From: Sedimentisphaerales bacterium | GTDB taxonomy: Bacteria; Planctomycetota; Phycisphaerae; Sedimentisphaerales; Anaerobacaceae | Assembly (NCBI GenBank): GCA_016931715.1 | Contig: JAFGEF010000107.1 | Coordinates: forward strand, 21,932 to 85,931 | Reading direction: 5' to 3' | DNA: 64,000 nt | In this document: positions 1 to 64,000 of the stretch, one piece after another | How positions within the stretch are numbered: position 1 is the first letter of the stretch | How the letters are laid out: every line of letters starts with the position of its first letter | Position numbers and translations under genes: made by a program | Notes under the pieces: model-generated | Database searches by the model: none | What the model was told of the DNA's origin: nothing | What the model saw: only the letters and a program-made list of their open reading frames with translations

Positions 1-340
1 CAAGCTGCGTAAAAATATCACCATTCATCAAAATAAACGGCTCATCTTTACTAAATCTATCGCGCATCAACGACAAGGGACCTGCTGTACCGAGAGGTTT
101 TTCCTCATCAATATATGTAACGGAAAGCCCGAACTTAGACCCATCTCCGCAAAAGGCTTTTATTAATTCACCCTGGTAACCAATTGATATTATAATTTCA
201 GTTATGTTATACTTTTTGAAATTTTTTAATATAATTTCGAGAATAGGTTTTTCTCCAATCGGCAGCAAAGGCTTTGGAACTGAAAATGTCATGGGTCTCA
301 GGCGGGTACCCTGACCACCGGCTAATACCACTGCTTTCAT
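1..340 (-). CDS. sugar-phosphate nucleotidyltransferase (NDP-sugar pyrophosphorylase); only the N-terminal 113 codons are present because the gene runs off the window start
   Basis: My own minus-strand translation from ATG 340-338 gives MKAVVLAGGQGTRLRPMTFSVPKPLLPIGEKPILEIILKNFKKYNITEIIISIGYQGELIKAFCGDGSKFGLSVTYIDEEKPLGTAGPL, open to the window edge. GxGTRLxPxT plus KPxLP is the NDP-sugar pyrophosphorylase signature. It is absent from the supplied ORF track because it is truncated. Confidence 0.75.
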   Translation of the reverse strand, partial: MKAVVLAGGQGTRLRPMTFSVPKPLLPIGEKPILEIILKNFKKYNITEIIISIGYQGELIKAFCGDGSKFGLSVTYIDEEKPLGTAGPLSLMRDRFSKDEPFILMNGDIFTQL

Positions 341-349
341 TTATATCCC

Positions 350-1342
350 TCATACTCTGTATTTTTCCGGATTGTAAAAATCCGGATTATTTTTTATAAA
401 ATCAATCGTCTTGTTAAGCCCTTCCGTTAATGAAACTTTAGGTGACCATCCCACTATATTCAGGGCTTTTGCATTATCTGCACACAGTCTTTCGACTTCA
501 CTTTGCGCCGGACGAATTCTTTTCTTGTCACGCTCAACAGTAACGTCACGTCCGACAAGAAATATAATTTTCTTTATCAAATCTTCAATCGATATTTCTT
601 TACCAGTTCCTATATTTATCTCCTTTCCTGTCGTTTCAGAGGATTCAGCAATTTTAATAAAACCTTCTACAGTATCAGTTACATAAGTAAAATCTCTTGT
701 TGGGGTAGTATTACCCAAAATTAGCTTGTCTTTAGTTAAAACCTGCGAAATAATGGAAGGAATAACAGCCCGGTCGGATTGACGTGGACCATATGTATTA
801 AAGGGTCTTATTACAGCAACAGGTAAATCGAATGAATTGTAAAAGCTCAGAGCTATTGCATCAGCGGCTATTTTGCTCGCAGAATATGGAGATTGAGGTT
901 GTTTGGGATGTTCTTCATTTATAGGAACGTACCTTGCTGTGCCGTAAACTTCACTCGTGGAAGTTTGAACAAGTTTCTCTATCCCCGCGTCGCGTGCGGC
1001 CATTACAATATTCATCGTACCAATGGTATTTGTCTCAATTACTTCCTGCGGATGTATATAGGAGTAAGGTATACCCACCAAAGCAGCCAAGTTGAAAATA
1101 ATATCGACACCTTCCATAGCTTTAACTACAGTTTCAAGTTCCCTTATATCACCATAAACAATATCGATATTATTTCTGAGATCCTCGGAAAAATATTTGA
1201 TAAAACCATCATCAGACCTTGAAGTATAACGAACAAAAACCCTTACATTCGCTCCAAGCTGAAAAAGGCGTTCTCCAAGATGAGAGCCGATAAATCCCCC
1301 GGCGCCTGTAATCAGAGTTTTTTTGCCGCTCCATGAAAACAT
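350..1342 (-). CDS. extended-SDR NAD-dependent NDP-sugar epimerase/dehydratase (UDP-glucuronate decarboxylase-like)
   Basis: This is ORF 350-1426. The conserved part begins at the internal ATG 1342 (MFSWSGKKTLITGAGGFIGSHL, Rossmann GxxGxxG). The catalytic motif PYSASK is present. The substrate cannot be called. Confidence 0.8.
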   Translation of the reverse strand: MFSWSGKKTLITGAGGFIGSHLGERLFQLGANVRVFVRYTSRSDDGFIKYFSEDLRNNIDIVYGDIRELETVVKAMEGVDIIFNLAALVGIPYSYIHPQEVIETNTIGTMNIVMAARDAGIEKLVQTSTSEVYGTARYVPINEEHPKQPQSPYSASKIAADAIALSFYNSFDLPVAVIRPFNTYGPRQSDRAVIPSIISQVLTKDKLILGNTTPTRDFTYVTDTVEGFIKIAESSETTGKEINIGTGKEISIEDLIKKIIFLVGRDVTVERDKKRIRPAQSEVERLCADNAKALNIVGWSPKVSLTEGLNKTIDFIKNNPDFYNPEKYRV

Positions 1343-1725
1343 TTTATATTCCTTTATATTCTTATTTTCGTATAAAACTGGTTTAAATATCCTCAAAAGA
1401 TAAACAATATCACCCTCTTGTGTCAAATTAAATATAACAAAATTTGATATTTTGGTATTTCGAACCGGATTTAATCATTTATCCAGTCAGAACAATATAT
1501 TCTTTGTATTATATGTTCCCTGTAATTTTTATCATCAGAATATTGATCATTATCATCGTACCCGATGCTTATGTAGTTAACAAAATGAGTCGAAATTACT
1601 TCGCCAGTGAAAATCACATTTGCAGAATTATCAAAAATGATTCTTGGTCCTCCCCAATATTCATAAATACCTACAAGAACAAGAGAAACATGATCGGACA
1701 GAAAATTAACCAAGTTTAATCTAAT

Positions 1726-1772
1726 GGCCCTTTTTAGGGGCCTTCCTCACACCACCTGCTCTGCGGGTGGTG
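1726..1772 (-). terminator. two tandem stem-loops 3' of the methyltransferase gene (weak terminator candidate)
   Basis: The stems are CACCACC (1750-1756) with GGTGGTG (1766-1772), and GGCCC (1726-1730) with GGGCC (1738-1742). They lie directly downstream of the stop at 1778-1780. There is no clear U-tract. Confidence 0.3.
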
Positions 1773-1777
1773 AGTGA

Positions 1778-2698
1778 TTATGTTTTAAGATTTTTTGCAA
1801 AGACTATAATATTGTCACTCTTTCTAATTAAAGCAAATAGATGAGTAAATGGTGATATTAAATGCTTTATAATAGGAATATTCTTTATTTTGTCACGATA
1901 TTTATCATCATAGTTATTCCCATAAAAATAATATTGCAGAGAGCGAATAAAATTCTTGGATGATGGATCATGCTTAATTTTTATTACCTCTAATCCAGCC
2001 TTATCCATAAGTTTACTGATAGTCTCTGGTGTATAAATATAAAGATGTCTTGGACAATCAAGACAATACCATTTTTCCTTAAAAATTTTAGCGGTCATAC
2101 TATTATAATTTGGAATGCTTAATATACATATTCCATTTGGTTTAAGCAGTTGTTGAAACTTCTCAAGTACCTCAAGAGGATTTGGTACATGCTCTAAGTA
2201 TTGCCATGCAGTAATCAAATCAAAAGTGCTCCTCTCGAAAGGTGCTTTTGTTATAACACCCGGAACAATATCTAAACCGTACATAGATTTTGCAGTTTCA
2301 ATCGCTGTTTGAGAAAAGTCAAGTCCATATACCTGTGCATTAGTCATTTTTTTTACTTCATCCAGGAATTTCCCGTTTCCGCACCCAACATCTAATATCT
2401 TAGTCTTTTCGTTTAGACTACTCAGAATATTTTCCGGCAGAAGATTTTTTTTTCGCATCTTTTTATTTGATTGAGAGGATTTGCCTTTTTTAGAATGATG
2501 TGGAGCATAATCATTTGGGTAATAATCGGAGAGTTTATCTGCGTTGATTTGTGGATTCATATAAATAAGACCACATCTATTACAAATAACATATTCAAAA
2601 AGACCGCTTTTCCCATGTAAACGATCCTGACCTTTAAAAAGAAGTTTATATTCATTATTTCCACATAAACAACAAGAAACATTCTTACTATTACACAT
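1778..2698 (-). CDS. class I SAM-dependent methyltransferase with N-terminal Cys4 zinc-ribbon
   Basis: The N-terminus has CCLCGN...CNRCG. SAM motif I reads ILDVGCGNGKF, followed by the acidic loop YGLDFS and post-I/II blocks. The start is ATG at 2698. Confidence 0.75.
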   Translation of the reverse strand: MCNSKNVSCCLCGNNEYKLLFKGQDRLHGKSGLFEYVICNRCGLIYMNPQINADKLSDYYPNDYAPHHSKKGKSSQSNKKMRKKNLLPENILSSLNEKTKILDVGCGNGKFLDEVKKMTNAQVYGLDFSQTAIETAKSMYGLDIVPGVITKAPFERSTFDLITAWQYLEHVPNPLEVLEKFQQLLKPNGICILSIPNYNSMTAKIFKEKWYCLDCPRHLYIYTPETISKLMDKAGLEVIKIKHDPSSKNFIRSLQYYFYGNNYDDKYRDKIKNIPIIKHLISPFTHLFALIRKSDNIIVFAKNLKT

Positions 2699-2884
2699 TT
2701 TTATTCCTCACAACTGTTCCCTATAAAATTCCATGATAGAACGATGGCGGCTTACAATAAAAACGAAAAGTATTTAAAATTGTCTTGAAAACCAGAATGA
2801 GGTACGTAAATAAGTATTGGAAAATTCTTATATCCGTAGAGAAACAAGTCTCTTTTATTTTCATATCCTTAACTTATTCCTACT

Positions 2885-3559
2885 TCATTCCTTATAATAT
2901 TTTCCAATCATTAAAAAACCTGTTGGAGAAAATAAATGCCTATAGCCCAAAATCCAACGAAATATTCCTATTTTTGATAATATCTTCAGGAACTTGGCTG
3001 ATATACCCCGAATGATATGGCCGCTATTTTTGTGTTTGCTGAAGCTAAAAGATATTTTTCCCAGATCATCGTTTATTATTAAAAATTCACCTTCTTTTGA
3101 TGTAGCCGCCACACTTTTACTCTCATCAAATTTAATGTTGGGGAAAAGTTTTTTTATCCCTTCAGGAGTAAAACGCCAATAATCATTAGGATAGCCATGA
3201 ATTTGCCAACTGAAAGGAACACCAATACACACCGTTCCACCTGGTTTTAATAATAAAGTTATATTCTCTGCCATTTTGAAAGGATTTTCACAGTGCTCCA
3301 TGACACTAAGGCAAAATATAGTATCGAATCTTTTATGACCAAGCCTTTTATCAATTTGCTCAAAATCATCAGTCAAATCTACAACCACATCTACGCCGGG
3401 ACCATCTTGCATATCCACTCCAGTATATTCATTCTCCGAAGCAAATAATGAACGTAAATTTTGTGTTGTGCCGTAATCTTTAGAGCCTACTTCAAGAAAA
3501 GCCCCATGAAAATTATCCATGCGTTCCTTTATAAAGACAAATTGGTTAATATCTCCCAA
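2885..3559 (-). CDS. class I SAM-dependent methyltransferase (Methyltransf_11-like)
   Basis: Supporting motifs are FLEVGSKDYG, TGVDMQDGPGVD, FDTIFCLSVMEHCENP and LLKPGGTVCI. The track start at 3559 is TTG. An in-frame ATG at 3520 is an alternative start. Confidence 0.7.
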   Translation of the reverse strand: MGDINQFVFIKERMDNFHGAFLEVGSKDYGTTQNLRSLFASENEYTGVDMQDGPGVDVVVDLTDDFEQIDKRLGHKRFDTIFCLSVMEHCENPFKMAENITLLLKPGGTVCIGVPFSWQIHGYPNDYWRFTPEGIKKLFPNIKFDESKSVAATSKEGEFLIINDDLGKISFSFSKHKNSGHIIRGISAKFLKILSKIGIFRWILGYRHLFSPTGFLMIGKYYKE

Positions 3560-3598
3560 TTGTTGTTCTCCTTCATATACATCACAAAAACTAAACCA

Positions 3599-4627
3599 TT
3601 AAAACCATGGAGCATTATATGAACCATTCTCTATAAGCTCCAGATAATATTGTGCTATTTTCTCGCAATTGTACTCTTTATGCGCTCTATTCATTCCAGC
3701 ATCTGCAATTTGTTTTCTTTCTTCTTCATGTTTAAGATAATAATCCGCTAAATCAAAAAATTCATCTATGCTATCAAAATATCTGATATGTACTTTATCT
3801 TCAAAAAGTAAATCTGTATCCGGAACTCTTTTTGACAAAACAAAAGTACCACATGCTAAATAATGCGATAATCTGTCAGAGTGATAAAGCTTTACCGAAT
3901 TAATCGCATTTACATGTACTCCTATCTTTGCTCCGCATATTGAATATATGTAATCAAGAGTACCAATTTTAGGATAATTTTCACATCCATAGATCGCACA
4001 ATTTTTCATCGTGGAGAGCTTTTGGACAAGTTCTTCTCTTAATGTATCACTCGAATCAGCACTATGTTTAGTTTTTCCTACCCAAAGGATATCACTTTGC
4101 CATTTTTCTGACACAACATATCTATGTTCGAGGTCCGGATCAACCGCATTTGGCATAAAAGCACATAGCGGCACACCTGCCTGTCGATAATCATCCAGAT
4201 ATATTCCATTATTTGTAGCTGTAAGAATATCTAAACCTTTTGCCGTTTCTATTCTTGGAGATTTTTGCAGTTTCGGCCAGGCATCCCCATCATGCCCTAT
4301 AAAAACGGCATCGGGCCAGTTTTCTCTCATCAATGAAATGCTTTCATAGTTCAGATCCCTTGGAAAAAACATGATCACTATATCTGGTTGATAAGACTTC
4401 ATATTTTTTATTAAAAGCTGGTCTACTTTCTTTTTATATAATTTCGCGCCTATGGTTTTACTCTTAAAGGGATTAAAAGATTTCAGTACCATGCTGTAAT
4501 TGAACACAAGAATATGATGTCCTAATTTTGCATATCCCTTGCTATATCTATACTCCGGATAATTTAAGATTTTATTAGGATTATAATCATCATCAGTTAT
4601 TATAAGTATTCTTTTATTTGTTTTCAT
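3599..4627 (-). CDS. glycosyltransferase, CgeB-like / GT1-type C-terminal domain
   Basis: The C-terminal block reads HVNAINSVKLYHSDRLSHYLACGTFVLSKRVPD...FDSIDEFFDLADYYLKHEEERKQIADAGMNRAHKEYNCEKIAQYY. This resembles the Glyco_trans_1_2 / CgeB family. Confidence 0.6.
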   Translation of the reverse strand: MKTNKRILIITDDDYNPNKILNYPEYRYSKGYAKLGHHILVFNYSMVLKSFNPFKSKTIGAKLYKKKVDQLLIKNMKSYQPDIVIMFFPRDLNYESISLMRENWPDAVFIGHDGDAWPKLQKSPRIETAKGLDILTATNNGIYLDDYRQAGVPLCAFMPNAVDPDLEHRYVVSEKWQSDILWVGKTKHSADSSDTLREELVQKLSTMKNCAIYGCENYPKIGTLDYIYSICGAKIGVHVNAINSVKLYHSDRLSHYLACGTFVLSKRVPDTDLLFEDKVHIRYFDSIDEFFDLADYYLKHEEERKQIADAGMNRAHKEYNCEKIAQYYLELIENGSYNAPWF

Positions 4628-4674
4628 ATATAATTACCTTATATTTCTAAATTCGTTATTTTTATCATAATATG

Positions 4675-5631
4675 CTATGATTTAAGATTTATTGCCCTTA
4701 ATTTTTTAACCCGTTTTGCGACAGACTTCGTTTTTCTTATTACTCTGCTTATGATATAAGATACTATAGAAGCCGGCAGCATTAAAATAAGTGTGAGCAA
4801 TACCGTTCCTTCATAGCCGGTTCCCTTAGATGCCTGATACTGTCTTTTTATATATGTAGGAGCTCTCTTCAGAGAATAAACTCCCTCATAAAGATTCCTG
4901 CTTCTATGCGAATATTTTGTAAGAGCCTTGCCTTCATCAATCATCTTCTTAAGCGATTTACTCGATATACGCTTATGAAAGAGAATCTTGTCTGAAATAA
5001 GAATATTGTATCTTGCCAGAAATGCCATACGAAACTGGTCACAAAATCCTTTGGGATCATTATATAAATAATGAGCCACATTGATTAATGCCTCTCTTTC
5101 GAATATTGAATACGTAATACAGTCAATCATCATGATTTTAGGTGTATGTAAATACTTTATAATATCAGCCTTTTTATTCTTTGTAGATGAATAACCTGAG
5201 ATAGATGGCGGCCTAAGAATAGAATTGCCTTGTTCGTCTATTTGTTCAACGGAGCAGAACCATGCCTGATAGAAATTATCAGCTAAAAGTGCTTCAATGC
5301 CCGTTTGTATAAACTTCTGGTCCCAATAATCATCATCAGCAGCCCACATAAAATACTTACCCGTCGCCTGTTCCAATACAAATTTGAAATTCTGGCTTGC
5401 ACCCATATTTTTATCTTGGACATGGTACTTGATTCTGGGATCGTTTGATGCGAACTCCCTGGCGATTTTTTCGACCTGTTTATCCGGTGAACAATTATCA
5501 GAGACAATAATTTCAAGTTGTCTGTAAGTCTGACTCGTTATACATTCAAGTGTATGCTTTAATCCCAAAGGACGATTGTAAGTTGGGATGCCAATTGATA
5601 CTAAAGGATTTTCATTCACAATACTTGTCAT
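4675..5631 (-). CDS. family 2 glycosyltransferase
   Basis: The N-terminus reads VSIGIPTYNRPLGLKHTLECITSQTYRQLEIIVSDNCSPD, and the DxD-like motif AADDD is present. The start overlaps the upstream stop by 1 nt (TAATG). Confidence 0.8.
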   Translation of the reverse strand: MTSIVNENPLVSIGIPTYNRPLGLKHTLECITSQTYRQLEIIVSDNCSPDKQVEKIAREFASNDPRIKYHVQDKNMGASQNFKFVLEQATGKYFMWAADDDYWDQKFIQTGIEALLADNFYQAWFCSVEQIDEQGNSILRPPSISGYSSTKNKKADIIKYLHTPKIMMIDCITYSIFEREALINVAHYLYNDPKGFCDQFRMAFLARYNILISDKILFHKRISSKSLKKMIDEGKALTKYSHRSRNLYEGVYSLKRAPTYIKRQYQASKGTGYEGTVLLTLILMLPASIVSYIISRVIRKTKSVAKRVKKLRAINLKS

Positions 5632-6362
5632 TATTTTATTCTCCTAAGATAGCCGCCGGGAGCAACGGTTATCAGGAGTTTATTATCCATTTGGGTATCT
5701 ACCACAAAATTTTTATTTGTTTTTAGAAATTCTGCAACTGCTGTTTTTGGATTGTTACCTTTATCCCACGGTCTATCCGGAAACATGCCATTGGGTAAAT
5801 CTTCTATAATGGTATCAAAGACAACCAAATAGCTGCCTTTAGTTACAAGCGGAGAATAAAGTTCCATCTCTCTTAATACATGTTCATGTGTATGATTAGA
5901 ATCAAGACAAACAAGCACATTCTCTTTATTTTCTGCAAACGTACGTACCTGTTCTGCAACATCATCAGATATACTCGAACCTTCTATCATTTCAATGCGT
6001 TTGAACATCGGATGTTCTTCAATAACTTTGCGATTATGCTCTCTGATGTCAATATCTATCCCTAAAACCATACCCTTGCCTATAAGTTCCATCATCGAAG
6101 CATAAAATATGATTGAGCCTCCATGTGCTATTCCTGTTTCGATAATCAGATCGGGTTTTATTTCCCAAATAATTTCCTGTATTGCGATTATGTCTTGAGG
6201 GTATTGTATAATCGGTCTGCCAAGCCATGTAAAGTTATATGAGTATTTCGGTAGAGTAGATTCTACCATAAAATTAGCTGCCGCATCTTTCAATCGAGAG
6301 TTTTTTTCATAACTGCTAATTCTATTATTACATTCTGATCTAAACTTCCTGATTTCATCCAT
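5631..6362 (-). CDS. CmcI (cephalosporin hydroxylase) family methyltransferase, rhamnosyl O-methyltransferase-like
   Basis: The stretch YSYNFTWLGRPIIQYPQDIIAIQEIIWEIKPDLIIETGIAHGGSIIFYASMMELIG is characteristic of CmcI-family enzymes. Confidence 0.7.
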   Translation of the reverse strand: MDEIRKFRSECNNRISSYEKNSRLKDAAANFMVESTLPKYSYNFTWLGRPIIQYPQDIIAIQEIIWEIKPDLIIETGIAHGGSIIFYASMMELIGKGMVLGIDIDIREHNRKVIEEHPMFKRIEMIEGSSISDDVAEQVRTFAENKENVLVCLDSNHTHEHVLREMELYSPLVTKGSYLVVFDTIIEDLPNGMFPDRPWDKGNNPKTAVAEFLKTNKNFVVDTQMDNKLLITVAPGGYLRRIK

Positions 6363-6371
6363 ATTTAACTT

Positions 6372-7241
6372 TTACTCCATTAAACAGATATCATTATCTT
6401 TAAGGATTTTATTTAATTTTGAAGAATCACCCCAGAATTCCATAGGTTCATAATCCGGATATGAATAATAACCTAAATTCAGTTTTATGCTTTTATTTCT
6501 GCCTTCAAGGTATTTGTTTACCAGATCCAGAACAGTTACCGGTTTTCCACTGCAACAGTTCACAATTCCTGTAATTTTATTCTGTAAAGCAATTGTGAAA
6601 ATATATCGAGCTACCGTTTCAACTGGCAGGTAATCACGGATTTGGTCTCCCCGTGACATATTAAACTGTTCCTGGTCCTGAGACAAAGCTTGTTCTAGTT
6701 GAGACAATAGAGATTTAGGATTCTGTCCTGGTCCATACATATAGAACAAGCGTACCCATTTCAATTTAAAATCAACTGCTGACTGCAACTGTTCTAAAAA
6801 TCTTCGAAGACTATCTTTTGCTAAACCATACGGCGTAGTTGGTTTTGGCTCTTCATCTTCATTCAACATTCCGTTTTTCATTCCATATTCAAGACAAGTA
6901 CCAATTACAGTTACATCATTCAGACCATGTTCGACTATGTTCCTTAAAAATTGCCAGTTCCAGAACAGGTTGCTTTCGATATGTGAAAAACTCTTATAGT
7001 TCGGTAAACCTTCCCATGCCAAATGTATTAATCGATCAGGTTTTCCAAAAAATGTATAATAATCATCATTTATGTTTGCAAGGTTTTGAGAAATATAAGT
7101 TACCCTATCATACCAGTCGTATTCTTTAGCTTTCTCCGGACAATTGCATGTCGCAATAACTTCGTGACCTCTTTTTACTATGTCACTCACAACATGATTG
7201 CCCAAAAAACCACTGGCTCCAGTTACTAATATTTTCATCAT
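6372..7241 (-). CDS. SDR NDP-sugar epimerase/4-ketoreductase
   Basis: The N-terminus is MMKILVTGASGFLGNHV (GxxGxxG). The catalytic motif is a YGLAK-type YxxxK. The track start at 7271 is TTG. ATGATG at 7241-7236 is preceded by AAAGGA and is the more likely start. Confidence 0.75.
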   Translation of the reverse strand: MMKILVTGASGFLGNHVVSDIVKRGHEVIATCNCPEKAKEYDWYDRVTYISQNLANINDDYYTFFGKPDRLIHLAWEGLPNYKSFSHIESNLFWNWQFLRNIVEHGLNDVTVIGTCLEYGMKNGMLNEDEEPKPTTPYGLAKDSLRRFLEQLQSAVDFKLKWVRLFYMYGPGQNPKSLLSQLEQALSQDQEQFNMSRGDQIRDYLPVETVARYIFTIALQNKITGIVNCCSGKPVTVLDLVNKYLEGRNKSIKLNLGYYSYPDYEPMEFWGDSSKLNKILKDNDICLME

Positions 7242-7267
7242 TGTCCTTTTTATCCTTATTTTAACAC

Positions 7268-8500
7268 TCAAGAATTATGAATTTGAAGATCAGGTATTGC
7301 TACAACAAATTTGCCGTTCCATTTTCGGATATACTCCAGCTGCTTACTAATTTCCGATTTAAGATTCCACGGAAGAATTAATACGAAATCAGGCTGGAAC
7401 TTTCTGATCTGTTCCTCGCTGCATACGGGAATATGATTCCCCGGAAGGTACTTCCCCTGCTTATAAACAGAAGCGTCAGCTACGAAGGGAAGTAAATCTT
7501 TCTTTATGCCGCAGTAATTGAGCAGTGTATTTCCCTTTGCTGCTGCTCCATACCCTGCCACTTCTTTCTTCTGTTTCTTCTGATCTATGAGAAAAGATAT
7601 GAGATTATTCTTAATAAGATCGATTTTATTTTGAAATGGCTCATAGTATTCAGGCTTAAGCATTCCGGCATGTATTTCTTTTGTTAAAAGTTTATCAACT
7701 CTTTTGGAAACAGGCTTTGACGAGTCATCATAATGTCTGGCATAAATTCGCAGCGAACCGCCATGAGTAGGTATTTCTTCTACATCAAACAATTCAAGTC
7801 TATGAGCTGCAAATATACTTCTTACAGTATGAAATGATAAATATGAAAAATGCTCATGGTAAATAGTATCGAATTGATTCTGTTCCACTAAACGCATAAG
7901 GTGAGGAAATTCCATCGTGACTACGCCGGTTGATTTTAGTAATATTCTGAGACCTCCGACAAAGTCATTAATATTGGGAACATGAGCGATAACATTATTG
8001 CCAATAATCAAATCCGCCTTTCTATTTTGGTCAGCCAGCCGAGTGGCAAGTTTTTCCCCAAAAAACTCACTTATAACTTCAATACCCTTTTCTCTTGCCG
8101 CATTAGCTGTATTCTCTGCTGGTTCTATTCCCATGCAGGGTATTTTCTTCTGCTGAAAATATTGCAAAAGGTATCCATCATTGGAGGCGACTTCTATAAC
8201 ATTGGAAAATTCATCCAATCCGAGCTTACCTATAATCATTTCAACATAGGCCCTGCAATGCTTAAGCCAACTGACAGAATATGAAGAATAATAGATATAA
8301 TCTTTATTGAATATTTCATTGCTCTTTTTAAATTCATCTATCTGAACAAGCCAACACTTCCGGCAAACAAATAGTTTTAAAGGAAAAAATATTTCAGGTT
8401 CATTCAATTGTTGTATATCAAGAAATGAATTTGAAGGCGGAGAATTTCCCAAATTAACAAATTCCTGACTTAATTCATTATTACAAAAGCGGCATTTCAT
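7268..8500 (-). CDS. NDP-hexose C-methyltransferase (TylC3/NovU-like: Zn-ribbon, SAM MTase and C-methyltransferase C-terminal domain)
   Basis: The N-terminus is MKCRFCNNEL...LFVCRKCWLVQ. SAM motif I is VIEVASNDGYLL. The length of about 410 aa and the tail AGYGAAAKGNTLLNYCGI...D.S.YKQGKYLPG are typical of sugar 3-C-methyltransferases. Confidence 0.7.
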   Translation of the reverse strand: MKCRFCNNELSQEFVNLGNSPPSNSFLDIQQLNEPEIFFPLKLFVCRKCWLVQIDEFKKSNEIFNKDYIYYSSYSVSWLKHCRAYVEMIIGKLGLDEFSNVIEVASNDGYLLQYFQQKKIPCMGIEPAENTANAAREKGIEVISEFFGEKLATRLADQNRKADLIIGNNVIAHVPNINDFVGGLRILLKSTGVVTMEFPHLMRLVEQNQFDTIYHEHFSYLSFHTVRSIFAAHRLELFDVEEIPTHGGSLRIYARHYDDSSKPVSKRVDKLLTKEIHAGMLKPEYYEPFQNKIDLIKNNLISFLIDQKKQKKEVAGYGAAAKGNTLLNYCGIKKDLLPFVADASVYKQGKYLPGNHIPVCSEEQIRKFQPDFVLILPWNLKSEISKQLEYIRKWNGKFVVAIPDLQIHNS

Positions 8501-9051
8501 ATTTTAATTCCATCAAAATCAGCACTCAACAAAGGGTGCTGTCTGTCTCTTTCTGAAACCTCTGTTACACTAATGGGCCATTCAATTTCAACTCTGTTAT
8601 CATTATATCTTATACCGCCTTCATGGGTAGAACTGTAAAACTCGGTATGAAGATAAAGCATTTCAGAGTTTTCTTCAAGTGTTTGAAATCCATGTGCAAA
8701 ACCTTCAGGTATAAAAAGCATCTTTCTATTATTCACTGAAAGTTCACAACCATACCACTGAAGAAAAGTTTCTGAACCTTGCCGCAAATCTATCGCTGCA
8801 TCAAATACCCTGCCCTTTAAACAACGTACAAATTTTGCTTCAGCTTTGGGTTGATATTGAAAATGCATTCCTCTTATGCTTCCCGCTTGTTTAGTACAAG
8901 AATGATTAACTTGTTTAATAATCCTGTCCCCAAGCAATTCTCCAAGTTCATTTCTACAAAACAACCTCATGAAATATCCGCGTTCATCATTGATTAAGTT
9001 TGTTTCTATCAGGTATAATCCCTTTAATGACGTAGCTGAAACTTTCATCAT
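8497..9051 (-). CDS. NDP-4-keto-6-deoxyhexose 3,5-epimerase (RmlC-like cupin)
   Basis: Supporting motifs are DERGYFMRLF, QVNHSCTKQAGSIRGMHFQ, RCLKGRVFDAAIDLR and IPEGFAHGFQTL. The ATG at 9051 forms an ATGA overlap with the rfbG stop. The track start at 9060 is GTG. Confidence 0.75.
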   Translation of the reverse strand: MMKVSATSLKGLYLIETNLINDERGYFMRLFCRNELGELLGDRIIKQVNHSCTKQAGSIRGMHFQYQPKAEAKFVRCLKGRVFDAAIDLRQGSETFLQWYGCELSVNNRKMLFIPEGFAHGFQTLEENSEMLYLHTEFYSSTHEGGIRYNDNRVEIEWPISVTEVSERDRQHPLLSADFDGIKI

Positions 9052-10160
9052 ATTGCCCACTTCACCTTCCGTGTTATTGCATCATCAAAATATTTATCAA
9101 GCTGCTTTTCTGTGAGAATTAGTCCATCTTCATAATAAGCTTTGTACCATTGAGCAGTTGCTTTTATACCTTCTGGGTCATTCCAAACTGGTACCCATCC
9201 CAGGTTATTGTGAGCTTTTGAACAATCCAAACGAAGTATGTGAGTCTCATGGATTTCATTATTATCACGTTTAAATTCGAAATCTGCTTTAGGCCAGGAT
9301 TCACTAAAAACAGCAGCGAGTTGTTCAACAGAATAAACTCCACCATTTAAAGGCCCAAAATTCCAGGCCTGAGCAAATTCTTTTTCGCCTTCAAGTAATT
9401 TCTGACCAAGCATTAGATAACCACTCAAAGGTTCGAGTACATGTTGCCAAGCTCGTATCGAGGCCGGATTCCTTATAAGTGTCTTTTTCCCCTGGCTTGC
9501 GGCACGAACAATATCAGGAATAATCCTGTCTTTTGACCAATCTCCACCACCGATAACGTTTCCGGCTCGAGCACTTGCCATAAGAACCATATGATTTTTA
9601 CCATATTCACTTGGATTGAAAAATGATTGTCTATAACAGTCAATAACCAACTCTGCACAGGCCTTTGAAGAACTATAGGGATCAAATCCACCAAGTTGGT
9701 CAGATTCTTTATATCCTTTTTGCCACTTTTGATCCTTATAACATTTATCCGTAGTTATTATCACTATCGCCTTAAGTGAATCTAACTTTCGACACGCTTC
9801 GAGAAGATTCACAAGACCTAAAACATTTGTTTGAAATGTTTCAACTGGTTCTAAATATGAATATCGCACAAGCGGTTGTGCAGCAAGATGGAATACTATT
9901 TCAGGTTGATGTTTTTGTAGTGTTAGGCATAATTTTTCCGCATCAAGAATATTTCCAATAACTGACGAATATTTTTCATTTATAAGCTCGAAATGATTTG
10001 GAAACTCTTCTGGTGCTAAGGAATATCCGCAAACTTTAGCCCCCATAGAATTCAACCATATCCCCAACCATGAACCTTTAAAGCCTGTATGGCCTGTAAG
10101 CAGGACTTTCAATCCTTTGTATATCCCATGAAAAAAGTCTTCAGTTACCATCTTTTCCAT
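9048..10160 (-). CDS. rfbG: CDP-glucose 4,6-dehydratase
   Basis: Supporting motifs are KVLLTGHTGFKGSWLGIWL, PYSSSKACAELV, and the overall length and pattern of RfbG. Start choice is ambiguous between ATG 10160 and ATG 10151. Confidence 0.85.
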   Translation of the reverse strand: MEKMVTEDFFHGIYKGLKVLLTGHTGFKGSWLGIWLNSMGAKVCGYSLAPEEFPNHFELINEKYSSVIGNILDAEKLCLTLQKHQPEIVFHLAAQPLVRYSYLEPVETFQTNVLGLVNLLEACRKLDSLKAIVIITTDKCYKDQKWQKGYKESDQLGGFDPYSSSKACAELVIDCYRQSFFNPSEYGKNHMVLMASARAGNVIGGGDWSKDRIIPDIVRAASQGKKTLIRNPASIRAWQHVLEPLSGYLMLGQKLLEGEKEFAQAWNFGPLNGGVYSVEQLAAVFSESWPKADFEFKRDNNEIHETHILRLDCSKAHNNLGWVPVWNDPEGIKATAQWYKAYYEDGLILTEKQLDKYFDDAITRKVKWAI

Positions 10161-10918
10161 AATGCCTGGTTTTCTTCCCAAAGTCGATTCAGTTCGATCC
10201 TGTCACGCATTGTATCCATACATTTCCAAAAACCTTTATGCTGAAATGCAAACAATTGTTTATCTTTTGCTAATTTTTCCAAAGGTGCCTTTTCAAAAAT
10301 AGTCGCATCTGAATCTTTGATATAATCAAACACAAGCGGCTCACAAACAAAATAACCGCCATTGATCCATGTTCCATCACCAAGAGGTTTTTCTGTAAAC
10401 GATTCAATAAGACCATTTCCTTTCGAATTAACTGAACCAAATCTCCCCTCTGGTTGAACAGAGGTCATTGTTACCGCCCCATCATGAGATTTGTGATAGG
10501 CCAGCAAATCTCTAAGATCAACATCACATAGCCCGTCACCATAAGTGAGCATAAACGTTTCATCTTGTGCAAAGTCTTTCGCTCGAAGGATTCGTCCTCC
10601 CGTCATAGTCTCAATGCCTGTATCCAATAAAGTTACTTTCCATGATTCACTTGTGGTACTGTGCACATTCATTTTATTATTAGAAAGATCAATTGTCACA
10701 CTACTCTGATGAAGAAAATAGTTTGCAAAATATTCTTTTATTAAAAAACCTTTATACCCTAAAAGTATGACAAATTCATTAAAACCATAACAAGAATAAA
10801 TCTTCATTATATGCCAAAGGATAGGTTTACCACCGATCTCAACCATTGGCTTTGGACGCATATCCGTTTCTTCTCCAAGTCGAGTACCCCGGCCACCAGC
10901 TAATATAAATACTTTCAT
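10145..10918 (-). CDS. rfbF: glucose-1-phosphate cytidylyltransferase
   Basis: The N-terminus MKVFILAGGRGTRLGEETDMRPKPMVEIGGKPILWHIMKIYSCYGFNEFVILLGYKG, plus the length of 257 aa, is a classical RfbF pattern. Confidence 0.9.
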   Translation of the reverse strand: MKVFILAGGRGTRLGEETDMRPKPMVEIGGKPILWHIMKIYSCYGFNEFVILLGYKGFLIKEYFANYFLHQSSVTIDLSNNKMNVHSTTSESWKVTLLDTGIETMTGGRILRAKDFAQDETFMLTYGDGLCDVDLRDLLAYHKSHDGAVTMTSVQPEGRFGSVNSKGNGLIESFTEKPLGDGTWINGGYFVCEPLVFDYIKDSDATIFEKAPLEKLAKDKQLFAFQHKGFWKCMDTMRDRIELNRLWEENQALWKRW

Positions 10919-11178
10919 AGCAATTTTTCTCCGGATATCACGAATATAATACTCCTACCATAGATATAAGAATAAAAACCGCTGCTCATAAATAAATCAC
11001 AAATAGAACAACCAAGAAGCTTTTAACTATATCAATGCAAGTTCTAATTGAACAACTTTATAATTCATACTCAACTATGTTATTTCACAGAAATTTAATC
11101 AATAATCTTAGAATAAATAAATTTACTGTTTTTACATTTTATAAATCCGAAAATCAAAATAAAAGATTAATTATTTGA

Positions 11179-12192
11179 TTAACGGTTTTTGTACATTGAT
11201 TCGTAATATTTTTGATAGTCGCCGGATACAACATTTTTCAGCCATTTCTGGTTTTGGATGTACCAGTCAATCGTTTTAATAATGCCTTCCTCGAATTTCA
11301 CCGATGGTTTCCAGCCAAGCTCGTTCATAATTTTTGCCGCGTCAATCGCGTATCTCCTGTCGTGCCCGGGCCTGTCGGTAACAAACTTAATCAGCGATCT
11401 TGGCTTATTCAGACGATTGAGTATAAGACCGACCACTTCCAGGTTCGTCTTCTCATTGCAGCCGCCAATATTATAAATCTCTCCCGGCGGTGCATTTTCC
11501 AAAACTTTCCAAATAGCCGCACAATGGTCATAGACATACAGCCAGTCGCGCACATTCAGGCCGTCGCCGTAAACAGGCAGTTCCTTATCATTAAGAGCGT
11601 TGTTAATCATCAGCGGAATCATCTTTTCAGGAAACTGATATTCGCCATAGTTATTCGAGCATCGTGTAATGTTGTATTTTACGCCCCATGTATGCCCGAA
11701 CGCTCCGACCAGATGATCCGCCGCCGCTTTGCTTGCTGAATAAGGTGAATTCGGACTGAGCGGCGTTTGCTCGGTAAATTTTCCCTGCGGACCAAGCTCA
11801 CCATAAACCTCATCAGTCGATATTTGAATAAAACGTTTAATCTTTTTATCGCGTGCGGCTTCAAGAAGTGTCAAAGTTCCTGCTATATTTGTTTCGATAA
11901 ATATCTTCGGCTCGGTTATTGAACGGTCAACATGACTTTCCGCTGCGAAATTGATTATCGCATCGATTTTATACTCATCGATTATTTTCCCTGTCAACTT
12001 GCCATCACAAATATCACCTTTTATGAATTTATGGTTCTTATGCTCCAAATAACCAGCGAGATTTTCAAGGTTTCCCGCATAGGTAAGCTTATCGAGATTA
12101 ACGACAAAACAATCTTCATTCTCGGAAAGAACCATTCTTACGAAATTGCTTCCGATAAATCCGGCACCGCCTGTAACAAGAATCTTTTTCAT
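11179..12192 (-). CDS. rfbB: dTDP-glucose 4,6-dehydratase
   Basis: Supporting motifs are MKKILVTGGAGFIGSNFV, ISTDEVYG, PYSASKAAADHLV and TDRPGHDRRYAID. The ATG at 12192 forms an ATGA overlap with the rfbD stop. Confidence 0.9.
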   Translation of the reverse strand: MKKILVTGGAGFIGSNFVRMVLSENEDCFVVNLDKLTYAGNLENLAGYLEHKNHKFIKGDICDGKLTGKIIDEYKIDAIINFAAESHVDRSITEPKIFIETNIAGTLTLLEAARDKKIKRFIQISTDEVYGELGPQGKFTEQTPLSPNSPYSASKAAADHLVGAFGHTWGVKYNITRCSNNYGEYQFPEKMIPLMINNALNDKELPVYGDGLNVRDWLYVYDHCAAIWKVLENAPPGEIYNIGGCNEKTNLEVVGLILNRLNKPRSLIKFVTDRPGHDRRYAIDAAKIMNELGWKPSVKFEEGIIKTIDWYIQNQKWLKNVVSGDYQKYYESMYKNR

Positions 12193-13037
12193 AATTTTTT
12201 CAAATATCTTTCCAACATAACCTGCCATGACTCAATTTGCCCGCCGAGCAGGGCTGCTATTTTACTGCAATCGAAGCGGCTGTTCAGCGGCCTGGCCGCC
12301 GGTGTTACATAGTCGCTCGTTTTACATGGCAACAGATTAACATTCATCGAGAGCTTGTCAAATACAAACTTAGCCATCTCATACCGGCTTACATAACCGG
12401 AACTGGCGAAATGAAACAAACCGAGCGGCTTTTTCTCCAGCATCCTGCATATTGCTTTTGAAACTTCCGTTGTAGCAGTCGGTGAGCCTACCTGGTCATC
12501 GACGACTTTTACCGTGTTATTTGTTTTTGCCCGCTGGATTAATTTAGATACGAAATTATTTCCTGCTGAACCGTAGGTCCACTGCACTCGCACAATACAA
12601 TATTTGCAGCCGCTTTGAGCGAGAAGCTGTTCTCCGGCAAGTTTTGTTCTGCCATACTCGCTGATTGGATTCGGCAAGTCGGTTTCGATGTAAGGTTTTT
12701 CCTGCCTGCCGTCAAAAACAAAGTCCGTGCCGATATGCAGCACCCATGTATTATTATCCCCTGCAATTGCACCGAGCCGCCCCGCCGCTTCCGCATTTAC
12801 TTTATATGCCAATTCTTTCTGGCTTTCAGATCCATCGACATTCGTATAAGCGGCGCAGTTTATTACAACATCCGCGTGTTTTATCACTTTTTCGAGCTGC
12901 TTTAAATTTGTAATATCAAATTCAGGCAGGTCAAAAACCTGAACATTAATATTACGCTCATTGCATGTTTTAACAAGGTCTGTCCCAAGCATTCCTTTGC
13001 CGCCGAGAATTACTATACGAGGTTTGTTTAATGTCAT
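12189..13037 (-). CDS. rfbD: dTDP-4-dehydrorhamnose reductase
   Basis: Supporting motifs are IVILGGKGMLGTDL, NCAAYTNVD, YGRTKLAGEQ and VVDDQVGSPT. The start is taken at the internal ATG 13037. Confidence 0.85.
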   Translation of the reverse strand: MTLNKPRIVILGGKGMLGTDLVKTCNERNINVQVFDLPEFDITNLKQLEKVIKHADVVINCAAYTNVDGSESQKELAYKVNAEAAGRLGAIAGDNNTWVLHIGTDFVFDGRQEKPYIETDLPNPISEYGRTKLAGEQLLAQSGCKYCIVRVQWTYGSAGNNFVSKLIQRAKTNNTVKVVDDQVGSPTATTEVSKAICRMLEKKPLGLFHFASSGYVSRYEMAKFVFDKLSMNVNLLPCKTSDYVTPAARPLNSRFDCSKIAALLGGQIESWQVMLERYLKKL

Positions 13038-13050
13038 TAAAAACTCCAGT

Positions 13051-13779
13051 TTATTTTGGCGGATTTTCCAATACCAGCTCATTTGCCTTGCTCAGCGACT
13101 CGAAAGTCCCCGCGTCAGTCCACCAGCCGTCGAGAATGTCAAAAGCAAGCTCTCCCTTTTTAATATAAGCTTCATTAACATGAGTAATCTCGAACTCGCC
13201 GCGGTCCGAAGGTTTTAAAGTCCGTATTATATCGAAAACAGAACTATCGTAGAAATATATCCCTGTTACGGCATAATTCGTTTTCGGATTTTTCGGTTTT
13301 TCTTCTATGCCGACCACCTTATCGCCAACTATCTCGGCAACTCCGAAACGCTGAGGACTTGGCACCTGTTTAAGAAGTATTCTCGCACCCTTTTTATGAG
13401 CGAGGAATTTATTGGAATAATTTTTCAGGCTGTCTTCAAAGATATTGTCCCCAAGGATAACCACAATAGGCTGGTTTTGTGCAAAATTCTCCGCTAAAGC
13501 AAGCGCCTGTGCGATGCCACCCGCCTGGTCCTGAACCTTATATGTGAACCGGCAGCCGAAATTTGTGCCGGAGCCTAAAAGGTTCACAACGTCTCCCATG
13601 TGTTCGAGACCGGTAACAATCAAAATCTCTTCGATACCTATCCCTCTAAGTTTCTCGATAGGATAATAAATCATGGGCTTTTGCCCTACAGGCAGAAGAT
13701 GTTTATTCGTTACCTTAGTCAGCGGCATAAGACGCGAGCCTGTGCCGCCTGCAAGAACCACACCTCTTAAAAGCATCAT
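13051..13779 (-). CDS. rfbA: glucose-1-phosphate thymidylyltransferase-like nucleotidyltransferase (short form)
   Basis: Supporting motifs are GVVLAGGTGSRLMPLTKVTNKHLLPVGQKPMIYYPIEKL and QDQAGGIAQAL. The track start at 13797 is GTG. ATGATG at 13779 follows a GAAAGGGAAA RBS-like run. Confidence 0.8.
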   Translation of the reverse strand: MMLLRGVVLAGGTGSRLMPLTKVTNKHLLPVGQKPMIYYPIEKLRGIGIEEILIVTGLEHMGDVVNLLGSGTNFGCRFTYKVQDQAGGIAQALALAENFAQNQPIVVILGDNIFEDSLKNYSNKFLAHKKGARILLKQVPSPQRFGVAEIVGDKVVGIEEKPKNPKTNYAVTGIYFYDSSVFDIIRTLKPSDRGEFEITHVNEAYIKKGELAFDILDGWWTDAGTFESLSKANELVLENPPK

Positions 13780-13865
13780 TTTCCCTTTCATTTTCACTAT
13801 TGTTAATGTGATTTCCGAAGATTCTATATTATCAGGGCTTCGGTGTCAAATATCACATAGTAAAT

Positions 13866-14981
13866 TTAATCATTATAGAAAATAACATTCTTACCGGTTT
13901 GGTCAGGCTCAAAAATATGAATTTTATTGATATCGATATGAATTTTTACTGTTTGATTTACTCTTAAATCAGTATATGGAATCGTACACAGAATGAGTCT
14001 TTCCCCACTCGAATTACGAAGGTACACGTCAGTTTTGTTCCCCACAGGTTCGACTATCTCCACTATTGCAGTGAGTGTATTATCTTCCTGGTTCGCATAA
14101 GGAATCTGTGAGACATTTTCAGGGCGTATGCCCAAAATCATTTCTTTACCCTGATAGCCATTAAGGCAGGTCATCAACGATTGCGGCAGTATTATAGTAT
14201 TATCGTGCGTTACAAAATGTATTTTACTATTGTCAATCTTTACTTTGCCATCGATAAAATTCATCGGAGGAGTCCCGAAAAAACCTGCAACAAACCTGTT
14301 GACAGGTTTTTCATATATCTCCATCGGCTTGCCTGTCTGCATGATTTTGCCGTTATACATTACACAAACCCGCTCCCCTAATGTCATAGCTTCAACCTGG
14401 TCATGAGTGACATAAACAGTCGTGGTTTTTAACTTTTGATGCAGAGTTTTCAGTTCGGTACGCATAGCCAATCTCATTTTAGCATCAAGATTGCTAAGAG
14501 GCTCATCTAATAAAAATGCAGATGGCTTGCGAACGATAGCTTTGCCTAAAGCAACACGCTGTCTCTGGCCGCCCGATAAAGCATGAGGTTTGCGGCGTAA
14601 TAAATCCTCAATTCCGAGTAGTTTAGCTGTTTCTCTGACACGTTCTTTTATATATTTTCCCGGAAACTTGCGCATCTTTAATGCGAAAGCCATGTTCTGA
14701 AACGCAGTCATATGAGGATATAAAACATAATTCTGGAAAACCATAGCAACATCGCGGTTTTTGGCAGCAGTTTCATTGGCTAAAGTATCCCCGATATAAA
14801 TATTGCCGGAATCTGGCTGCTCCAAACCAGCAATAAGGCGAAGCGTAGTAGTTTTACCGCAGCCGCTCGGACCGACAATCACCATGAAGCAGCCTTCCGG
14901 AATTTCAAGAGTAAAATCAGAAACAGCGGCTGTTTCGCCATCAAATATTTTTGTTATATTTTCCAGTAGGATACGAGTCAT
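13866..14981 (-). CDS. ABC importer ATP-binding protein, MalK/UgpC/FbpC type, with a C-terminal OB/TOBE-like regulatory domain
   Basis: Walker A is GPSGCGKTT, the signature is LSGGQRQRVALGKA and Walker B is FLLDEPLSNLD. The extra C-terminal part of about 130 aa is typical of MalK-like importer NBDs. Confidence 0.85.
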   Translation of the reverse strand: MTRILLENITKIFDGETAAVSDFTLEIPEGCFMVIVGPSGCGKTTTLRLIAGLEQPDSGNIYIGDTLANETAAKNRDVAMVFQNYVLYPHMTAFQNMAFALKMRKFPGKYIKERVRETAKLLGIEDLLRRKPHALSGGQRQRVALGKAIVRKPSAFLLDEPLSNLDAKMRLAMRTELKTLHQKLKTTTVYVTHDQVEAMTLGERVCVMYNGKIMQTGKPMEIYEKPVNRFVAGFFGTPPMNFIDGKVKIDNSKIHFVTHDNTIILPQSLMTCLNGYQGKEMILGIRPENVSQIPYANQEDNTLTAIVEIVEPVGNKTDVYLRNSSGERLILCTIPYTDLRVNQTVKIHIDINKIHIFEPDQTGKNVIFYND

Positions 14982-14986
14982 AATTA

Positions 14987-16777
14987 TCAGAAGATTTTAC
15001 TCCTTAGACGCTTTTTGGCACGCCAGAGTAAAAACAGCGCAAGTATCATATATATACAGAACGAAATACAAAATGCAAACAATGAAACATCTGCACTTTC
15101 CCAGCCATTCGGCCAGGAATACTCCATATTTCCATTCCTCAAATGTATCCGGGTTATTATAGTACTAAATATTATAACAAGAATCTGGATAAAAGGATTT
15201 ACAAAAAAACAAATATTGCTCACTTCACGATCACCTGAAAATTCACCCATTATGCCGAATACTAACGGTATAAATCCCCAAATAAACACGATAAAAACGA
15301 AATTCATAATAACCGCAGTTGTTGTATGCTTAAAAATGGAGCTGAAATACATTCCGCTGCTGCATATTAAAAATACAAACCAAACTACTAATAATATTGT
15401 TAATGGAACAGCAACAGGATGGATGAATCCAATAACAGTGAAAGATAAAACATGTCCAATCAATAAAAGCCAGACAGGCAAACAGCGGCTCAATATGCCA
15501 TAAAGCTTGCCTATAACAATCTGGCTGTCAGTAAGAGTCGAAGTCAATAATAAAGGCCACGAACGAGATTCCTTCTCTGAAGTTATACTGACAGAAGAAA
15601 TAACTATAGTGAAAAGTGCACCTAATCCCATAAATACTAAAGCATATATAGCATGAATATCATCATCATCGAGAGCTTCTTCCTTATAGAAAAACCAATA
15701 TGAGTAGAATAAAACAGACAAAAATAAAATCGCAATTATAATACGATATATTTTCACGCTTCTGCGCAAAGGCAATATCAGCTCTTTCCAGAGGATTGGC
15801 GGCCCGAAAACACTTATCACAGAAGAGTTTGTTCCGGAAACTCTTAACTCTTCTTTGATTGCTTCTTTCTGGCGTGATGAAAACAACTGCCCTGTTGCCT
15901 GACGAAGCGCAACCTTTCGCACCATAATAATTGATAAGAAAATCAGTAATAACGATATAATTAGCATTAATATACAGTTCAATTTGTATAAGACGAAAAA
16001 TGAACTCCCCATACTGCCCGGACTCATCATCGTCATTGTTTCAGCAAAAAAACAAAGATACGGATTCGGCTGGATGAGAATAAATAATAATGTTCCTTCC
16101 GGAACTGTATTATATAATTTGGTTAAAGTAATTATTGAAACATATATAAAAGGCACTAATCCGAAAAATACTAAAAGCGTCAGAATGGTCATAATAATTA
16201 CAATGTAAGCTCGCCGGAAGAAAATCGAGTAGAAAAGACTGAGCGAACTTACCAAAAGAACTGTTGTAAGCGTCAGGCACATGCTGGATGTAATAAAACT
16301 CCATGGCACGCCGCCAAACATCCTGACGATGGCTAATAAAGGCATGCTGATAGCGAGCAGCAAAAGCAATTGAAGCAGTTTGCTTAACAGCTTGCCTATT
16401 ACAATCTGCATGCTCGTTATGGGCGTAGTCATTAACATGCCGAGAGTCTTGTGGTATATTTCATCGCTGATGGAATTACTCAGCATTACAACAGCGATAA
16501 TCTGGGCGGCACAAAACTGAAACCAAACAATATATGTGATGATATATTTTCCAGCCTGCGCCATTCGGGAAACCTGCAGTACATTCGAACCTCGATAGTC
16601 CACAGCCAGAATCCATATGAGCAATAAAATGGTCAGGAGCAGCGAAATATAGGCAAAACGAAGTATATAATTCCGCCGTCTGCGGCTCGATACTCGAAGC
16701 TCCTTATCAAATACAGGGCCAGTCAGCCATGAAAAATTAAGATAACACAATATATAATCTATTACTATTTCAGCCAT
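14987..16777 (-). CDS. ABC-2-type double permease, paralogue P6 (last in transcription order)
   Basis: The conserved N-terminus is TGPVFDKELRVSSRRRRNY. The first-half motif is SISDEIYHKTLGMLMTTPITSMQIVIGKLLSKLLQ. The second-half motif is ITSEKESRSWPLLLTSTLTDSQIVIGKL. It is polytopic. The start is moved to ATG 16777 (MAEIVIDY) by alignment with its paralogues. Confidence 0.7.
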   Translation of the reverse strand: MAEIVIDYILCYLNFSWLTGPVFDKELRVSSRRRRNYILRFAYISLLLTILLLIWILAVDYRGSNVLQVSRMAQAGKYIITYIVWFQFCAAQIIAVVMLSNSISDEIYHKTLGMLMTTPITSMQIVIGKLLSKLLQLLLLLAISMPLLAIVRMFGGVPWSFITSSMCLTLTTVLLVSSLSLFYSIFFRRAYIVIIMTILTLLVFFGLVPFIYVSIITLTKLYNTVPEGTLLFILIQPNPYLCFFAETMTMMSPGSMGSSFFVLYKLNCILMLIISLLLIFLSIIMVRKVALRQATGQLFSSRQKEAIKEELRVSGTNSSVISVFGPPILWKELILPLRRSVKIYRIIIAILFLSVLFYSYWFFYKEEALDDDDIHAIYALVFMGLGALFTIVISSVSITSEKESRSWPLLLTSTLTDSQIVIGKLYGILSRCLPVWLLLIGHVLSFTVIGFIHPVAVPLTILLVVWFVFLICSSGMYFSSIFKHTTTAVIMNFVFIVFIWGFIPLVFGIMGEFSGDREVSNICFFVNPFIQILVIIFSTIITRIHLRNGNMEYSWPNGWESADVSLFAFCISFCIYMILALFLLWRAKKRLRSKIF

Positions 16778-16905
16778 AATTTTCCAAGAACCTCTAACAA
16801 AAAGAATCGTGTCGCGGGCATCTTGCCCGCGAAACATTACCATGATGGTAATGCTGTATCTTAAAAATTCATTTTGTTACAGGCTCCAAAATATTGTTTT
16901 CTTTT

Positions 16906-18693
16906 TTAAAATATATTTTTCCTGAACCTGCATTTGGCTCTCCATGCAAAAACAAGACCAAGAAATGTATATCCGGCAAAACATGCAAGTATCCATGCGG
17001 TTGAAAGAAAGGCGTTGGCGCTGAAGCCTATCCAGCCATAATTTCCAGACGATGTATTCGTATTGGCGCTCATTATCACTACCGCATGAAGAAACGGATT
17101 TGTATCCATATAGACTTCCGCAAAATCCCGTAAATCTGCAATATGCAGAAACTCTCCGAGCATAACAAGAAGTAACGGAATAAAAATCCATATTGCAGCG
17201 GCGAAAATAAAATTTACTATAACCGCGGTAGTTGTATGCTTAAAACATGAGCCGAAATAAGTACCCGTGCAGAAAAGAAATGTCACAATCCAGATTGCCA
17301 ATATTGTTATTTGTATAACAGCCAGCGGGTTAATAATCATACAAAGACTGAAAATAACAATATGTGCGAATAAAAGAATCCAGACAGGAATCAATCGTCT
17401 CAATGTGCCTGCATATTTTCCGAACAGAATCTGCCTGTCATCCAGCGTAGTCATAAGCAGTATAGGCCATGAGCGAGCTTCTTTTTCAGTCGTTATTCCT
17501 GTGGCAGTAAGAATAATAGTGAATAAAGTTCCAAAAATCAGGAACGCCATTACAAAAAGCATGTGAACTTCTCTGTCATCCAATATCCTTTCTCTCGCGC
17601 AAAGCCAGTAAATAAAAATCAGCAGGCTCAATACGAGAAAAATACATATCGCAGAGAATATTTTATGCCGCCCGAACATAGGCATTCTCAGCTCTTTCCA
17701 AATAACAGGCGGATCCTTTACCGTCCTTATTTTTATATCAGGCTCCTGTTCGGCGGCTCCATATTTGGCGTACTTGTTTTTTTTACGTGCCGGCCTAAAT
17801 AACAATTGCCCCGTTGCCTGACGCAGCGCGACCCTGCGAACAAGAATCGTGGAAATTGTCAGAATGACGATAGAAGCCGCGGCTAATATGCCGCAGTTCA
17901 ACTGCCATGAGAAGAATGGAATACGACCAGGATTAGGCTCCAAAAGCTTAATCGTATTGAAAAACATTTGAACATAAGGATTCGGCTGACAGAAAACAGA
18001 AAAGAAAGTATCTTCATCAATTGCCCGATCCCAATTCATCAGATCAATTACAGCAAATGATACTAAAGGTATTACAGCAAAAATTACAATCAAAGCGATT
18101 ATTGTTTCAATTATTACGATATAGGCTCTCTGGGAATAAATCGAAAAGAAAAGACTCAGTGACCCTATAAATATTATAGTCGCCAGCGTAAGACAAAGAC
18201 TGGAAATAATAAAGTTCCATGGCACACCTCCGAATATACGAACGACAGCCAGCAGAGGCAAACTGATAACAAGAAGTAAAATCAGTTGAAGAAGCTTGCT
18301 GAGCAGCTTTCCCATCACAATCTGAAAACTGTTTATCGGCGTGCTCATTAATAAACCAAGTGTTTTATTATATATTTCATCGCTTATAGATGTACTGAGC
18401 ATAATTACCGCTATCAACTGTGTGGCACAAAACTGGAACCAGACTATAAAGGATATTATTGCCTGTCCCGCCTGAGCCATCCTGGATACATAGTACAGAT
18501 TGTATCCGCTTGTCTGAACAACATTTACCCAGAAAAAAAACAAAATAGTTGACAGCAGTGATATGTATGCGAAACGCAGGACATAATTTCTGCGTCTCCG
18601 GCTGGATACTCTCAGCTCCTTATCAAATATAGGTCCCAGCAGCCAAAAGGGATTCAATATTCGCCCGAAAAATTTTATCAAAGCCTCAGCCAT
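16906..18693 (-). CDS. ABC-2-type double permease, paralogue P5
   Basis: Motifs are LGPIFDKELRVSSRRRRNY, SISDEIYNKTLGLLMSTPINSFQIVMGKLLSKLLQ and ITTEKEARSWPILLMTTLDDRQILFGKY. The start is moved to ATG 18693 (MAEALIKFF), 4 nt after the P4 stop. Confidence 0.7.
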   Translation of the reverse strand: MAEALIKFFGRILNPFWLLGPIFDKELRVSSRRRRNYVLRFAYISLLSTILFFFWVNVVQTSGYNLYYVSRMAQAGQAIISFIVWFQFCATQLIAVIMLSTSISDEIYNKTLGLLMSTPINSFQIVMGKLLSKLLQLILLLVISLPLLAVVRIFGGVPWNFIISSLCLTLATIIFIGSLSLFFSIYSQRAYIVIIETIIALIVIFAVIPLVSFAVIDLMNWDRAIDEDTFFSVFCQPNPYVQMFFNTIKLLEPNPGRIPFFSWQLNCGILAAASIVILTISTILVRRVALRQATGQLLFRPARKKNKYAKYGAAEQEPDIKIRTVKDPPVIWKELRMPMFGRHKIFSAICIFLVLSLLIFIYWLCARERILDDREVHMLFVMAFLIFGTLFTIILTATGITTEKEARSWPILLMTTLDDRQILFGKYAGTLRRLIPVWILLFAHIVIFSLCMIINPLAVIQITILAIWIVTFLFCTGTYFGSCFKHTTTAVIVNFIFAAAIWIFIPLLLVMLGEFLHIADLRDFAEVYMDTNPFLHAVVIMSANTNTSSGNYGWIGFSANAFLSTAWILACFAGYTFLGLVFAWRAKCRFRKNIF

Positions 18694-18697
18694 TTTT

Positions 18698-20461
18698 TTA
18701 TAAAATCCTCCAGCGTATATGGTTTGCCGAAAGCTGATATGCACCGTAAGTCACCAGCAAATATATGACAGTATATATAATAAACGAAAAATGAGATGCT
18801 GCTATTATTTTAATTATGTACAAAGGAGTATTCGGGGAAATATTAAATGAATCAAACATTTCAATAAAACCGCCCCAAACACCAAAAATAGAAGCTGCAG
18901 CAAACAGAGGGCTTACGAAATATAAAAATGGAATACAGCAAACAGGAATTATACACGTTAAAAAAGTTATTATATTCAAGATGGAGGATGTTGTACTGCG
19001 TTTGCACATGGAACTGAACATAACACCGATAGAAGATACAAGCAATGCGCTGCTTATCGCTATAAGCACTAAAGGTATAAAAACAGGAGCTTTTATAATA
19101 CCGGCCAGAATAAACACAACCAGGTGAGCCGCAAGAAGAAGCCAGTATCCCCATGCACGCAGACATGAGCCGATTATTTTACACAAGGCTATTTCTTTTT
19201 CTGCTAAGGGACTTGTAAGCAAAATGGGCCATGACCTTGCCTCTTTTTCGTTCGTTATGCTCATTGAAGCAAATGTAGAAGTACGAATCAGGGCGATAAA
19301 GAAATATACGAGCACAAAGACTATATGGGTTACAATCCTGCCCAAAACTTCATAATAGATGCACAAGCCATAGGCAGTAACTAAAAATGCCAGCGATAAC
19401 AAAATACCTAATGCACTTGTAATACGATTCGGCTTAATCATCGGATTCGCTATTTCCCTCCAAATCACCGGGTGCCATTTGATATCTCTTATTTTTCCCG
19501 ACACAGGCGAGGAACTGTAACTTTGCCGGAGTTTTTTATCCGCTATTTTTCGCTCCTTCCTCGTTAAAAACAAGCCTGCCTGTCCCGTAATCTGTCTCAA
19601 GCCTGCCTTGCGAACACAGGATACAGACCAAATAAAAACAATGACAGACAAACCAAGCATAACAGCGCAATGCAATAACCATGTTTCGCCGGGAATAGAC
19701 GCTGAAGGCAATTGCATGGCAGTTGTTATGGTACGCATAAGCATAAATGGATTAATAAAAAACAGCCCAAGTTTGGGAATAAGCAAATGAAGATTATCCT
19801 TGCAGAATTCTCTCATAATAACAAAAGCAATCAGGGGCCCGGCATAAATAAAGAAACAGACCAAAAGAGTCCTGCTGATGACAAGATGCGACTGGCGATT
19901 GTAAATGGAAAATATAAGGCTTATAGTGCCTGCAAAAATCGATGCTGTTAAAGTTATGCAAAGGCTTGAAATAACAAAATACCAGGGAATCCCGCCAAAT
20001 ACTCGTATGATAGCTAAAAGAGGCAAACTAATCGCAATAAGCAGCAGCAGTTGAAGCAGTTTGCTCAGAAGTTTTCCAAAGACAATCTGGAAACTGCTTA
20101 TCGGAGTCGTCATTAAAACGCCTAATGTCTTGCTGTATATTTCATCGCTTATCGCCGTGCTTAACATAACAACGGCAAGAAACTGAACTATGATAAACTG
20201 AAACCAGACGATTGCAGTCGTAATACTGATTCCAACCTGTGCCAACTGAGACACCTGCATGACGGACGGGTATTGACCTCTGTAGCCAAAGACTCTCGTA
20301 AATGCAGAAGCAACAAAGAAAGCCAAAAAAAACGGATATGCGAAGCGGACAAAATAATTCCTCCTCCTCCGACTGGATACTATCAGCTCTTTTGCGAATA
20401 TCGGCCCGAAAAGCCGGACAGGATTTATATATTCCAGAATATCGATTAAAGTACTGTTCAT
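18698..20461 (-). CDS. ABC-2-type double permease, paralogue P4 (most divergent N- and C-termini)
   Basis: Motifs are FGPIFAKELIVSSRRRRNY, AISDEIYSKTLGVLMTTPISSFQIVFGKLLSKLLQ and ITNEKEARSWPILLTSPLAEKEIALCKI. The start is moved to ATG 20461 (MNSTLIDIL). Confidence 0.7.
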   Translation of the reverse strand: MNSTLIDILEYINPVRLFGPIFAKELIVSSRRRRNYFVRFAYPFFLAFFVASAFTRVFGYRGQYPSVMQVSQLAQVGISITTAIVWFQFIIVQFLAVVMLSTAISDEIYSKTLGVLMTTPISSFQIVFGKLLSKLLQLLLLIAISLPLLAIIRVFGGIPWYFVISSLCITLTASIFAGTISLIFSIYNRQSHLVISRTLLVCFFIYAGPLIAFVIMREFCKDNLHLLIPKLGLFFINPFMLMRTITTAMQLPSASIPGETWLLHCAVMLGLSVIVFIWSVSCVRKAGLRQITGQAGLFLTRKERKIADKKLRQSYSSSPVSGKIRDIKWHPVIWREIANPMIKPNRITSALGILLSLAFLVTAYGLCIYYEVLGRIVTHIVFVLVYFFIALIRTSTFASMSITNEKEARSWPILLTSPLAEKEIALCKIIGSCLRAWGYWLLLAAHLVVFILAGIIKAPVFIPLVLIAISSALLVSSIGVMFSSMCKRSTTSSILNIITFLTCIIPVCCIPFLYFVSPLFAAASIFGVWGGFIEMFDSFNISPNTPLYIIKIIAASHFSFIIYTVIYLLVTYGAYQLSANHIRWRIL

Positions 20462-20469
20462 AAATAATA

Positions 20470-22254
20470 TTAAAAAATGTGCCTTCGAAACTGACATTTG
20501 GCACGCCACGCAAAAAAAGCCCCTGAAAGTAAATAAGCAAATACAATATTTGTCATTAAAATAAAAGAACTCAAATAATCACGAGTTTGATCAGGCCATG
20601 TTATATATTGACGCACAGTATATAAATCAGTTGTCATTATTGTTTGTGTTAAAATAAACGGATTTATAATCATATAACTTCTATTGAACGGCCCGAATTG
20701 AAAATATTGTGCATAAAAGCGGGGAATATTAGAATCAATAACTACCGGAAATACTAACCATATTACCGACAAGAGAATAATTATCGCAATAATAGCATTG
20801 CTCGTATTTTTAAATCGAGAGCTGAAATAAAGACTCGCACCATAAAGAAAAGCTACAATTCCAATCATCATTATTGTCAGAAGGAAAAGTGATAAAGGAC
20901 CACGGCCTGATATGTTTGTGAATGCACAAAAATAAATAAAGAGCATTATCCAAATCGGCAGGATTCTCCTTAATATACCCACAAACTTGCCGGACATTAT
21001 CTGCCAATCGGACAGCGGCGTCATCAGTAAAGAACACCATGTTTGAGCTTCCTTCTCGGAAGTAATACATCTGACAGAAAAAAATACAGTGGAAAAGACT
21101 CCAAATCCCATAAATACATATAGATATAAGGTCAGTGCTTCGTCATATCCGTATTCACTGGCAATGTATGGGAATAAATACATAGCTATAATCATTATAA
21201 GCTCGATACTGATTATAATCGCAACGAACATTTTCTCCCTGCTTGAGAATTTCATTCTCATCTCTTTCCATGCAACCGCTGGACCCCACACATGCCGTAT
21301 TTGCTCATCTGGTTTTATCTTTTTAGTCGCAAATAATTTGTCGCAGAAAATATCTATCCGTCGAATCATTCTTTTCCAAAAACTCTTTTGTCCAAAAGCG
21401 TTTGCAAGCGCAATCTTTCTCAACAGATGGGATGATCTCAATAATAAAATCAATGATATTAAAAGTAAAAGAGAACTATAAATTATCAATTCATTATTAA
21501 AAATATTCTGTCCGGGAGAACGTATATAATTTATAATCTTTTCAAATATAAAAAAAGGAGAAAAAGATGGACTCCTATAACCATACCTGTTGAAGGAAAT
21601 GCCTCTTGAAAATCTAACGAAATCCAGATTTCTTAATCCATAAAGAAAACCAAGAATAGACATAGTCAAAATAATTACAAAATAAGCTTGTCGAAATACA
21701 ACAGAAAAAAACAGGCTAAGCGAGCCGGCGAAAATCACCGCAACCAGCGTTACACAAAGACTCGTCAAAATATAGCTCCATGAAACACCGCCAAAGATTC
21801 GGACTATAGCCAAAAGCGGCAGGCTTATTGCTATAAGAAGTATTATCTGGAACAACTTACTTACAAGCTTACCCATCACAATTTGAAAGCTTGTCACAGG
21901 TGTAGTTAGAAGAACTCCCAACGTTCTGTGGTAAATTTCATTGCTGACGGAATTACAAAATAATATCACTGCTATTACTTGAGTCGCGATAAACTGAAAC
22001 TGGACTATCGTTACAGTTATCATTCTTCCCATTTCCGCCAGACGAGATCTCTGAAATGTCATATTTCTGCTGTTTTCAATGATATTCACCCATGTTATTG
22101 CGACAAAAAACAGCAATGTCAAAACATATATCGCCCGAAGCAGATAATTCCTCCTGTGCCTGCTGGATACGCGCAGCTCTTTATCCAGGAAAGGTCCGGT
22201 CAGCCATTCCATGTTTAGAAAATCTTTGATAGCATTACTTATAACTGCAATCAT
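20470..22254 (-). CDS. ABC-2-type double permease, paralogue P3
   Basis: Motifs are TGPFLDKELRVSSRHRRNY, SVSNEIYHRTLGVLLTTPVTSFQIVMGKLVSKLFQ and ITSEKEAQTWCSLLMTPLSDWQIMSGKF. Confidence 0.7.
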   Translation of the reverse strand: MIAVISNAIKDFLNMEWLTGPFLDKELRVSSRHRRNYLLRAIYVLTLLFFVAITWVNIIENSRNMTFQRSRLAEMGRMITVTIVQFQFIATQVIAVILFCNSVSNEIYHRTLGVLLTTPVTSFQIVMGKLVSKLFQIILLIAISLPLLAIVRIFGGVSWSYILTSLCVTLVAVIFAGSLSLFFSVVFRQAYFVIILTMSILGFLYGLRNLDFVRFSRGISFNRYGYRSPSFSPFFIFEKIINYIRSPGQNIFNNELIIYSSLLLLISLILLLRSSHLLRKIALANAFGQKSFWKRMIRRIDIFCDKLFATKKIKPDEQIRHVWGPAVAWKEMRMKFSSREKMFVAIIISIELIMIIAMYLFPYIASEYGYDEALTLYLYVFMGFGVFSTVFFSVRCITSEKEAQTWCSLLMTPLSDWQIMSGKFVGILRRILPIWIMLFIYFCAFTNISGRGPLSLFLLTIMMIGIVAFLYGASLYFSSRFKNTSNAIIAIIILLSVIWLVFPVVIDSNIPRFYAQYFQFGPFNRSYMIINPFILTQTIMTTDLYTVRQYITWPDQTRDYLSSFILMTNIVFAYLLSGAFFAWRAKCQFRRHIF

Positions 22255-22267
22255 TTTGAAAGTTTAT

Positions 22268-24112
22268 TTAAATAATATTTTTCCTGATTCTTCTTTTAGC
22301 CAGCCATGCAAAAAACAAGCCAAATAAGCTGTAAGCCGTCATAATATACAGAAGCAGTTTAGTTGTAGAATACACATTACCGACATTTCTAAAATAATAT
22401 GAAAGATAAGGCCAGTCATATTTCAGGCCGGTAAGGCTCGAATTTGCATTATAAGCGCCGCCGGCGGCATCCATAACAACTCCAATCTGGACGATTGGAT
22501 TGATACAATAATATATTCCGGATAATTCTCTGTATAACTCTCTGTTGCGGATGATCTCTGTCACTATCCTCAGGCTGACCGGAACAAACACCCATATCAC
22601 AAGCGCAAACGCAAAACATATTATAATCGCCCATGTAGTTCGCTTGAAACACGAGCTTGCATACAAGCCGAAACCGGTAAGAAAAATCATCAAGCCGGAA
22701 ACAACTATTAATAACTGTAAAAAAGCTATCGGATTAATATATCCGACAATGGTAAATAAAAAGATATGCCCCGCCAACAAAAGCCATACGGGAAGACACT
22801 TATAAAACACGCCCAGCGCTTTTCCCTGCACAATCTGCCAGTCATCGAGCGAAGTTGTCAGCAGGATAGGCCAGGCCATAGATTCCTTTTCAGAAGTAAT
22901 GCACGATACAGACAGAACAAGATTAAAAATTATGCCGATTATTACAAACATAACAGCATATAGAAAGTGCACGTATCCTTCAGCGAGGCAATTGCTCGTA
23001 TAGCATACATAATAAGTCAACAGCAAAGTTACAACAGTAGCCGCAAGACCGACTTTATTATTTGTTCTGTCTATGCCCTGAATTAGGGGCTTTCTTATTT
23101 CTTTCCACATGACCGGCTGCCCTGTTACTTCTCTTACCGAACCTTCGTATTCTTTCAGTGAATCTCTTTTCGTATTTGAAAAGGACAACCTTAGTCTCGA
23201 GAACAGGTCAAGCTCTCCCAAAATCTGACGAAGAGCCACCCTGCGAACAACTTTAACGGAAAAGGCAAGTACCAGGGCGGAAGCAATCAGCATTATGATG
23301 CAATTAATAGGCCAGAAAAAAAATGGTATAGTCGCCGCCGGCGACATCATGATAACAGTATTAAGCGACATTGTTCCCAAAGGATTGAGATGAAGAAACG
23401 CAATCAATAAAGGAAACATTGAAATCCGTCTGCTGTAATTTAACACATAGAGCCATTGCTCCCCGAAAACTGCCGCCAGTATTAAAGGCAGAACTATATA
23501 AACAACACCGATAGTAAATACTGCCTTGATAATAACAACGTAAGTATGAATATTTTTTATTGAAAAAGCCAGGCTGATCGAACCTGCGAATATCGATGCA
23601 CTTAGTGTTATGAAAAAGCTGGAAATAATATAGCCCCACGGCACGCCGCCGAAAACACGAACTATAGCGAGTATCGGAAGGCTTATCGCCAGCAAAATAA
23701 TAATTTGCAGCAATTTGCTGAATAATTTTCCAATTACAATCTGAAGGCTGTTTATGGGAGTAGTCATCAGCACACCTAAAGTGCGATGATATATTTCGTC
23801 ACTGATGGAATTGCTTAAAAGAATAACAGCTAATATCTGCGCCGCGAAAAACTGAAAAACGACTATGGTAAGAACGATGCTCTTTCCTATCTCCGCCAGT
23901 CTGGATTTCTGATACGCCAGTGTTCCATGCAATTGTCCATAGCTGAGCCATGTTCCGACAACAAAGGAAGTCAGAAGAATTACATATGCAAAGCGCAGGT
24001 AATAATTGCGTCTTCGCCTGCTTGAAACGCGAAGCTCCTTATCGAACAAAGGCCCGGTCAGCCAGAAAAATCTTAAAAATTTTATACAAGGATTTATGGT
24101 TAAGCTCGCCAT
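22268..24112 (-). CDS. ABC-2-type double permease, paralogue P2
   Basis: Motifs are TGPLFDKELRVSSRRRRNY, SISDEIYHRTLGVLMTTPINSLQIVIGKLFSKLLQ and ITSEKESMAWPILLTTSLDDWQIVQGKA. Confidence 0.7.
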   Translation of the reverse strand: MASLTINPCIKFLRFFWLTGPLFDKELRVSSRRRRNYYLRFAYVILLTSFVVGTWLSYGQLHGTLAYQKSRLAEIGKSIVLTIVVFQFFAAQILAVILLSNSISDEIYHRTLGVLMTTPINSLQIVIGKLFSKLLQIIILLAISLPILAIVRVFGGVPWGYIISSFFITLSASIFAGSISLAFSIKNIHTYVVIIKAVFTIGVVYIVLPLILAAVFGEQWLYVLNYSRRISMFPLLIAFLHLNPLGTMSLNTVIMMSPAATIPFFFWPINCIIMLIASALVLAFSVKVVRRVALRQILGELDLFSRLRLSFSNTKRDSLKEYEGSVREVTGQPVMWKEIRKPLIQGIDRTNNKVGLAATVVTLLLTYYVCYTSNCLAEGYVHFLYAVMFVIIGIIFNLVLSVSCITSEKESMAWPILLTTSLDDWQIVQGKALGVFYKCLPVWLLLAGHIFLFTIVGYINPIAFLQLLIVVSGLMIFLTGFGLYASSCFKRTTWAIIICFAFALVIWVFVPVSLRIVTEIIRNRELYRELSGIYYCINPIVQIGVVMDAAGGAYNANSSLTGLKYDWPYLSYYFRNVGNVYSTTKLLLYIMTAYSLFGLFFAWLAKRRIRKNII

Positions 24113-24124
24113 ATTATTAATAAC

Positions 24125-25855
24125 TTAAAAGATATTACACCTTAATTTTTGTATTGATAGCTTCAATAAATACAAACCTGCTGCTGTATAAACAGCAGTC
24201 ATTACAAATATCGAAGCAATATTATAATAAGCAACAGAAAAAGGAGTCATAAGACGAACAAAAATTAACACAAATAAATAATTCAAGATAAATTCCACTA
24301 AAAAAATACCTATTGTAGCAATGACAGCCGCCATGGAGTTTTTCATACGTACACCGAAATATGCACCGCAACCAACAATAAATAATACCCTGCTAATAAT
24401 ACTTGCTGCTGAAATCGGAATCTGATAAATAATTTGAGAGAATCTAATAATTCCTTGTGAACTATAGGAAAAATATATAAAAAAACGCAGAACAAAATAT
24501 AATGCGAGCAAACTGATATTTCTCATAAGAGCAGCTTTAACTTTACTGAGAATAATATCCTTATCTTCGAGAGGAGTCACCAGTAATATCGGTAAAGTCC
24601 TCGCCTCTTTCTCGCCAGCAATACTTCCTGCTATAGAAATAGCAAGACGGAGCATAAGTATAAGATACAGACCGGAAATCGTGAAACTAAGCATTACTAT
24701 TGATAGACGATTTCGTAAAACAAGCAATAACATAATTCCAAATATGCAAAGCAGGTAAATTGTTATCGTTACTATCTTGTCAATTTTCCCCTTTCCGAAG
24801 AAATATCCATAATTTTCTTTCCAGACAATTGGATTTCCGATAACTCGTATGATACGTTCTGAATATTCATTACCGCAATATCTTTCTTTCCATATAATAG
24901 GTATGCCGTACACTTTTCTAATATAGTCCGAATATTCGTAATAGTGTTTTCTCTCTGAATCTTCTACATCTTTTATCAGAACTTTTGACTCGATATTTTT
25001 ACGCCTGACAATCATATCTCTAAAAGCGGCAGAACGTACTTTCCAAATCGAAAAAACCAATAAAACAGCAGAAGCGCTCAACATAATCATACAGTGTATT
25101 AAAATGTTTATCGAATTGGCTGGTTTCTGTTCAGCAGCCGCAACCATAGCTAAAAATGGATTTACATTAACAAAAATTGCGAGAACTTCACTGTTGCTGA
25201 ACGAAAGCTGGGTACATAAAAAAGGTAAAAGACCAAAGATAAAAAAATACCCGACAAAAATTAGTATAATAACACGATACGGGTAACGATTGAAAATAGA
25301 AAGAAACAGGCTCAAAGAACCAGCAAAAATTACAGAGGTTAATGTAATAAATAAACCGAATACTACATAATTCCAGGGTATGCCTCCGAAGACACGCATA
25401 ATTGCCAGCAAAGGCAAACTCATCGCCAACAGTAATAACACCTGTAAAAGTTTGCTTAACAGTTTTCCCGTAACTATTTTGAAACTGCTGACTGGCGTCG
25501 TCATAAGCACATTTAATGTCCCCGTGCGGATTTCATCGCTTATCGAAGAGCTGAGCATAACAATCGCGAGAATCTGAGAGGCAATAAATTGAAACCAGAC
25601 AATAGCAATTATTGCATTCTTTCCTATTTGCGATGACCTTGATGCCTGGAATATAGCAGAACTCTTACTCCCGGCGCCAATCACTGAGAGCCACATAAAT
25701 AAAATAAAAACGGCTAATAAAATAATATAAGCTGAACGAAGCAGGTAATTTCTTTTTCTCCGGCTCGAAACGCGAAGCTCCTTATCGAAAATCGGTCCGA
25801 AAATCCGGGCCGGATTGAAGAAGTCCAAAAAAAGATTTATTGATTCCGCTTTCAT
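24125..25855 (-). CDS. ABC-2-type double permease, paralogue P1 (first after the ATPase)
   Basis: Motifs are FGPIFDKELRVSSRRKRNY, SISDEIRTGTLNVLMTTPVSSFKIVTGKLLSKLLQ and IAGEKEARTLPILLVTPLEDKDIILSKV. Confidence 0.7.
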   Translation of the reverse strand: MKAESINLFLDFFNPARIFGPIFDKELRVSSRRKRNYLLRSAYIILLAVFILFMWLSVIGAGSKSSAIFQASRSSQIGKNAIIAIVWFQFIASQILAIVMLSSSISDEIRTGTLNVLMTTPVSSFKIVTGKLLSKLLQVLLLLAMSLPLLAIMRVFGGIPWNYVVFGLFITLTSVIFAGSLSLFLSIFNRYPYRVIILIFVGYFFIFGLLPFLCTQLSFSNSEVLAIFVNVNPFLAMVAAAEQKPANSINILIHCMIMLSASAVLLVFSIWKVRSAAFRDMIVRRKNIESKVLIKDVEDSERKHYYEYSDYIRKVYGIPIIWKERYCGNEYSERIIRVIGNPIVWKENYGYFFGKGKIDKIVTITIYLLCIFGIMLLLVLRNRLSIVMLSFTISGLYLILMLRLAISIAGSIAGEKEARTLPILLVTPLEDKDIILSKVKAALMRNISLLALYFVLRFFIYFSYSSQGIIRFSQIIYQIPISAASIISRVLFIVGCGAYFGVRMKNSMAAVIATIGIFLVEFILNYLFVLIFVRLMTPFSVAYYNIASIFVMTAVYTAAGLYLLKLSIQKLRCNIF

Positions 25856-25916
25856 TGATAACTATCATGTATAGTGACATGAATATTATCTCTCTTCCTG
25901 TCACTATTCCTATTTG

Positions 25917-26843
25917 CTAATGTACTATTCCTTTTGTCAACTGGAGGAACGCATCATCAAGTTTGAGCTGTTCGGGCTGTATCGCAACAACATCAATATT
26001 GGCGTTAACCAGTGTGCGGGCGATAATACCATCCATATTTTCACCTTCACGGAATGTCACGGATATATAATTTTTACATAGCTGCACCTGGCTTATCTGC
26101 GGCAGAGCTGCCAATATTTCTATCGCCTTTTCCTGGTTATCAAGCACCTGCACACGAACCTTTGTATGAATTCCCAGTCTTGGGCGAATCTCCTCTATCG
26201 TTCCGCTATAGACCAACTGGCCATGCTCGATGATTCCCACGTGGTCGCATATTTCTTCAAGCTCGCTGAGAATATGACTGGAAATCATAATGGTCTTTCC
26301 CATTCTCTTGAGTTCCTTGAGCAATTCCCTGATTTCAATTCTTGCTCTCGGGTCGAGCCCGCTGGCAGGCTCGTCAAGAATAAGCACCTTCGGATCATGA
26401 ATCAGAACCCGCGCAAGACCGAGACGCTGCTGCATTCCGCGCGAAAGACTGTCAACTGTCGCACTTTTCTTGGATTGCAGGTCTGTCAATTCAAGAACGC
26501 CTTCGACAATCGATTTTCTTTTAGAGCGTTCAATGCCGAAAGCGGCGGCAAAGAACTCAAGGTACTCGAATACTTTCAGGTCATCATAAACACCCATAAA
26601 GTCGGGCATGTAACCGATAATCCTGCGAACCTTTTGGCCGTTTCTCGTAACATCAAGGCCGTCAATTAAAGCATGACCTCGAGTAGGCTCCATCAGCGTT
26701 ACAAGAATGCGCATTGTCGTGGTTTTACCTGCGCCGTTCGGGCCGATAAAGCCGAATATATCACCCTGCTTTATAAATAAATTCAGGTCATCAACCGCGG
26801 TAAGATTACCGAATACTTTCGTTAAATGTTTCGTTTCAATCAT
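25917..26843 (-). CDS. ABC-2 subfamily ATP-binding protein
   Basis: Walker A is GPNGAGKTT, the signature is LSRGMQQRLGLARV and Walker B is LILDEPASGLD. The length of 308 aa includes a C-terminal extension typical of ABC-2 exporter NBDs. It overlaps the upstream stop by 8 nt. Confidence 0.85.
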   Translation of the reverse strand: MIETKHLTKVFGNLTAVDDLNLFIKQGDIFGFIGPNGAGKTTTMRILVTLMEPTRGHALIDGLDVTRNGQKVRRIIGYMPDFMGVYDDLKVFEYLEFFAAAFGIERSKRKSIVEGVLELTDLQSKKSATVDSLSRGMQQRLGLARVLIHDPKVLILDEPASGLDPRARIEIRELLKELKRMGKTIMISSHILSELEEICDHVGIIEHGQLVYSGTIEEIRPRLGIHTKVRVQVLDNQEKAIEILAALPQISQVQLCKNYISVTFREGENMDGIIARTLVNANIDVVAIQPEQLKLDDAFLQLTKGIVH

Positions 26844-28977
26844 TTTCTATTCCCTCTGAATTCGGAAAAACAACAAGACGTGCTAATTGCACATGTTCAT
26901 AACTAAAGGTATGGTCTTTCACTCCAAATGATATCGGAGCTTTGTCATATGTCACACAGACAAGAGACGCTCCTTTGCTGAGATAATTATTAATAGCCTG
27001 TGTTCGCTGTAGAGTTCCCTGTGCAAAAAAAGCTGCTTCGTTTCTGAAATTATTAGCTGCCTGAGAATATTGGCGAATAAGATTATCCCAATATGGCAAT
27101 GGCTGGTTTCGTTGACGGAATTCCTGTGTGCCATGCGCAGGTACACTGCTGAGATAAATACCGTGATTTTTATCCATAAGGACATAACCGCCCATAATCG
27201 CTGCGTCAGATTCATTCTTTATTGTAATGATTACATCATCTCCATTTTGACGCACTTCAGCGCTGAACGGCAGCTTTTCAAGCGGCGATTCGGTAAGCAT
27301 GCACTGTATATCCCAGATATTAACAGGCAGCGATTCAGGCAAATTCCCCCCATCCTCCTGAACGCAGTAGATTCTTCTGCTCCCAATCTCATTGCTGAAA
27401 GCCGAAAGGGTATCCTGTGTAGGGGCAATGCCGGACCACCACTGATTCGGCTGAAGCCCGTCAAGCTCATAACTGTCGCTTCGAGAAGCGAATAAGCCGC
27501 TGTAATGCGTAGCCCATGCGGCATCTTCATCCTGAATGCCGTCCAGCACCGAAACTACCTTCAACTGCATTTTGCCGCCGCGAATGTACTGGACGCCGTA
27601 ATACGCACCGACTGTGAATAAAATAATCCAGAAAGAGCAGGTCAACCACGTCAGCGGCAATCGGTCTATATGCTTGAGAAATTTATAATCGAAAGGGCCA
27701 AGCAGAATAGCAAGGGCGCCCAATAAAAGGATTACAAACCAGACACTCAAAGGTTTTATTTCCGAATACAGAAACTCCATAACTTTGTTGTTCAGAGAAT
27801 ATGCGCTTCCGATTTCATAATATCCGGGATAACCCGATCTTGATCTGACCAGCGGTCTGCTTCCACCCGTGACAGGTACGTTTGTTCCGACCGGGGCCGC
27901 ACTTGAATCCTGAACAAATTCAATTCTGCGCTGTGCGATTATAGTATTTTCGACAGAAACTTCCGCTTTCAGCACAGCCTGAATTATATTTACCCAGAAC
28001 CGGGACTGGTTTGCGCCCTGTAAGGCGCTGAAATCATAAGGGTCAAAACCTAACACTCCAATACGTCCGAAACCTGAATTCCCGACCGCAAATAAACATT
28101 GATTGTCCTGATAAACACCCTCATAAAATTTAGCTCCGGATTTCGGGACAAGAGGTTTGAGTGTAACCGTTTCCGAATCACTGCCCGTCAAATTCCATTT
28201 ATAAAGCTGTTCCCTCGAAATATCAACCTGTTTTGCATCCATAAAATCGAAAGGTATCAAATTAATAACAGGATTATTTCCCATCGGAGGATTACTGCCC
28301 AAAACAAGCAGCAACCTGCCGCCATTGGATACCCATTCTGCAATAGCTTTTAACTGCGATTCCTGTAACTGAATCCAGTCGGGATCGTAAAGAACAAGCA
28401 AATCCAGAGAAACAAATCCTGTCCAGTCCCAGGGCACCATTGCCGCCTGTTTGGTCTCCACCTGCACACTGCCGCTTGCTGCCTTGAAATAACTGACGGA
28501 TTGTTTTCCAAGACTTAACAAGCCGAACTTTCCTGCTCCAACTATTCCAATAAGTATATCATATTCGTTAAGAACAGGGAATTTTCCGGGAGTCAATTTG
28601 CTCTCATACGGCTGGCTCCAGACTGTTTTCCTTCGTTTTCCAATTACCTGATCGAGCTTAAGATTACAGCCCTGACTTGTATAAGCAATCTTTGTTACCA
28701 GCGGCTGATAAATTGTAAGCTCTGGTGTCAAGTCAAATTCCGGCACCATTATATTCAACGTGTTTAATCCATCCTGCTGAGAAGAAAGAGTTAACTCACC
28801 ATTAAATGCGTTTTTTAACGAATTATATACTGTAATTTCAACAGGAGTCCATTCCATAGGTCGATAATAGCCCCCCCAGCCATAATACAAATCTATATTA
28901 AACGGTGATTCATCTTCCGCCAAAACCGCACTGGTAAAGGCAAGGCAAATAATTATACACACCAAAATCTTATACAT
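26836..28977 (-). CDS. hypothetical exported/membrane protein (signal peptide plus central TM cluster)
   Basis: The N-terminus MYKILVCIIICLAFTSAVLA resembles a signal peptide. The block WVSNGGRLLLVLG resembles GATase1-like/DUF4350-type folds. The central hydrophobic segments are VWFVILLLGALAILLG and WLTCSFWIILFTVGAYYGV. No family is assigned. Confidence 0.55.
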   Translation of the reverse strand: MYKILVCIIICLAFTSAVLAEDESPFNIDLYYGWGGYYRPMEWTPVEITVYNSLKNAFNGELTLSSQQDGLNTLNIMVPEFDLTPELTIYQPLVTKIAYTSQGCNLKLDQVIGKRRKTVWSQPYESKLTPGKFPVLNEYDILIGIVGAGKFGLLSLGKQSVSYFKAASGSVQVETKQAAMVPWDWTGFVSLDLLVLYDPDWIQLQESQLKAIAEWVSNGGRLLLVLGSNPPMGNNPVINLIPFDFMDAKQVDISREQLYKWNLTGSDSETVTLKPLVPKSGAKFYEGVYQDNQCLFAVGNSGFGRIGVLGFDPYDFSALQGANQSRFWVNIIQAVLKAEVSVENTIIAQRRIEFVQDSSAAPVGTNVPVTGGSRPLVRSRSGYPGYYEIGSAYSLNNKVMEFLYSEIKPLSVWFVILLLGALAILLGPFDYKFLKHIDRLPLTWLTCSFWIILFTVGAYYGVQYIRGGKMQLKVVSVLDGIQDEDAAWATHYSGLFASRSDSYELDGLQPNQWWSGIAPTQDTLSAFSNEIGSRRIYCVQEDGGNLPESLPVNIWDIQCMLTESPLEKLPFSAEVRQNGDDVIITIKNESDAAIMGGYVLMDKNHGIYLSSVPAHGTQEFRQRNQPLPYWDNLIRQYSQAANNFRNEAAFFAQGTLQRTQAINNYLSKGASLVCVTYDKAPISFGVKDHTFSYEHVQLARLVVFPNSEGIEND

Positions 28978-29009
28978 ATGTAAACCTCGCTTAATTTTAA
29001 CTTTTTCTG

Positions 29010-31004
29010 CTAAATCCGAACTTTCAAATTATATACCAGCCATTCAATACAGGCAAGCAATAAAGCCAGACCTGCAAGGAACGGCCATAAAGGTATGTTT
29101 GCCCTGCTTATGGTTTCTTTCTGTGCCGCAATTGTCTGCGAATTCGATATTTCAAGTTCCTTTACAGGTTTTATGTCACTCTCATGTGCATCCAAAAGAT
29201 TAACCACGTAAAAACGCTCTGCGCCGTCTGAAATACTCAGACGGTATTGTCCGACATGACTTGTATCAGCGAAACGGATAATACCGCTCGGGTTGGCCTG
29301 AATATCTTCTTTTTCTCCATCCGATCTGGTAACTTTTGCCTCTAATCCGGGCGATAGCCCTTCAACTGCAATAGGCTCTCCTACTTTAAGGTCATTTTTC
29401 TGCTGCTGCGAAACCTGCAATCCAAGATAGCCTGTCGCGTTATAACAGAATAATACAAAACTCGGCTCAAAAGGCCAGTTTGTTTCGAGAATATCGAATC
29501 CGGCCAGCAGGAAAATGCTCCCGTTTCGTTCCACAAGAGCCAAAGCAGGCGTTTCGCTGAATTCTGCAAGAGTTTCCGCGTCACGCGGCAAACTCATTTT
29601 ACAACATTTCGCCGCGAAAAGATTTATCAAATTAACATAATTTAAAATCGGATGTTTTTGCCTCCAGTCTATAATAACCTGGTTTTCAAGCTGACCGGAT
29701 ACAGCTACATCTATATTATCCGGAGGCTGACCGAATATAATATATCTCCCCTTAGGCAAGTGCTCATTCGTATGATTATCAAGAACAATAACATCATACG
29801 GATTTTCAAATCCAAATGCAGTCTGATCCATCGAATCAAACTTTTCAGGCGGCTGAATTTCAAGTTTTGCCAGAGGACATGCTTTTAACGCCGACTCCAG
29901 AGCCGGATTGTTCGCGGAAACAAGTAAAACAGACAACTTCCTTGGCGGCGAAATTATGGACCAGGCTGTATTGTCGCAATCAAGACAATCCTCGTAAAGA
30001 AGCCTGACTTCAAGTACACCTGATTCAATACCGGAAAGAGAAAAATTCACTGCCGCTTTACCCGGCTCTTCTTTTTTAGTTTCACTGTTTAAGCCCGATG
30101 ACGGCACGGATATATCTCTTACGGCTTTCACGTCACTATCGACACTAAGCTGTAAACTTGTTTCAAGCGGCTTGCCATCATAATTGAAAACTGATGCGAA
30201 TATTTCTATCTCGTCCGGATTTTCATAAGACCTCATAGCCTGCATCGAAGTTATGCCTGCATTTTTGCTGGAATCAACTCCTATCGAGTGATATGTTATC
30301 TCATCAGCTGCAACTGACAGTTCGAGCAAATCGCTGATTCGACCATCACTGAAGAGTTCCAGCTTTGCAGGCTCCTCCTGATTTAAATAATCTGCTTCGT
30401 CGCCCGGTGATTGCGAAAAGGCACGAGCTACGACAATTGCTTCGGATAAAGATGACTTTCCATGCCCCGCTGAAATAGAATCTATCGCGTAAATAAGCTG
30501 TTGTTTATTGGAAGTAAAATTACACATTACTTTAGCATGGTCATCGAAAGCAATAACCATTGTCTGTTCGCTGTCATCTTTTAATGAAAATACCGCTTTT
30601 TGCCGCATTGATTCGACAAAAACCTTCGCCTGCTCCTTTGCTTTCTCAAGCCTGCTCTGCCTGCCTGAATAACCTGACGATGCTTCATCTATTGTATTCA
30701 TGCTCGCGGAACGGTCTATTAATAAAACGTATCTTCGTCCCTGTCCGGTTTTCATGGATAAAACAGGCCATGCTATCGCAAACAATACCGCAAATAATAT
30801 TAATAACTGAAGAAGCAGCAGTATGTTATGTCTTAATTTTTGAAACGGCGCGTTTACCTGCAAATCACGAATGGCGCGCTTCCAAAGCAGGGTGCTCGAT
30901 ACGATATGCTCATGCCGCTTTAATTTCAGAAAATACAAAAGCAGCAGAAGCGGCACCGTAATCAAGGCGGCATAAAGAGCGGTAAATGGTGTCAGCCATT
31001 CCAT
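29010..31004 (-). CDS. BatA-like protein: N-terminal double-TM domain plus VWA domain, with a C-terminal TM
   Basis: The N-terminus reads TPFTALYAALITVPLLLLLYFLKLKRHEHIVSSTLLWK...LLLLQLLILFAVLFAIAWP. The VWA MIDAS-like motif is VLLIDRSASM. The C-terminal anchor is WPFLAGLALLLACIEWLVY. Confidence 0.7.
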   Translation of the reverse strand: MEWLTPFTALYAALITVPLLLLLYFLKLKRHEHIVSSTLLWKRAIRDLQVNAPFQKLRHNILLLLQLLILFAVLFAIAWPVLSMKTGQGRRYVLLIDRSASMNTIDEASSGYSGRQSRLEKAKEQAKVFVESMRQKAVFSLKDDSEQTMVIAFDDHAKVMCNFTSNKQQLIYAIDSISAGHGKSSLSEAIVVARAFSQSPGDEADYLNQEEPAKLELFSDGRISDLLELSVAADEITYHSIGVDSSKNAGITSMQAMRSYENPDEIEIFASVFNYDGKPLETSLQLSVDSDVKAVRDISVPSSGLNSETKKEEPGKAAVNFSLSGIESGVLEVRLLYEDCLDCDNTAWSIISPPRKLSVLLVSANNPALESALKACPLAKLEIQPPEKFDSMDQTAFGFENPYDVIVLDNHTNEHLPKGRYIIFGQPPDNIDVAVSGQLENQVIIDWRQKHPILNYVNLINLFAAKCCKMSLPRDAETLAEFSETPALALVERNGSIFLLAGFDILETNWPFEPSFVLFCYNATGYLGLQVSQQQKNDLKVGEPIAVEGLSPGLEAKVTRSDGEKEDIQANPSGIIRFADTSHVGQYRLSISDGAERFYVVNLLDAHESDIKPVKELEISNSQTIAAQKETISRANIPLWPFLAGLALLLACIEWLVYNLKVRI

Positions 31005-31054
31005 AACTTAATCTTCCTTTTAGTACAACTCTGCGGGCACGGTATCACGATTTA

Positions 31055-31966
31055 TCAGTGCAGGAGGTTAATTCGCCGCAGATATTTTAATACGAGCGTC
31101 TCTATCGAATCAGACGAATTCGCAAGAACATAAACCGCGCCTCTGCGCGCACAAAAATCCTTTAATTCATTACAATAAGCATTCAAAGTTTTTTTATAAT
31201 ATTTTAATAACGCACCTGAGACCGTAATCTCAGCGATATCGGCATCTTCGATATCAATCAATTTCAGTTCTCCCGTTATATCAGGTGAAAGCTCCTGCGC
31301 GGAAAGCACATGGATAACATAAAGGTCATAATTCTGCCCTATAAGGCGGCGAAGACCCGAGTCGTAGCCTTCCTTAAATAAAAAGTCACTGATGACTATT
31401 GTTATTCCGGAGCCGATGCGCCCCGATACGAGCTGCCTGCATGACTTCTCGAAATGTGAAAATCCGTCACATTCGGCAGATATCAGGTAATCAGCCATTT
31501 TATGGAGATAGCTGCGCCCGCGCATATTGGCAAGCTGTCCTTCTATGCCGTCCGCGAAGAAGCTGATTGTCACCCTGTTATTATTCACAAGACTTACATA
31601 ACCCAGCGCGGCAGTCAATTTCTTTATGAAAAGAGCTTTCGACGGCTCGCCAAAACTCATTGACGAACTAAGGTCGGCAACGATATGAACCGTAAGGTCC
31701 TGCTCTTCAAGAAAAAGTTTTAGGAACAACTGCTCCAGGCGGCCATAAATGTTCCAGTCCACGAATCTTAAATCATCACCAGAGACATATGGACGATGGT
31801 CGGCAAATTCCGCGCTGTGCCCCCTTCGCTTGGTTCGGCGTTCTCCGTGAAGTTTGCCCTGCAATATCTTGCGGCTCATCACATCGAGTGAATCCAGCCT
31901 TGCCATAAACTCAGGATCAAGCAGGTCCGTCAGACGTTTGCGTGTTGTGGTTGTTTTATGGTACAT
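31055..31966 (-). CDS. DUF58 domain protein (MoxR-associated)
   Basis: The block GHSAEFADHRPYVSGDDLRFVDWNIYGRLEQLFLKLFLEEQDL is the typical DUF58 core. The gene overlaps the moxR stop by 11 nt. Confidence 0.75.
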   Translation of the reverse strand: MYHKTTTTRKRLTDLLDPEFMARLDSLDVMSRKILQGKLHGERRTKRRGHSAEFADHRPYVSGDDLRFVDWNIYGRLEQLFLKLFLEEQDLTVHIVADLSSSMSFGEPSKALFIKKLTAALGYVSLVNNNRVTISFFADGIEGQLANMRGRSYLHKMADYLISAECDGFSHFEKSCRQLVSGRIGSGITIVISDFLFKEGYDSGLRRLIGQNYDLYVIHVLSAQELSPDITGELKLIDIEDADIAEITVSGALLKYYKKTLNAYCNELKDFCARRGAVYVLANSSDSIETLVLKYLRRINLLH

Positions 31967-33011
31967 TTACTTTTTGTTCCAGTGCAGCAGGTGTATTTTC
32001 TTTTATTTGAGCAAGCAGTTCGTCAGTCGTAATTCCTTCTGCCTGTCCCTCGAAATTCAGCAGAATTCTATGCCGCAGCGTAGGCAATATCGATTCTGCA
32101 ATATCGCCGAAGCTGACATGATAACGCTCATCGAGCAGCGCACGGACTTTTCCCGAAAGCACAAGAGCCTGAACGCCTCGCGGCGAGGAGCCGAAACGAA
32201 CATACTTATTCGTTACTTCCGCCGCAAATTCTCCCTGGGGATGCGTTGCCAAAACCAGGCGTATCGCATAATCCTGTACATGCTCGGCGATTACGACTTT
32301 TCGAACAAGGTCCTGGGCTTTGATTATATCTTCTTTTCCCATGACATTTTGCGCTCTTGTATCATGGCCTGTTGTGGTTCTGTCAATAATCGCTCCAAGC
32401 TCTTTGCGGTTACTGTAAGGCACAAGTATCTTAAAGAAGAATCTGTCAAGCTGCGCTTCAGGCAATGGATAAGTTCCTTCCTGTTCGATGGGATTCTGAG
32501 TGGCAAGTACAATGAACGGCTCAAGCAATTTGCGAACCTGCCCGCCGCTTGTTACAGAATGTTCCTGCATCGCTTCGAGCATCGCAGACTGGGTCTTCGG
32601 CGTTGCGCGGTTTATTTCATCAGCTAAAATAATCTGTCCGAAAATCGGGCCCGGCTGAAACTCGAACCTGCGCCTTCCGGAGGATGCGTCTTCCATAACT
32701 ATATTAGTGCCGATTATATCAGCAGGCATCAGGTCGGGAGTAAACTGGATGCGCCTGAACTCAAGTGAAAAAACATCGCTCAATGTCCTGACCAGCAGAG
32801 TTTTTCCAAGTCCCGGCACTCCTTCGAGCAGGACGTGGCCCCCGCAGAATATGCTGATGAGCACATTATCCACGATTGATTCGTGCCCTACTATGACTTT
32901 GCCGATTTCCTTGCGCAGCGAATCGAATATTTTCCTGAAATCTTTGCATTGTTCTTCGACTTTTTTATCTTCTTTCGTCATCTTATTTATCTCCTGAGAT
33001 TCACTATTCAT
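31956..33011 (-). CDS. MoxR-family AAA+ ATPase
   Basis: Walker A is EGVPGLGKT and Walker B is ILADEINRATPKTQSALLEAMQE-like. The motifs ATQNPIEQEGTYPLPEAQLDRF and GSSPRG are also present. Confidence 0.9.
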   Translation of the reverse strand: MNSESQEINKMTKEDKKVEEQCKDFRKIFDSLRKEIGKVIVGHESIVDNVLISIFCGGHVLLEGVPGLGKTLLVRTLSDVFSLEFRRIQFTPDLMPADIIGTNIVMEDASSGRRRFEFQPGPIFGQIILADEINRATPKTQSAMLEAMQEHSVTSGGQVRKLLEPFIVLATQNPIEQEGTYPLPEAQLDRFFFKILVPYSNRKELGAIIDRTTTGHDTRAQNVMGKEDIIKAQDLVRKVVIAEHVQDYAIRLVLATHPQGEFAAEVTNKYVRFGSSPRGVQALVLSGKVRALLDERYHVSFGDIAESILPTLRHRILLNFEGQAEGITTDELLAQIKENTPAALEQKVNVP

Positions 33012-35955
33012 TTTCGTTTTCTTTTCGAGACTCGCCCGACTTTCTCTTGGCTTTGAGCAGCCTCTGAATATGAGTCACTTCCTCCTGCGGCGCCTTTTTA
33101 GGCTCTTCTTTCCTGGCCGCAGGTTCAGGCGGTTTTTTATCCTGTATCTGTGATACCGGCAGGTCTCCTTTGAATTTTTCATCCGCAGTGTATCTTCTGG
33201 AAGCAGCAGCCTCCTCCGAACGGCTCTTAAACTGGTCCTGAACCTGTTTTCTCTTTAGCTTCAATTTTTCAAGAGTCGGGTCGGCCTTGCGCTCCCGCTT
33301 GAGCATAATAAAATGTACTGCCCTGCGTGACATAGCCTTGAAATCAAGCGCGAGCCTGCGAACGGCGACATCAAGAAGAAATAAAGCCAGCCAGATAAGC
33401 ATTAAAGGTCTTATCATGGGCAATTGAGTTTCCGGGAATTTCAGTCCCGAATAATCAAACAGATTTGCCTGGTTGGGATCAGTGCTTAAAATCCGTCCAT
33501 CAGTTAATTCGCTTACCTGTGTCAGCAAAGGCATATTATCTGAAAGATCGCGGAATTCCGGTGCAAAAGGAATCGTAACCGCCGTATCAGTGACATACGT
33601 TTTATCAGGCTCACCGATTTTTTTATATCTCAAATTCACAATATAGCTTCCGGAACCTTTTGCCTCGAATTTGCCGCTGTATTGGCCCGGCCCAACCTGT
33701 ACAAGCTCAAGGTGTTCGATATCAACATCAGGCGAAATTACCTGGCCATCGATATCCGAAAACTGAATGAATTTCCCCTCATCATCAACTGCTTCCACAT
33801 TGACAGTGACCTGTTTGTCCTGAACATCGGCGGTAACTTCACAATCCGGTGATTGTGCCGGTTTTCCAGCCCATCGAACGACCTGCTCCCAAAAAGTTTC
33901 AAAATTGCTCCATCCGAGCCAGTTAGTCGCCCATCGGCTGTCAATCGAAGATGTGAACGCCGCACATCGGCCCAAACCGGACTGGCATATTGCAAGTACC
34001 GGATCAGACTCCTGACTATTTAGAATCACCTGGTTCAATCCTCCTTTGGGACCGGTAATTACATAACCATCGAGATCAGGAAATCCGGCAGAAAGCCCTT
34101 TTGTTATTTCACTCAGTGAATATACTAATTGTGGCGTAAAAGTCTGTTCATTAATCAAACTGCGCCTTACAACCTGCGCTTCCTTTATAAATATTTGCGG
34201 AAGCTGACTCGGGGTCGTGACATCATACATCCTTCCGCCGGTAAAATCAGCGATTCTTCTGAGTTTTTGCAAATCATATGGATTATTATTATGCGGAAAA
34301 ATAGCGACAGTAGTACATGTTATACCGGATTCGACATATGCCTTTAATAAATCGTCAGAGGGAGGCTGAGGGTCTCCGTCAGTAATGATAATTACGTGTT
34401 TTTGAGAAGCATCACATTTTTTAAGCTCGTTATAAGCCTCCTGCATATGTGCATGAATACTCATCATGTCACCCATCTGCATTATGTTTATTGCCGATTT
34501 GACTTCCTGTTTGTCCCCGACTTCTGATAAAGGAAAGACCCAGTTATCAATCCCGGCGCCCTGCCAGTTATAGGCAAGAATGCCGACCAAATCCAGTCGG
34601 CTTAACGCATCAACCGCCGAAGATGCAACCATTTTACCCCAGTAATTACCCTGGGGCATCTCACAGGCATGCATAACCAGAACCAGGGCGCCTTTCGGCA
34701 GGTCTTTTCTCTGCGGCGGGTCCAAATCCACTGGTAAAATATCCGCTACAGGTGAACCAATCCAGCCGCCGGCGCCGAAAGAACTCGGACCGCCTGTCAT
34801 TACAAGGCCGCCGCCAAGGTCATTGACATAACTGCATATCATATCCTGCTGAGCAAAAGAAAAATTGCTGCAATCCGTATTTACTAAAATTACAGCATCA
34901 GTATCCATCAGCCTTGCCAGATTATCAGGAAATTCCGCTGCCATTATATAACGCACGTCAATATTCGATTCGGCAAGAGCTTTTACCATAGTCTGTCCTG
35001 ACAGGCCGTCTGAATCAACAATCAGGACATGACCCGGACCGGTAACATGAGTTATCGCACTGGCTACATTATTCTGGCTGACTTTATCCTGTGATTCGTC
35101 ATCCGGAATAAAAATCGCTTCAAATTCATGAATACCGCCTGAACCGACAGGCACTGACACTGTCTGGACATTTGTGCCCGGAACCAATTCGACAGGTACA
35201 GTAACATCATCCGAATCAGGGGCAAGGTCTATCTGCTTGTCATTGAGGTTAAGCTGTAATTTGCCTTTGGCGGCGGACGTACTGCTTAGAATAAATCGCA
35301 GAGGAACAGTCTGGCTGCTTCTTGCTCTCGAAGGAGCGACCAGGCGTTTAAACACAACCTCGCTTTTATATTGATACTGTATCGGCAGAATATCAATCGG
35401 TATGTTATTCGCGGCTGCTGTTTGTGCCGCTTGCCTCAAATCTCCCGCTGTTTCGTTGCCTTCGCTGATAAGCAATATTCTCACTGCTGTATTTGGCGGA
35501 GCTATTGCCAAAGCCATTTCAATACCTGCATCCAGTTTTGTCTGCCCGCCTGTGAGTGTTGTATTTCTCTGCCGGACTCCGGAATTAGTTGACGGCAGCT
35601 TTGAAATACATGCTGTTTCAGCCACATCTATAACAGCTACCTGATCAGGCGCAATTTTATCCCCCAATGCCTGCGACAAATATTCAAGGCTTTGATCCTG
35701 AAGCTCCTGCGAAATAGACTGACTGCGGTCAAGCACGATAATTACAGTCAAATGTTTGCTTTTACGCGTTAGAGCAGGTCGGGCAAGCAGCAATACGAGG
35801 AACAATACAACAATACAGCGCAGAATAATCGCGCACCAGCGTCTAAGCGGGCTTAAACTGGTTAGATTTCGCCTGGCCAGCCAGATTATCGGCACTAATA
35901 AAATACATCCCAGCAACCACCATGGCTGACCAAAATAGAATCCGTAATTATACAT
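33004..35955 (-). CDS. large BatA/BatB-like membrane protein: N-terminal double-TM, VWA-like and GATase1-like (DUF1355-like) domains, with a charged C-terminal tail
   Basis: The N-terminus is PWWLLGCILLVPIIWLARRNLTSL...VVLFLVLLLARP, followed by VIIVLDRSQS and VNDLGGGLVMTGGPSSFGAGGW. A late TM is MLIWLALFLLDVAV, and the tail is K/E-rich. Confidence 0.65.
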   Translation of the reverse strand: MYNYGFYFGQPWWLLGCILLVPIIWLARRNLTSLSPLRRWCAIILRCIVVLFLVLLLARPALTRKSKHLTVIIVLDRSQSISQELQDQSLEYLSQALGDKIAPDQVAVIDVAETACISKLPSTNSGVRQRNTTLTGGQTKLDAGIEMALAIAPPNTAVRILLISEGNETAGDLRQAAQTAAANNIPIDILPIQYQYKSEVVFKRLVAPSRARSSQTVPLRFILSSTSAAKGKLQLNLNDKQIDLAPDSDDVTVPVELVPGTNVQTVSVPVGSGGIHEFEAIFIPDDESQDKVSQNNVASAITHVTGPGHVLIVDSDGLSGQTMVKALAESNIDVRYIMAAEFPDNLARLMDTDAVILVNTDCSNFSFAQQDMICSYVNDLGGGLVMTGGPSSFGAGGWIGSPVADILPVDLDPPQRKDLPKGALVLVMHACEMPQGNYWGKMVASSAVDALSRLDLVGILAYNWQGAGIDNWVFPLSEVGDKQEVKSAINIMQMGDMMSIHAHMQEAYNELKKCDASQKHVIIITDGDPQPPSDDLLKAYVESGITCTTVAIFPHNNNPYDLQKLRRIADFTGGRMYDVTTPSQLPQIFIKEAQVVRRSLINEQTFTPQLVYSLSEITKGLSAGFPDLDGYVITGPKGGLNQVILNSQESDPVLAICQSGLGRCAAFTSSIDSRWATNWLGWSNFETFWEQVVRWAGKPAQSPDCEVTADVQDKQVTVNVEAVDDEGKFIQFSDIDGQVISPDVDIEHLELVQVGPGQYSGKFEAKGSGSYIVNLRYKKIGEPDKTYVTDTAVTIPFAPEFRDLSDNMPLLTQVSELTDGRILSTDPNQANLFDYSGLKFPETQLPMIRPLMLIWLALFLLDVAVRRLALDFKAMSRRAVHFIMLKRERKADPTLEKLKLKRKQVQDQFKSRSEEAAASRRYTADEKFKGDLPVSQIQDKKPPEPAARKEEPKKAPQEEVTHIQRLLKAKRKSGESRKENENE

Positions 35956-38501
35956 TACAATCGCCAGACCTGAATTCTGTTATTTCCGGCATCTACCACG
36001 TACACATCTCCATCTTTATTAACTGCTGCGCCCCAGGGATAAGCCAGTTCGCCTGACTGACGCCCTGCTTTGCCATACACACCGACACTTTGTCCCGCCG
36101 GACTGAATAATTGTATCCTGTTATTGCCAAATTCGCAAACAACTAATGTCCCATCTTTTAAAAGAGCAAGACCATATGGATAACGAAGCTGACCGGCGTC
36201 AAGACCCGCAGTCCCGAAATATTCTATCAAAGTCCCGTTAAAATCATAAACTGCAATCCTGTGATTGCAGGCGTCAACTGCATAAAGCCGCTTGCGAGAT
36301 TTATCGACGCACAGAGCCGAAGGTCGTGATAATTGTCCCTGCCCGCTGCCTGAACTGCCAAAAGCATATAAAAAGTCACCCTGCTCATTGAAAACACTGA
36401 TTCTGTCATTTCCGCCATATTCACTTACGAAGATTCTGCCGTCACCGGAAAAAGCAACATCAGTAGGATAAATAAAACAGCCGTTATCCTTTCCGAATTT
36501 TCCCCACTGACGAATGATTTCGCCATTGGGAGAAAAAACTAACACCCGGTAGTAATGAGTATCTGCAACATATAGATTGCCGTCAGGCCCGAACGAAATT
36601 CCAGTGGGTTTACCAGACTCGATTTGGGGCATATCAAACGCGTCTATAAATTTGCCGTTTGGAGAAAACTTCTGGATTCTGCCTGTTTTATCAACAACAT
36701 AAACTGAGCCGTCATCTGCTATATCTATCGCACGGGGGTATTCGAATTCCCCGGGACCTTGTCCGGATTTGCCAAATTCATTTATTACATCCGGCCTGCC
36801 GGACAATGATGAATCGTCATCACAGCCTGATACAGCGAATAAACAAACACAGAAAACCAACACAAATGCCAGCCATCGCAGACGCACTAATCTCAGCAGC
36901 AATACCAAAACAAGAGTCATCAACAGGAAAAAGCTGATTAAAATCAAACATGAAGCGATAACCTGCTGGTCACGTGCATAGTGCATCTGGTTGAGAAGAC
37001 GCTGGGCAAAGTTTGGCAGACCGGGGGGAAGCAATATCATAGTCGCTGCCAATTCTGTCATACTGAACATAATAATCATAATAAAAGCCCCCGTTAGAAG
37101 AGGCCAAATATGCGGCAAATGGATATGCCTGAAAATTTGAAATTGAGAAGCGCCGTCAACAAGAGCCATTTCCGAAAGCGTTTGTCCCTGGGAATATCGT
37201 GCCAGTAAAAGTAAAATCAATGCAACTCCCGCAAATCGACTCGCAAGACCGATAGAAACAATGAACCATCCCTGCCTTATTGACATCGGAAAATTCAACA
37301 CAGCCAAAAACTTCAATATAGAAACCGCAATAATAGAGGCTGGTAAAAACATAACAAGAAAAATCGAACTGCAAACTATTAATGGCAGAATATGAATTCT
37401 GATATAAGAACATATGGTCATAAATGCACAAGCTCCCTTTTTTTGTGGATTTTGTACATCAGTACTCCTGAGCATTTGTGCTGTATTTCCAAGTGAGAAA
37501 GCTCCATAAGCGATTATATAAGCCAATCCTGCCGCTAAAAATGAAATAGCAAAAGACCAGAGTAAATCATCGTAATGAAGTATTAAAAACTGCTTGAACG
37601 GCACAATATCAGAAACATTATAGATAAGAAGTAAAACGGGAATCAGTAACGAAACTCCGACCAGCAGAACTAATACAATCCATTTCCCCCTTTGCGATTT
37701 TTGTTCTATCGTCCCGATTGCTTCATTAGATGATATCCACGTTCTGAAGTTTTTACCCAAAATAACAGCCAGAATTAAAGCGGCTATCGCAACAGGCCGG
37801 GATGCTCGTGCAAGAGCTGCCTCTGAATGTGTTAATTGATAGAGAACTGATAATTCTGTACCGATTGTTTTAACGCCTGCAAGATGAAACGTCGCAAATT
37901 CTGAAAGTGACAAAATAAAACAAGTCCCGAACGCCAGCAATACTGGTCTTCCAAGCAAAGGCAATGTTATATTTCGGAAAATACCTAAATTACCTGCATC
38001 GAGAGACGCACTGTCCCATATCCGGCGGTCGATATTCCGCCATCCCTGACCCAGTAATAACGCAGCCAATGGCCAGTACCACATAATTAAAACCAGTGTC
38101 GTGCTGGATGTCCCTATGAATTTTGCGAGTTCAGTTTTGCCTGATAAATATGCTCCAAGCGAAGTAGTCGGGCTTAAAAGCAGCCACCATGCGTAGTAAA
38201 GCACATAACGCGGCAATACCAAAGGCATTAATAAAAGCAGCAGCAATAAATCTCTGCGAGCATGACAAGTTCCGAAAAGCCTGCCCGGAATCCATCCCAG
38301 CAAAATCGACACTCCGGCAATAATCGCTGATAAAACCAGCGAACGAAAAAGCGAGGAATAAATATCATCGCTTATTTTGACTTTTGCATCCGGATTTAAT
38401 GAAGATATAAAAAGCACAAGCAGCGGCAGTAAAACAACAACAGCCCATATCAATAATGACGCCGCTCTGGAAACTTTTATAAATACACTTTCATTTTTCA
38501 C
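35955..38501 (-). CDS. two-module ABC importer permease (FbpB/ThiP-like) fused to a C-terminal six-repeat NHL beta-propeller
   Basis: About 540 aa are polytopic with two EAA-like permease modules (LDAGNLGIFRNITLPLLGRP and VDGASQFQIFRHIHLPHIWP). The region 35958-36824 encodes six NHL-type repeats (YPRAIDIADDGSVYVVD through YPWGAAVNKDGDVYVVDAGNNRIQVW). The start is GTG, in a GTGA overlap with the SBP stop. Confidence 0.75.
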   Translation of the reverse strand: MKNESVFIKVSRAASLLIWAVVVLLPLLVLFISSLNPDAKVKISDDIYSSLFRSLVLSAIIAGVSILLGWIPGRLFGTCHARRDLLLLLLLMPLVLPRYVLYYAWWLLLSPTTSLGAYLSGKTELAKFIGTSSTTLVLIMWYWPLAALLLGQGWRNIDRRIWDSASLDAGNLGIFRNITLPLLGRPVLLAFGTCFILSLSEFATFHLAGVKTIGTELSVLYQLTHSEAALARASRPVAIAALILAVILGKNFRTWISSNEAIGTIEQKSQRGKWIVLVLLVGVSLLIPVLLLIYNVSDIVPFKQFLILHYDDLLWSFAISFLAAGLAYIIAYGAFSLGNTAQMLRSTDVQNPQKKGACAFMTICSYIRIHILPLIVCSSIFLVMFLPASIIAVSILKFLAVLNFPMSIRQGWFIVSIGLASRFAGVALILLLLARYSQGQTLSEMALVDGASQFQIFRHIHLPHIWPLLTGAFIMIIMFSMTELAATMILLPPGLPNFAQRLLNQMHYARDQQVIASCLILISFFLLMTLVLVLLLRLVRLRWLAFVLVFCVCLFAVSGCDDDSSLSGRPDVINEFGKSGQGPGEFEYPRAIDIADDGSVYVVDKTGRIQKFSPNGKFIDAFDMPQIESGKPTGISFGPDGNLYVADTHYYRVLVFSPNGEIIRQWGKFGKDNGCFIYPTDVAFSGDGRIFVSEYGGNDRISVFNEQGDFLYAFGSSGSGQGQLSRPSALCVDKSRKRLYAVDACNHRIAVYDFNGTLIEYFGTAGLDAGQLRYPYGLALLKDGTLVVCEFGNNRIQLFSPAGQSVGVYGKAGRQSGELAYPWGAAVNKDGDVYVVDAGNNRIQVWRL

Positions 38502-39589
38502 TCGAGAATCTCTTTAGCACTTTCAATGGATGCCGGTAACAAATCAGCTATTTTTTCATATTCGATATTAAGACGCTCTTTTATCGCATACTTACTGTAT
38601 TTTTCTGCAAGAGACGGATGAATCGGACTATTATGCGAATCGCTTTCAGCAAGCAAAATTTCCAGTTCCTCACTTAGAATAAAATCCAGCAGTTCTTTCG
38701 CCTGGTCAGGATGGGGAGCATTTTTTATTAAAGCCGCAGTGTTGGGTATTGCAAGCGGACCGTGACCATCCTGCCTGAGAAGATTCATCGCTACAGGATG
38801 ACCATTTCTTTGAGCTGCATAGACATCATCTGTATCAGTAAAACAAATATCAGCCTGACCCGTAGATACCATCCTGACTGCCGTACTGTTGCCGGAAACA
38901 GTCCTGATTCCATTTTCTTTCAATGCCTTTAAAATTTCTGCCGCTTTTTCCGTGCCATAATGTGCAAACCAGCTCGCCACGTCACCGCCTGTCGTACCGA
39001 AAGACGGCGTTGCCATAACAATACGACCTCTCCACTTGCTGTCGAGGCAATCTTCCAGAGATTTCGGTGACTCTTCGGCAGAAACTTTGTTTGTATTATA
39101 AGCAATTACTCTCGCACGTAATCCGAAACCATGCCATCTGTTCATTTTATCTTTAAATAATTCAGGCCAGTCTTTTATAGTTTCGCTTTCATAAGGAGCC
39201 AGTAATCCTTCGTTTGCAAGTTGTATTGTATAAAAAATCTCACCAGACCAGAAAACATCAGCGACAGGATTTGAAGCTTCAGACCTTATTCTCTGAACAA
39301 GGCCGACTGTTTTGGTCGCTTCCTCATCAAATCGTTCGAGAACATCGATTCCGGACTGCTTTTCAAATCTCTCGATAATTGGTTCGGCAAATTGCATATC
39401 AACCGAGCAGTACAGCACTACTTTTTTCTTTGATGAATCCTGTTTTTTACATGAGGTTATGGTCAAAAAAAGGCATAAAAAAGCAAAGACACACAGGCAC
39501 AAAGAAAAACCGGTACTTTGTCTCTTTGCTGCTTTGTTGCTTTGTTTTTTTGTCACTATTTTAATATTTTTCTCTGATTTTCCCTGCAT
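38498..39589 (-). CDS. family-1 solute-binding lipoprotein, Fe(III)/thiamine-type ABC importer
   Basis: The lipobox is LFLTITSC. The mature part starts VVLYCSVDMQFAEPIIERFEKQSGIDV, with later WSGE, TPSFGTTGG and TDTDDVY blocks resembling FbpA/AfuA-type SBPs. The substrate is not certain. Confidence 0.7.
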   Translation of the reverse strand: MQGKSEKNIKIVTKKQSNKAAKRQSTGFSLCLCVFAFLCLFLTITSCKKQDSSKKKVVLYCSVDMQFAEPIIERFEKQSGIDVLERFDEEATKTVGLVQRIRSEASNPVADVFWSGEIFYTIQLANEGLLAPYESETIKDWPELFKDKMNRWHGFGLRARVIAYNTNKVSAEESPKSLEDCLDSKWRGRIVMATPSFGTTGGDVASWFAHYGTEKAAEILKALKENGIRTVSGNSTAVRMVSTGQADICFTDTDDVYAAQRNGHPVAMNLLRQDGHGPLAIPNTAALIKNAPHPDQAKELLDFILSEELEILLAESDSHNSPIHPSLAEKYSKYAIKERLNIEYEKIADLLPASIESAKEILE

Positions 39590-39615
39590 TCCGTTATCTT
39601 TGAAAAATTGTGTCC

Positions 39616-41307
39616 TTACTCCTGCTGCCCTGCTTCCTTTGAAGTCGGGAACGTTTCTTCGATATTGCCAAAATATGCTTTTATTGCTTCCTCATATCTT
39701 CGCGGGATTTCATTGTCACTGATTGCTTCCGCCGCTGTGTCACGACCAGCCTGTATAACTTCCGACAAATCACGCTTTGATTCGCCTTCAACCTGTATAT
39801 CCTTAACATACCAGCTTGCGATGACAGGGCCCTGCCGGGGCGGTCTTTTAATAATTTCCTTGTCCGTATCGTAGTCACCCTCACTGTCTGAATCGCGTTC
39901 TCCCGTTCCCATTCCGGGACCGCCTGTACCCTGGCCGAAATTATTTATGTCACCTTCACGCCATGGTCCCTGGTCGCCAAGCCCCTGTGCCATACCCTGA
40001 CCAAGACCATTCATGGCACGTGCAATTTCCCTAAGACTTGCTTCGGTTAAATTCATCTGCTGCTGCAGAGCCTCCAGACCATCCAACTGCTCAATTGCAT
40101 CAGCTAATTCATCTGCCGATAATCCGCCTGCGCCTCCTGCACCGCTTGCCGCCATTGCACCGGCCATTTGCGAGAGCCTGTCACGAGCCATATTTGAAGC
40201 GGCCGCCTTATTCATAAGGCCATCTATTTTATCAGCGCTCAGCCCCTGTTTCTGCAAAGCCTCTCGAAGCTGTTTTTCTCCCAATTTCGCAAGTTCCTTA
40301 TCCAGTCCCATCGCCTCAAGCTCTTTCTCAAACTGGCCGCTCTGCTGTGCCAAATCTTCCAATGACTTCGCCAAAGCCTGCATTTGCTCGGACAATTTCT
40401 TTTGTTGTTCTTCAGAAAGTTGTCCCCCGGTCAATTCCTTTTGAATTTGTTTTAGAAGTGCGGCAGCCTGACCGAAATTGCCCTTTGCCAATTCCATTCG
40501 CAACTGCTGAGAAAAAGAATCAGGAGAGCCTTTAAGCTGCCTGAGCATCTGCTCCATCATTTTCATTGATGCAAGAACATCACTTTTCTGCATATTCTTG
40601 ACCTGCTCAGAAAGGTTCCCTAATTGACGCATAGCCTCCCTTTTAACCTCCTGTGGTTTTGCACCGGGAGGCATGTTATCCAGCTTGCCAAGAGCTTCGG
40701 CAATATTGGGATCGTTTATGTTTTTCATTGCCAGTTTTATCGATGAAGCTGCTTCTTTGACCTGGGATTGTGCTTTTTCTTTTTGTTGAGTAATCTCGTT
40801 CTGTTTATCTCTTTTACGCTGAATACCAAGAAGGTCTTTTTGCGGCAGATATGCAAATAATAACAAAACTGTCAGCCATAATGCACCTGTGTAAGCCCAG
40901 CCTTTACAAAGCTTTATGGGAAAATGCCCCTGTAAATCCAGCGATTGCGCCTTTTCTATTGCTTCATTACGAGCGGCTTCGGAGAATTCATCGCGCGCAT
41001 CAGATATTTTAAAAGTCGTGCTGAAACGCTCCTTGAGCTTCATCCTCTCATCCAAAAGCAGCGAAATCTGCATCTTGTTGGGCTGTTTATACAGCCAGAT
41101 TCCAAAAATAGCGGCAGCAAAAATAATGAGATAAACAGCCAGAGTGTTTGTACTTATGACATTCAAAGCTAAAAGTTTTTGTAACAAAATCGCCAATATT
41201 GCTATAACTCCTGCTATAATAAGGACTTGCCCTGCATATCGCAATAGAAGGTTAATGCTGCACCGCACCCTGACTTTTTGAATATTCTTCTCAAAAATCT
41301 TATGCAT
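39616..41307 (-). CDS. membrane-anchored coiled-coil protein (possibly DUF4175-like Bat-operon partner)
   Basis: The N-terminal TM helices are VLIIAGVIAILAILL, VYLIIFAAAIFGIW and TGALWLTVLLLFAY. A long Q/E/K/A/L-rich coiled coil and a Gly-rich stretch follow. The conserved-looking C-terminus is EIPRRYEEAIKAYFGNIE. The family assignment is tentative. Confidence 0.5.
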   Translation of the reverse strand: MHKIFEKNIQKVRVRCSINLLLRYAGQVLIIAGVIAILAILLQKLLALNVISTNTLAVYLIIFAAAIFGIWLYKQPNKMQISLLLDERMKLKERFSTTFKISDARDEFSEAARNEAIEKAQSLDLQGHFPIKLCKGWAYTGALWLTVLLLFAYLPQKDLLGIQRKRDKQNEITQQKEKAQSQVKEAASSIKLAMKNINDPNIAEALGKLDNMPPGAKPQEVKREAMRQLGNLSEQVKNMQKSDVLASMKMMEQMLRQLKGSPDSFSQQLRMELAKGNFGQAAALLKQIQKELTGGQLSEEQQKKLSEQMQALAKSLEDLAQQSGQFEKELEAMGLDKELAKLGEKQLREALQKQGLSADKIDGLMNKAAASNMARDRLSQMAGAMAASGAGGAGGLSADELADAIEQLDGLEALQQQMNLTEASLREIARAMNGLGQGMAQGLGDQGPWREGDINNFGQGTGGPGMGTGERDSDSEGDYDTDKEIIKRPPRQGPVIASWYVKDIQVEGESKRDLSEVIQAGRDTAAEAISDNEIPRRYEEAIKAYFGNIEETFPTSKEAGQQE

Positions 41308-41551
41308 ATTGCGCTCCCTTTCTATCAGAAACAGCCTTTATAATATAAGATTCAGCTTTCGCGTTTAGCTTTTCCTGCCAGCTATACGCTGCTCCTATAC
41401 GCTGATATTATTATAGACGTTTATTCCGCCAAAATGTTACTGAAATTTCCCTTTTTTTACTGAAAATTTATATTTTTATGTATTTAGTTGTTAGGTTTCG
41501 GTTTTTAGTTCACAAAGGTAAAAATCGCCAATATCGCAACTAAGTACTTCT

Positions 41552-42964
41552 CTATTTTTCCACAATAAAAGTAATATCCCAGGTCGAATTCATCTTTTGC
41601 TTTTTTTCTTTTGGCATTTCTCTGCCGTTATCGTCAGATAAATCCTCTCCGATACTGTAAATCACAAAACCTTTATCAAGTCTTTTATATCGTAATTCCT
41701 CTCCATCAAACGGGTCTAATGGTATTGATTCGATATATTCAGGAACAAGATTACCAAGCGAATCTGGCAATTTTTTATGTTTTAACCTGTAACGCTGAAC
41801 AGCCAAAGCAGTTCGAGCTAAACTGAGTCGAGTAATGTTTTTTAAATCTAAAATTATGAAACGTCCGAATGAAGGCAAAATATTTCCTAATAATACATGT
41901 ATATTCGGAATTTCTTTTATTTTTAAGTCGATAGCTTTAGCAGCCTCACGACGCTGATGTGGCGGAAAATTATAAGCTTTGATTATATCATCTGTTAGTT
42001 TAAGAAGAATGATTGCGTCACTTTCACTTAATCCTATCGTCTTATATAGAGTAAGAACAGGTGGAAATGAAAATAATACAGGATTGGAATTAGGATTAAA
42101 ATATATCGATTGGGGTTGAGTAATCAAATCTAAGGCCATAATACGTTCTCCCACAACAGCATTTAACATGCCCTGAGCTTTCTCTGCTTTAGTACAAGCA
42201 TTACCAAGCTCGATTAGCTGCTCATCTGAAAAAGCTGTTTTGTTCAGAGAATATTCCAAAACTGAGACCGCAATGTCCTGACAAGCTATTCTAACTGACT
42301 GTGAAACCATTACAGGTTCATTATCAAGAGAGAATGCAACACCAAAAATGGATTGTATAGATTGAAATGCAATATCCGAATTTTCATTTTCAGCAGCGTG
42401 AACAGCCTCAAGTTGGAGTAGTTGTGCACTGTCCTTAGATTGACTAATATGTGTTAATAGAACTCCTTGCCCAAGCCTGAAATCAGCAGGATAACGTCCA
42501 TGCTCCAATCCGGCAGTTTTGTGCAGTAATTCGAGACTCTTCTGATTATCAATGAGAAATTGTAAAATAAGTTTCTTCATTTCATCTGACATAGTTTCAG
42601 TTCTGCCCGGAAGTTCAGCATTACCTGTAACAGGCAAAAGCTTTCCATCATTAGGCTCTTTATAGTAACCAATAGCATCCAAAACAATATAAGCTGAATT
42701 TTCCACACCCATTGGTATCGAATACCACTGGTTCAATTCCTCGAAAGTTACAGGGTACCCCGCCGCACGAATTGTTTCTATTCTTTCGTTCAGCTCATTT
42801 TTCAGGTATATACGATAAAAAGCAAAAGCCGCAAGAAGAAGAACAAAAAGCATAATCAAAACATGTGAAGTTTTGACTCTTCGCCGCTTTTCTGAAAGAG
42901 TTATCTTATCACGAGTCATAAAATCTCCCAAAATATTATTCAGGATGATTTTATACTTTTTCAA
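41552..42964 (-). CDS. TM-anchored hypothetical protein with a GspG-like C-terminal motif
   Basis: There is a single N-terminal TM (VLIMLFVLLLAAFAFY). The C-terminus reads LPDSLGNLVPEYIESIPLDPFDGEELRYKRLDKGFVIYSIGEDLSDDNG. ATG 42919 (MTRDKITL) is an alternative start. Confidence 0.55.
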   Translation of the reverse strand: MKKYKIILNNILGDFMTRDKITLSEKRRRVKTSHVLIMLFVLLLAAFAFYRIYLKNELNERIETIRAAGYPVTFEELNQWYSIPMGVENSAYIVLDAIGYYKEPNDGKLLPVTGNAELPGRTETMSDEMKKLILQFLIDNQKSLELLHKTAGLEHGRYPADFRLGQGVLLTHISQSKDSAQLLQLEAVHAAENENSDIAFQSIQSIFGVAFSLDNEPVMVSQSVRIACQDIAVSVLEYSLNKTAFSDEQLIELGNACTKAEKAQGMLNAVVGERIMALDLITQPQSIYFNPNSNPVLFSFPPVLTLYKTIGLSESDAIILLKLTDDIIKAYNFPPHQRREAAKAIDLKIKEIPNIHVLLGNILPSFGRFIILDLKNITRLSLARTALAVQRYRLKHKKLPDSLGNLVPEYIESIPLDPFDGEELRYKRLDKGFVIYSIGEDLSDDNGREMPKEKKQKMNSTWDITFIVEK

Positions 42965-43034
42965 TTATAATACAAGGAAAAAGAAGATAACTTCAGCACT
43001 AAATGGCGGGCTAAAGCCTGCCCTGCACACAGTG

Positions 43035-43973
43035 TTATACAAAGTGCTTTCTGTACCATTCAATTGCGGTTTTCAGTCCCTGCTCGAAAGACACAATAGG
43101 CTTGAAGCCGATAAGTTTTTTTGCGGCTGTTATATCAGCCAGAGAATGTTTGACGTCTCCGGGACGTTCGGTAACGTATATAGGTTTGACATTTTTGCCC
43201 AGAGACTTATTTATCATTTCAATAATCTGGTTGACTGTCACTGCCTCGCCGCAGGCGATATTTATGACCTGCCCGCAGGTTTTTTTAGCTCTTGCGGCTA
43301 ATAAATTCGCCTCGACAACATTATCAATATATGTAAAGTCCCTGCTCTGCTCGCCATCGCCGTAAATAGTCGGAGACTGGTCTTTTAATATAGCTGTAAC
43401 AAAAGCGGGAATAGCAGCGGCGTACTGGCTCTTCGGGTCCTGCTGCGGACCAAATACGTTGAAATATCTAAGCGCAATAGTTTCGAGGCCGTACACATGA
43501 CTGAACACCGAACAGTAATGCTCGCCGACAAGCTTGCCTACCGCATAGGGTGACAATGGCGATGGGCACATTGTCTCAACTTTTGGCAATGTCGGCGTAT
43601 CGCCATAAGCCGAGGAGCTTGCGGCGTAAACAAAACGTTTTATACCTGCATCACGGGCGGCAAGAAGAAGCGTAAAGGTCGCATCTATACAATGCCTGTG
43701 AGTAAGAGCAGGGTCATCGACACTTCGCGGCACTGACGGCAAAGCGCCCTCGTGAAAAACAACGTCAATATCCTTCATAGCCGCACGTGCCGCCTGCTCG
43801 TCGCCCATGTCGGCTTCGATGAATTCGATTTTATCGATAATTTCAGCGAGATTGCTTTTTTTGCCTGTAAGAAGATTATCAATAACACGCACAAAGCATT
43901 TTTGCGAGACAAGTTTTTTTGCAATGTTCGAGCCGATAAAACCGGCACCGCCTGTTACAAGAAATTTTTCCAT
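43035..43973 (-). CDS. UDP-sugar 4-epimerase-like extended SDR (WbpP/TviC-like)
   Basis: Supporting motifs are MEKFLVTGGAGFIGSNI, SSSAYG, PYAVGKLVGEHY and GDGEQSRDFTYIDNVV. The start is set at the internal ATG 43973. Confidence 0.85.
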   Translation of the reverse strand: MEKFLVTGGAGFIGSNIAKKLVSQKCFVRVIDNLLTGKKSNLAEIIDKIEFIEADMGDEQAARAAMKDIDVVFHEGALPSVPRSVDDPALTHRHCIDATFTLLLAARDAGIKRFVYAASSSAYGDTPTLPKVETMCPSPLSPYAVGKLVGEHYCSVFSHVYGLETIALRYFNVFGPQQDPKSQYAAAIPAFVTAILKDQSPTIYGDGEQSRDFTYIDNVVEANLLAARAKKTCGQVINIACGEAVTVNQIIEMINKSLGKNVKPIYVTERPGDVKHSLADITAAKKLIGFKPIVSFEQGLKTAIEWYRKHFV

Positions 43974-44318
43974 AATTAAGTCCAAAATAAAAGCCAAAAA
44001 CCATGAAATCAGCATATCCTGATATTATTATTGCTATTTTTATACAAAATTTACGAAAGATTGGGAAGCATATTTTTATACTGGATTCACATTTCCAAAA
44101 TTAACAAGTGCAGATAAAGGGAAATTTCTTGGTTGTTTAAAGTAAATATAGTAAAATTATTCCTATAAATCGAAAATCATATTGTTTACGAAAAAACCTG
44201 TGAATGGTTGCATAAACTACGACAAGATTTTGGATACTACATCTACAAGAGCATTATTTATTTAATCGGCAACAGGGATTATTAAGCAATTCAGATTTTT
44301 TAGCTTAGAGGAGATAAT

Positions 44319-47300
44319 ATGAAAAATGTAAACATAATCCTAACAATAATTTTCATCATAATAATCTCCTTTACATATGCATCCCAGATAAGAGCAGATT
44401 ATCCAGTTATGTCGCAGCATTATGCCGCTGATCCTACGGCAATTGAATGGGACGGTCGATTATATGTTTATTGTTCCAATGACCAGGAAAACACTGAAAA
44501 TAGCGGCTATATCATGGATTCCATCGTTTGTTTCTCGACGGATGACCTTAAAAACTGGACTGACCACGGAATAGTTTTTGATGCGGATGATGTTTCATGG
44601 ATAGGGACCGCATGGGCCCCGTGTATCGTTCAAAACCATAACAAGCTATACCTTTATTTTGGAGATCCTTATTGGGGTATTGGTGTCGTAACGAGTACCT
44701 CCCCGACGGGTCCGTTTACTGCTCCAAAGAATGGTCTGGTAGTGAAACGCTCAACCCTCTCGGGAGGTACTTCTGGTGCAGATAGCACATGGCTCTTCGA
44801 TCCTGGTGTGTTAGTCGACGATAACGGCCAGCCATATCTCTTTTTCGGTGGAGGCGGATCCAATCAAGCCCGCTATGTATTGCTGGATACAAACATGTAT
44901 GATGCTATAAGTTCAGCTTATCCAATTAATTTCCCGGATTTCTTTGAAGCATCGCATATGCACAAATACAACGGAATTTATTATTATTCCTATGCTGACA
45001 ATTATGACAATAACTACAACAATCCAGCGCCGACACCTGGATCTCAAATCGCATACATGACAAGTTCCAATCCGACAGGCCCATTTGTGTATCAGGGCAT
45101 AGCCCTTGGGCCGCCACCTGATAATTATGGAAATAACAATCACCATACATTTTTTACCTTTCTGGGGCAATGGTATTGTGTGTACCATAATCGCTATCAA
45201 GCGGGGATTGACGGAGTTTCGACCACAGAGCATCGAAATATTTGTCTTGACAGGATGGAATATAATCCCGATGGAACAATCCAGCCTGTCGTTCCAACTA
45301 TCGATGGTCTAACACAATTAAAGTGTCTCGATCCCTGCATAAGAGTAGAAGCTGAAACAATCGCGCAGCAAAGCGGTATCAAAACCGAGACATGCTCGGA
45401 AGGTGGTATGAATGTAACCTCCATTGAAAATGGAGACTGGATACGACTGCGCGGTGTAGATTTTGGTACGGACGCGAATAGTTTTGGTGCTCGTGTTGCC
45501 AGTACTCATTTCAGCGGAAGCATAGAACTGCGGCTGGACAGCCTAAATGGAACCGTGATAGGAACTTGCTTTGTTCCAAATACCGGGGATGCTCAAACAT
45601 GGACTACGGCGTATTGCTCTATATACGAAGCATCTGGTATTCATGATCTTTATCTGAAATTCAAGGGTGATCAGGACAAGAATCTGTTCAATATAAACTG
45701 GTGGCAGTTCGATATAAAATATGACGATGATGTGATTATAGAAACTCTTCCCGATCCAATCCATCTCTATAGCTTTAATGAACAAGGCGGAAATCGGATT
45801 TATGACTCATTCGGTTCGGCTGATGGATGGGTAATTAATGGAGGTGTGTTGAATAATGGAATCCTGAATCTTTCCAAGTCGTTGAGCCAATATGTGGATC
45901 TACCGGATGGACTCGTAAGTTCACTAACTGATTGTACAATTGCCGCCTGGATCAAACTTAACTCTGTCGATAATTGGGTACGCATTTTTGACTTCGGCTC
46001 CGGAACAGGAGTAAATATGTTCCTTACTCCGACTTACTGGGGAAATGCACTTCGTTTTGGGATAAAAAACGATGGCACAGAGCAGAACATCAATTCAACC
46101 CAGGGTCCATTGACGACAGGTTTGTGGACGCATGTCGCAGTCACCCTGCAGGGAAATACCGGTGCTCTCTATGTCAATGGCGTAAAGGCTGGACAGAGTA
46201 ATTCTATAACATGGAATCCAGGTGATCTTGGTGATACGACGCAGAATTGGCTGGGACGTTCGCAATGGAACGATCCTTATCTCGATGGTCAGTTCGACGA
46301 GTTCCGAATTTACGATGTTGCCTTTTCTGCGAATGAGGCCGCATGGCTTTTTGAAGGCGGAGAACCACGTGAATTTGTTTCAGGAACAACGGTCGAGAAG
46401 GTTGAGATCAACGCATCCGAAACTCACCAGACTATCGAAGGTTTGGGCGGAGCGATATGTTTTTATAACGGGTGGTTTACAGCACATCCCTGCAAGCAGG
46501 AAATTTTTGACTATGCTTTTAGCGGTTTAAATCTTTCGATGCTGCGGATTGGTAACTGGTGGCGCGGTGTTAATGGTCAGGATACTGCAATCTATGAAAT
46601 AGCTGAAGCTGCTAATCAAAGATTGGGGCATCCTGTGCCGATTCTGATAAGTTCGTGGTCACCGCCAGCATATTTGAAGAGTAATGGTGAAGTAGGTAAT
46701 GGAGGAACCCTAATCAAAAAAGATGGAGTTTATGATTACACAGGATTTGCCGACTACTGGTACGATTCGATTCAGGACTATATTGCACATGGTATTACTC
46801 CTGCATGGATCGGCATACAGAATGAACCGGACTGGACCGCTCCTTATGATTCGTGCAGGTTTAATCCAAGTGAAGCCCAATGGGACGGACAAAATTACGC
46901 AAGCTTTGCTCTGGCACTTGATGCAGTTCACCAGAAACTGGAAGATGGTATGGCTTCGCCGCCAAAACTGCTTGGACCTGAAAATGTAGGCGTCGGCTAT
47001 AATTGCCTTCAGGATTTTATGGCGGAAATGAACACTGACAGTTTTTACGGGATTGCGCACCACCTCTATAACGGCAGTATCGACAGCAGTCCAGACGGAT
47101 ACAACATGGCTTTTAATGATGTATTGAACACGACAAAAAATCTGTTTCCGGGCAAACCGAGATTCATGACCGAATACGGAGATATTGATGGATTGATACC
47201 GTGCGCGAATTTGATTCACAACTCCCTCGTTGTCGAGCAGGTCAGCGGATACAACCACTGGAGTTTGATTTGGCCCAAAAATAGAAATGATCCAAATGAT

Positions 47301-48635
47301 AATCCCTCCAACGGAAATACGTCACTGGTTGAGATCGAGTTTCCATGGGATTCAAGTGATTGGATAAGTCCAAAGGGCTACTGGATCAACCCGTCTTATT
47401 GGTCGATGAAGCATTATTCTTATTTCATAGAGCCAGAATATAAACGAGTAACGACCCAATCCAGCAATTACGACCTCATGACATCAGCCTTCATTTCGCC
47501 TGACCATAACAGGCTGGTTACTGTGATAATCAATAGAAGCACAGAGTCCCCCGCCATAGTGACATTGGATGTCAATTCTTTTGACTATGATTACTCTCGC
47601 ATCTATCAGAGCATGGGCGATAATCATTTCGAATCACTTGGCAATCTTCACAATTTACAGGTCACTGTACCGGTATCATCAATAACTACAATTGTTCTGG
47701 ATAAAGAAGTGGAGGTCGGGCAGGCCGGCAATCCTACACCTGCTGACTGCGAAACAGGGCAACCCAAAAATGTGACATTGACATGGACACCCGGAACCAG
47801 CGCAACAAGTCATGCGATCTATTTAGGGACGGATTGTAACGCAGTAGCAACTGCAACACCGGAATCGCCGGAATATCAGGGTACAGTTCCAACATCGAGT
47901 TTTATGCCAGAGTCACTTTCTTCCAGTACGACTTATTACTGGTCAGTAGATGAGATAGCCTATTCGAGTATTTGTCCGGGCCAGGTTTGGTCGTTCAGTA
48001 CCGCGCCAGCCGTGTTACATGCTCATCTTAAGTTTGATGAAAAACGCGGCACCGGAGTCTCCGATTCCACAGGCAACGGCTGGAATGGTACGCTTGTTAA
48101 CGGTGGTCTATGGACATCCGGCAAGTCTGGCAATGCGGCAGATTTGGATGGCAGCAATGACTATGTAAGTCTGCCTGCCGGTGTGGTCGATGGCTTGACC
48201 AATTATACGATTTCCTCATGGGTGCACCTTGATACAGTCAGTACATGGTCCCGAGTGTTTGATTTCGGAAGCGGAACTACAAAAAGCATGTATTTAACCC
48301 CGCAGTGTGGTGGGTCGAATACAGTGCGCTTTGCCATCACTACAGGCGGCTCCAGCGGAGAACAGCAAATAAATGGCACTGCCGCGATTCCGTCTGGTGT
48401 CTGGACTCACGTGGCCGTGACATATCAAGCTGGTACTGGTATTCTTTATATTGATGGAATTGAAGTTGGCCGCAACAATAATATATCCCTTACTCCTTCT
48501 TCGCTCGGCCGCACAATGCAAAACTACATCGGCAAGTCCCAATGGCCTGATCCATATCTCAATGGGCGTGTGGATGATTTCCGCATATACTCCGATGTGC
48601 TGAGCGCTTCTGAAGTAGCTGCATTAGCCAAATAA
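44319..48635 (+). CDS. secreted multidomain glycoside hydrolase: GH43, CBM6, LamG, a clan GH-A (GH30-like) barrel, an FN3-like module and LamG
   Basis: A strong RBS (GAGGAG) lies 7 nt upstream and the signal peptide is MKNVNIILTIIFIIIISFTYASQIRA. GH43 motifs are ADPTAIEWDGRLYVY, WAPCIV and FEASHMHKY. The CBM6-like part runs IRVEAETIAQQSG...WWQF. The two LamG modules are (I/V)FDFGSG...WTHVAVT...DEFRIY and DDFRIY. The clan GH-A catalytic motifs are IQNEPD and FMTEYG. Confidence 0.85.
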   Translation: MKNVNIILTIIFIIIISFTYASQIRADYPVMSQHYAADPTAIEWDGRLYVYCSNDQENTENSGYIMDSIVCFSTDDLKNWTDHGIVFDADDVSWIGTAWAPCIVQNHNKLYLYFGDPYWGIGVVTSTSPTGPFTAPKNGLVVKRSTLSGGTSGADSTWLFDPGVLVDDNGQPYLFFGGGGSNQARYVLLDTNMYDAISSAYPINFPDFFEASHMHKYNGIYYYSYADNYDNNYNNPAPTPGSQIAYMTSSNPTGPFVYQGIALGPPPDNYGNNNHHTFFTFLGQWYCVYHNRYQAGIDGVSTTEHRNICLDRMEYNPDGTIQPVVPTIDGLTQLKCLDPCIRVEAETIAQQSGIKTETCSEGGMNVTSIENGDWIRLRGVDFGTDANSFGARVASTHFSGSIELRLDSLNGTVIGTCFVPNTGDAQTWTTAYCSIYEASGIHDLYLKFKGDQDKNLFNINWWQFDIKYDDDVIIETLPDPIHLYSFNEQGGNRIYDSFGSADGWVINGGVLNNGILNLSKSLSQYVDLPDGLVSSLTDCTIAAWIKLNSVDNWVRIFDFGSGTGVNMFLTPTYWGNALRFGIKNDGTEQNINSTQGPLTTGLWTHVAVTLQGNTGALYVNGVKAGQSNSITWNPGDLGDTTQNWLGRSQWNDPYLDGQFDEFRIYDVAFSANEAAWLFEGGEPREFVSGTTVEKVEINASETHQTIEGLGGAICFYNGWFTAHPCKQEIFDYAFSGLNLSMLRIGNWWRGVNGQDTAIYEIAEAANQRLGHPVPILISSWSPPAYLKSNGEVGNGGTLIKKDGVYDYTGFADYWYDSIQDYIAHGITPAWIGIQNEPDWTAPYDSCRFNPSEAQWDGQNYASFALALDAVHQKLEDGMASPPKLLGPENVGVGYNCLQDFMAEMNTDSFYGIAHHLYNGSIDSSPDGYNMAFNDVLNTTKNLFPGKPRFMTEYGDIDGLIPCANLIHNSLVVEQVSGYNHWSLIWPKNRNDPNDNPSNGNTSLVEIEFPWDSSDWISPKGYWINPSYWSMKHYSYFIEPEYKRVTTQSSNYDLMTSAFISPDHNRLVTVIINRSTESPAIVTLDVNSFDYDYSRIYQSMGDNHFESLGNLHNLQVTVPVSSITTIVLDKEVEVGQAGNPTPADCETGQPKNVTLTWTPGTSATSHAIYLGTDCNAVATATPESPEYQGTVPTSSFMPESLSSSTTYYWSVDEIAYSSICPGQVWSFSTAPAVLHAHLKFDEKRGTGVSDSTGNGWNGTLVNGGLWTSGKSGNAADLDGSNDYVSLPAGVVDGLTNYTISSWVHLDTVSTWSRVFDFGSGTTKSMYLTPQCGGSNTVRFAITTGGSSGEQQINGTAAIPSGVWTHVAVTYQAGTGILYIDGIEVGRNNNISLTPSSLGRTMQNYIGKSQWPDPYLNGRVDDFRIYSDVLSASEVAALAK

Positions 48636-48710
48636 TAGAAATTTATATGAACTCACCACAATCATACACCGTATGCCAGACACTGTTTTTTCTGACACTG
48701 ATTAACACGG

Positions 48711-48807
48711 GATTTACACAGATTTTTTTCTACGTTTGTCATTACCGGTGATGGCTTGGCCATGCCATAGGCAAGACGGGAATCCATTTACTATTCACTA
48801 AAGACTA
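48711..48807. repeat. hairpin-containing intergenic repeat module M2 (left, inverted copy)
   Basis: The core cgggaatccatttactattcacta at 48777-48800 is 24/24 identical to the reverse complement of 59667-59690. The flanking blocks cacagatt, ttttcta and gtttgtcatt are also shared. This copy carries a longer central hairpin (ccggtgatggcttggccatgccataggcaagacgg). Confidence 0.6.
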
Positions 48808-48901
48808 AATATTGTCAGTAAAAAATAGTTGATTATGCTCACAGCTCTTTTAACTAAAAGACAACAACTTATGTCCGAATGTATTATTTTCTACAGTATT
48901 C

Positions 48902-49741
48902 TTATATCGATTTACGTAATTTCCAGCCGCCGATTCCCAAACCGATAAGGCCAAGAATTATAGTGCCTGGAACAGGTGTGAGTATTATTTTGGCGTCTGA
49001 ACTAATAATCCAGAAGTCTGTATCAAGCAACTCCCCTGATGCTAATATCCCGGTTAGATTCCTTAAAGATTCTTCCCAAGGATCACCGGTTATGCTTAAG
49101 ATTTCACCAGAAAAAGGCACTCCATCAACGGCAAAATTAGATCCATTGATTATAATAGTAGAGCTATTATCAAGATAGAATAAATCCCCAAAATTGCCGC
49201 CAGAAATATCAACTATACTGTTATGAAATGTATATATTGGACCATTTATTGTTCCGCCAGAGATATAAACATGGCTATCGTTTGATGTCCATATATTTTG
49301 ACCGACCCATCCGCCGGATAAATATATTTGACTGTAATCAATAGTATTTAGCCCGCCGTTAAGTATTCCACCAGAGATATGAGTCTGGCTGTAGTCTTCG
49401 GCTAATATAGAAGGGAAAGACGGATTTTCTCCAATTATACCACCTGAAATATTGACTTGGCTCCTATGGGCAGGAGCTATTCTTTGAGTAACCTCACCAT
49501 CGACAACATTGAGTAAACTATCTTCGCACATAGTTATAATCGGAATCTTTCCTCCTTTTAACAAATTCACTGTTGTTCCATCTCCTGGTCTGTATTCGTC
49601 AACTAATATGCTGGCAGTAATTTCTGTGTTGATGTTGTAAGTACCACCACCCCAGAGCCACATTACATCAGCAAACAGCGGCGAATCAAAAACAAAAATT
49701 GCCGCCGTAATCGCTATTATTGTCATCCTTGCATTTTTCAT
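48902..49741 (-). CDS. PEP-CTERM-type anchored secreted protein with about 20-aa ISGG repeats (beta-helix-like)
   Basis: The signal peptide is MKNARMTIIAITAAIFVF. There are five repeats with the cores NISGG, HISGG, YLSGG, YISGG and DISGG. The C-terminus TPVPGTIILGLIGLGIGGWKLRKSI combines a PEP-like motif, a TM helix and a basic tail. Confidence 0.7.
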   Translation of the reverse strand: MKNARMTIIAITAAIFVFDSPLFADVMWLWGGGTYNINTEITASILVDEYRPGDGTTVNLLKGGKIPIITMCEDSLLNVVDGEVTQRIAPAHRSQVNISGGIIGENPSFPSILAEDYSQTHISGGILNGGLNTIDYSQIYLSGGWVGQNIWTSNDSHVYISGGTINGPIYTFHNSIVDISGGNFGDLFYLDNSSTIIINGSNFAVDGVPFSGEILSITGDPWEESLRNLTGILASGELLDTDFWIISSDAKIILTPVPGTIILGLIGLGIGGWKLRKSI

Positions 49742-50237
49742 CTTTTTGCCCTTTCATAATTTTCATTTTATTTGGTAATTGAGAATTTATTCAAATACTG
49801 AACTTGTTGTCAACAGAACCACAAAAATCGAAATCAAAATAGGTTTGTGTTTCATTATGTACCTCCTTTCAAAAATAATCACATATATGTTCTTATTTTC
49901 TTATTTCCACATTTTAGCACTAAAACAAGAAATGTTAAGATATTTTTCGTTTATTGGCATTTTTATAGTAAATATTTTGGCATCGCCATACGCCGTATAT
50001 ATGGCAATTGTTTTTCTTGTTGTTTTTTATGAAAATAGGAAGGAATAAGAAGTTTTGAATTAACTAACAACTAAAGACTAAAAACTATTGATTGCCACAT
50101 AGGGCACAGAAAATAAAGAGATTTTAGCCATAAGCAAAAACATTGCGCTTTGCGCAATAAATAGCAGTCAAACAGGCCGCAGAGAGAAAATACCTGATAA
50201 ATATTGATAATTATGTATGAATTGTGCTTTATTATTG

Positions 50238-50264
50238 TTGACATAAACGCTCTATTGTTATAAA
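50238..50264 (+). promoter_or_regulatory. sigma70-like promoter candidate (TTGACA, 15 nt spacer, TGtTATAAA extended -10)
   Basis: TTGACA lies at 50238-50243. TATAAA lies at 50259-50264, preceded by TGT. It points towards the 43-codon ORF at 50310-50441 and the FRG gene. Promoter consensus in this lineage is unknown. Confidence 0.25.
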
Positions 50265-50441
50265 TAGCATATGTAGTAAAGACGGTCGTACTGAATATTC
50301 GGATCGTCGGTGAGCTTGAGTATTAACGTCGGGCTTAAAGAAAAAGCGAATCGCCTTCCTATTCATGCGGCTGTCATATATTTTACCAAGAAGAAACGCG
50401 AAGAAAAGGACGCTATTGATGTCATACTAAAAACTAAATAA

Positions 50442-50475
50442 TTAACCACGAATTAACACTAATGAACACGAATTA
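50442..50475. repeat. short intergenic repeat module M1 (left copy)
   Basis: The sequence ttaaccacgaattaacactaatgaacacgaatta matches the reverse complement of part of 59521-59561 at 26 of 34 positions by hand alignment. It is low complexity, so support is weak. Confidence 0.35.
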
Positions 50476-50588
50476 TGTAAAACAAGGAGATAGAGGTTTT
50501 TATTAAGAATTAGACACTAATCCGCCAAATTAGTTCTGGCGGACTAAAAGGCACAAAGGTTATGGTAATATTATAGAGCAAGAGTACT

Positions 50589-50912
50589 ATGAAAAGAGTA
50601 GTTGACTACGATGAACTCGCAGGCGAGTTAAATAGTTTCGAAAATAAAGTAGCCCTTCATCCAAATTGGTTATTTAGAGGTCAGACAAATAGCGATTGGA
50701 CTTTGAAACCTTCTTTTACAAGAATAGCGGAAAAAAGGAGGCTTAGCAGAAATCAAGCTCTCCAATTAGAGCGTGAAGCTGTGCATAAGTTCTCTATAAG
50801 CGGAAGCAAGCTTCTGCCGCTAAAGTATACGATCGACTTGACCCTATCGCGTTTCAAGTCTCAGAATGGTGCTGGCATTGATTTTGGGAGATTATTGGTA
50901 GTAAGACAATGA
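50589..50912 (+). CDS. FRG-domain protein, apparently a truncated N-terminal fragment (possible pseudogene)
   Basis: The stretch HPNWLFRGQTNSDWTLKPSFTR is the eponymous FRG motif. The ORF stops after 107 aa, before the region that normally follows in FRG proteins of about 250 aa. Confidence 0.5.
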   Translation: MKRVVDYDELAGELNSFENKVALHPNWLFRGQTNSDWTLKPSFTRIAEKRRLSRNQALQLEREAVHKFSISGSKLLPLKYTIDLTLSRFKSQNGAGIDFGRLLVVRQ

Positions 50913-51006
50913 GATTAAACAATTAAATATTAGCTCGAGTTGGTGGAAAATGTGATGTTGTATGGCCCCAAACAAATATTAGCAGGGCTCAGTTAGGTGA
51001 AACAAA

Positions 51007-51774
51007 ATGACAGTAGACGAATATCTGCAAAAATTGGTTAATAAATATCGAGTTCCAGCTGTTGCACAAGGAACGCCAGAATTTAAAGCAGCAAACTCAA
51101 TATATCCAATTATACAAAGATGGGCAGGCAACCAATTAAGAGAAGTTACTTTTTCTGGCTCTAATGCCAAAGGCACAGCTATACGTGGGAGAACAGATGT
51201 AGATTTATTTATATCCTTAAAATCGGACACAAATGAAACCTTAAAAGAAATATTTAACAGTCTATATAATTATATGGTTCAGAATGGATATTCTTCCACA
51301 AAGAAACAACATGTTTCTATTCATATAGTTCATAGTGGTATTGAAGTTGATTTAGTTCCTGCAAAACACTTCGGTGGTAATACCGAGGACCATTGGCTTT
51401 ATGTGAATAGACCAAACAGAGAAAGAATAAAAACTAACGTTAATGAACACATTAACTTGGTAAGGGATTCGAACCGGACAAATGAAATAATCCTAACAAA
51501 AATCTGGCGACTAAATCATAACTTGGATTTCCCGTCGTTTTATCTGGAGCTTGTTGTTATCGAAGCGTTGAAATATAAACGTGTAGGACTTTCAGAAAAT
51601 TTCTTATCAGTTCTGGAATATCTATCAAACAGTTTTATCTCGGCTCGTTTCATTGATCCAGCGAATACAAACAATATCATTTCTGATGATCTCGCAGACA
51701 TTGAAAAGAAAGCCATTGCCAGTCAGGCAAAGAAAAGCAAGGCAGAACGGTTATGGGAAAGTATTGTATGGTAA
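51007..51774 (+). CDS. Pol-beta superfamily nucleotidyltransferase, OAS/CD-NTase/SMODS-like
   Basis: The stretch FSGSNAKGTAIRGRTDVDLFISL gives the GS...GT...DxD signature, and the third acidic residue is in IEVDLVPA. The helical C-terminal half contains TKIWRLNHNLDFPSFYLELVVIEAL and IDPANTNNIIS, as in OAS/CD-NTase-type enzymes. Confidence 0.7.
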   Translation: MTVDEYLQKLVNKYRVPAVAQGTPEFKAANSIYPIIQRWAGNQLREVTFSGSNAKGTAIRGRTDVDLFISLKSDTNETLKEIFNSLYNYMVQNGYSSTKKQHVSIHIVHSGIEVDLVPAKHFGGNTEDHWLYVNRPNRERIKTNVNEHINLVRDSNRTNEIILTKIWRLNHNLDFPSFYLELVVIEALKYKRVGLSENFLSVLEYLSNSFISARFIDPANTNNIISDDLADIEKKAIASQAKKSKAERLWESIVW

Positions 51775-52493
51775 AACCTAAGAATCAAATCGATATCAGA
51801 GAAATATTTTTAGGTATGCAACGGCAGATGCGCACAAAGCTTACTTTGAACAGAAAAATATTGACTCACCCTGTTGTAAAAGGTGATGTAAGTGAAGCGG
51901 AATGGATTGACATGCTTTCATCGTATTTGCCAAGCCGCTATCGAGTTGATAAGGCATTTGTTATTGATTGCGACGGCATTGTGAGCGATCAAATTGACAT
52001 TGTTATTTATGACCGCCATTATTCGCCTTTTATTCTCAAACAAAACGGCTCAACGTATATCCCTGCCGAAAGTGTTTATGCAGTGATCGAGGTCAAACCA
52101 ACTTTGACTGCGAAAAATATTGACTACGCCGCACATAAAGCCTATTCTGTACGAAGACTTAAACGCACAACTGCACGAATTGTTCATGCAGCTGGAGAAA
52201 TAAAAAAGCCTAAAAAACCATTCAATATTCTGGCGGGAATTTTAACAATAGATGGTAAATGTACCGATGCCTTGAAGACAAAACTTATGAAACTGCCCAA
52301 GAAGCAGACTTTGCAATTCGGGTGTTCACTTGACTATGTTTCATTCTGGTTAAAGAAGAATAAATTTGAGAAGAGTTTGCAGACAGACGCACTGATTTTC
52401 TTTTTTATTAATTTACTATCGGAGCTTCAGCAATTAGGGACGGTGAGTGCAATTAATTTGAAAGCATATATAAAAACCTTTAAGGAAAAATAA
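51768..52493 (+). CDS. DUF6602-like PD-(D/E)xK (restriction-endonuclease fold) protein
   Basis: The stretch THPVVKGDVSEAEWIDMLSSYLPSRYRVDKAFVIDCDGIVSDQIDIVIYDRHYSPFILKQNGSTYIPAESVYAVIEVKPTL matches my memory of the DUF6602 core (E...YLP..Y...D..G..S.Q.DIVIYD...P.E.VYAVIEVK). The start is either ATG 51753 or ATG 51768. The latter overlaps the NTase stop as ATGGTAA. Confidence 0.65.
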   Translation: MVKPKNQIDIREIFLGMQRQMRTKLTLNRKILTHPVVKGDVSEAEWIDMLSSYLPSRYRVDKAFVIDCDGIVSDQIDIVIYDRHYSPFILKQNGSTYIPAESVYAVIEVKPTLTAKNIDYAAHKAYSVRRLKRTTARIVHAAGEIKKPKKPFNILAGILTIDGKCTDALKTKLMKLPKKQTLQFGCSLDYVSFWLKKNKFEKSLQTDALIFFFINLLSELQQLGTVSAINLKAYIKTFKEK

Positions 52494-52543
52494 TATTATT
52501 TTATTATATACAAAATAATATGAATAGCTATTAGGATAATCCA

Positions 52544-54328
52544 ATGGAACCGGAAAAACTAAAACCATACAAATCGTTTTTATTTTGTACGATTGCAGAT
52601 ATTCCTGTCACAACAGTAAGTGATGATATTGAGGAACTGGTAAAAGGAAAAGAAGGTACTGTTCTTTCAAGAAATAATCTTGAACCAGAAGGTTTGGAAA
52701 TATCATTATTTACTTATATTGATAAAATAACACCTCCTTGGAGTAATGATGAATCTGTAAAAGATATTATTAATGAATTAGTAGTAGTAGTTAAAAAGAA
52801 TAAATATATTGCTATTTATTCTTCAAATACATCTATTCGAGATACTATCAGAAGTTTTATATCTGGCACAAAGAAGAAAAAAGAAAATAAATTTACTTAT
52901 CTAAAACTTATTCCGCGCGGTTTACTAAACGCTGCTTTTATTAAAGGACAAACTCAAACATTATGGCTGTCAGGAACACATAGACGAACCGCTTCAAAGG
53001 TGGATAATAAAATTATCAACGGTCTTGATTTGCGATACGCTTTAGATCCGTTGGGTGATCAGTCATTTTTCTTTACTGCCGCAAGATGCAAGCTCCCGAC
53101 TAATATATTTAAAAATCTTATTGGTATATCGCCCAGAAAAAGTTCTCTATGGGCGGGTTTTTCTAAACAATGGGATGATTTTATTGTTAGTACAAAATTA
53201 CTATTAAACCTTTTAGAAGATACCAAAAAGCCTAATCAGAATCCATTACCAATATTAGCTGAAAGTATTAATGGATTAAATGACTTAGAAAATATTGGTA
53301 AATGTTATGATGCTGCAATTATTCCCCCCATATTGCTTGCAGAAACAGATATAGACTCTAATGATCGAAAAGATGCTGAAATGTGGAATGAATTGCATTT
53401 TGAAATAGTTTCGACTGAAAGCTCATTGAATTTTAAGGCGGAAGTTTCGTTATTTGAAATTGATAAGTTAAATAACATCGGAACATTTTCATTTACGTTT
53501 GATGATTTGACTATGTTACCACAGGTTGAATACAAAATTGAAGGTGAAGCAGCATCATCGGAGAATCAAGAAATTTTTAACAAAGCTCTTAATATGTTAC
53601 AAACTAATAAGAATTGGCTAAAAGTATGGTATGATTCAGGACATGTCATTGCAGAAAGAGAAATCTTTTTGCACCGGTTTCGTGATATGCCTTTTATGCA
53701 TTTTGAAGGACAAGCTTTAATTAATATCTCTATTAAAAATGAAAAGCCGCCTTATCCGATCGAGGATAATATTGGAAAGCATAAGTCACTTTTTTGTTAT
53801 GTTAAGAATACACTAACGAAAGGTTGGTTGACTTGTGATGATGGATCAATGGAAATGGCTGATTTTATTCATTTTAATAAAATCACGGATAAACCAACAA
53901 TCTCTCTCATTCATGTAAAGGCTTCCAAAAAAAATGAACCAAAACGTAATATGGCGGTATCTGATTATGAAATAGTTGTTAGCCAGGCAATTAAGAATAT
54001 TCGATATTTGAGCACAGATAATTTATTGGAAGGCTTAACAGCCGGGTTGAAAAAGAAGATACAAAATGCTACATGGAAGGATGGGAAAAAGCAGAGTAAT
54101 GGACGCAAAGGGATGCTAAAAGAAATTGAAAAATGTGGAACCAACATTTCTTATAAAGTTATTGTTTTTCAACCGCGTGCTCGTATTTCAGAAATTGAAA
54201 AGACCAGAGTAAATAAGAAGGGAAAATCATATAAGATTTTGCAACAACTTGATACTTTATTATTGGGAGCCAGTCATGATTGTCAATCTGCAGGAGCAGA
54301 ATTTATAGCTTGGATAGATGGTAGTTGA
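52544..54328 (+). CDS. 594-aa hypothetical protein with a C-terminal endonuclease-fold-like motif
   Basis: AGGA lies 7 nt upstream of the ATG. About 420 aa at the N-terminus have no recognisable family. The C-terminus reads CDDGSMEMADFIHFNKITDKPTISLIHVKASKK...VSDYEIVVSQAIKNIRYL and is reminiscent of sporadically distributed TIGR04141/DUF6119-type proteins (tentative). Confidence 0.55.
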   Translation: MEPEKLKPYKSFLFCTIADIPVTTVSDDIEELVKGKEGTVLSRNNLEPEGLEISLFTYIDKITPPWSNDESVKDIINELVVVVKKNKYIAIYSSNTSIRDTIRSFISGTKKKKENKFTYLKLIPRGLLNAAFIKGQTQTLWLSGTHRRTASKVDNKIINGLDLRYALDPLGDQSFFFTAARCKLPTNIFKNLIGISPRKSSLWAGFSKQWDDFIVSTKLLLNLLEDTKKPNQNPLPILAESINGLNDLENIGKCYDAAIIPPILLAETDIDSNDRKDAEMWNELHFEIVSTESSLNFKAEVSLFEIDKLNNIGTFSFTFDDLTMLPQVEYKIEGEAASSENQEIFNKALNMLQTNKNWLKVWYDSGHVIAEREIFLHRFRDMPFMHFEGQALINISIKNEKPPYPIEDNIGKHKSLFCYVKNTLTKGWLTCDDGSMEMADFIHFNKITDKPTISLIHVKASKKNEPKRNMAVSDYEIVVSQAIKNIRYLSTDNLLEGLTAGLKKKIQNATWKDGKKQSNGRKGMLKEIEKCGTNISYKVIVFQPRARISEIEKTRVNKKGKSYKILQQLDTLLLGASHDCQSAGAEFIAWIDGS

Positions 54329-54340
54329 GTTAGGATTTGT

Positions 54341-55066
54341 ATGGGAAAGCAACGATTATTAGTAAGTATTAGAGGTAAAAAGGAAGCTTTAGCAGCAATA
54401 AAAGGTGGTGCTCAAATTGCTGATGTCGAATTTCCGGCTTCGGCCTTAGGGACACCGTATCCGTTAAATATTCGAGTAGTTAGAAATGCTATGCCCAAGC
54501 ATATCAAAGTTGCAACCAATATCGGCGAGGAACAGTCTGGTCGTTCAAGTGCATGTCAGGCAGCTTTAGGTGTGGCGTTGGCGGGGGCAGATATTGTCAA
54601 ATTAGGCCTTGCTAAAATGTCTCTTGGTGAAGCAAAAGAGTTCGGGCCGGCACTCGTTAGAACGGTCAAGAAATGGTTTCCGCGAAAGCAATGTATTCCA
54701 GCATTATTTGCTGATGAACGTCTGGCCAATTGGTATATTGACCCTATAAAACAAGGACCTGAATTAGCAGAACTTATGAAAGCAGATGGATTATTGGTGG
54801 ATACTTTTGATAAATCACTTGGAAAAGGTCTGATGGATTATTATACAATTGGTGATATCAGAAAATTTGTAAAGAAATGCCATGATAGGAATATTGAGGC
54901 ATGGTTGGCAGGAAGTATTGGTAAAGATGAACTTCCTGATTTGTGGGAAGCTGGGGTTGATGTTGTTTGTGTTCGTGGTGCTGCTTGTAAGTCGGGTACA
55001 GGACCGGGAAGATTTGGAGAAGTTGATACAAAACTTGTGAAAGAACTAATTAGTACTATTCCATGA
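54341..55066 (+). CDS. MfnB/DUF556-like class I aldolase TIM-barrel ((5-formylfuran-3-yl)methyl phosphate synthase family)
   Basis: Supporting blocks are LLVSIRGKKEALAAIKGGAQIADVEFPASALGTPYP, GADIVKLGL, LLVDTFDKSLGKGL, EAWLAGSIG and VDVVCVRGAAC. Their order and spacing match the family pattern. Confidence 0.6.
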   Translation: MGKQRLLVSIRGKKEALAAIKGGAQIADVEFPASALGTPYPLNIRVVRNAMPKHIKVATNIGEEQSGRSSACQAALGVALAGADIVKLGLAKMSLGEAKEFGPALVRTVKKWFPRKQCIPALFADERLANWYIDPIKQGPELAELMKADGLLVDTFDKSLGKGLMDYYTIGDIRKFVKKCHDRNIEAWLAGSIGKDELPDLWEAGVDVVCVRGAACKSGTGPGRFGEVDTKLVKELISTIP

Positions 55067-55890
55067 CAGCTGAAGAAAAGAACCAGAATAAAGGATATTT
55101 GAATGGTGCTCGAGTTTATCTTTCGGGTCCCATGGATTTTGTTGCTTCTCGCGAAGAAGAAAAAAAGAATGGATGGCGGATTCGTGTAAAACAATTCCTC
55201 CAGTCCTACGGAGCAATAGTTTTTGATCCATGGGAAAAGCCTAAAGTTCGTGGCCTTCATGAATATGGCAAAGAAGGTGTTGTTTCAATCAATGTACGCG
55301 AGAATTGGACATTTGAAGAAAGTAGAAAGGGTGCTGAAATACGTTCTGAATGTGCTCAAAAATTTTATGAAACCATGCATATAGATTTAAGAATGGTTGA
55401 TATAAGCGATTTTGTAATTGCATATTGCCCGACAAATATATATAGCGTTGGTACTCCTCATGAAATAATCACTGCAAGAAACCAGCAAAAGCCGGTTTTA
55501 TTTATTAGTACTCCGGTTGTATTTCCTGCTTTGGAGAATTTGAAAACTCATCTTAATAGCTCTGGAGATAAAGCTGGTTTGCAGTTATTAAACGAATTAG
55601 AAAATCAGGTTCCAATTAAACAAAATCCCAAAGGGATACCAAGTTTATGGTATATGCCTTTGATTGGAAGTAACAACTTTTTTGATAGTTTTGGTTTTTC
55701 TAAATATGCTGAAAAATATAAATGGTCTAAGTCTCCTTCAGATGATCTTGAACAGCATAATCCACCAAAGCGACCATTATTAGATTTTCTCAGGCAATTA
55801 AACATGAAGCTTCCACAAAAATGGAATATAAATAAAAATAAAATTGAAAAAGATGATGACTGGCTCTTGCTTGATATAAAGCAGGTATGA
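55063..55890 (+). CDS. nucleoside 2-deoxyribosyltransferase-like (NDT/LOG/DNPH1-superfamily) protein with a C-terminal extension of about 110 aa
   Basis: Supporting blocks are ARVYLSGPMDF, VFDPW and DLRMVDISDFVIAYCPTNIYSVGTPHEIITARNQQKPVLFIS. Together these give the YxxGP start, the acidic D, and the GTxxE(I/L)xxA...KPV pattern. The start is an ATGA overlap with the preceding gene. Confidence 0.55.
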   Translation: MTAEEKNQNKGYLNGARVYLSGPMDFVASREEEKKNGWRIRVKQFLQSYGAIVFDPWEKPKVRGLHEYGKEGVVSINVRENWTFEESRKGAEIRSECAQKFYETMHIDLRMVDISDFVIAYCPTNIYSVGTPHEIITARNQQKPVLFISTPVVFPALENLKTHLNSSGDKAGLQLLNELENQVPIKQNPKGIPSLWYMPLIGSNNFFDSFGFSKYAEKYKWSKSPSDDLEQHNPPKRPLLDFLRQLNMKLPQKWNINKNKIEKDDDWLLLDIKQV

Positions 55891-55915
55891 ATAATCTATC
55901 AAATTCTTTTAAAGA

Positions 55916-57928
55916 CTATACAGATTTTTCCACAATTTCTTCTGATAAAGTATAATTATAATACTGAAGACCTGTTTCAGATTCCTCTATAGTATCAGCA
56001 TTACCAACCGATGCAGACAAAGGTTTATCACACTTTATTATAGCAATATCAATATGACACTTATAGTTCTGGCAAGTATTATTACGCATAGATAATAAGT
56101 CATATAGATTGGAAGAATTTTCTTTAAATGTATTATTAAAATCAAAAATAAGATATAAACCAACTGTAGGCCTACCTTCAATCTTATCTTTTAGCATGTG
56201 TTGAACTAATTCTTTATCAATCCCTTGTTTCCAGTTACCGGAATCTTTCTTAAGCTCTATCCATAACTTATTTGGTTGTCGCTCAATGAGATAGTCACAT
56301 TGACCAAGTCCGCTATCTCCCTTTGGAGTTAATATTGCTCCTCGTTTACGAACATAGTGATCAAGTTGAAGTCTCATAAGAGCATCAATATTTTTTTCCT
56401 TGACAGGAATATTTTTCTCATACCAAAGTGCATTCCAAAAACCACCGAGGCGAATATCTTTTACCAAAGTTTTAAGAAAATCATGAATTCCTTCGAGAAG
56501 ACCTTTATTTCCTTTTTCAAAAGGTGCATCAATACTCTGTTGTGTTATTATAACTGTCTGAGTAGTATTCGTTACTTCATATAGGTGACTGCTAATGAGC
56601 GGCTCTAATCCCGATCTTTCAGGTAATTGTTTTATTCTTTCCATTAAATCATCGTGCATATTAACAATCTGGAATACTATTCCAGCATCTTTACTATGTT
56701 TATCACGTTTTTCTTCGTATCTCCACCCTCGCAATGCTTGGGCTCTACAACAAAATCGGCATCCATCCTTGCTATCAACAAGGGTCAGGTTAACAAAATT
56801 TATTACCCGCTTATGTTCCTGATTACGAAGTTTTATAGTAACTAGCTCATTCTTAAATCCTGTGCAATCTTCTATATAATCATCCCATTTGATATGGACA
56901 CCATTACCTTGGATAGCAAAATCAACAACAGTTCCATATAAATCTACTGTATTTTCTTCATACACACAATTGATTATGGCATTCCATCCGTTACCATTTC
57001 TTCGAAGTGGCCGAGGATCTCTTCCGCATAAACAAGGGATTAATTCAGATAAAGGACTTTGAAGTAAACGTCTTGTATCGATCATATCTCTATGTAATGC
57101 ATTTAAAATCTTATAAGCATCTTCGAAATATGATGAAATTAAAGATGGACGATTACAACTTAATCTATCTATGCCTGTCCTTTGTATGAGATTTGGTAAT
57201 TTTGATAAAACTCTTCGAACGTCGTATGTTTCCTGTTGTAGAGCTATTTCGGGATTACGTCTTACTGCAATATCAATCAGCTTTATTGTCTCAAGGATAT
57301 AGCGTGGCACTAATTCTTTTTTTACAGAGAGGATAGACTCGAGGATTTCTGACAGAAATACACTTGCTGATTTATTAACAGTCTCCGTATTGTCCGGTGA
57401 GAGGAGTGTCCCAATCCTTGAAACATATCCCGTAACAGCTCTCCCGAAATGTTCGGTTTCATTATAGAGACCTTCAAGACGAAGAAGTCTAAGGTAGCTT
57501 GGTAGGATCTTTTCATTAACATATTGTAAATCCGATATCCAACCTTCTAATACTTTTTGTGGATTGAGAATGCGGTTGTAATTTGGATTTTTTTGGGCCA
57601 ATACTTCCTCACCTCCAAGTCCATATTTCCATGTATCAAAAAGAATGGGGAATATCTTTTCGCACAATTCCTCTGCTTCGGGTATAAATGCTAATGATTT
57701 CATTATTTGTATAGCCCTTGCGCAAAATAAAGGACAATCTGGCCATTTAGCTTTATCCGTTAGTTCTTGAGCTTTATTGATAATACGAGCCTTCACACTT
57801 GATGTGAGTTTGCCTCCATGCAGAATGTATTCAATCTCTTCTAACATATTATGTCCTATTGTATTAACACAGGTGTGATTAAACCATTCGCTATGTGTAT
57901 CAATTGGTGTATTTTGTTTTCCTAACAT
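55916..57928 (-). CDS. 670-aa hypothetical protein: helical N-domain, PilZ-like barrel signature and PD-(D/E)xK-like C-terminal domain
   Basis: GGAG lies 9 nt upstream of ATG 57928. R306-P-L-R-R310 and D336-F-A-I-Q-G341 match the PilZ motifs. D545...E558-L-K560 (CDYLIERQPNKLWIELKK) matches a nuclease core. No family is assigned with certainty. Confidence 0.55.
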   Translation of the reverse strand: MLGKQNTPIDTHSEWFNHTCVNTIGHNMLEEIEYILHGGKLTSSVKARIINKAQELTDKAKWPDCPLFCARAIQIMKSLAFIPEAEELCEKIFPILFDTWKYGLGGEEVLAQKNPNYNRILNPQKVLEGWISDLQYVNEKILPSYLRLLRLEGLYNETEHFGRAVTGYVSRIGTLLSPDNTETVNKSASVFLSEILESILSVKKELVPRYILETIKLIDIAVRRNPEIALQQETYDVRRVLSKLPNLIQRTGIDRLSCNRPSLISSYFEDAYKILNALHRDMIDTRRLLQSPLSELIPCLCGRDPRPLRRNGNGWNAIINCVYEENTVDLYGTVVDFAIQGNGVHIKWDDYIEDCTGFKNELVTIKLRNQEHKRVINFVNLTLVDSKDGCRFCCRAQALRGWRYEEKRDKHSKDAGIVFQIVNMHDDLMERIKQLPERSGLEPLISSHLYEVTNTTQTVIITQQSIDAPFEKGNKGLLEGIHDFLKTLVKDIRLGGFWNALWYEKNIPVKEKNIDALMRLQLDHYVRKRGAILTPKGDSGLGQCDYLIERQPNKLWIELKKDSGNWKQGIDKELVQHMLKDKIEGRPTVGLYLIFDFNNTFKENSSNLYDLLSMRNNTCQNYKCHIDIAIIKCDKPLSASVGNADTIEESETGLQYYNYTLSEEIVEKSV

Positions 57929-58017
57929 TATAATTCTCCAGTTAAGATATTAAAGAGGAACTATAACCTGTAATATTCTTATAATCCTTATAAGATGATT
58001 TATTCATATTAAACGTA

Positions 58018-58989
58018 TCATTTGTTACTAATTGTTAGTTTTCTATTCACAATAAAGGTATTATTTGAAAGTTTTGGAGGATGATCTCGGAAACACAATT
58101 CAAGGTAAAAATCACTACTTGGTTTTCCATAAAACCAAAGCATCTCTTTAGCCAATTTTCTATCACTATGACGAACTGGAATGATACAGATACTTCCATC
58201 CATAACCTCGACAGGAGTTCCAAGAGTTTGAAATAGAACTATGTCGTATGCTTCTGGCGCTATATGAGCTTTATTTGGTTGGATATGAGTATAAAATAAT
58301 TCTTTTGCCTCTCTTGTAGCATATACAGTGTCAAAAGTTGCAATTTCATTAAGTAAACGAGTATAGCTGGACACAGATAACCATGGTTGTTGCCCAATAA
58401 GATAATCATAAGTTGCACCGTCAAATTTAAGATTAAGAACAAACATATCCTTTGCTTTCGGAGCTAATGGAGGTAGAAGAAAAGATGTAAATGAAGGTTC
58501 CTTACCTCTATGATTTTCAGGTTTTAAGTCTATCTTATGTTGTTCATTCATAAAGCAACCTTCTGGACCCGCTATTGAATATTCGATTGGTTGTTGAGCT
58601 ATAGACAGACAATTTACTCTTGGATAAAATAGAATCGATTTATCATCATTTGTATTTTGAATGATTCGGTCAGAATACAAACGATTTAGAAGATTCAAAG
58701 CTTCATTTTCAGTCTCAAAATCAAATGGTTCCAGCCATCCTTGCACATCTCCACGGTGGACTACGCGAGCACGCATCGGAATCGTATAAGGATTTTCAAG
58801 AAACAGAATTAAGGTGATATATACTTCTCTATCTTCGTTTTTAAATACCAATCCTTCAGTCACTTGTCGTGCTATCAATGAGGGACATGTTGGCCATTCA
58901 GAAGTGAGGACAATGCAGTCAGATCCACAATTGCAACTGTACTTTTTATGATTGGTGGTATTTAAGTGAGTATTATTTTTTTGATTCAT
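58018..58989 (-). CDS. 323-aa hypothetical protein (Cys-rich N-terminus), upstream partner of the 670-aa gene
   Basis: GGAG lies 10 nt upstream of ATG 58989. The N-terminus is YSCNCGSDCIVLTSEWPTCPS. The gap to the next gene on the same strand is 89 nt. No family is recognised. Confidence 0.5.
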   Translation of the reverse strand: MNQKNNTHLNTTNHKKYSCNCGSDCIVLTSEWPTCPSLIARQVTEGLVFKNEDREVYITLILFLENPYTIPMRARVVHRGDVQGWLEPFDFETENEALNLLNRLYSDRIIQNTNDDKSILFYPRVNCLSIAQQPIEYSIAGPEGCFMNEQHKIDLKPENHRGKEPSFTSFLLPPLAPKAKDMFVLNLKFDGATYDYLIGQQPWLSVSSYTRLLNEIATFDTVYATREAKELFYTHIQPNKAHIAPEAYDIVLFQTLGTPVEVMDGSICIIPVRHSDRKLAKEMLWFYGKPSSDFYLELCFRDHPPKLSNNTFIVNRKLTISNK

Positions 58990-59520
58990 AAATATAACTC
59001 CAAAAATAACATTTAATATAATATAAATACAGATTATTTGGACCCATCTGAAGCAAGTTAAAATTATTGCGGTAGTCTATGTATTTATGGTTTAAGAGGG
59101 AATTAGAATTTAACACAATTAGTTGTTCAGATGATATATTAAGAATTCTGAAAGTAAAATGGCGATAGAATTTCAGCGAAACCAAGGATAGTAGAGGTGA
59201 AAAAAAATTAATGATTCCACAATGAGTATTCTTCATTCTCTGTCCTTGTATTTTTACTTTTCTTTTTTAAAACAGACAATAATGCTAATCTAATCCTACA
59301 TCGATTAGCTATCTACAAAAATAAATCTTTTCCGAATATTACATTGTAATACAATTATGTAAGATTTGTCAATTGTGGTAACTACGTATTTTAATACGAA
59401 AAATATTTGTTTTTGAGCTAAAAACAAGCATTAGTAGAAATTTATTATTCTTCTTAGAAAAAGCATATGAAAATATAGTCCGAATCCTTTTTATATGGCG
59501 TTAGGGTATTTTTTTGATTT

Positions 59521-59561
59521 TTATCCGTGTGTATTGGTGTTAATTTGTGGTTTTGAATTAG
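59521..59561. repeat. short intergenic repeat module M1 (right, inverted copy)
   Basis: Its reverse complement, ctaattcaaaaccacaaattaacaccaatacacacggataa, aligns with 50442-50475 at 26 of 34 positions. Confidence 0.35.
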
Positions 59562-59660
59562 TATTTAGTCTCAAGCTGTTAGTGGTTATATTTCCGCCTG
59601 CGGTGGATCTTCGACTTTGCGTGCTTTGCGGCTTTGCGGGAAATTTAGTCGTTAGTCGTT

Positions 59661-59733
59661 TGTCGTTAGTGAATAGTAAATGGATTCCCGCCTTCGCGGG
59701 AATGACAAACTTAGAAAATAATCTGTGAAAATC
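59661..59733. repeat. hairpin-containing intergenic repeat module M2 (right copy)
   Basis: The sequence is tgtcgttagtgaatagtaaatggattcccgccttcgcgggaatgacaaacttagaaaataatctgtgaaaatc. The central hairpin is cccgc-cttc-gcggg. It is the reverse complement of the 48711-48807 element, with a 24/24 identical core. Confidence 0.6.
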
Positions 59734-59858
59734 TGCGTTCATCTGCGGATAATATCTTCGAGTTCTTCGTGTGCTTCGTGGTGGAAATTTATTTAGTCCG
59801 TTAAAATGTGTTTTAACAGCATTGTGAGAGTATGCACTATTTCTTGAAAAAGTATCGG

Positions 59859-59902
59859 CGATATGCGCGTCGCGCAAGCGGCTGATCGGGCGCGCGCATC
59901 GG
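59859..59902 (-). terminator. GC-rich stem-loop downstream of the autokinase gene (terminator candidate)
   Basis: ATGCGCG (59863-59869) pairs with CGCGCAT (59893-59899), with possible extension CGAT/ATCG. On the minus strand a TTTTT run (59847-59851) follows about 8 nt later. It lies about 80 nt after the stop at 59981. Confidence 0.3.
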
Positions 59903-59980
59903 TTATGTCGAGAGTGAGTATCGGCTATATAATTATCGCTTATAGCGTACAGGGGAAAAATGCAAGTGTCTTGACGGCGG

Positions 59981-62221
59981 TTATATTCCGTATGCCAGGC
60001 GTTGTTTTTTCTGGTATTTCCGGTATGATTTATACTGCTGTTTAAAATAGCCGCCTGTTCTTGCTCTTGCCGCAAAAAGGACACAGCCGACTATGCTTGA
60101 GCTTGCGCCTTTTATTTCGCGTATTGTTCTCTGGGCAGCGCCGGTATTGGTATCATCTGCACAGAAGACCAGCAGCGTCGCATCCGCAAGCGAGGCTAAA
60201 ACTGTAGAATCGCTTACGAGAAGTACCGGAGCGCCGTCGATTATGATATGGTCATAATTCCTTCGCAATTCTCTGACAAGCTCATCCATTCTTATGCTTC
60301 CGAGCAGGTCGGAAGGATTAGCCGGCATCGGGCCGCAATCGATTATGCTGAGTCCCTCGATGCCGCTTGATCTGATGGCATTCTCTGTCTTGCACTGGTG
60401 CATCAGAACGCTGCTCAGGCCGAAATTGAAATGCTGCGATTCAAGGCTTTCGAGACTTTGTCCTTCTACTCTCGGGAAAATTACATGCAGATTTGGATTC
60501 CTGAAATTAGCGTCAATGAGCAGAACTTTTTTGCCTGAAGCTACGAAGACAAGCGCAAGATTGACTGCGGTTGAAGTTTTTCCCTCGCCGCTCATTCCGC
60601 TCGCAACGAGAATTGTCTTTAGTGACTCAAGCGGGCCTGAGAGCATGAGATTTGCCCTTAATCGGCGATAAGATTCACTTATCATCGAATAAGGGGCCTG
60701 CCTGACAATCTGACGAAGCTCGACGCCGCGAGAAAGTTTTTCTTCGGACACATCAGGAATGACCGACAGAAGAGGAATTCGCAGGAATCTCGAAACCTCG
60801 CTCGGGGTAGCTATCTGGTCATTTGTAAGCTCACCCATAAATGCAAGCGATATACCGAGTAAAAGGCCCAGCATTGTTAATGTAGGCAGCCACATATACC
60901 ACTGTCGTGATAAAATCATTTCCAGAGGCGCCGGAGCCGGACCAACAGATTGAATCTTCGGAATTTCCGGGTCGTTAAGCAGTGATGTCACTTTCTCGAT
61001 TTGCTCATCGATTTTTTTGAGCATATCCAGTCTCTCATCACGTATCTTCAGTTGTTTGTCAAATTCGATGCGTGCGGTATCAAGATCCGTTTTCTTTTTC
61101 TGGGCTTCAGCACGAAGATCGCTGAGCTTATCGTATCTTTCCTGCAGGATGTACAAGCCATCTCTTGCGTTTTCAAGATTTGCCAGACGTGTCTGATTGG
61201 CTATCTCTTCCTTTCTTAAATCCCGCTGTTTAAGAGTCTGCGCTACCATCTCCCTGACATGAATAACATCCCTGTGGCCTTCTCCGAACCTGGTTCTAAG
61301 AGCGGATAACTGAGTCTGCTGTTCAGTCAACTGCTGAGCAAGCGAAAGCATAATCGGGTCTTTTTCAACCAATATTTCGATTTGCTCGTTAATAGGACCA
61401 TCCGCCAGCTCCTGAAGATTTTTAATATCAGCTTTTAATTGCTCCAAACCCATATCGAGGTTAATTTGCTCAAGCTCTATGCTTTCGAGAATTTGAGTAA
61501 CGGTATGGCGAAAATTGCGGGTCTCCGGCATCTCAAGATCCAATATGCCGGCTTTGTTTCGTATTGCCGATAATCCATCATTTGCATTATCCAGGTCTTT
61601 TTGAATGGACTTTCGCTGGTCATTGAGCGGCTTCAGCTTTTGTGTGACTTCTTCTTTTTCGACACCCATTTGCTTGGCAAGAAATAGTTCCACCATTTTA
61701 TTGACTATAACCGCGGACTCCTCGGCATTACCGGCTGTCATCGATAACTCGACAAAATCGCTGTCTCTTTGCGGAAAAGCAACGAAGGAATTTTTTAAAG
61801 ACCGTACTAATTTGACAATGTCACTGTCTTTGTCCTGGTACCATTTAGTCTTTCTTATCGTATCATTGTCCAAAAGATATTCCAACATGCTTTGCTGCTT
61901 GATTAAATTTGCGATAGACCTGCGATGTGCGTAAAGGATATCCTTTTGCGGCTGCACGCCTCCAATCACCCATGGATCGGATGGCGTCGGAGAAAGAATC
62001 TTGATATATGTAGTTGCATTATATTTCGGGTAATATTTCTGTAAAACCTTCCAAACCCCGAAACCTGCGATAAAACCAAATACTGTCAGGATAAATATCA
62101 GGAATATATGACGCCGCAAAATCCCACAAACCTCCCTGGCAGTCAGTGAGGCAGAATCCTGTGACCTCATACCCGCCGGCACAGACATTCTGTTGGATAT
62201 TAGTGGGCTTTTCTCAACCAT
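59981..62221 (-). CDS. polysaccharide co-polymerase / tyrosine autokinase (Wzc/GumC/EpsG-like)
   Basis: The N-terminal TM is IFLIFILTVFGFIAGFGV, followed by a long coiled-coil periplasmic region and a second TM (WLPTLTMLGLLLGISLAF). The P-loop is SGMSGEGKTSTAVNLA, with VLLIDANFRNP and IIIDGAPVL. The tail YFKQQYKSYRKYQ is Tyr-rich. Confidence 0.8.
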   Translation of the reverse strand: MVEKSPLISNRMSVPAGMRSQDSASLTAREVCGILRRHIFLIFILTVFGFIAGFGVWKVLQKYYPKYNATTYIKILSPTPSDPWVIGGVQPQKDILYAHRRSIANLIKQQSMLEYLLDNDTIRKTKWYQDKDSDIVKLVRSLKNSFVAFPQRDSDFVELSMTAGNAEESAVIVNKMVELFLAKQMGVEKEEVTQKLKPLNDQRKSIQKDLDNANDGLSAIRNKAGILDLEMPETRNFRHTVTQILESIELEQINLDMGLEQLKADIKNLQELADGPINEQIEILVEKDPIMLSLAQQLTEQQTQLSALRTRFGEGHRDVIHVREMVAQTLKQRDLRKEEIANQTRLANLENARDGLYILQERYDKLSDLRAEAQKKKTDLDTARIEFDKQLKIRDERLDMLKKIDEQIEKVTSLLNDPEIPKIQSVGPAPAPLEMILSRQWYMWLPTLTMLGLLLGISLAFMGELTNDQIATPSEVSRFLRIPLLSVIPDVSEEKLSRGVELRQIVRQAPYSMISESYRRLRANLMLSGPLESLKTILVASGMSGEGKTSTAVNLALVFVASGKKVLLIDANFRNPNLHVIFPRVEGQSLESLESQHFNFGLSSVLMHQCKTENAIRSSGIEGLSIIDCGPMPANPSDLLGSIRMDELVRELRRNYDHIIIDGAPVLLVSDSTVLASLADATLLVFCADDTNTGAAQRTIREIKGASSSIVGCVLFAARARTGGYFKQQYKSYRKYQKKQRLAYGI

Positions 62222-62242
62222 TCTTTTCTCCGTTTATATAAA

Positions 62243-64000
62243 TTAAGGCGAAACACGCTCAATAGCCTTATTTATCCTGTCCCTGGTTTTTTCTGATAAA
62301 TATTTATCGCCAAGTTCCAGCGCCCTTTTATACGCTGTAAACGCTTCTTCCTTTTTTTCAAGCTTTTCTTTTATCATTCCCTTGTGTTCATAAACCTCAG
62401 CGGGCACAGTCGTTATTCCCTGCCGGGTATATTCTCTCAGCGCTTCGTCAATAATTCTTTCCGCTTCCGCATTTTTCCCGTTTTTAAGCAATACAAAAGC
62501 GTAAGTATCCAAAAAGCCAGGATCATTGGGTCGTATATCCTGAATCCGCCCGGAGTATTCAAGAGCATCAGATAGACGCTGATTACTCTCTGCAAGCATA
62601 TACGCCAGGTTATTCAGCACCTTGATATTATTCGGCATTTCAGACAAGAGACTTTCGTAATCACTGATTGCCCTGTCGATATATTTGTTATCGGAAGTAT
62701 ATGAATAGGCATAAAGAAGCGTCTCTGCCTTTTTTAGGACATAATCAGTTTTTATCGGGCTGTCTTTGCCGGCCAGCTCGATGCATTTATTGATATATTC
62801 GATAGATTTGTCATAATCATTATTTATTCTTGATAAATAATACATGGTATAATTTGCCGCGAGCGAACCGGGATTTTTTTCAAGCATTTCCTTGCAGAAT
62901 TTCCTGGTTTCCTCCAGTCCGATAATGGTATGCATTTTTATGAGAACGTCGGAAGCATATTTCTCGTTTGTTCTTATTTTATCAAGAGCTAAACGACTGT
63001 ACTCCGCTGCTTTATCCTCGTCATGAAGTAAAAGTTTTGCCTCTGTCATATGCAAATAAGCCGGAGATGCATAACTGGTGTTAATATACTTTTGGGCTTC
63101 TTTAAGAACAGTTTCCGCTTTTTCAGGATGCCAGTTATCAGTGCCTGAATTACCGGTTTTTTCTAAAAGAGTCCTGAGATAACCATCGAATACAGTGACA
63201 TACAACGGGTCGTCAATTTCATTACCCTTATTTTCGCCGCTGAAATGCTCACGAAGTATTTCGCACGATTTTTCATAAAATTTTTCAGCTCTTTCGTATT
63301 CTTTTATTTGAAAAGCATACGCGGCTGCCCTGTTAAGCCATTGAACGTGGTCAGGCTGATTCTTCAGAATATCATCATATAGATTCTCCAGTGCAGTCTT
63401 CCTGTTAAGCTGCATGTAAATATTTTCAAGCAGCAGTCTTGCCTCATCAGGAGAATCAGGTTTGCGCAAAATGCCCCTCAGCACACTTTCGGCTTCATCA
63501 AATCTGCTTATCTGGATATATACTTTAGCCAGCTTAATCCCTGTATCAGGATTATCCGAGAGCGTTATGCTTGTTTTTAAATCACTGATTGCTTTATCAT
63601 ACTCCGCCATAGCGGCATTTATTTCGCTGCGCAACTCCCACGCCGCAGGATTTGTTTTATTAGTTTGCAGATAGCTGTCTATTGTCTCCAATGCCTTTTT
63701 ATTATTATCCTGCCTGAACAGCAGCCACGCCTGAAGCATTTTTATACCGGATTCATCCGGGTATTTTTCTTCGAGACTTTGCAGTTTATGCTCGGCTTCG
63801 GTGATAAGTCCGACTGTAAGAAAAGCTCTTATCTGCGAAACAATATTATCTAAATTATTATTAATAGAAAGCAGTTCATCTGAATATTTTTTGACTGCTT
63901 CCTTATCATTTAATTTTTGAGAAACAAGCATTAAACCTCTCAGAACATCAGTATCATTGGCATCTTTTTTATATAACCTTTCGAGCACATTTTTGGCTCC
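62243..64000 (-). CDS. TPR-repeat protein (EPS / PEP-CTERM-locus associated); the N-terminus lies beyond the window end
   Basis: It consists of many 34-aa TPR-like repeats (A..Y...L...P....L..LA..) throughout. The reading frame stays open upstream of the GTG at 63988 to nt 64000, so the gene is probably partial. Confidence 0.7.
   Translation of the reverse strand, partial: GAKNVLERLYKKDANDTDVLRGLMLVSQKLNDKEAVKKYSDELLSINNNLDNIVSQIRAFLTVGLITEAEHKLQSLEEKYPDESGIKMLQAWLLFRQDNNKKALETIDSYLQTNKTNPAAWELRSEINAAMAEYDKAISDLKTSITLSDNPDTGIKLAKVYIQISRFDEAESVLRGILRKPDSPDEARLLLENIYMQLNRKTALENLYDDILKNQPDHVQWLNRAAAYAFQIKEYERAEKFYEKSCEILREHFSGENKGNEIDDPLYVTVFDGYLRTLLEKTGNSGTDNWHPEKAETVLKEAQKYINTSYASPAYLHMTEAKLLLHDEDKAAEYSRLALDKIRTNEKYASDVLIKMHTIIGLEETRKFCKEMLEKNPGSLAANYTMYYLSRINNDYDKSIEYINKCIELAGKDSPIKTDYVLKKAETLLYAYSYTSDNKYIDRAISDYESLLSEMPNNIKVLNNLAYMLAESNQRLSDALEYSGRIQDIRPNDPGFLDTYAFVLLKNGKNAEAERIIDEALREYTRQGITTVPAEVYEHKGMIKEKLEKKEEAFTAYKRALELGDKYLSEKTRDRINKAIERVSP

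What the first reader, a model, noticed from the sequence alone, without database searches (positions are those of the whole stretch)
54341..55890. MfnB-like (methanofuran-pathway aldolase family) gene ATGA-coupled to a nucleoside-2-deoxyribosyltransferase-like gene, far from any methanofuran/H4MPT context
Seen in sequence: 54341-55066 encodes LLVSIRGKKEALAAIKGGAQIADVEFP, then IVKLGL, LVDTFDKSLG, WLAGSIG and VCVRGAAC. This is the ordered pattern of DUF556/MfnB TIM barrels. Its stop overlaps the start of 55063-55890, which has the NDT-superfamily pattern (YLSGPMD, then DISDFVIAYCP...SVGTPHEIITA...KPVLFIS). Established knowledge: MfnB condenses triose phosphates into a furan phosphate in methanogens, and homologues sit with H4MPT genes in methylotrophs. 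NDT/LOG/DNPH1/MilB-type enzymes cleave or transfer N-glycosidic bonds of nucleosides and nucleotides, releasing pentose phosphates. Inference: the pair could destroy nucleotides and further process the sugar phosphate. Alternatively it could build or remodel an unusual nucleotide-like molecule for the neighbouring NTase. From memory, the archaeal enzymes carry a lysine in a D-V-K motif where this protein has D-V-E (ADVEFP). If an alignment confirms this, the chemistry differs from 4-HFC-P synthase.
Basis: partly seen in the sequence, partly recalled or inferred. Interest (0 to 1): 0.75.

Follow-up and report, generated by a model that had tools for sequence, protein, structure and literature searches.

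The report
Defence-island MfnB-like/NDT-like enzyme pair
Two overlapping genes, one for a methanofuran-aldolase-like barrel that has lost its key catalytic lysine and one for a nucleoside-deoxyribosyltransferase-like enzyme, form a conserved cassette found beside anti-phage systems in many bacteria, which points to an undescribed nucleotide-processing part of bacterial immunity rather than cofactor synthesis.

Summary
54341-55066 encodes a PF04476 (MfnB/4-HFC-P synthase) barrel (E 1.5e-40). Its TGA overlaps the ATG of 55063-55890, an NDT-superfamily protein by fold and core motif. The Schiff-base lysine of M. jannaschii MfnB (Lys27) is Glu30 here. That Glu is invariant in the 120 closest homologues and restricted to this subclade, so 4-HFC-P synthase chemistry is unlikely.

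The pair is conserved elsewhere. Close MfnB-like homologues have the NDT-like gene within 6 kb in 8 of 10 well-flanked loci. A remoter clade carries a different short NDT gene directly upstream. A third group has the barrel fused into a ~600-aa protein next to the NDT-like gene.

The neighbours are anti-phage genes: Septu PtuA/PtuB (often with AdoMetDC-like and DUF3326 genes), CBASS, Hachiman, Gabija and GmrSD. In the window itself they are a CBASS cyclase, NucC, p594 and a DUF8371-like pair. The enzyme genes stay 72-82% identical where PtuA/PtuB fall to 27-40%.

Best reading: a mobile nucleotide-processing cassette of defence islands, in which an N-glycosidase feeds a sugar-phosphate-acting barrel. 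The chemistry is inferred, not shown. No defence database or paper that I searched describes it.

The parts
54341..55066 (+). MfnB-like TIM-barrel gene (241 aa), Glu-variant subclade of PF04476
   Evidence: ORF. Pfam PF04476 at E 1.5e-40. PDB 4rc1 at E 2.5e-30. It falls below the NCBIfam MfnB equivalog cut-off, 135.6 against 341 bits.
54422..54430 (+). D28-V29-E30 motif. Glu30 replaces the Schiff-base Lys27 of M. jannaschii MfnB
   Evidence: Alignment and codons. Glu is invariant in the 120 best homologues. Across the family, 90 of 104 full-length representatives have Lys and 8 have Glu, all within the 30 representatives closest to the window protein. Role of Lys27: PMC6604932.
54599..54601 (+). 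Lys87, equivalent to MfnB Lys85, retained
54800..54802 (+). Asp154, equivalent to MfnB Asp151, retained
55063..55066 (+). ATGA stop/start overlap between the two genes
   Evidence: Conserved in L004, L007, L089 and L093; the called genes also overlap by 4 nt in L091 and L228.
55063..55890 (+). NDT-superfamily-like gene (275 aa): N-terminal NDT-like domain (about residues 13-150) plus a highly conserved C-terminal extension of about 125 aa with no recognised family
   Evidence: PF05014 at E 3.4e-4, below cut-off. Foldseek top hits are NDTs and DNPH1. The family alignment has 78 invariant columns. Homologues occur in 293 stretches of GTDB species genomes.
55462..55464 (+). Glu134 in S-V-G-T-P-H-E, the predicted catalytic nucleophile of the NDT-like domain
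   Evidence: Invariant in the family alignment. Aligns with the G-x-G-Q-E glutamate of the short NDT family. Codon.
52544..54328 (+). p594, the upstream gene, which ends 12 nt before the MfnB-like gene. Function unknown; weak match to PADLOC candidate PDC-S71
   Evidence: PADLOC hit at E 8e-13. The triple p594 / MfnB-like / NDT-like recurs in L007 and L091. The AlphaFold model (pLDDT 83) has no PDB fold match. Remoter homologues stand alone.
51007..52493 (+). Adjacent CBASS operon: CD-NTase (51007-51774) overlapping a NucC endonuclease gene (51753-52493)
   Evidence: PADLOC Cyclase at 1e-85 and NucC effector at 2.5e-88. Pfam SMODS and DUF6602.
55916..58989 (-). Convergent genes p670 (55916-57928) and p323 (58018-58989). 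Together they correspond to the single DUF8371 protein that follows the pair in other loci
   Evidence: tblastn matches to the 996-aa DUF8371 gene of L004/L006, and to L087 and L120. DUF8371 label.

Best explanation
The two genes are a conserved, horizontally mobile two-enzyme cassette of anti-phage defence islands. They are not a methanofuran gene plus a salvage gene.

Proposed mechanism (inferred):
- The NDT-like protein keeps the Tyr/Asp/Glu catalytic set. It cleaves or exchanges the N-glycosidic bond of a nucleotide such as NAD+, an NMP or dNMP, or a phage-modified nucleotide.
- The MfnB-like barrel has Glu in place of the Schiff-base lysine but keeps Lys87, Asp28 and Asp154. It acts on the resulting phosphorylated sugar (ribose-5-P, deoxyribose-5-P or ADP-ribose). 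That would make the loss irreversible or produce a further product.
- In this window the cassette is co-oriented with the unknown protein p594, separated from it by 12 nt, and with no terminator-like site found between the genes. It lies next to a CBASS cyclase/NucC pair and opposite a DUF8371-like pair.

Shown here: the family assignments, the Lys-to-Glu change, the conservation of the pairing and the defence-gene neighbourhood. Inferred: the substrates, the order of reactions and the anti-phage role.
For: Families and residues.

Pairing recurs in three independent forms:
1. Close MfnB-like homologues (77% identity or more) with at least 3 kb of flank have the NDT-like gene within 6 kb in 8 of 10 loci. 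In several of them it overlaps through ATGA.
2. A 57-63% clade has a different, short PF05014 NDT gene directly upstream in 5 loci.
3. In 13 loci the NDT-like gene is followed by a protein of about 600 aa whose C-terminal half is an MfnB-like barrel (hhalign probability 94.9%, E 4.7e-8).

Other support for the pairing: among 109 neighbours of the remoter MfnB-like genes, Nuc_deoxyrib_tr is the most frequent Pfam family. One 46% homologue is instead followed by a SIR2-like protein, another enzyme type that cleaves N-glycosidic bonds.

Defence setting: Septu PtuA/PtuB in 9 of 10 close loci. CBASS in the window and in L146, L149, L152, L158, L162 and L165. HamA/HamB, GajA, GmrSD, ABC-3C and RM/AIPR also occur. 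The island has low GC, 0.35 against 0.40 elsewhere.

Rate asymmetry: in the same 10 loci the mean pairwise identity is MfnB-like 82%, NDT-like 72%, DUF3326 75% and AdoMetDC-like 75%, against PtuA 40% and PtuB 27%. This is what small-molecule enzymes paired with arms-race proteins would show.

Precedent: the retron Ec86 effector has an NDT-like domain and is reported to deplete adenine derivatives (10.1101/2023.08.16.553469).
Against: - No biochemical or phage-challenge data exist for any member.
- About 45 of 58 well-flanked NDT-like loci, mostly Verrucomicrobiota, have no MfnB-like domain or recognised defence gene within 6 kb. Several of these sit among housekeeping-type genes.
- A 69-75% MfnB-like clade lies without NDT or recognised defence partners in the four well-flanked loci examined. 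NmrA/epimerase, subtilase and cupin hits, mostly of unmapped origin, are among the remoter-clade neighbours.
- Identity of 60-90% across phyla is unusual for defence proteins.
- Where AdoMetDC-like and DUF3326 genes accompany the pair, the set looks more biosynthetic than degradative.
- Neither protein matches any PADLOC model.
- Neighbourhood alone cannot separate a functional partner from another island resident.
Confidence: 0.5

Rival explanations
1. Biosynthetic module. The pair builds a small molecule or modified nucleotide. In many genomes it would do so together with the AdoMetDC-like decarboxylase and DUF3326. The product could be an antiviral nucleoside analogue, or a ligand that holds the neighbouring nucleases (PtuA/PtuB, p594, DUF6119, DUF8371) in check or triggers them. 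In this version the barrel makes the unusual moiety and the NDT-like enzyme installs it by base exchange.
For: The operon PtuA-PtuB-AdoMetDC-DUF3326-NDT-like, with a divergent MfnB-like gene, is conserved in at least 10 loci with overlapping or abutting genes. All four enzyme genes are conserved while PtuA/PtuB diverge. True NDTs are transferases. MfnB itself builds a heterocycle from triose phosphates. A DUF3326 protein is implicated in biosynthesis of a hydroxylated polyamine.
Against: The window and the DUF6119- or p594-type loci have only the two enzymes. A furan has no nitrogen for an N-glycosidic bond. No ligand-sensor domain was recognised in the partner proteins.
Confidence: 0.25
2. 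CBASS accessory genes. The pair serves the neighbouring CD-NTase system by making, editing or destroying its nucleotide signal, or by priming the cyclase. This would resemble the poorly understood QueC/TGT/OGG accessory genes of type IV CBASS (recalled from memory).
For: The window gene order is CD-NTase, NucC, p594, MfnB-like, NDT-like, all on one strand with gaps of 50 nt or less and no terminator-like site between them. MfnB-like genes abut HNH-SAVED, CD-NTase or E2-like genes in L146, L152, L162 and L165, and lie near them in L149 and L158.
Against: Most loci have no cyclase. p594 / MfnB-like / NDT-like occurs without CBASS in L007. The commonest partner is Septu.
Confidence: 0.1
3. Self-marking in the manner of restriction-modification. 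The NDT-like enzyme exchanges a base in DNA for one made by the barrel, with or without AdoMetDC and DUF3326. This would protect host DNA from the adjacent nucleases, in analogy with the Dpd 7-deazaguanine system (recalled from memory).
For: Partners are nearly always nucleases or nuclease-like proteins: PtuB HNH, NucC, HNH-SAVED, an EEP protein, GmrSD, and PD-(D/E)xK-like motifs in p594 and p670. The conserved C-terminal extension of the NDT-like protein could bind nucleic acid.
Against: No NDT-family enzyme is known to act on polymeric DNA. Septu, CBASS and Hachiman work without modification partners. No DNA-binding domain was detected.
Confidence: 0.06
4. Ordinary metabolism. The barrel would be a methanofuran or methylofuran-type gene, or another sugar-phosphate enzyme, and the NDT-like gene a nucleoside-salvage enzyme. 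Their position in an island would be coincidence.
For: Very high sequence conservation. NDT-like genes occur alone among housekeeping genes in Verrucomicrobiota. Some MfnB-like clades have metabolic neighbours. Some planctomycetes carry H4MPT genes (recalled from memory).
Against: The Schiff-base Lys is lost. The score is far below the MfnB equivalog cut-off. No mfn or H4MPT genes lie in the window. Distribution across phyla is patchy. Embedding among defence genes recurs with conserved operon structure.
Confidence: 0.09

Closest known systems
MfnB / 4-HFC-P synthase (M. jannaschii MJ1099, PDB 4rc1; Pfam PF04476)
   Same: Full-length homologous TIM barrel with 38% identity. Asp25, Lys85 and Asp151 equivalents are retained, as are the glycine-rich strands near the C-terminus.
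   Different: The Schiff-base Lys27 is Glu in the whole subclade. The protein scores far below the NCBIfam equivalog cut-offs. There is no methanofuran context. Its partners are an NDT-like enzyme and defence genes.
Nucleoside 2-deoxyribosyltransferases and DNPH1/Rcl, LOG, MilB/BlsM N-glycosidases (PF05014 superfamily)
   Same: Same fold by Foldseek. Conserved Tyr19, Asp and G-x-x-x-Glu134 core.
   Different: Sequence match is below the Pfam cut-off and there is no PDB hit by sequence. It has inserts, plus an invariant-rich C-terminal extension of about 125 aa with no recognised family. Substrate unknown.
Retron-Eco1 (Ec86) effector with an NDT-like N-lobe
   Same: An NDT-like enzyme used in anti-phage defence and reported to deplete adenine derivatives.
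   Different: No reverse transcriptase or ncRNA is present here. The partner is a TIM barrel. No sequence similarity between the two was established.
Septu (PtuA ABC ATPase + PtuB HNH)
   Same: In related loci the cassette shares an operon with bona fide PtuA/PtuB (PADLOC E down to 1e-172).
   Different: The window has no PtuA/PtuB. Described Septu systems are two-gene systems or retron-linked (recalled from memory). The four extra enzyme genes are not part of any PADLOC model.
CBASS ancillary genes (Cap2/Cap3; type IV QueC/TGT/OGG)
   Same: Nucleotide-directed enzymes of unclear role sitting in CBASS operons. The window and about six other loci place the pair beside a CD-NTase and its effector.
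   Different: Different protein families, and most occurrences lack CBASS.
SIR2/TIR NADase defence effectors
   Same: Related chemistry, cleavage of an N-glycosidic bond, and a related flavodoxin-like fold; TIR proteins appear among the weaker fold hits. A SIR2-like gene replaces NDT next to one MfnB-like homologue.
   Different: No NADase activity is shown here, and no sensor or effector logic is known.

Membership tests
4-HFC-P synthase (MfnB), PF04476 / NCBIfam NF002573 | Full-length match to the family profile above the Pfam gathering score | tested here: met
   139.8 bits against 22.4; residues 6-236 on profile positions 1-227.
4-HFC-P synthase (MfnB), PF04476 / NCBIfam NF002573 | Score above the curated equivalog cut-off used to name a protein MfnB | tested here: not met
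   135.6 against 341 bits and 124.5 against 304 bits.
4-HFC-P synthase (MfnB), PF04476 / NCBIfam NF002573 | Schiff-base lysine (Lys27 of MJ1099) | tested here: not met
   Glu30 aligns with it. Glu is invariant in 120 homologues. The role of Lys27 is taken from PMC6604932.
4-HFC-P synthase (MfnB), PF04476 / NCBIfam NF002573 | The other essential residues (Asp25, Lys85, Asp151) | tested here: met
   Asp28, Lys87 and Asp154 are conserved.
4-HFC-P synthase (MfnB), PF04476 / NCBIfam NF002573 | Genomic association with other methanofuran or H4MPT genes | tested here: not met
   None was found among the Pfam-scanned ORFs of the window or in the homologous loci examined. The rest of the genome could not be searched.
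4-HFC-P synthase (MfnB), PF04476 / NCBIfam NF002573 | Formation of 4-HFC-P from glyceraldehyde-3-phosphate | not testable with these tools
   Needs an enzyme assay.
Nucleoside 2-deoxyribosyltransferase superfamily (PF05014) | Profile match above the gathering score | tested here: not met
   21.2 bits against 28.8, E 3.4e-4. No PDB hit by sequence or by profile.
Nucleoside 2-deoxyribosyltransferase superfamily (PF05014) | NDT/DNPH1-type flavodoxin-like fold | tested here: met
   The top 30 or so Foldseek PDB hits are NDTs, DNPH1 and relatives (probability 0.9-1.0, E 1e-3 to 2e-2, TM about 0.5 on the target). The model is of moderate quality, pLDDT 72.5.
Nucleoside 2-deoxyribosyltransferase superfamily (PF05014) | Catalytic glutamate in the G-x-x-x-E motif with upstream Asp and N-terminal Tyr | tested here: met
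   Glu134, Asp108/113/116 and Asp25 are invariant and Tyr19 nearly so. The core aligns with a PF05014-positive short NDT (weak, E 7e-4).
Nucleoside 2-deoxyribosyltransferase superfamily (PF05014) | N-glycosidic bond transfer or hydrolysis | not testable with these tools
   Needs an enzyme assay.
CBASS (as an ancillary gene pair) | Located in an operon with a CD-NTase and its effector | tested here: met
   The window gene order is CD-NTase, NucC, p594 and then the pair, all on one strand. Similar arrangements occur in L146, L152, L162 and L165.
CBASS (as an ancillary gene pair) | Consistent co-occurrence with CD-NTases across homologues | tested here: not met
   A cyclase is present in only a minority of loci.
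Septu-associated enzyme cluster (PtuA-PtuB-AdoMetDC-DUF3326-NDT-like, with MfnB-like) | PtuA and PtuB genes adjacent | tested here: not met
   None of the eight ORFs scanned between 50.6 and 59 kb of the window is PtuA/PtuB. They are present in 9 of 10 close homologous loci.
Retron type II (Ec86-like) NDT effector | Adjacent reverse transcriptase and ncRNA | tested here: not met
   No reverse-transcriptase domain in any neighbouring ORF. ncRNA was not searched.

The most novel reading that the evidence does not exclude
The Glu-variant MfnB-like barrel and its N-glycosidase partner (NDT-like, short NDT or SIR2-like) form a previously unrecognised small-molecule arm of bacterial immunity that plugs into otherwise autonomous systems such as Septu, CBASS, Hachiman and single-gene nucleases.

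Two versions are open:
- It destroys the sugar-phosphate product of nucleotide cleavage, for example ADP-ribose or (deoxy)ribose-5-P. Phages then could not rebuild the depleted pool, which would counter phage NAD+-reconstitution pathways (recalled from memory).
- Together with AdoMetDC-like and DUF3326 enzymes, it makes a new nucleotide-derived compound that controls the neighbouring nucleases.
Probability: 0.25. Interest if true: 0.85.

Novelty: new variant of a known kind. Interest (0 to 1): 0.72.

Why it matters
If the cassette is a defence module, it adds a new enzyme family to bacterial immunity: an aldolase-type TIM barrel with a rewired active site. It would also define a six-gene Septu variant and recurrent add-ons to CBASS and Hachiman.

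It gives a concrete case where slowly evolving metabolic enzymes are coupled to fast-evolving nuclease or ATPase partners. It also shows that genome pipelines which name these proteins '(5-formylfuran-3-yl)methyl phosphate synthase' are probably wrong for this subclade.

The proteins are small, soluble-looking and highly conserved, so the biochemistry is directly testable.

Tried and rejected
- Profile comparisons of p594 with DUF6119, of the ~600-aa fusion protein with DUF3326, C11, DUF6119 and p594, and of C11 with DUF3326 and AdoMetDC found no homology. I therefore do not claim that the upstream partners are related.
- PDB sequence searches gave nothing for the NDT-like protein, alone or as a profile, or for DUF3326, C11 and the AdoMetDC-like protein.
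- The p594 AlphaFold model (pLDDT 83) has no meaningful PDB fold match. Its nuclease nature rests only on a D...H-x-K...E motif.
- IMG/VR holds no MfnB-like homologue and only three full-length NDT-like genes, so a phage origin is not supported.
- No fusion of the MfnB-like and NDT domains was found among 510 collected proteins.
- The exact-sequence look-up of the window's NDT-like protein found no record.
- There is no tRNA and there are no flanking repeats marking an integration site. Promoter-like sites were at chance level; terminator-like sites slightly exceeded the shuffles, and none lies on the + strand between the co-oriented genes.
- Literature searches for MfnB, UPF0264, DUF556, DUF6119, DUF8371, PDC-S71, Septu with decarboxylase, and Septu with deoxyribosyltransferase found no description of this cassette.
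- My first ORF clustering lost genes in high-GC loci because of spurious antisense ORFs. I replaced it with HMM-anchored maps.
Full report
**Observation.**
The window has two co-oriented ORFs, 54341-55066 (241 aa) and 55063-55890 (275 aa). The junction is ATGA, so the stop of the first gene overlaps the start of the second.

The first protein matches Pfam PF04476 (4-HFC-P synthase/MfnB) over its whole length (E 1.5e-40). It also matches the solved M. jannaschii enzyme 4rc1 (E 2.5e-30).

The second protein matches PF05014 only weakly (E 3.4e-4, below the cut-off). It has no PDB match by sequence. An AlphaFold model built on 36 homologues (pLDDT 72.5) finds nucleoside 2-deoxyribosyltransferases and DNPH1 as its best PDB fold matches (probability 1.0). 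NDT, TIR and SLOG proteins are its best matches among viral models. Its invariant residues include Asp25, Asp108/113/116 and Glu134 in S-V-G-T-P-H-E, with Tyr19 nearly invariant. This core aligns with the D...D...G-x-G-Q-E core of a bona fide short NDT.

**The Lys-to-Glu change.**
In the alignment to 4rc1 the D-V-K of MfnB lies opposite D28-V29-E30. Allowing for the 7-residue tag of the PDB chain, that Lys is Lys27. A review of the MfnB work reports that two lysines and two aspartates are essential and that Lys27 forms the Schiff base (PMC6604932). The other three residues are kept here as Asp28, Lys87 and Asp154.

Glu30 is invariant in the 120 closest homologues. A search of 1.84 billion cluster representatives gave 2151 family members. 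Of the 104 full-length proteins among the best 150, 90 carry D-x-K...K...D. Only 8 carry Glu, and these all lie within the 30 representatives closest to the window protein, at 30-64% identity. The protein scores 135.6 bits against the 341-bit NCBIfam cut-off for MfnB. It is therefore a member of the PF04476 fold family but fails a defining feature of the enzyme MfnB.

**Is the pair conserved?**
Yes, in three independent forms.

1. In metagenome loci anchored on close MfnB-like genes (77% identity or more) with at least 3 kb of flank, the NDT-like gene lies within 6 kb in 8 of 10. Where the two genes are adjacent and co-oriented, the ATGA overlap recurs.
2. A remoter MfnB-like clade (57-63% identity) has a different NDT gene immediately upstream in five loci. 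It is 159-172 aa long and matches PF05014 at E 1.7e-8.
3. In 13 loci anchored on the NDT-like gene, it is followed by a ~600-aa protein. The C-terminal half of that protein is an MfnB-like barrel with the Lys87 and Asp154 equivalents (hhalign probability 94.9%, E 4.7e-8).

Among 109 genes within two positions of the remoter MfnB-like genes, Nuc_deoxyrib_tr is the commonest Pfam family. One 46%-identical homologue is followed instead by a SIR2-like protein.

The association is not universal. About 45 of 58 well-flanked NDT-like loci, mostly Verrucomicrobiota, have no barrel nearby. A 69-75% barrel clade mostly lacks an NDT partner.

**Neighbourhood.**
In the window the upstream genes are:
- a CBASS oligonucleotide cyclase (PADLOC 1e-85);
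- an overlapping NucC endonuclease gene (2.5e-88);
- p594, which ends 12 nt before the barrel gene.

Downstream, on the other strand, p670 and p323 together match a single DUF8371 protein. That protein follows the pair in L004/L006 and L087 and is adjacent to it in L120. The island runs from about 50.5 to 59 kb and has GC 0.35 against 0.40 elsewhere. It lies between polysaccharide, ABC-transporter and BatA/MoxR genes, with no methanofuran or H4MPT gene. p594 is 100% identical to a Sedimentisphaerales MAG protein.

Elsewhere the dominant arrangement is PtuA-PtuB-AdoMetDC-like-DUF3326-NDT-like, with the barrel gene divergent from PtuA (L008, L010, L099, L100, L104, L106, L111, L117, L119 and others). 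The ATPase and HNH proteins are bona fide Septu components (PADLOC).

Other arrangements are:
- DUF6119 or p594, then barrel, then NDT-like, then DUF8371;
- PtuA/HNH, then C11, then NDT-like, then barrel fusion, then an EEP protein.

Other loci place the barrel directly beside defence genes:
- HNH-SAVED, CD-NTase or E2-like CBASS genes;
- HamA/HamB;
- GajA and GmrSD;
- an ABC-3C system and a QueC-like gene;
- an RM/AIPR island.

Neither the barrel nor the NDT-like protein matches any PADLOC model. The literature searches found no description of them in defence.

**Rates of change.**
In ten Septu-type loci the mean pairwise identities are:

| Protein | Mean pairwise identity |
|---|---|
| MfnB-like barrel | 82% |
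| NDT-like | 72% |
| DUF3326 | 75% |
| AdoMetDC-like | 75% |
| PtuA | 40% |
| PtuB | 27% |

The enzyme genes are therefore under strong constraint, or are exchanged as a cassette, while the ATPase and nuclease diversify. This fits enzymes that recognise small molecules coupled to proteins engaged with phages. Remoter p594 homologues (35-40% identity) stand alone among housekeeping genes. So p594, like Septu or CBASS, can probably work without the cassette.

**Mechanism.**
Shown here:
- an NDT-fold protein with an intact catalytic motif;
- a phosphosugar-type TIM barrel lacking the MfnB Schiff-base lysine;
- conserved translational coupling;
- recurrent pairing with N-glycosidase-type partners;
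- a defence-island setting.

Inferred: the NDT-like enzyme cleaves or exchanges the base of a nucleotide, and the barrel acts on the phosphorylated sugar that results. The retron Ec86 effector, which has an NDT-like domain and is reported to deplete adenine derivatives, is the nearest precedent. The D-x-E motif with Lys87 and Asp154 could support either metal-assisted or Lys87-based chemistry. This cannot be decided from sequence.

The main rival is biosynthetic: the AdoMetDC-like and DUF3326 genes suggest that a compound is built rather than a pool destroyed. Less likely rivals are a role as a CBASS accessory, a DNA base-exchange mark, and ordinary metabolism. Their evidence is listed under the rival explanations.

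**Verdict.**
The mechanistic guess is reasonable but untested, and the specific link to the NTase is not general.

The finding is a new variant within the known theme of nucleotide-directed defence enzymes. Its barrel partner has not been reported in that role in any source I searched, and the wider gene set has no described function. It merits experimental follow-up.

Noticed in passing
window 51007-52493: A compact CBASS operon. The CD-NTase (255 aa) overlaps a NucC endonuclease gene (246 aa) by 22 nt. No HORMA/TRIP13 or Cap2/Cap3 genes are nearby.
   Followed up: partly
window 50589-50912: A 107-aa ORF with only the N-terminal part of an FRG domain and matches to PADLOC candidate PDC-S15 (models of 250-420 aa). 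Probably a truncated remnant of a defence gene at the edge of the island.
   Followed up: no
window 52544-54328: p594 belongs to a family of about 313 proteins of ~600 aa with no Pfam domain. The family has an invariant D433/E437/D440...H457-x-K459...E476 motif. Its confident AlphaFold model (pLDDT 83) has no PDB fold match. Remoter members stand alone among housekeeping genes, as single-gene defence candidates do.
   Followed up: partly
window 55916-58989 (minus strand): p670 and p323 match the N- and C-terminal parts of one 996-aa DUF8371 protein in L004, but their gene order here is permuted (p323 first). The same permuted order is seen in L120. p670 carries a D...E-x-K motif resembling PD-(D/E)xK nucleases.
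   Followed up: partly
L008 5393-10795; L104 4099-9501 and about 10 further loci: A conserved six-gene cluster: PtuA-PtuB-AdoMetDC-like-DUF3326-NDT-like plus a divergent MfnB-like gene. The four enzyme genes are 72-82% identical across loci where PtuA/PtuB are 27-40% identical.
   Followed up: yes
L003 6199-13771 (Acidobacteriota MAG); also L016 (Variovorax sp. KK3) and L013, L017, L043, L082: A second cluster type: PtuA/HNH, an unknown ~300-aa protein (C11), the NDT-like gene, a ~600-aa protein ending in an MfnB-like barrel, and an endonuclease/exonuclease/phosphatase-family protein.
   Followed up: partly
L170-L224 (IMG/VR contigs): Fifty-five viral contigs match only the N-terminal NDT-like region of the window protein (about residues 13-148; matches of about 115-160 aa, 28-38% identity). 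Their role in phages is unknown.
   Followed up: no
L162 4963-5613; L165 4730-5416: Small proteins with an E2-like H-V-x-x-x-G-x-x-C motif and a C-terminal CPCG motif sit between the CD-NTase and the NDT or MfnB-like genes. They look like short Cap2-type CBASS accessories. This rests on motif reading only.
   Followed up: no
window 14987-25855 (minus strand): Six tandem genes of about 575-620 aa. One was scanned and matched the ABC-2 membrane-transporter family. ABC ATPase genes flank the array.
   Followed up: no
window 50500-59000: GC content is 0.35 against 0.40 for the rest of the window, consistent with a horizontally acquired island. No tRNA gene or flanking direct repeat was found.
   Followed up: yes
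(public annotations): Several database entries name members of the Glu-variant subclade '(5-formylfuran-3-yl)methyl phosphate synthase'. Given the lost Schiff-base lysine and the gene context, this name is probably wrong.
   Followed up: partly

Follow-up and report, generated by a model that had tools for sequence, protein, structure and literature searches.

Organization of the locus

The window analyzed here is a stretch of 64,000 nucleotides from a Sedimentisphaerales bacterium, in which two adjacent minus-strand genes (A and B) run towards a block of plus-strand genes. The features are given in window coordinates.

58018..58989, minus strand: gene A, 323 aa (ORF list)
55916..57928, minus strand: gene B, 670 aa, a conserved core with a putative C-terminal effector module (ORF, homologues, alignments, AF2)
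58998..59001, minus strand: GGAG ribosome-binding site of gene A, 8 nt ahead of the ATG at 58989 (sequence reading)
57936..57939, minus strand: GGAG ribosome-binding site of gene B, 7 nt ahead of the ATG at 57928 (sequence reading)
57929..58017, minus strand: A-B spacer, 89 nt; no terminator-like site found
59343..59372, minus strand: sigma-70-like promoter, top match upstream of A, TTGACA-18-TACAAT, 11/12, about 350 nt ahead of the ATG
55891..55915, no strand: gap of 25 nt separating the stops of the converging Ndt-like gene and gene B; no terminator-like hairpin found
54341-55066, plus strand: 4-HFC-P-synthase-like (HFCP-like) gene (Pfam)
55063-55890, plus strand: nucleoside-2-deoxyribosyltransferase-like (Ndt-like) gene (Pfam)

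Coordinates and sequence reading agree with the original prediction of two minus-strand genes, each with a GGAG site and 89 nt apart, and the short gap between the convergent stops was likewise confirmed from the sequence. The spacer is compatible with co-transcription of A and B. The promoter is a consensus match only, of a kind no commoner in this region than shuffled expectation; a search for conserved RNA or DNA elements upstream of the pair found none, and Rfam gave no match. Ahead of A in two other loci (L003 and L006), a supposed "gene" of 111 aa was discarded, as the DNA there is simply 84% identical between the two and has nothing in common with other loci. The pair was also said to lie in an AT-rich insert, and so it does: GC content is 0.32-0.36 across roughly 49 to 60 kb of the window, against 0.43-0.48 on both flanks, and the island is bounded by repeats.

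Conservation of the gene pair

A homologue of A is directly followed by a homologue of B, in the same order, in each of the 20 distinct loci of the close family that could be assessed (31-58% identity); the paired loci named are the window, L001, L002, L004-L007, L009-L011, L014-L021, L023, L024, and L027. In one lineage, seen on four contigs, the two are joined in a single 996-aa protein (P0026), with the B-like part first and the A-like domain after it. The co-conservation proposed as a check on the pair is thus found, and A/B is a two-gene functional module by conserved adjacency, conserved order, and Rosetta-stone fusion. Among remote homologues, one A protein (P0042) precedes a B core of 448 aa that lacks an effector (hhalign E=1.2e-4) and lines up in register at the R..R / D / R sites of B; beside two others (L112 and L113) no B partner was detectable.

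Both proteins had been described as orphans—neither belongs to a characterized family, but relatives do exist. Each has four close homologues among 5.8 billion clusters, an exhaustive HMM search gathered 86 representative clusters of A relatives, and B carries a match to PF28130 (Pfam DUF8371); the B alignment, used as a profile, gave no further homologues among the candidates scored. The named homologues come from Planctomycetota and Phycisphaerae genome bins, the others from unassigned metagenome contigs, and no A/B pair was found on viral contigs or in phage or plasmid records.

Could A/B serve in housekeeping or in DNA repair/regulation, or be decaying genes without function? Several homologous loci sit amid ordinary metabolic genes (L002, for example), and defense models do not match the pair, which speaks for such a reading. 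We nevertheless consider it very improbable, given a sporadic and rare distribution (the A alignment found no relatives in one genome for each of 185,579 species), the AT-rich island, the intact A and B ORFs with motifs kept across 25-58% identity, and the modularity of the effector. Nor does any housekeeping family in Pfam, PADLOC, NCBIfam, PHROG, or PDB match A or B.

Protein A

A is a beta-rich protein of an uncharacterized family, and no match was found in Pfam, PADLOC, NCBIfam, PHROG, or PDB sequences. In the PDB, single sequences and profiles of A and of the B domains brought up just chance hits or artefacts from designed repeats. Its alignment contains invariant E45, H78, Y248, and F294, and near-invariant C25, Y105, R124, Y194, and D249; nucleotidyltransferase and cyclase signatures were looked for and none was found. 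We assign no fold to A, because its AF2 model is poor (pLDDT 46.7) and Foldseek returned only generic beta-sandwich matches, all with E>0.02. The N-terminal Cys cluster to which attention had been drawn ("CNCGSDC...CPS") is present as C19, C21, C25, and C35, but it is not a feature of the family: across 40 aligned sequences the conserved cysteines are just C25 (39/40) and C127 (33/40), which rules out the cluster as a metal site.

Protein B

Structure prediction, which had been suggested for both proteins, modeled B residues 16-430 well, but A and the nuclease module of B poorly. B can be divided as follows.

57026..57901, minus strand: residues ~10-301, alpha-helical repeat domain, TPR-like (AF2 pLDDT mostly 75-95, Foldseek, alignment)
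56624..57025, minus strand: residues ~302-435, beta domain (alignment A7; AF2 pLDDT ~70-89)
55979..56521, minus strand: residues ~470-650, DUF8371 / PD-(D/E)xK-like nuclease module (alignment A9, weak family matches)

The helical-repeat domain is kept in all homologues, with invariant W15, C65, I73, W100, L127, W130, Y145, and L149. Foldseek ranks TPR and designed helical repeats at the top (E ~1e-3, but TM 0.1-0.3 and rmsd >12 A), and Pfam gives no TPR match in this domain. B showed no NTPase or STAND domain, and its core matches nothing in PADLOC (2023), NCBIfam, PDB sequences, or Pfam-A. In the beta domain R306, R309, D336, and R400 are invariant and G343 is near-invariant; these three Arg and one Asp are the sole invariant polar residues of the whole core.

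PilZ domains carry RxxxR in an N-terminal loop and (D/N)-h-S-x-x-G 20-30 residues downstream. The B family motif is R-x-x-R(R)...D-h-[SCAT]-x-x-G-x-G, with an invariant D336, a G at +5 in most members, and S, C, A, T, or D at the serine position. In the window R306-x-x-R309-R310 is followed, after 26 residues, by D336-F-A-I-Q-G341-N-G343, resembling the PilZ pattern RxxxR...D/NxSxxG (compare TVQDFSDGGLGIKI in E. coli BcsA with TVVDFAIQGNGVHIK in B); the invariant R306 and R309 are spaced as RxxR, however, and R310, which makes RxxxR in the window, is not conserved.

This resemblance raises the reading that the beta domain serves as receptor for a nucleotide second messenger, PilZ-like or otherwise, so that a small molecule rather than protein-protein sensing would activate the nuclease, with the messenger made by A, by the adjoining 4-HFC-P-synthase-like and Ndt-like enzymes, by the host, or by phage. 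The confinement of the invariant polar residues to one domain suits a ligand site, and three PilZ-containing BcsA structures appear in the Foldseek results (ranks 5, 8, and 13), although a PDB profile search with the beta domain returned no PilZ protein. Pfam PilZ matches one of 17 members (E=0.006, under the gathering score); hhalign places the DxSxxG region in register at a probability of 1.4% (P=0.035), and a 2-sequence PilZ profile gave nothing (0.1%). Our PilZ profiles were built from YcgR, MotI, BcsA, and PA4608, and their negative results carry little weight because true PilZ proteins miss each other by phmmer. As for a messenger source, a class III cyclase gene adjoins a remote pair (L110) and two nucleotide/sugar-phosphate enzymes recur next to the pair, yet those two are absent from most pairs and A lacks the signatures noted above. 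On balance we find a receptor of this kind unlikely, and take the PilZ likeness of the beta domain as tentative.

An immune module of a new kind, signaling through a small molecule, would combine these elements: a nucleotide-derived messenger would bind the Arg/Arg/Asp/Arg site of the B core and switch on a fused or adjacent effector (nuclease, PNP, or other), and would be supplied by A, as a new-fold enzyme with invariant E45/H78/Y248, or by the linked 4-HFC-P-synthase-like or Ndt-like enzymes. We give this only a slim chance; if true, it would be a messenger-based defense that does without every known synthase (CD-NTase, Cas10, TIR, class III cyclase). A literature search for PilZ-effector defense systems found no paper.

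The C-terminal module was originally described as a D...ELK endonuclease-like core, and the motif is indeed there and conserved. The PD-(D/E)xK signature consists of D ... (D/E)-x-K, frequently with an acidic residue upstream, on an alpha-beta-beta-beta-alpha-beta core fold. In B the stretch "CDYLIE...IELKK" holds D545, E558, and K560, which together with E511 (E...D...ExK) are kept without exception in 10 of 10 sequences (30-51% identity). Matches to known families are weak: Pfam PDDEXK_3 in one of ten members (E=4.7e-4), PADLOC Cas4_II in three of 18 (0.018), and PDC-M29B. The only PHROG match is phrog_30194 at 1.3e-6, whose function is not assigned, and a PDB profile search with the module gave artefacts only. 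AF2 predicts an order of elements that fits the PD-(D/E)xK fold but is unreliable (pLDDT 25-65 over residues 440-670). Judging by its motif and these sub-threshold profile matches, we infer that the module is a PD-(D/E)xK-type nuclease, its activity being a prediction.

Other members of the family carry other modules in this position. The DUF8371 / PD-(D/E)xK-like module occurs in the window, L001 (two copies), L006, L007, L015, L016, L020, L021, L024, and L027; precomputed PF28130 matches fall on every homologue that bears it, among them B, P0002, P0003, the L006 partner, and P0026, and are absent from P0004 and P0005, both of which lack the DUF8371-type module. A literature search on DUF8371 found no paper. 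P0004 has instead a PNP_UDP_1 module (Pfam 9.3e-7; PADLOC CBASS "PN-superfamily" effector 2e-15); in CBASS Cap17 and Detocs, effectors with a PNP domain act as ATP nucleosidases (bioRxiv 10.1101/2023.01.24.525353). A third, uncharacterized module is found on the B proteins of L004, L009, and L011; a PDB profile search with this type-C module gave chance or designed-repeat artefacts only. At the level of alignments, B is shown to be a constant core with a C-terminal module that is exchanged or lost at a fixed position.

This architecture also bears on a toxin-antitoxin-like reading, in which A would be the antidote of a nuclease toxin B and the pair would stabilize the island without any phage-sensing role. 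The strict pairing, in which the smaller gene leads, the fusion, a toxic-looking effector, and the AT-rich, repeat-bounded island would all fit, and a ParE/antitoxin pair adjoins one homologue. A, however, does not look like a typical labile antitoxin, being large (~320 aa) and highly conserved, with numerous invariant polar positions; the conserved non-catalytic B core of ~450 aa would be superfluous for a plain toxin; and effector-less B cores occur. We therefore judge this reading quite unlikely, while recognizing that it overlaps our preferred one because many toxin-antitoxin modules are themselves defense systems.

Neighboring genes

PADLOC identifies a complete CBASS (CD-NTase + NucC) 3.4 kb from the A/B pair, and the DUF6602 protein of the window is its NucC effector (2.5e-88). 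The claim of three nuclease-like cores within the region holds for this protein and for the conserved motif of B, but not for the 594-aa protein, which has only a weak PDC-S71 match (8e-13) and in which no nuclease motif was verified. Similarly, the pair does converge on the plus-strand genes, but their supposed five-gene operon is a composite of the CBASS (CD-NTase + NucC) and a separable trio (594-aa, 4-HFC-P-synthase-like, and Ndt-like genes).

Might A/B then be half of a larger, five-gene system that includes this trio on the opposite strand? HFCP-like and Ndt-like genes adjoin A/B homologues in four loci with four different arrangements—the window, L016, L024, and L027 (L027-L029)—and L016 has all four on a single strand, ordered A-B-Ndt-HFCP, with a gap of 6 nt and an overlap of 19 nt. 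The place of the 594-aa protein is taken in L027 by a DUF6119 protein of 532 aa; BLASTP finds no similarity between the two, so the idea that the 594-aa protein is a DUF6119 relative was dropped. The links loosen in both directions: about two thirds of A/B pairs with sufficient flanking DNA lack the HFCP and Ndt genes, and HFCP-like and Ndt-like genes occur without A/B in L030 and L031, the former (a Pirellulales genome) holding the entire trio (594-aa homologue 61%, HFCP 87%, Ndt 76%). Ndt homologues are found in 290 species genomes, and the best 80 loci of these almost all lack HFCP and in no case contain A or B, which rules out the Ndt-like gene as specific to the pair. We regard a five-gene system as improbable, and the HFCP-like and Ndt-like genes (54341..55890) as a possible accessory block of A/B; a literature search on 4-HFC-P synthase in defense found no paper. 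Across ~20 other A/B loci we found no CD-NTase, NucC, FRG fragment, or 594-aa protein. The pair is independent of CBASS, and requires neither the CBASS nor the trio genes.

Neighbors of homologous pairs include TIR, a PD-T4-6-like kinase, RelA_SpoT, a GajB-like UvrD helicase, IetS, ParE/antitoxin, and an integrase. With CBASS 3.4 kb away, defense-type neighbors elsewhere, and a PNP swap that matches a CBASS effector model, the defense-island context first proposed for this region is upheld, defense itself being the conjecture drawn from it.

A candidate defense module

We lean towards reading A/B as a self-contained two-gene module that belongs to an undescribed family of anti-phage defense, of the abortive-infection type. 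The reading follows from the constant pairing (once as a fusion) and from the swappable weapon domain of B. The proposed PADLOC check was informative for the surroundings and for the effectors—CBASS beside the pair, the PNP module of a homologue—but not for the proteins themselves: in PADLOC-DB v2.0.0, A and B hit no families at E<=1, and only swapped effector modules of homologues match. Since no model covers A or the B core, the case for a defense role is made from context and architecture.

In the proposed mechanism, the B core—helical repeats plus the beta domain with its Arg/Arg/Asp/Arg site—would be the regulatory or sensing part, and the C-terminal module the effector, here a putative PD-(D/E)xK-type nuclease. 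A, the obligate partner, would bind B and either hold the effector silent or bring the trigger; infection would lift the restraint, and the B nuclease would then cut DNA. The physical A-B complex, the nuclease activity, the trigger, and the defense phenotype are steps that we infer.

If confirmed, this would be a new defense system built from two protein families without characterized relatives, in a poorly studied bacterial group. The architecture is unusually clean: a constant core, an exchangeable and detachable effector, and a partner fused in one lineage. It is thus tractable for asking how a non-NTPase core of helical repeats and a beta-barrel controls a nuclease, and the invariant Arg-rich site and the recurring link to two sugar-phosphate/nucleotide enzymes are testable leads to a possible new ligand.

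Comparison with known systems

CBASS and Detocs have an effector repertoire in common with A/B (NucC, Cap4, and Cap17 in CBASS; DtcC in Detocs), with a PD-(D/E)xK-type module here and a PNP-family module in a homologue. They differ in that A/B showed no CD-NTase, SAVED, STING, or other known receptor domain, and in having no counterpart of partner protein A. The genuine CD-NTase + NucC adjoins A/B in the window only, and no other A/B locus holds a homologue of either, which sets the pair apart from CBASS. Pfam DUF8371 (PF28130) describes the C-terminal module of B only, not the A+B system.

Type II toxin-antitoxin systems resemble A/B in having two co-directional genes, of which the upstream one plausibly restrains a toxic downstream enzyme; their typical components are far smaller than A and B, and they are unlike B with its 450-aa conserved non-catalytic core and effector-less versions. 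The c-di-GMP receptors of the PilZ family (YcgR, BcsA, PA4608) differ by RxxxR against RxxR in B, and the profile statistics are not significant; with B they would share an Arg-rich motif ahead of the first strand, a D-h-S/C-x-x-G turn some 27-30 residues on, and a small beta domain with a helix after it.

Avs/STAND proteins with TPR sensors and Shedu are single-chain systems, whereas A/B includes a second conserved 320-aa protein; their PADLOC models do not match A/B, and B has no detected NTPase or STAND domain. The likenesses are that Shedu (a DUF4263 nuclease) would share the PD-(D/E)xK superfamily with the predicted nuclease of B, and that Avs, presumably like B, joins a helical-repeat domain to an exchangeable effector—a constant sensor with a variable weapon.

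Layout of the gene pair

The AT-rich region contains two minus-strand genes, A and B, which the ORF call places exactly where the original prediction had drawn them; the strongest consensus match to a promoter lies ahead of A.

59372-59343, top promoter-like site, TTGACA-18-TACAAT, about 350 nt upstream of A (consensus match)
58018-58989, minus strand, gene A, 323 aa (ORF call)
55916-57928, minus strand, gene B, 670 aa (ORF call)

Each gene carries the expected GGAG, 8 nt from the start codon of A and 7 nt from that of B, and the predicted spacings are also borne out—89 nt between A and B, and 25 nt between the stop of B and that of the converging plus-strand gene (55890). The proposed AT-rich insert is evident as well: the stretch from ~49 to 60 kb has 32-36% GC, compared with 43-48% on both sides. 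Terminator-like hairpins were sought in the A-B spacer and in the 25-nt convergent gap, and none was found; promoter-like matches near A were not enriched relative to shuffled sequence.

A and B as a two-gene module

Both proteins had been taken for orphans, a description that did not survive database searching: they are rare, yet homologues exist for both. Among 5.8 billion protein clusters, A and B have four close homologues each, the named ones coming from Planctomycetota and Phycisphaerae genome bins, and on the homologue contigs the A homologue is immediately upstream of the B homologue in every case. A metagenome scan contributed 18 further loci. Across the distinct close-family loci with DNA downstream of A, tblastn and local hmmsearch identify B as the next gene after A in 20/20, the window included; the co-conservation check proposed for the pair is thus passed. 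The 996-aa protein P0026, found on four contigs, is a B-like protein fused to an A-like domain. The association extends to a remote A homologue, P0042: the next gene encodes a 448-aa protein alignable with the B core (its helical repeat and beta domain; hhalign E=1.2e-4), which keeps the invariant sites of that core in register and has no effector module.

L110 159-6352, remote A/B-core pair of P0042, flanked on one side by the gene of a phage-type integrase and on the other, convergently, by that of a class III nucleotidyl cyclase (Guanylate_cyc)

The cyclase neighbour is suggestive, given that the B core may carry a site that binds nucleotides. For two A homologues more remote still than P0042, a B partner was not detectable. 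Taken together, it is very well supported that A and B form a functional two-gene module.

A separate observation concerns L001 13121-17716, where a further B paralogue (P0002, 846 aa, extended by 150 aa at its N-terminus) occurs without an A gene of its own and comes after two genes, one for a 231-aa protein and one for a TIR-domain protein of 457 aa (Pfam TIR_2 2e-4; PADLOC TIR effector 3.8e-13). The contig also holds a PD-T4-6-like kinase-HD protein, a RelA_SpoT protein and UvrD fragments, and is therefore a dense defence island.

Protein B: a constant core and an exchangeable end

An 18-sequence alignment and an AF2 model, in which residues 16-300 mostly score 75-95 pLDDT and residues 309-430 about 70-89, divide B into a two-part core and a C-terminal module.

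Residues about 10-301, alpha-helical repeat (alignment and AF2)
Residues about 302-435, beta domain with invariant R306, R309, D336 and R400, and nearly invariant G343

Foldseek matches to the helical repeat are TPR and designed solenoids, with low TM scores. The sole match of B in family scans is phrog_30194, an unannotated phage family, at residues 486-640; a precomputed Pfam annotation assigns DUF8371.

The C-terminal module varies by lineage. Ten other loci share with the window a DUF8371 module, in which E511, D545, E558 and K560 are invariant. The nuclease-like motif predicted for this end is present as 'CDY...IELK', and the E...D...ExK signature of PD-(D/E)xK nucleases is invariant; weak matches to PDDEXK_3 (4.7e-4, in 1/10 members), Cas4_II and PDC-M29B support the assignment. 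Since the PF28130 annotation is confined to proteins carrying this first, PD-(D/E)xK-like module, we infer that DUF8371 denotes the module itself. P0004 has a PNP_UDP_1 domain in its place (Pfam 9.3e-7), which has a PADLOC hit at 2e-15 to the CBASS 'PN-superfamily' effector; CBASS Cap17 and DtcC, which are ATP-nucleosidase effectors, belong to the same domain family (bioRxiv 10.1101/2023.01.24.525353). A third C-terminal module, with no detectable relatives, is found in L004, L009 and L011, and L017 and L018 carry one that is different again. It is the hallmark of prokaryotic immune proteins that the enzymatic end can be exchanged or detached while the core stays constant.

That the beta domain is PilZ-like is, for us, a lead rather than a result. 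The invariant arginines lie just ahead of the first strand, with D-h-[S/C/A/T]-x-x-G-x-G another 27-30 residues further on, an arrangement resembling the PilZ RxxxR ... D/NxSxxG, although the Arg spacing in B is RxxR. The E. coli BcsA PilZ segment 'TVQDFSDGGLGIKI' is similar to 'TVVDFAIQGNGVHIK' of B, BcsA structures are among the Foldseek hits of B, and Pfam PilZ matches 1/17 members (E=0.006). Against a four-sequence PilZ alignment, hhalign paired the DxSxxG regions of both, but with a probability of only 1.4% (P=0.035); an earlier PilZ profile built from two sequences did not match B, and a PDB profile search with the beta domain found no PilZ protein. These negatives are weak, because true PilZ proteins fail to find each other by phmmer.

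Protein A

Family scans gave no match for A, and PDB sequence searches with A and B as queries were empty, as was a PDB search with a 40-sequence A profile. An exhaustive profile search places A in a family of 86 representative clusters, nearly all ~300 aa. AF2 models A poorly (pLDDT 46.7 overall); in the model, residues 26-190 resemble a beta sandwich, and Foldseek returned nothing significant. In the 40-sequence alignment E45, H78, Y248 and F294 are invariant, C25, Y105, R124, Y194 and D249 are nearly so, and R75, R79 and R108 are mostly conserved. The Cys-rich N-terminus noticed in the original prediction is present; family-wide, C25 alone of the cluster is conserved, which rules the cluster out as a metal-binding motif of the family.

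Plus-strand neighbours

The plus-strand genes had been read as a single operon; they do not make up a single functional unit.

50589-50912, plus strand, FRG-domain fragment, 107 aa, upstream of CBASS (Pfam 6.3e-5; PADLOC PDC-S15 1.3e-8)
51007-51774, plus strand, CD-NTase (PADLOC cyclase 1e-85; Pfam SMODS)
51753-52493, plus strand, NucC endonuclease (PADLOC 2.5e-88; Pfam DUF6602)
52544-55890, block of three genes: 594-aa, HFCP-like and Ndt-like
54341-55066, plus strand, HFCP-like gene (4-HFC-P-synthase-like, 1.5e-40)
55063-55890, plus strand, Ndt-like gene (distantly nucleoside-2-deoxyribosyltransferase-like)

The CD-NTase and NucC genes overlap by 22 nt and are a minimal CBASS; PADLOC and Pfam scans of the adjoining ORFs gave no match to HORMA/TRIP13 or Cap2/Cap3. 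The 107-aa ORF covers the N-terminal part of the FRG domain only (profiles span 250-420 positions) and is probably what remains of a further, truncated candidate defence gene. Of the three nuclease-like cores proposed for this region, the DUF6602 protein is NucC and the motif of B is conserved; the 594-aa protein has just a weak PDC-S71 match. Homologues of CD-NTase, NucC, FRG and the 594-aa protein were found in no other A/B locus of the close family.

The three-gene block, with DUF6119 in the position of the 594-aa gene in some cases, recurs at L030 6440-9795, at L027 4688-7829 and in L031. Its HFCP-like and Ndt-like genes adjoin A/B homologues in four loci and four arrangements.

Window, HFCP followed by Ndt, both running towards B
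L016, a single strand in the order A, B, Ndt, HFCP (6-nt gap, 19-nt overlap)
L024, HFCP converges on B and diverges from Ndt
L027-L029, a single strand with DUF6119, HFCP and Ndt ahead of the B-A fusion

This linkage exceeds chance, yet the pair does not need these genes: they are absent from about two thirds of the pairs with enough flanking DNA. In a Pirellulales genome (L030) the block (594-aa homologue 61%, HFCP 87%, Ndt 76% identity) occurs without A/B and without CBASS, and in a Syntrophales genome (L031) it is represented by DUF6119, HFCP and Ndt. Relatives of the 275-aa Ndt-like protein are spread over 290 species genomes of many phyla; the best 80 of these loci (55-76% identity; Verrucomicrobiota, Planctomycetota, Acidobacteriota, Proteobacteria, Chloroflexota and others) almost always lack HFCP and never have A or B nearby. 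Its conservation is unusually high for a sporadically distributed protein. That A/B and the three genes form one five-gene system, as the four shared loci might imply, is thus unlikely; we treat the HFCP/Ndt block as separable, often sharing islands with the A/B pair, because it is absent from most pairs and present without the pair.

Two further observations concern these genes: a ~390-aa gene often comes after the Ndt-like gene in other genomes, and the HFCP-like protein would be an MfnB-type aldolase outside methanofuran biosynthesis, linked to a nucleoside-deoxyribosyltransferase-like enzyme.

Island borders

44319-48635, 1438-aa secreted protein, just outside the left edge
48664-48694, left copy of a 31-nt repeat, same orientation as the right copy, 84% identity
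48715-48810 (+) and 59630-59730 (-), inverted copies of a REP-like palindromic element (GTCATTCCCGCGAAGGCGGGAATC...) that flank the island; 36-nt unit at 48773-48808 and 59659-59694
48902-49741, 279-aa protein, just inside the left edge, ending in a short hydrophobic stretch then basic residues
49988-50018, degenerate third copy of the repeat
59983-60013, right copy of the repeat, the 3' coding end of the 746-aa gene at 59981-62221

The repeat copies sit right at the GC-content changes on both edges of the AT-rich region. Together with the inverted REP-like pair, this would fit the insertion of about 11.3 kb at the end of the 746-aa gene, and the repeat resembles an att-type duplication; if so, the A/B pair would lie at the right-hand end of the insertion. 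The degenerate copy suggests two successive insertions, and no integrase gene was seen among the ORFs of 46-64 kb. The REP-like element gives a spurious ORF at 59495-59728 ('IPAFAGMT'), and the 1438-aa and 279-aa proteins are unrelated to the A/B finding.

Comparison with known defence systems

On architecture, effector exchange and neighbourhood, the best-supported reading is that A/B would be an immune system with, in the window, a putative PD-(D/E)xK nuclease output. That A/B is a new pathway driven by a messenger, with the Arg-rich beta domain of B at its centre, seems improbable. The pair is independent of CBASS, and PADLOC v2 has no match for an A/B system; matching no validated system, A/B would be a so far undescribed form of modular sensor-effector defence system.

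Follow-up and report, generated by a model that had tools for sequence, protein, structure and literature searches.

Signal-gated bacterial immune effectors sense their ligands via CARF, SAVED, STING, SLOG, TIR-type or small barrel domains. In the literature searched, we came across no account of a defense-island nuclease that carries a PilZ-fold sensor. The c-di-GMP-binding elements of PilZ domains are both arginines of the RxxxR motif and the DxSxxG motif (PMC8461298, PMC3131395), which are located in the loop before strand 1 and in the turn between strands 2 and 3, respectively (PMC3131395). In Alg44, a third arginine outside both motifs, R95, is required for the binding of dimeric c-di-GMP (PMC8461298). 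XCC6012, a PilZ domain with incomplete motifs, does not bind c-di-GMP, and non-canonical PilZ domains of this kind share 13-19% identity with canonical members and act via protein partners (PMC3131395).

Here we analyzed a 64,000-nt stretch of DNA from a Sedimentisphaerales bacterium (contig JAFGEF010000107.1), referred to below as the window, in which one gene encodes a 670-aa protein that joins a predicted PilZ-like barrel to a nuclease tail. We tentatively favor a reading in which this protein could well be the ligand-gated nuclease effector of a very rare, undescribed defense-island module.

Domain layout and rarity of the 670-aa protein

The 670-aa protein (Table 1) is identical to the MAG protein JW787_12750 from Sedimentisphaerales bacterium, which carries the precomputed Pfam assignment PF28130, named DUF8371. 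The family is tiny, with 58 matching cluster representatives among 1.84 billion proteins, and the named genomes carrying it so far belong to Planctomycetota/Phycisphaerae only. A scan of one genome per species returned a sole match to the family, in a Phycisphaerae MAG already in the set, and plasmid and viral collections contained no relatives of the main protein or of the NDT-like and MfnB-like proteins encoded beside it. Neither the 670-aa protein nor its partner gave an informative result in Pfam, NCBIfam, PADLOC or PHROG, except for a match of the nuclease region to phrog_30194 (1.3e-6). No PDB sequence was matched in a phmmer search with the complete protein.

Table 1. Features of the main gene and its neighbors, in positions of the window
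Feature	Position	Strand	Basis
Main gene, 670 aa, three domains (helical, PilZ-like barrel, PD-(D/E)xK nuclease)	55916..57928	-	ORF list
N-terminal all-alpha domain, residues 11-301	57026..57898	-	Full-length model, Foldseek, conservation
PilZ-like beta-barrel with closing helix, residues 303-435	56624..57022	-	Domain model, Foldseek
RPLRR, residues 306-310, coil right before first long strand	56999..57013	-	Conservation, model
DFAIQG, residues 336-341, end of strand 2 and strand 2-3 turn	56906..56923	-	Conservation, model
ALRGWRYE, residues 398-405, family-specific, outside the PilZ signature, in long strand 390-407	56714..56737	-	Conservation, model
PD-(D/E)xK-type nuclease domain, residues about 470-640	56009..56521	-	Conservation, sub-threshold profile matches
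Partner gene, 323-aa orphan protein, 89 nt upstream of main gene	58018..58989	-	Homolog in 13/13 loci
Promoter-like TTGACA-18-TACAAT upstream of partner gene	59343..59372	-	11/12 consensus positions
Nucleoside 2-deoxyribosyltransferase-like (NDT-like) protein, 275 aa, convergent with main gene, 25-nt gap	55063..55890	+	Pfam Nuc_deoxyrib_tr
MfnB-like class I aldolase-type protein, 241 aa	54341..55066	+	Pfam PF04476 (4HFCP_synth) at 1.5e-40
594-aa protein directly upstream of MfnB-like gene, module membership uncertain	52544..54328	+	PADLOC PDC-S71, weak, 8e-13

The protein is predicted to begin with an all-alpha domain, followed by a PilZ-fold beta-barrel some 130 residues long; a disordered linker then leads to a PD-(D/E)xK nuclease domain. 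A full-length model, built on a 5-sequence alignment, placed 14 helices in the N-terminal domain, with pLDDT values of about 76-94. Foldseek matches of this domain were limited to generic TPR/ARM-type helical-repeat proteins; with the full-length model as query, helical-repeat proteins dominated and BcsA appeared at ranks 4, 6 and 21. The N-terminal domain is kept in all full-length relatives, and W15, C20, C65, P66 and C69 are invariant among the five closest.

The C-terminal 230 residues were modeled with low confidence from the 5-sequence alignment (pLDDT below 50-65). As judged from the sequence, the catalytic residues of a PD-(D/E)xK nuclease are present together with an upstream acidic residue, E511, and all 22 sequences compared have P508, E511, G542, D545, E558 and K560. 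The initial annotation had placed D545, E558 and K560 in a PD-(D/E)xK-like core following the barrel, and both the positions and the conserved core were borne out. No PD-(D/E)xK profile matched any of the 22 members above its curated threshold; the sub-threshold matches (best E 0.0025) were to PDDEXK_3 (6 of 22 members), PDDEXK_9 (3 members), Mrr_cat, SfsA, Cas4, NERD and NucS_C. The best PDB sequence match of the nuclease tail was Cas4 4r5q (E 0.76), in which the D and ExK residues were aligned.

Among relatives the C-terminus varies, being PD-(D/E)xK in most, PNP_UDP_1 in one (P0004) and an uncharacterized domain in others, and the helical domain and barrel are retained where the C-terminal domain is swapped. 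The retention of the first two domains while the nuclease is replaced suggests that the N-terminal two-thirds of the protein is the regulatory part, and that the C-terminus is an interchangeable killing domain.

Gene neighborhood and linked proteins

The main gene and its neighbors lie in a low-GC island of about 9.5 kb beside a CBASS. A CD-NTase encoded at 51007-51774 matched PADLOC Cyclase PDLC00803 over its full length (1e-85) and SMODS (2.5e-9), and its gene overlaps by 22 nt that of a full-length NucC effector (PDLC00745 at 2.5e-88), so that the two make up a complete CBASS. The initial annotation had proposed this CD-NTase and the barrel as a plausible signal-receptor pair with PilZ instead of SAVED or STING, which would make the 670-aa protein a CBASS effector. 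The cyclase is indeed real, and 4.1 kb separates it from the main gene within one low-GC island, but it already has its own receptor-nuclease in NucC, three genes intervene, and the main gene is encoded on the other strand. Given the NucC effector, the product of this CD-NTase is probably a cyclic trinucleotide. Comparison of 13 distinct loci, comprising the window and 12 others, revealed no cyclase in any of the 12, and the Pfam listings contained no SMODS or NTase beside the gene. This gene context largely refutes the pairing, and we find it scarcely credible that the barrel is a receptor for the CD-NTase product.

The window and the other loci have in common the main gene and its partner, together with the MfnB-like/NDT-like pair in 5 of the other loci. 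The surroundings of the other loci include integrase fragments, IS elements, a HEPN/NTase pair, a WYL regulator and a PtuB-like HNH protein. A homolog of the partner (~330 aa) adjoins the main gene in 13/13 loci, upstream in most and downstream in one (L015), and in another (L010) it is fused to the C-terminus of the main protein (P0018). Because the two are fused in this lineage, the partner probably acts together with the main protein, and a direct interface between them is predicted. The partner had no match in Pfam, NCBIfam, PADLOC, PHROG or PDB, and profile comparison found it to be unrelated to the main protein. The number of sites in the region resembling the promoter-like sequence upstream of the partner gene was not above that in shuffled controls, and the site is weak evidence for a promoter.

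Of the two enzyme-like proteins, the NDT-like protein matched Nuc_deoxyrib_tr at 3.4e-4, under the Pfam cut-off. With the NCBIfam equivalog model, the MfnB-like protein reached 136 bits where the cut-off is 341, which rules out a methanofuran MfnB ortholog. Homologs of the NDT-like protein adjoin the main gene in 6/13 loci and the MfnB-like protein is present in the same 6, with the window copies sharing 74% (NDT-like) and 88% (MfnB-like) identity with those of L010. The pair occurs in four different gene orders across these loci, and in the window it abuts the main gene. The other 7 loci contain neither the pair nor any other candidate signal-making gene nearby. The gene for the 594-aa protein sits in the slot occupied by DUF6119 in L010 and L015; BLASTP detected no similarity between the two, and the protein was rejected as a diverged DUF6119.

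The MfnB-like and NDT-like enzymes might jointly make a new immune signal, with the barrel as the receptor that would activate the nuclease or, in relatives, the nucleosidase. The signal would then be a furan-phosphate, a sugar-phosphate or a base-exchanged nucleotide, and not a cyclic oligonucleotide. We regard this possibility as unlikely; if true, it would provide bacterial immunity with new signaling chemistry as well as a new sensor fold.

The same enzymes could instead belong to a restriction-like system, in which they alter a nucleotide or DNA base, the nuclease and partner discriminate DNA by this mark, and the barrel binds nucleic acid or a modified base and not a second messenger. 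Enzymes of N-glycosyl-transferase/hydrolase type and aldolase type recur beside the PD-(D/E)xK nuclease, the latter type having a fold and active site common to deoxyribose-5-phosphate aldolase (PMC6604932), and the arginine-rich surface of the barrel could equally touch the DNA backbone. However, both enzymes are absent from 7 of the 13 loci, we saw no methyltransferase, transglycosylase or other enzyme that modifies DNA, and the nucleosidase-type domain that replaces the nuclease in P0004 is a better fit to an abortive-infection effector. We consider a restriction-like role to be very unlikely.

The PilZ-like barrel and its putative ligand

An AlphaFold model of residues 298-442 showed a beta-barrel followed by a helix (pLDDT 92.5, pTM 0.86). 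PilZ domains accounted for 13 of the 16 top PDB matches of this model in Foldseek, with a probability of about 1.0, and the PilZ structures matched included YcgR 5y6g, MotI 5vx6, 4xrn, Alg44 4rt1, PP4397 3kyf, MrkH, CeSA 4i86 and BcsA 4p00/4hg6. TM scores were 0.52-0.57 when normalized to the single-domain targets and about 0.45-0.57 overall, with an rmsd of 5-6 A, and the E-values were modest (best 5e-3, ranging to 0.2, none <=1e-3). A viral structure library gave a single match of the same fold, a 114-aa protein, and otherwise nothing useful. The model supports a PilZ-like fold for residues 298-442, with both predicted motifs topologically in the right places.

Sequence searches did not place the barrel in the PilZ family. 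The Pfam PilZ (PF07238) clan gave no match at E up to 1 with the full 670-aa protein, or at E up to 10 with 4 homologs and 2 sub-fragments of the window protein, and the PilZ Pfam model matched none of 61 family members at E 0.01. A search of PDB sequences with a barrel profile returned no PilZ; Cu/Zn superoxide dismutase appeared at E 0.4-1.9, on the basis of a strand-turn-strand resemblance that was judged to be chance. With hhalign, nothing in the E. coli K-12 YcgR sequence aligned with the barrel profile, and a small profile of YcgR relatives, MrkH and PP4397, whose YcgR members were all close enterobacterial sequences and gave it a narrow base for representing PilZ, reached 8% probability in the wrong register.

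The initial annotation had proposed a PilZ barrel from RPLRR and DFAIQG, separated by 25 residues, and had allowed that a match of two short motifs could be chance. The motifs, their separation and the extent of the region are as it described in the 670-aa ORF. Taken alone, they are weak evidence, because shuffling the 670-aa protein yields RxxxR followed by [DN]x[SA]xxG within 15-35 residues in 2.5% of cases, so that about one chance match is expected per 64-kb window. The confident barrel model, the PilZ structural matches and the invariance of R306 and D336 argue that the pair is more than chance. The proposal holds with respect to the predicted fold, the structural matches and the motif positions, and fails with respect to a PilZ profile match, which was found in no relative; R310, A338 and G341 are variable among family members. 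The predicted barrel contains about 10 strands, rather than the six anticipated.

Conservation was examined in 30 barrel sequences with an average identity of 34%. R306, R309, D336 and R400 are the sole invariant residues (30/30 each), the last lying in an RGW motif in which G401 is conserved in 28/30, W402 is W in 23 and F in 5, and Y404 is Y in 26/30. Both motifs of the window protein satisfy the loose PilZ consensus, and their spacing of 26-30 residues is similar to that of 27-31 in YcgR. The spacing that is invariant in the family is R-x-x-R and not R-x-x-x-R, with position 310 being R in 14 sequences, K in 4, L in 9, H in 2 and Q in 1. Position 338, the S/A site, is C in 16, S in 5, T in 4, D in 3, A in 1 and G in 1, Ala being the residue in the window protein. 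Further along, G341 is conserved in 23/30, G343 in 24/30 and H345 in 23/30. At the family level, the canonical PilZ signature therefore appears to be kept only in part. Inspection of the alignment by eye revealed no association between the variants at positions 310 and 338 and the presence of the MfnB-like/NDT-like pair.

We hypothesize that the barrel binds a small, phosphate-bearing, nucleotide-like ligand, and that occupancy of this site would switch the nuclease on or off. This ligand-gating proposal borrows its logic from the effector nucleases of CBASS and type III CRISPR. The candidate contact residues are an arginine cluster (R306, R309 and often R310), D336, and a third arginine, R400, in the RGW motif; R306-R310 and D336 are predicted to lie at the two sites of c-di-GMP contact in PilZ domains. 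The ~330-aa partner would act together with the main protein. The ligand would not be the product of the neighboring CBASS cyclase; it could be a guanine nucleotide, for which c-di-GMP is one candidate, or a molecule produced by the MfnB-like and NDT-like enzymes.

In a rival reading, the barrel would be a true c-di-GMP receptor, with the cell's own c-di-GMP pool holding the nuclease off or switching it on; it might, for instance, act as a guard triggered by the depletion or sequestration of c-di-GMP by a phage. PilZ domains with bound c-di-GMP provide the best structural matches, the window protein satisfies the loose consensus at both motifs, and the invariant Asp is in the leading D/N position. 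A dedicated synthase would not be needed, in keeping with the 7 loci that have no extra enzymes, and a precedent for immune signaling by loss of an inhibitory nucleotide appears to be given by one report (PMC12657230). Weighing against a c-di-GMP receptor, position 310 is Leu in 9/30 sequences, the serine position is mostly Cys, the Pfam PilZ model gave no match, and the invariant spacing is R-x-x-R; we regard it as distinctly unlikely.

It is also possible, though we think it rather doubtful, that the barrel binds no small molecule and is a structural or protein-contact module, such as the site at which the ~330-aa partner docks, or a hinge linking the helical domain to the nuclease. The incomplete canonical motifs across the family and the lack of a PilZ profile match are consistent with this, as are the obligatory partner, once fused to the main protein, and the absence of a recognizable signal synthase from most loci. 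PilZ-fold proteins that have partial motifs and do not bind c-di-GMP are known to work via partner proteins (PMC3131395). However, the four invariant residues are three Arg and one Asp, with two of the sites at PilZ ligand-contact positions, and such an Arg/Asp pattern is what pockets that bind phosphate or a base typically show, and would be unusual at a protein interface.

If the barrel does bind a ligand, as in the ligand-gated nuclease that we favor, then either a c-di-GMP receptor fold has been recruited into immunity, tying a housekeeping second messenger to phage defense, or the barrel reads a new molecule from enzymes not previously tied to immunity. The tiny family forms a compact set of two to five genes, which is directly testable.

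Comparison with known systems

The nuclease tail resembles Cas4, PDDEXK_3 and Mrr nucleases in its invariant E...D...ExK residues, on which the weak profile matches are aligned. It differs in that all of its matches are under the family thresholds and its fold model is of low confidence.

Like the PilZ c-di-GMP receptors (YcgR, BcsA, Alg44, MrkH, PP4397, VCA0042), the main protein has a predicted barrel closed by a C-terminal helix, with an Arg motif before strand 1 and an Asp-led motif at the strand 2-3 turn at similar spacing. A third conserved arginine is present further along in both (here R400, and R95 in Alg44, PMC8461298). Unlike these receptors, it gives no profile match, has an invariant RxxR with a variable fifth position and mostly Cys at the S site, and contains extra strands (about 10 in total) and a family-specific RGWxYE motif. 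Its output is a nuclease on a defense island, in contrast to the control of motility or exopolysaccharide by the known receptors. With the non-canonical PilZ domains, such as XCC6012 and the PilZ of the FimX complex, the barrel shares the predicted PilZ fold and incomplete motifs; those domains lack the arginines and aspartate, whereas R306, R309 and D336 are invariant here.

The overall arrangement is similar to that of NucC and the SAVED- and CARF-fused nucleases of CBASS and type III CRISPR, which couple a regulatory domain to one that cuts DNA, can differ among relatives in the effector domain, and are encoded on defense islands. The present module differs from these in its putative sensor, which is PilZ-like in place of SAVED, CARF or STING, and in having no linked CD-NTase or Cas10 and an obligatory orphan partner of ~330 aa.

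Domain architecture and distribution of the family

The 670-residue protein contains a helical domain, a predicted PilZ-like barrel and a putative PD-(D/E)xK nuclease tail, in that order; a Sedimentisphaerales MAG encodes an identical protein, annotated as hypothetical. A word-indexed search returned only four relatives, all from Planctomycetota/Phycisphaerae or unnamed metagenomes, and an exhaustive profile search of 1.84 billion proteins returned 58 cluster representatives (45 below 1e-10). The members looked up are metagenomic proteins, unannotated or 'hypothetical'. The precomputed Pfam label PF28130 (DUF8371) is found on nuclease-tailed members and is absent from P0004 and P0005, two relatives without the nuclease tail; judging from this distribution, it probably describes the C-terminal part. 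A full-text literature search, with few subscription papers within reach, found no mention of DUF8371.

Alignment of the five closest members showed that residues 1 to ~470 are kept in all, followed by a divergent C-terminus. P0004 contains a PNP_UDP_1 phosphorylase or nucleosidase domain where others have the nuclease, and other relatives have C-termini without a Pfam match. In the full-length AlphaFold model, residues 11-301 are all-alpha (pLDDT ~76-94), residues 309-421 are all-beta and lead into a helix at 426-433 (pLDDT ~67-89), and the C-terminal third is poorly modelled. Conserved W-F-x-x-T-C-x-N-T and C-P-x-x-C-A motifs are present in residues 15-70 of the helical domain; W15, C20, C65, P66 and C69 are invariant among the closest relatives and might form a metal site.

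In an alignment of 22 C-terminal domains, P508, E511, G542, D545, E558 and K560 are invariant. The tails gave sub-threshold but coherent matches to PDDEXK_3, PDDEXK_9, Mrr_cat, SfsA, Cas4, SduA_C, NERD and NucS_C. The top PDB sequence match was Cas4 exonuclease (E 0.76), whose D and ExK align with D545 and E558-K560. These invariant residues and coherent weak matches support, at the level of motifs, the nuclease core proposed in the initial annotation.

Fold and signature of the PilZ-like barrel

The PilZ assignment was originally based on two motifs, RPLRR (306-310) and DFAIQG (336-341), separated by 25 residues; both are present at these positions, as are D545, E558 and K560. A loose combined RxxxR/DxSxxG-type pattern occurred in 2.5% of shuffles of this protein alone. 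At that rate, the proteins of a 64-kb window should yield about one occurrence by chance. The two motifs by themselves are weak evidence for PilZ.

The barrel was modelled alone from an alignment (A3) of residues 298-442 with 29 relatives (mean identity 34%). The model (pLDDT 92.5, pTM 0.86) has ten strands and a closing helix; this barrel is larger than the six-stranded PilZ core. In a Foldseek search against the PDB, PilZ domains occupied 13 of the 16 top places. PilZ matches include YcgR 5y6g (E 5e-3, TM 0.52 on target), P. aeruginosa 4xrn (TM 0.57), MotI 5vx6, Alg44 4rt1, PP4397 3kyf, four MrkH entries, CeSA 4i86, and BcsA 4p00 and 4hg6; VCA0042 follows further down, at ranks 23 and 35. 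Their probabilities are 0.9-1.0 (non-PilZ mostly < 0.5), with no E-value reaching 1e-3 and rmsd of 5-6 Å. With the full-length model, built from a different, shallower alignment, BcsA ranked 4, 6 and 21 amid helical-repeat proteins.

The barrel model places R306 in coil; a short strand, R309-N311, immediately precedes the first long one (315-323). The second strand (326-338) ends with D336-A338, followed by a turn (I339-N342) and the third strand (G343-W348). PilZ domains carry RxxxR in the N-terminal helix/loop region ahead of strand 1 and DxSxxG at the loop-turn between strands 2 and 3 (PMC3131395). The spacing from the arginines to D is 26-30 residues, compared with 27-31 in E. coli YcgR (sequence from the genome). 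Both motifs therefore sit correctly on the predicted PilZ-type barrel, in the order and spacing first described. Separately, residues 318-360 (barrel profile positions 21-62) resemble the Cu/Zn superoxide dismutase G-x-V-x-G-L-x-x-G-x-H-G-F-H-V-H strand pair (E 0.4-1.9), a weak likeness that we judged to be chance.

Among 30 members, the sole invariant barrel residues are R306, R309, D336 and R400, at or near PilZ ligand positions. Position 310 is R in 14, L in 9, K in 4, H in 2 and Q in 1, and position 338, the 'S/A' position, is C in 16, S in 5, T in 4, D in 3, and A and G in 1 each. Glycine is found at position 341 in 23/30 and at position 343 in 24/30, and position 345 is H in 23 and Q in 5. 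A family-specific motif, A-x-x-L-R-G-W-x-Y-E (396-405), equals the two PilZ-like motifs in conservation. As judged from sequence, the family signature, RxxR[RKL] ... GxVxD[LFIV][CST]xxGxGxH ... RGWxYE, is not the PilZ signature itself but a variant of it.

The profile searches did not bear out the PilZ assignment. With cut-offs of E 1 or 10, neither the protein nor its fragments matched a PilZ-clan model, and none of 61 family members did at E up to 0.01. The barrel profile found no PilZ chain among PDB sequences, and hhalign of the barrel against YcgR alone, or a small YcgR/MrkH/PP4397 profile, gave nothing usable. Identity among PilZ domains is only 13-19% (PMC3131395). Their mutual recognition is poor (YcgR against PP4397 or MrkH, E 0.16-0.3), so this failure counts more against Pfam PilZ membership than against a PilZ fold. 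Set beside the four invariant residues, a barrel of PilZ fold but without ligand binding appears unlikely, while still a serious alternative.

Linked genes and defence setting

A ~330-residue partner is obligatory, accompanying the main gene in 13/13 distinct loci, mostly upstream and downstream in L015. In the window it is on the same strand, 89 nt upstream; in L016 an IS4 element lies between the two genes. P0018 is a natural fusion with the partner at the C-terminus (partner profile matching residues ~680-985, E 1e-72), which predicts direct physical interaction between the two window proteins. The one exception is a second main-gene copy in L001, where other genes stand in the partner's place. 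That copy, P0002, has ~150 extra N-terminal residues; the genes ahead of it encode unrelated proteins of 231 and 457 aa, and UvrD_C fragments flank both L001 copies. Searches of Pfam, NCBIfam, PADLOC, PHROGs and PDB sequences returned nothing for the partner, in which no nucleotidyltransferase-type motif was seen by eye.

Genes for an MfnB-like (4HFCP_synth) and a nucleoside 2-deoxyribosyltransferase-like (NDT-like) protein adjoin the main gene in 6/13 loci, in four arrangements. Between the window and L010 they are 88% and 74% identical, respectively, versus only 30% for the main proteins, so the modules recombine. NDT-like proteins occur in long (~272 aa) and short (157 aa) forms and probably keep S-x-G-x-x-x-E, the catalytic motif of the NDT/DNPH1 family. 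The MfnB-like protein reached 136 bits, far short of the MfnB equivalog cut-off (341), so it is not a methanofuran enzyme; it probably carries out different chemistry from MfnB, a class I aldolase-type TIM barrel with an active site like that of deoxyribose-5-phosphate aldolase (PMC6604932). In the literature within reach (few subscription papers), no link between MfnB and phage defence was found. In L010 and L015 the slot of the 594-aa protein is held by DUF6119 proteins that share 54% identity; they have no detectable relationship to the 594-aa protein, and a full-text search on DUF6119 gave only an unrelated paper. A modification-linked restriction logic that draws on this enzyme pair has a slim chance.

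The CD-NTase and NucC genes overlap by 22 nt and form a self-contained, compact CBASS of two genes; no HORMA/TRIP13 or Cap2/Cap3 genes adjoin it in the window. The window shares with the 12 other distinct loci no genes beyond the main gene, the partner and (in 5 loci) the enzyme pair; Pfam listings of these 12 loci contain no cyclase. The initial annotation had paired the barrel with this CD-NTase, 4 kb away. Because the CD-NTase has its own NucC and the other loci lack a cyclase, we consider this pairing very improbable.

All defence-type genes of the window lie in a low-GC block (33-37% G+C versus 40-46% either side), inserted between a glycoside-hydrolase gene and genes for exopolysaccharide chain length and a tyrosine kinase. 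The block holds the CBASS, the PDC-S71-like protein and, at the island edge, an FRG fragment that is probably a truncated remnant. Neither a tRNA nor an integrase was seen between 40 and 64 kb of the window. Other loci contain integrase fragments (L015), IS elements and a HEPN/NTase pair (L016), a WYL-WCX regulator (L010), a PtuB-like HNH protein (L014) and ParB_N (L004). Mobile and defence neighbours, effector-domain swapping and a patchy, rare distribution fit an immune module. The L014 HNH protein may be an additional or alternative effector.

Coordinates of the features (loci other than the window are other loci of the main-protein family)
Feature	Locus	Position	Strand	Remarks
GH43/CBM6/laminin-G gene	window	44319-48635		flank of low-GC block
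Low-GC block	window	~50.0-59.5 kb
FRG-domain ORF, 107 aa	window	50589-50912	+	resembles only N-terminal part of PADLOC PDC-S15 models (254-422 positions)
CD-NTase, 255 aa	window	51007-51774	+	PADLOC Cyclase, 1e-85
NucC, full-length, 246 aa	window	51753-52493	+	2.5e-88
594-aa protein	window	52544-54328	+	weak PADLOC PDC-S71 match, 8e-13, residues 397-493; 13 nt upstream of MfnB-like gene
Enzyme pair	window	54341-55890	+	594-aa - MfnB - NDT, convergent with main - partner
Main gene, 670 aa	window	55916-57928	-
PilZ-like segment	window	56624-57022	-	residues 303-435
Helical domain	window	57026-57898	-
Partner, 323 aa	window	58018-58989	-
Wzz/tyrosine-kinase exopolysaccharide chain-length genes	window	59981-62221		flank of low-GC block
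Second main-gene copy P0002, 846 aa, with preceding genes	L001	7946-12541
Enzyme pair	L010	6289-7829		DUF6119 - MfnB - NDT - main
Fusion P0018, 996 aa	L010	8001-10991
Enzyme pair	L012	10323-11533		partner - main - NDT - MfnB
PtuB-like HNH gene	L014	10486-11118		Septu PtuB models, 9e-16; starts within 3' end of main gene
Enzyme pair	L015	4946-6550		DUF6119 - MfnB - NDT - main
Enzyme pair	L017	2705-4467		partner - main, then MfnB + NDT divergent
Enzyme pair	L018	10145-11360		partner - main - NDT - MfnB

Proposed function

We hypothesize that the barrel gates the effector by binding a small ligand that carries phosphate. This ligand would be either a guanine nucleotide (c-di-GMP, for example) or something made by the MfnB-like and NDT-like enzymes, and the partner may join in sensing or regulation. 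We hold this ligand-gated reading tentatively, at somewhat less than an even chance. The main protein would then be an effector nuclease regulated through a sensor of unusual fold; the chance of more is realistic but unproven. The literature on PilZ together with anti-phage effectors (few subscription papers within reach) gave only unrelated uses of the word.

That the barrel is specifically a c-di-GMP receptor is improbable, given the variant signature and the unconserved position 310. A third arginine outside both motifs has a precedent in Alg44, in which R95 is required for dimeric c-di-GMP binding (PMC8461298); R400 is a candidate for such a role in the main protein.
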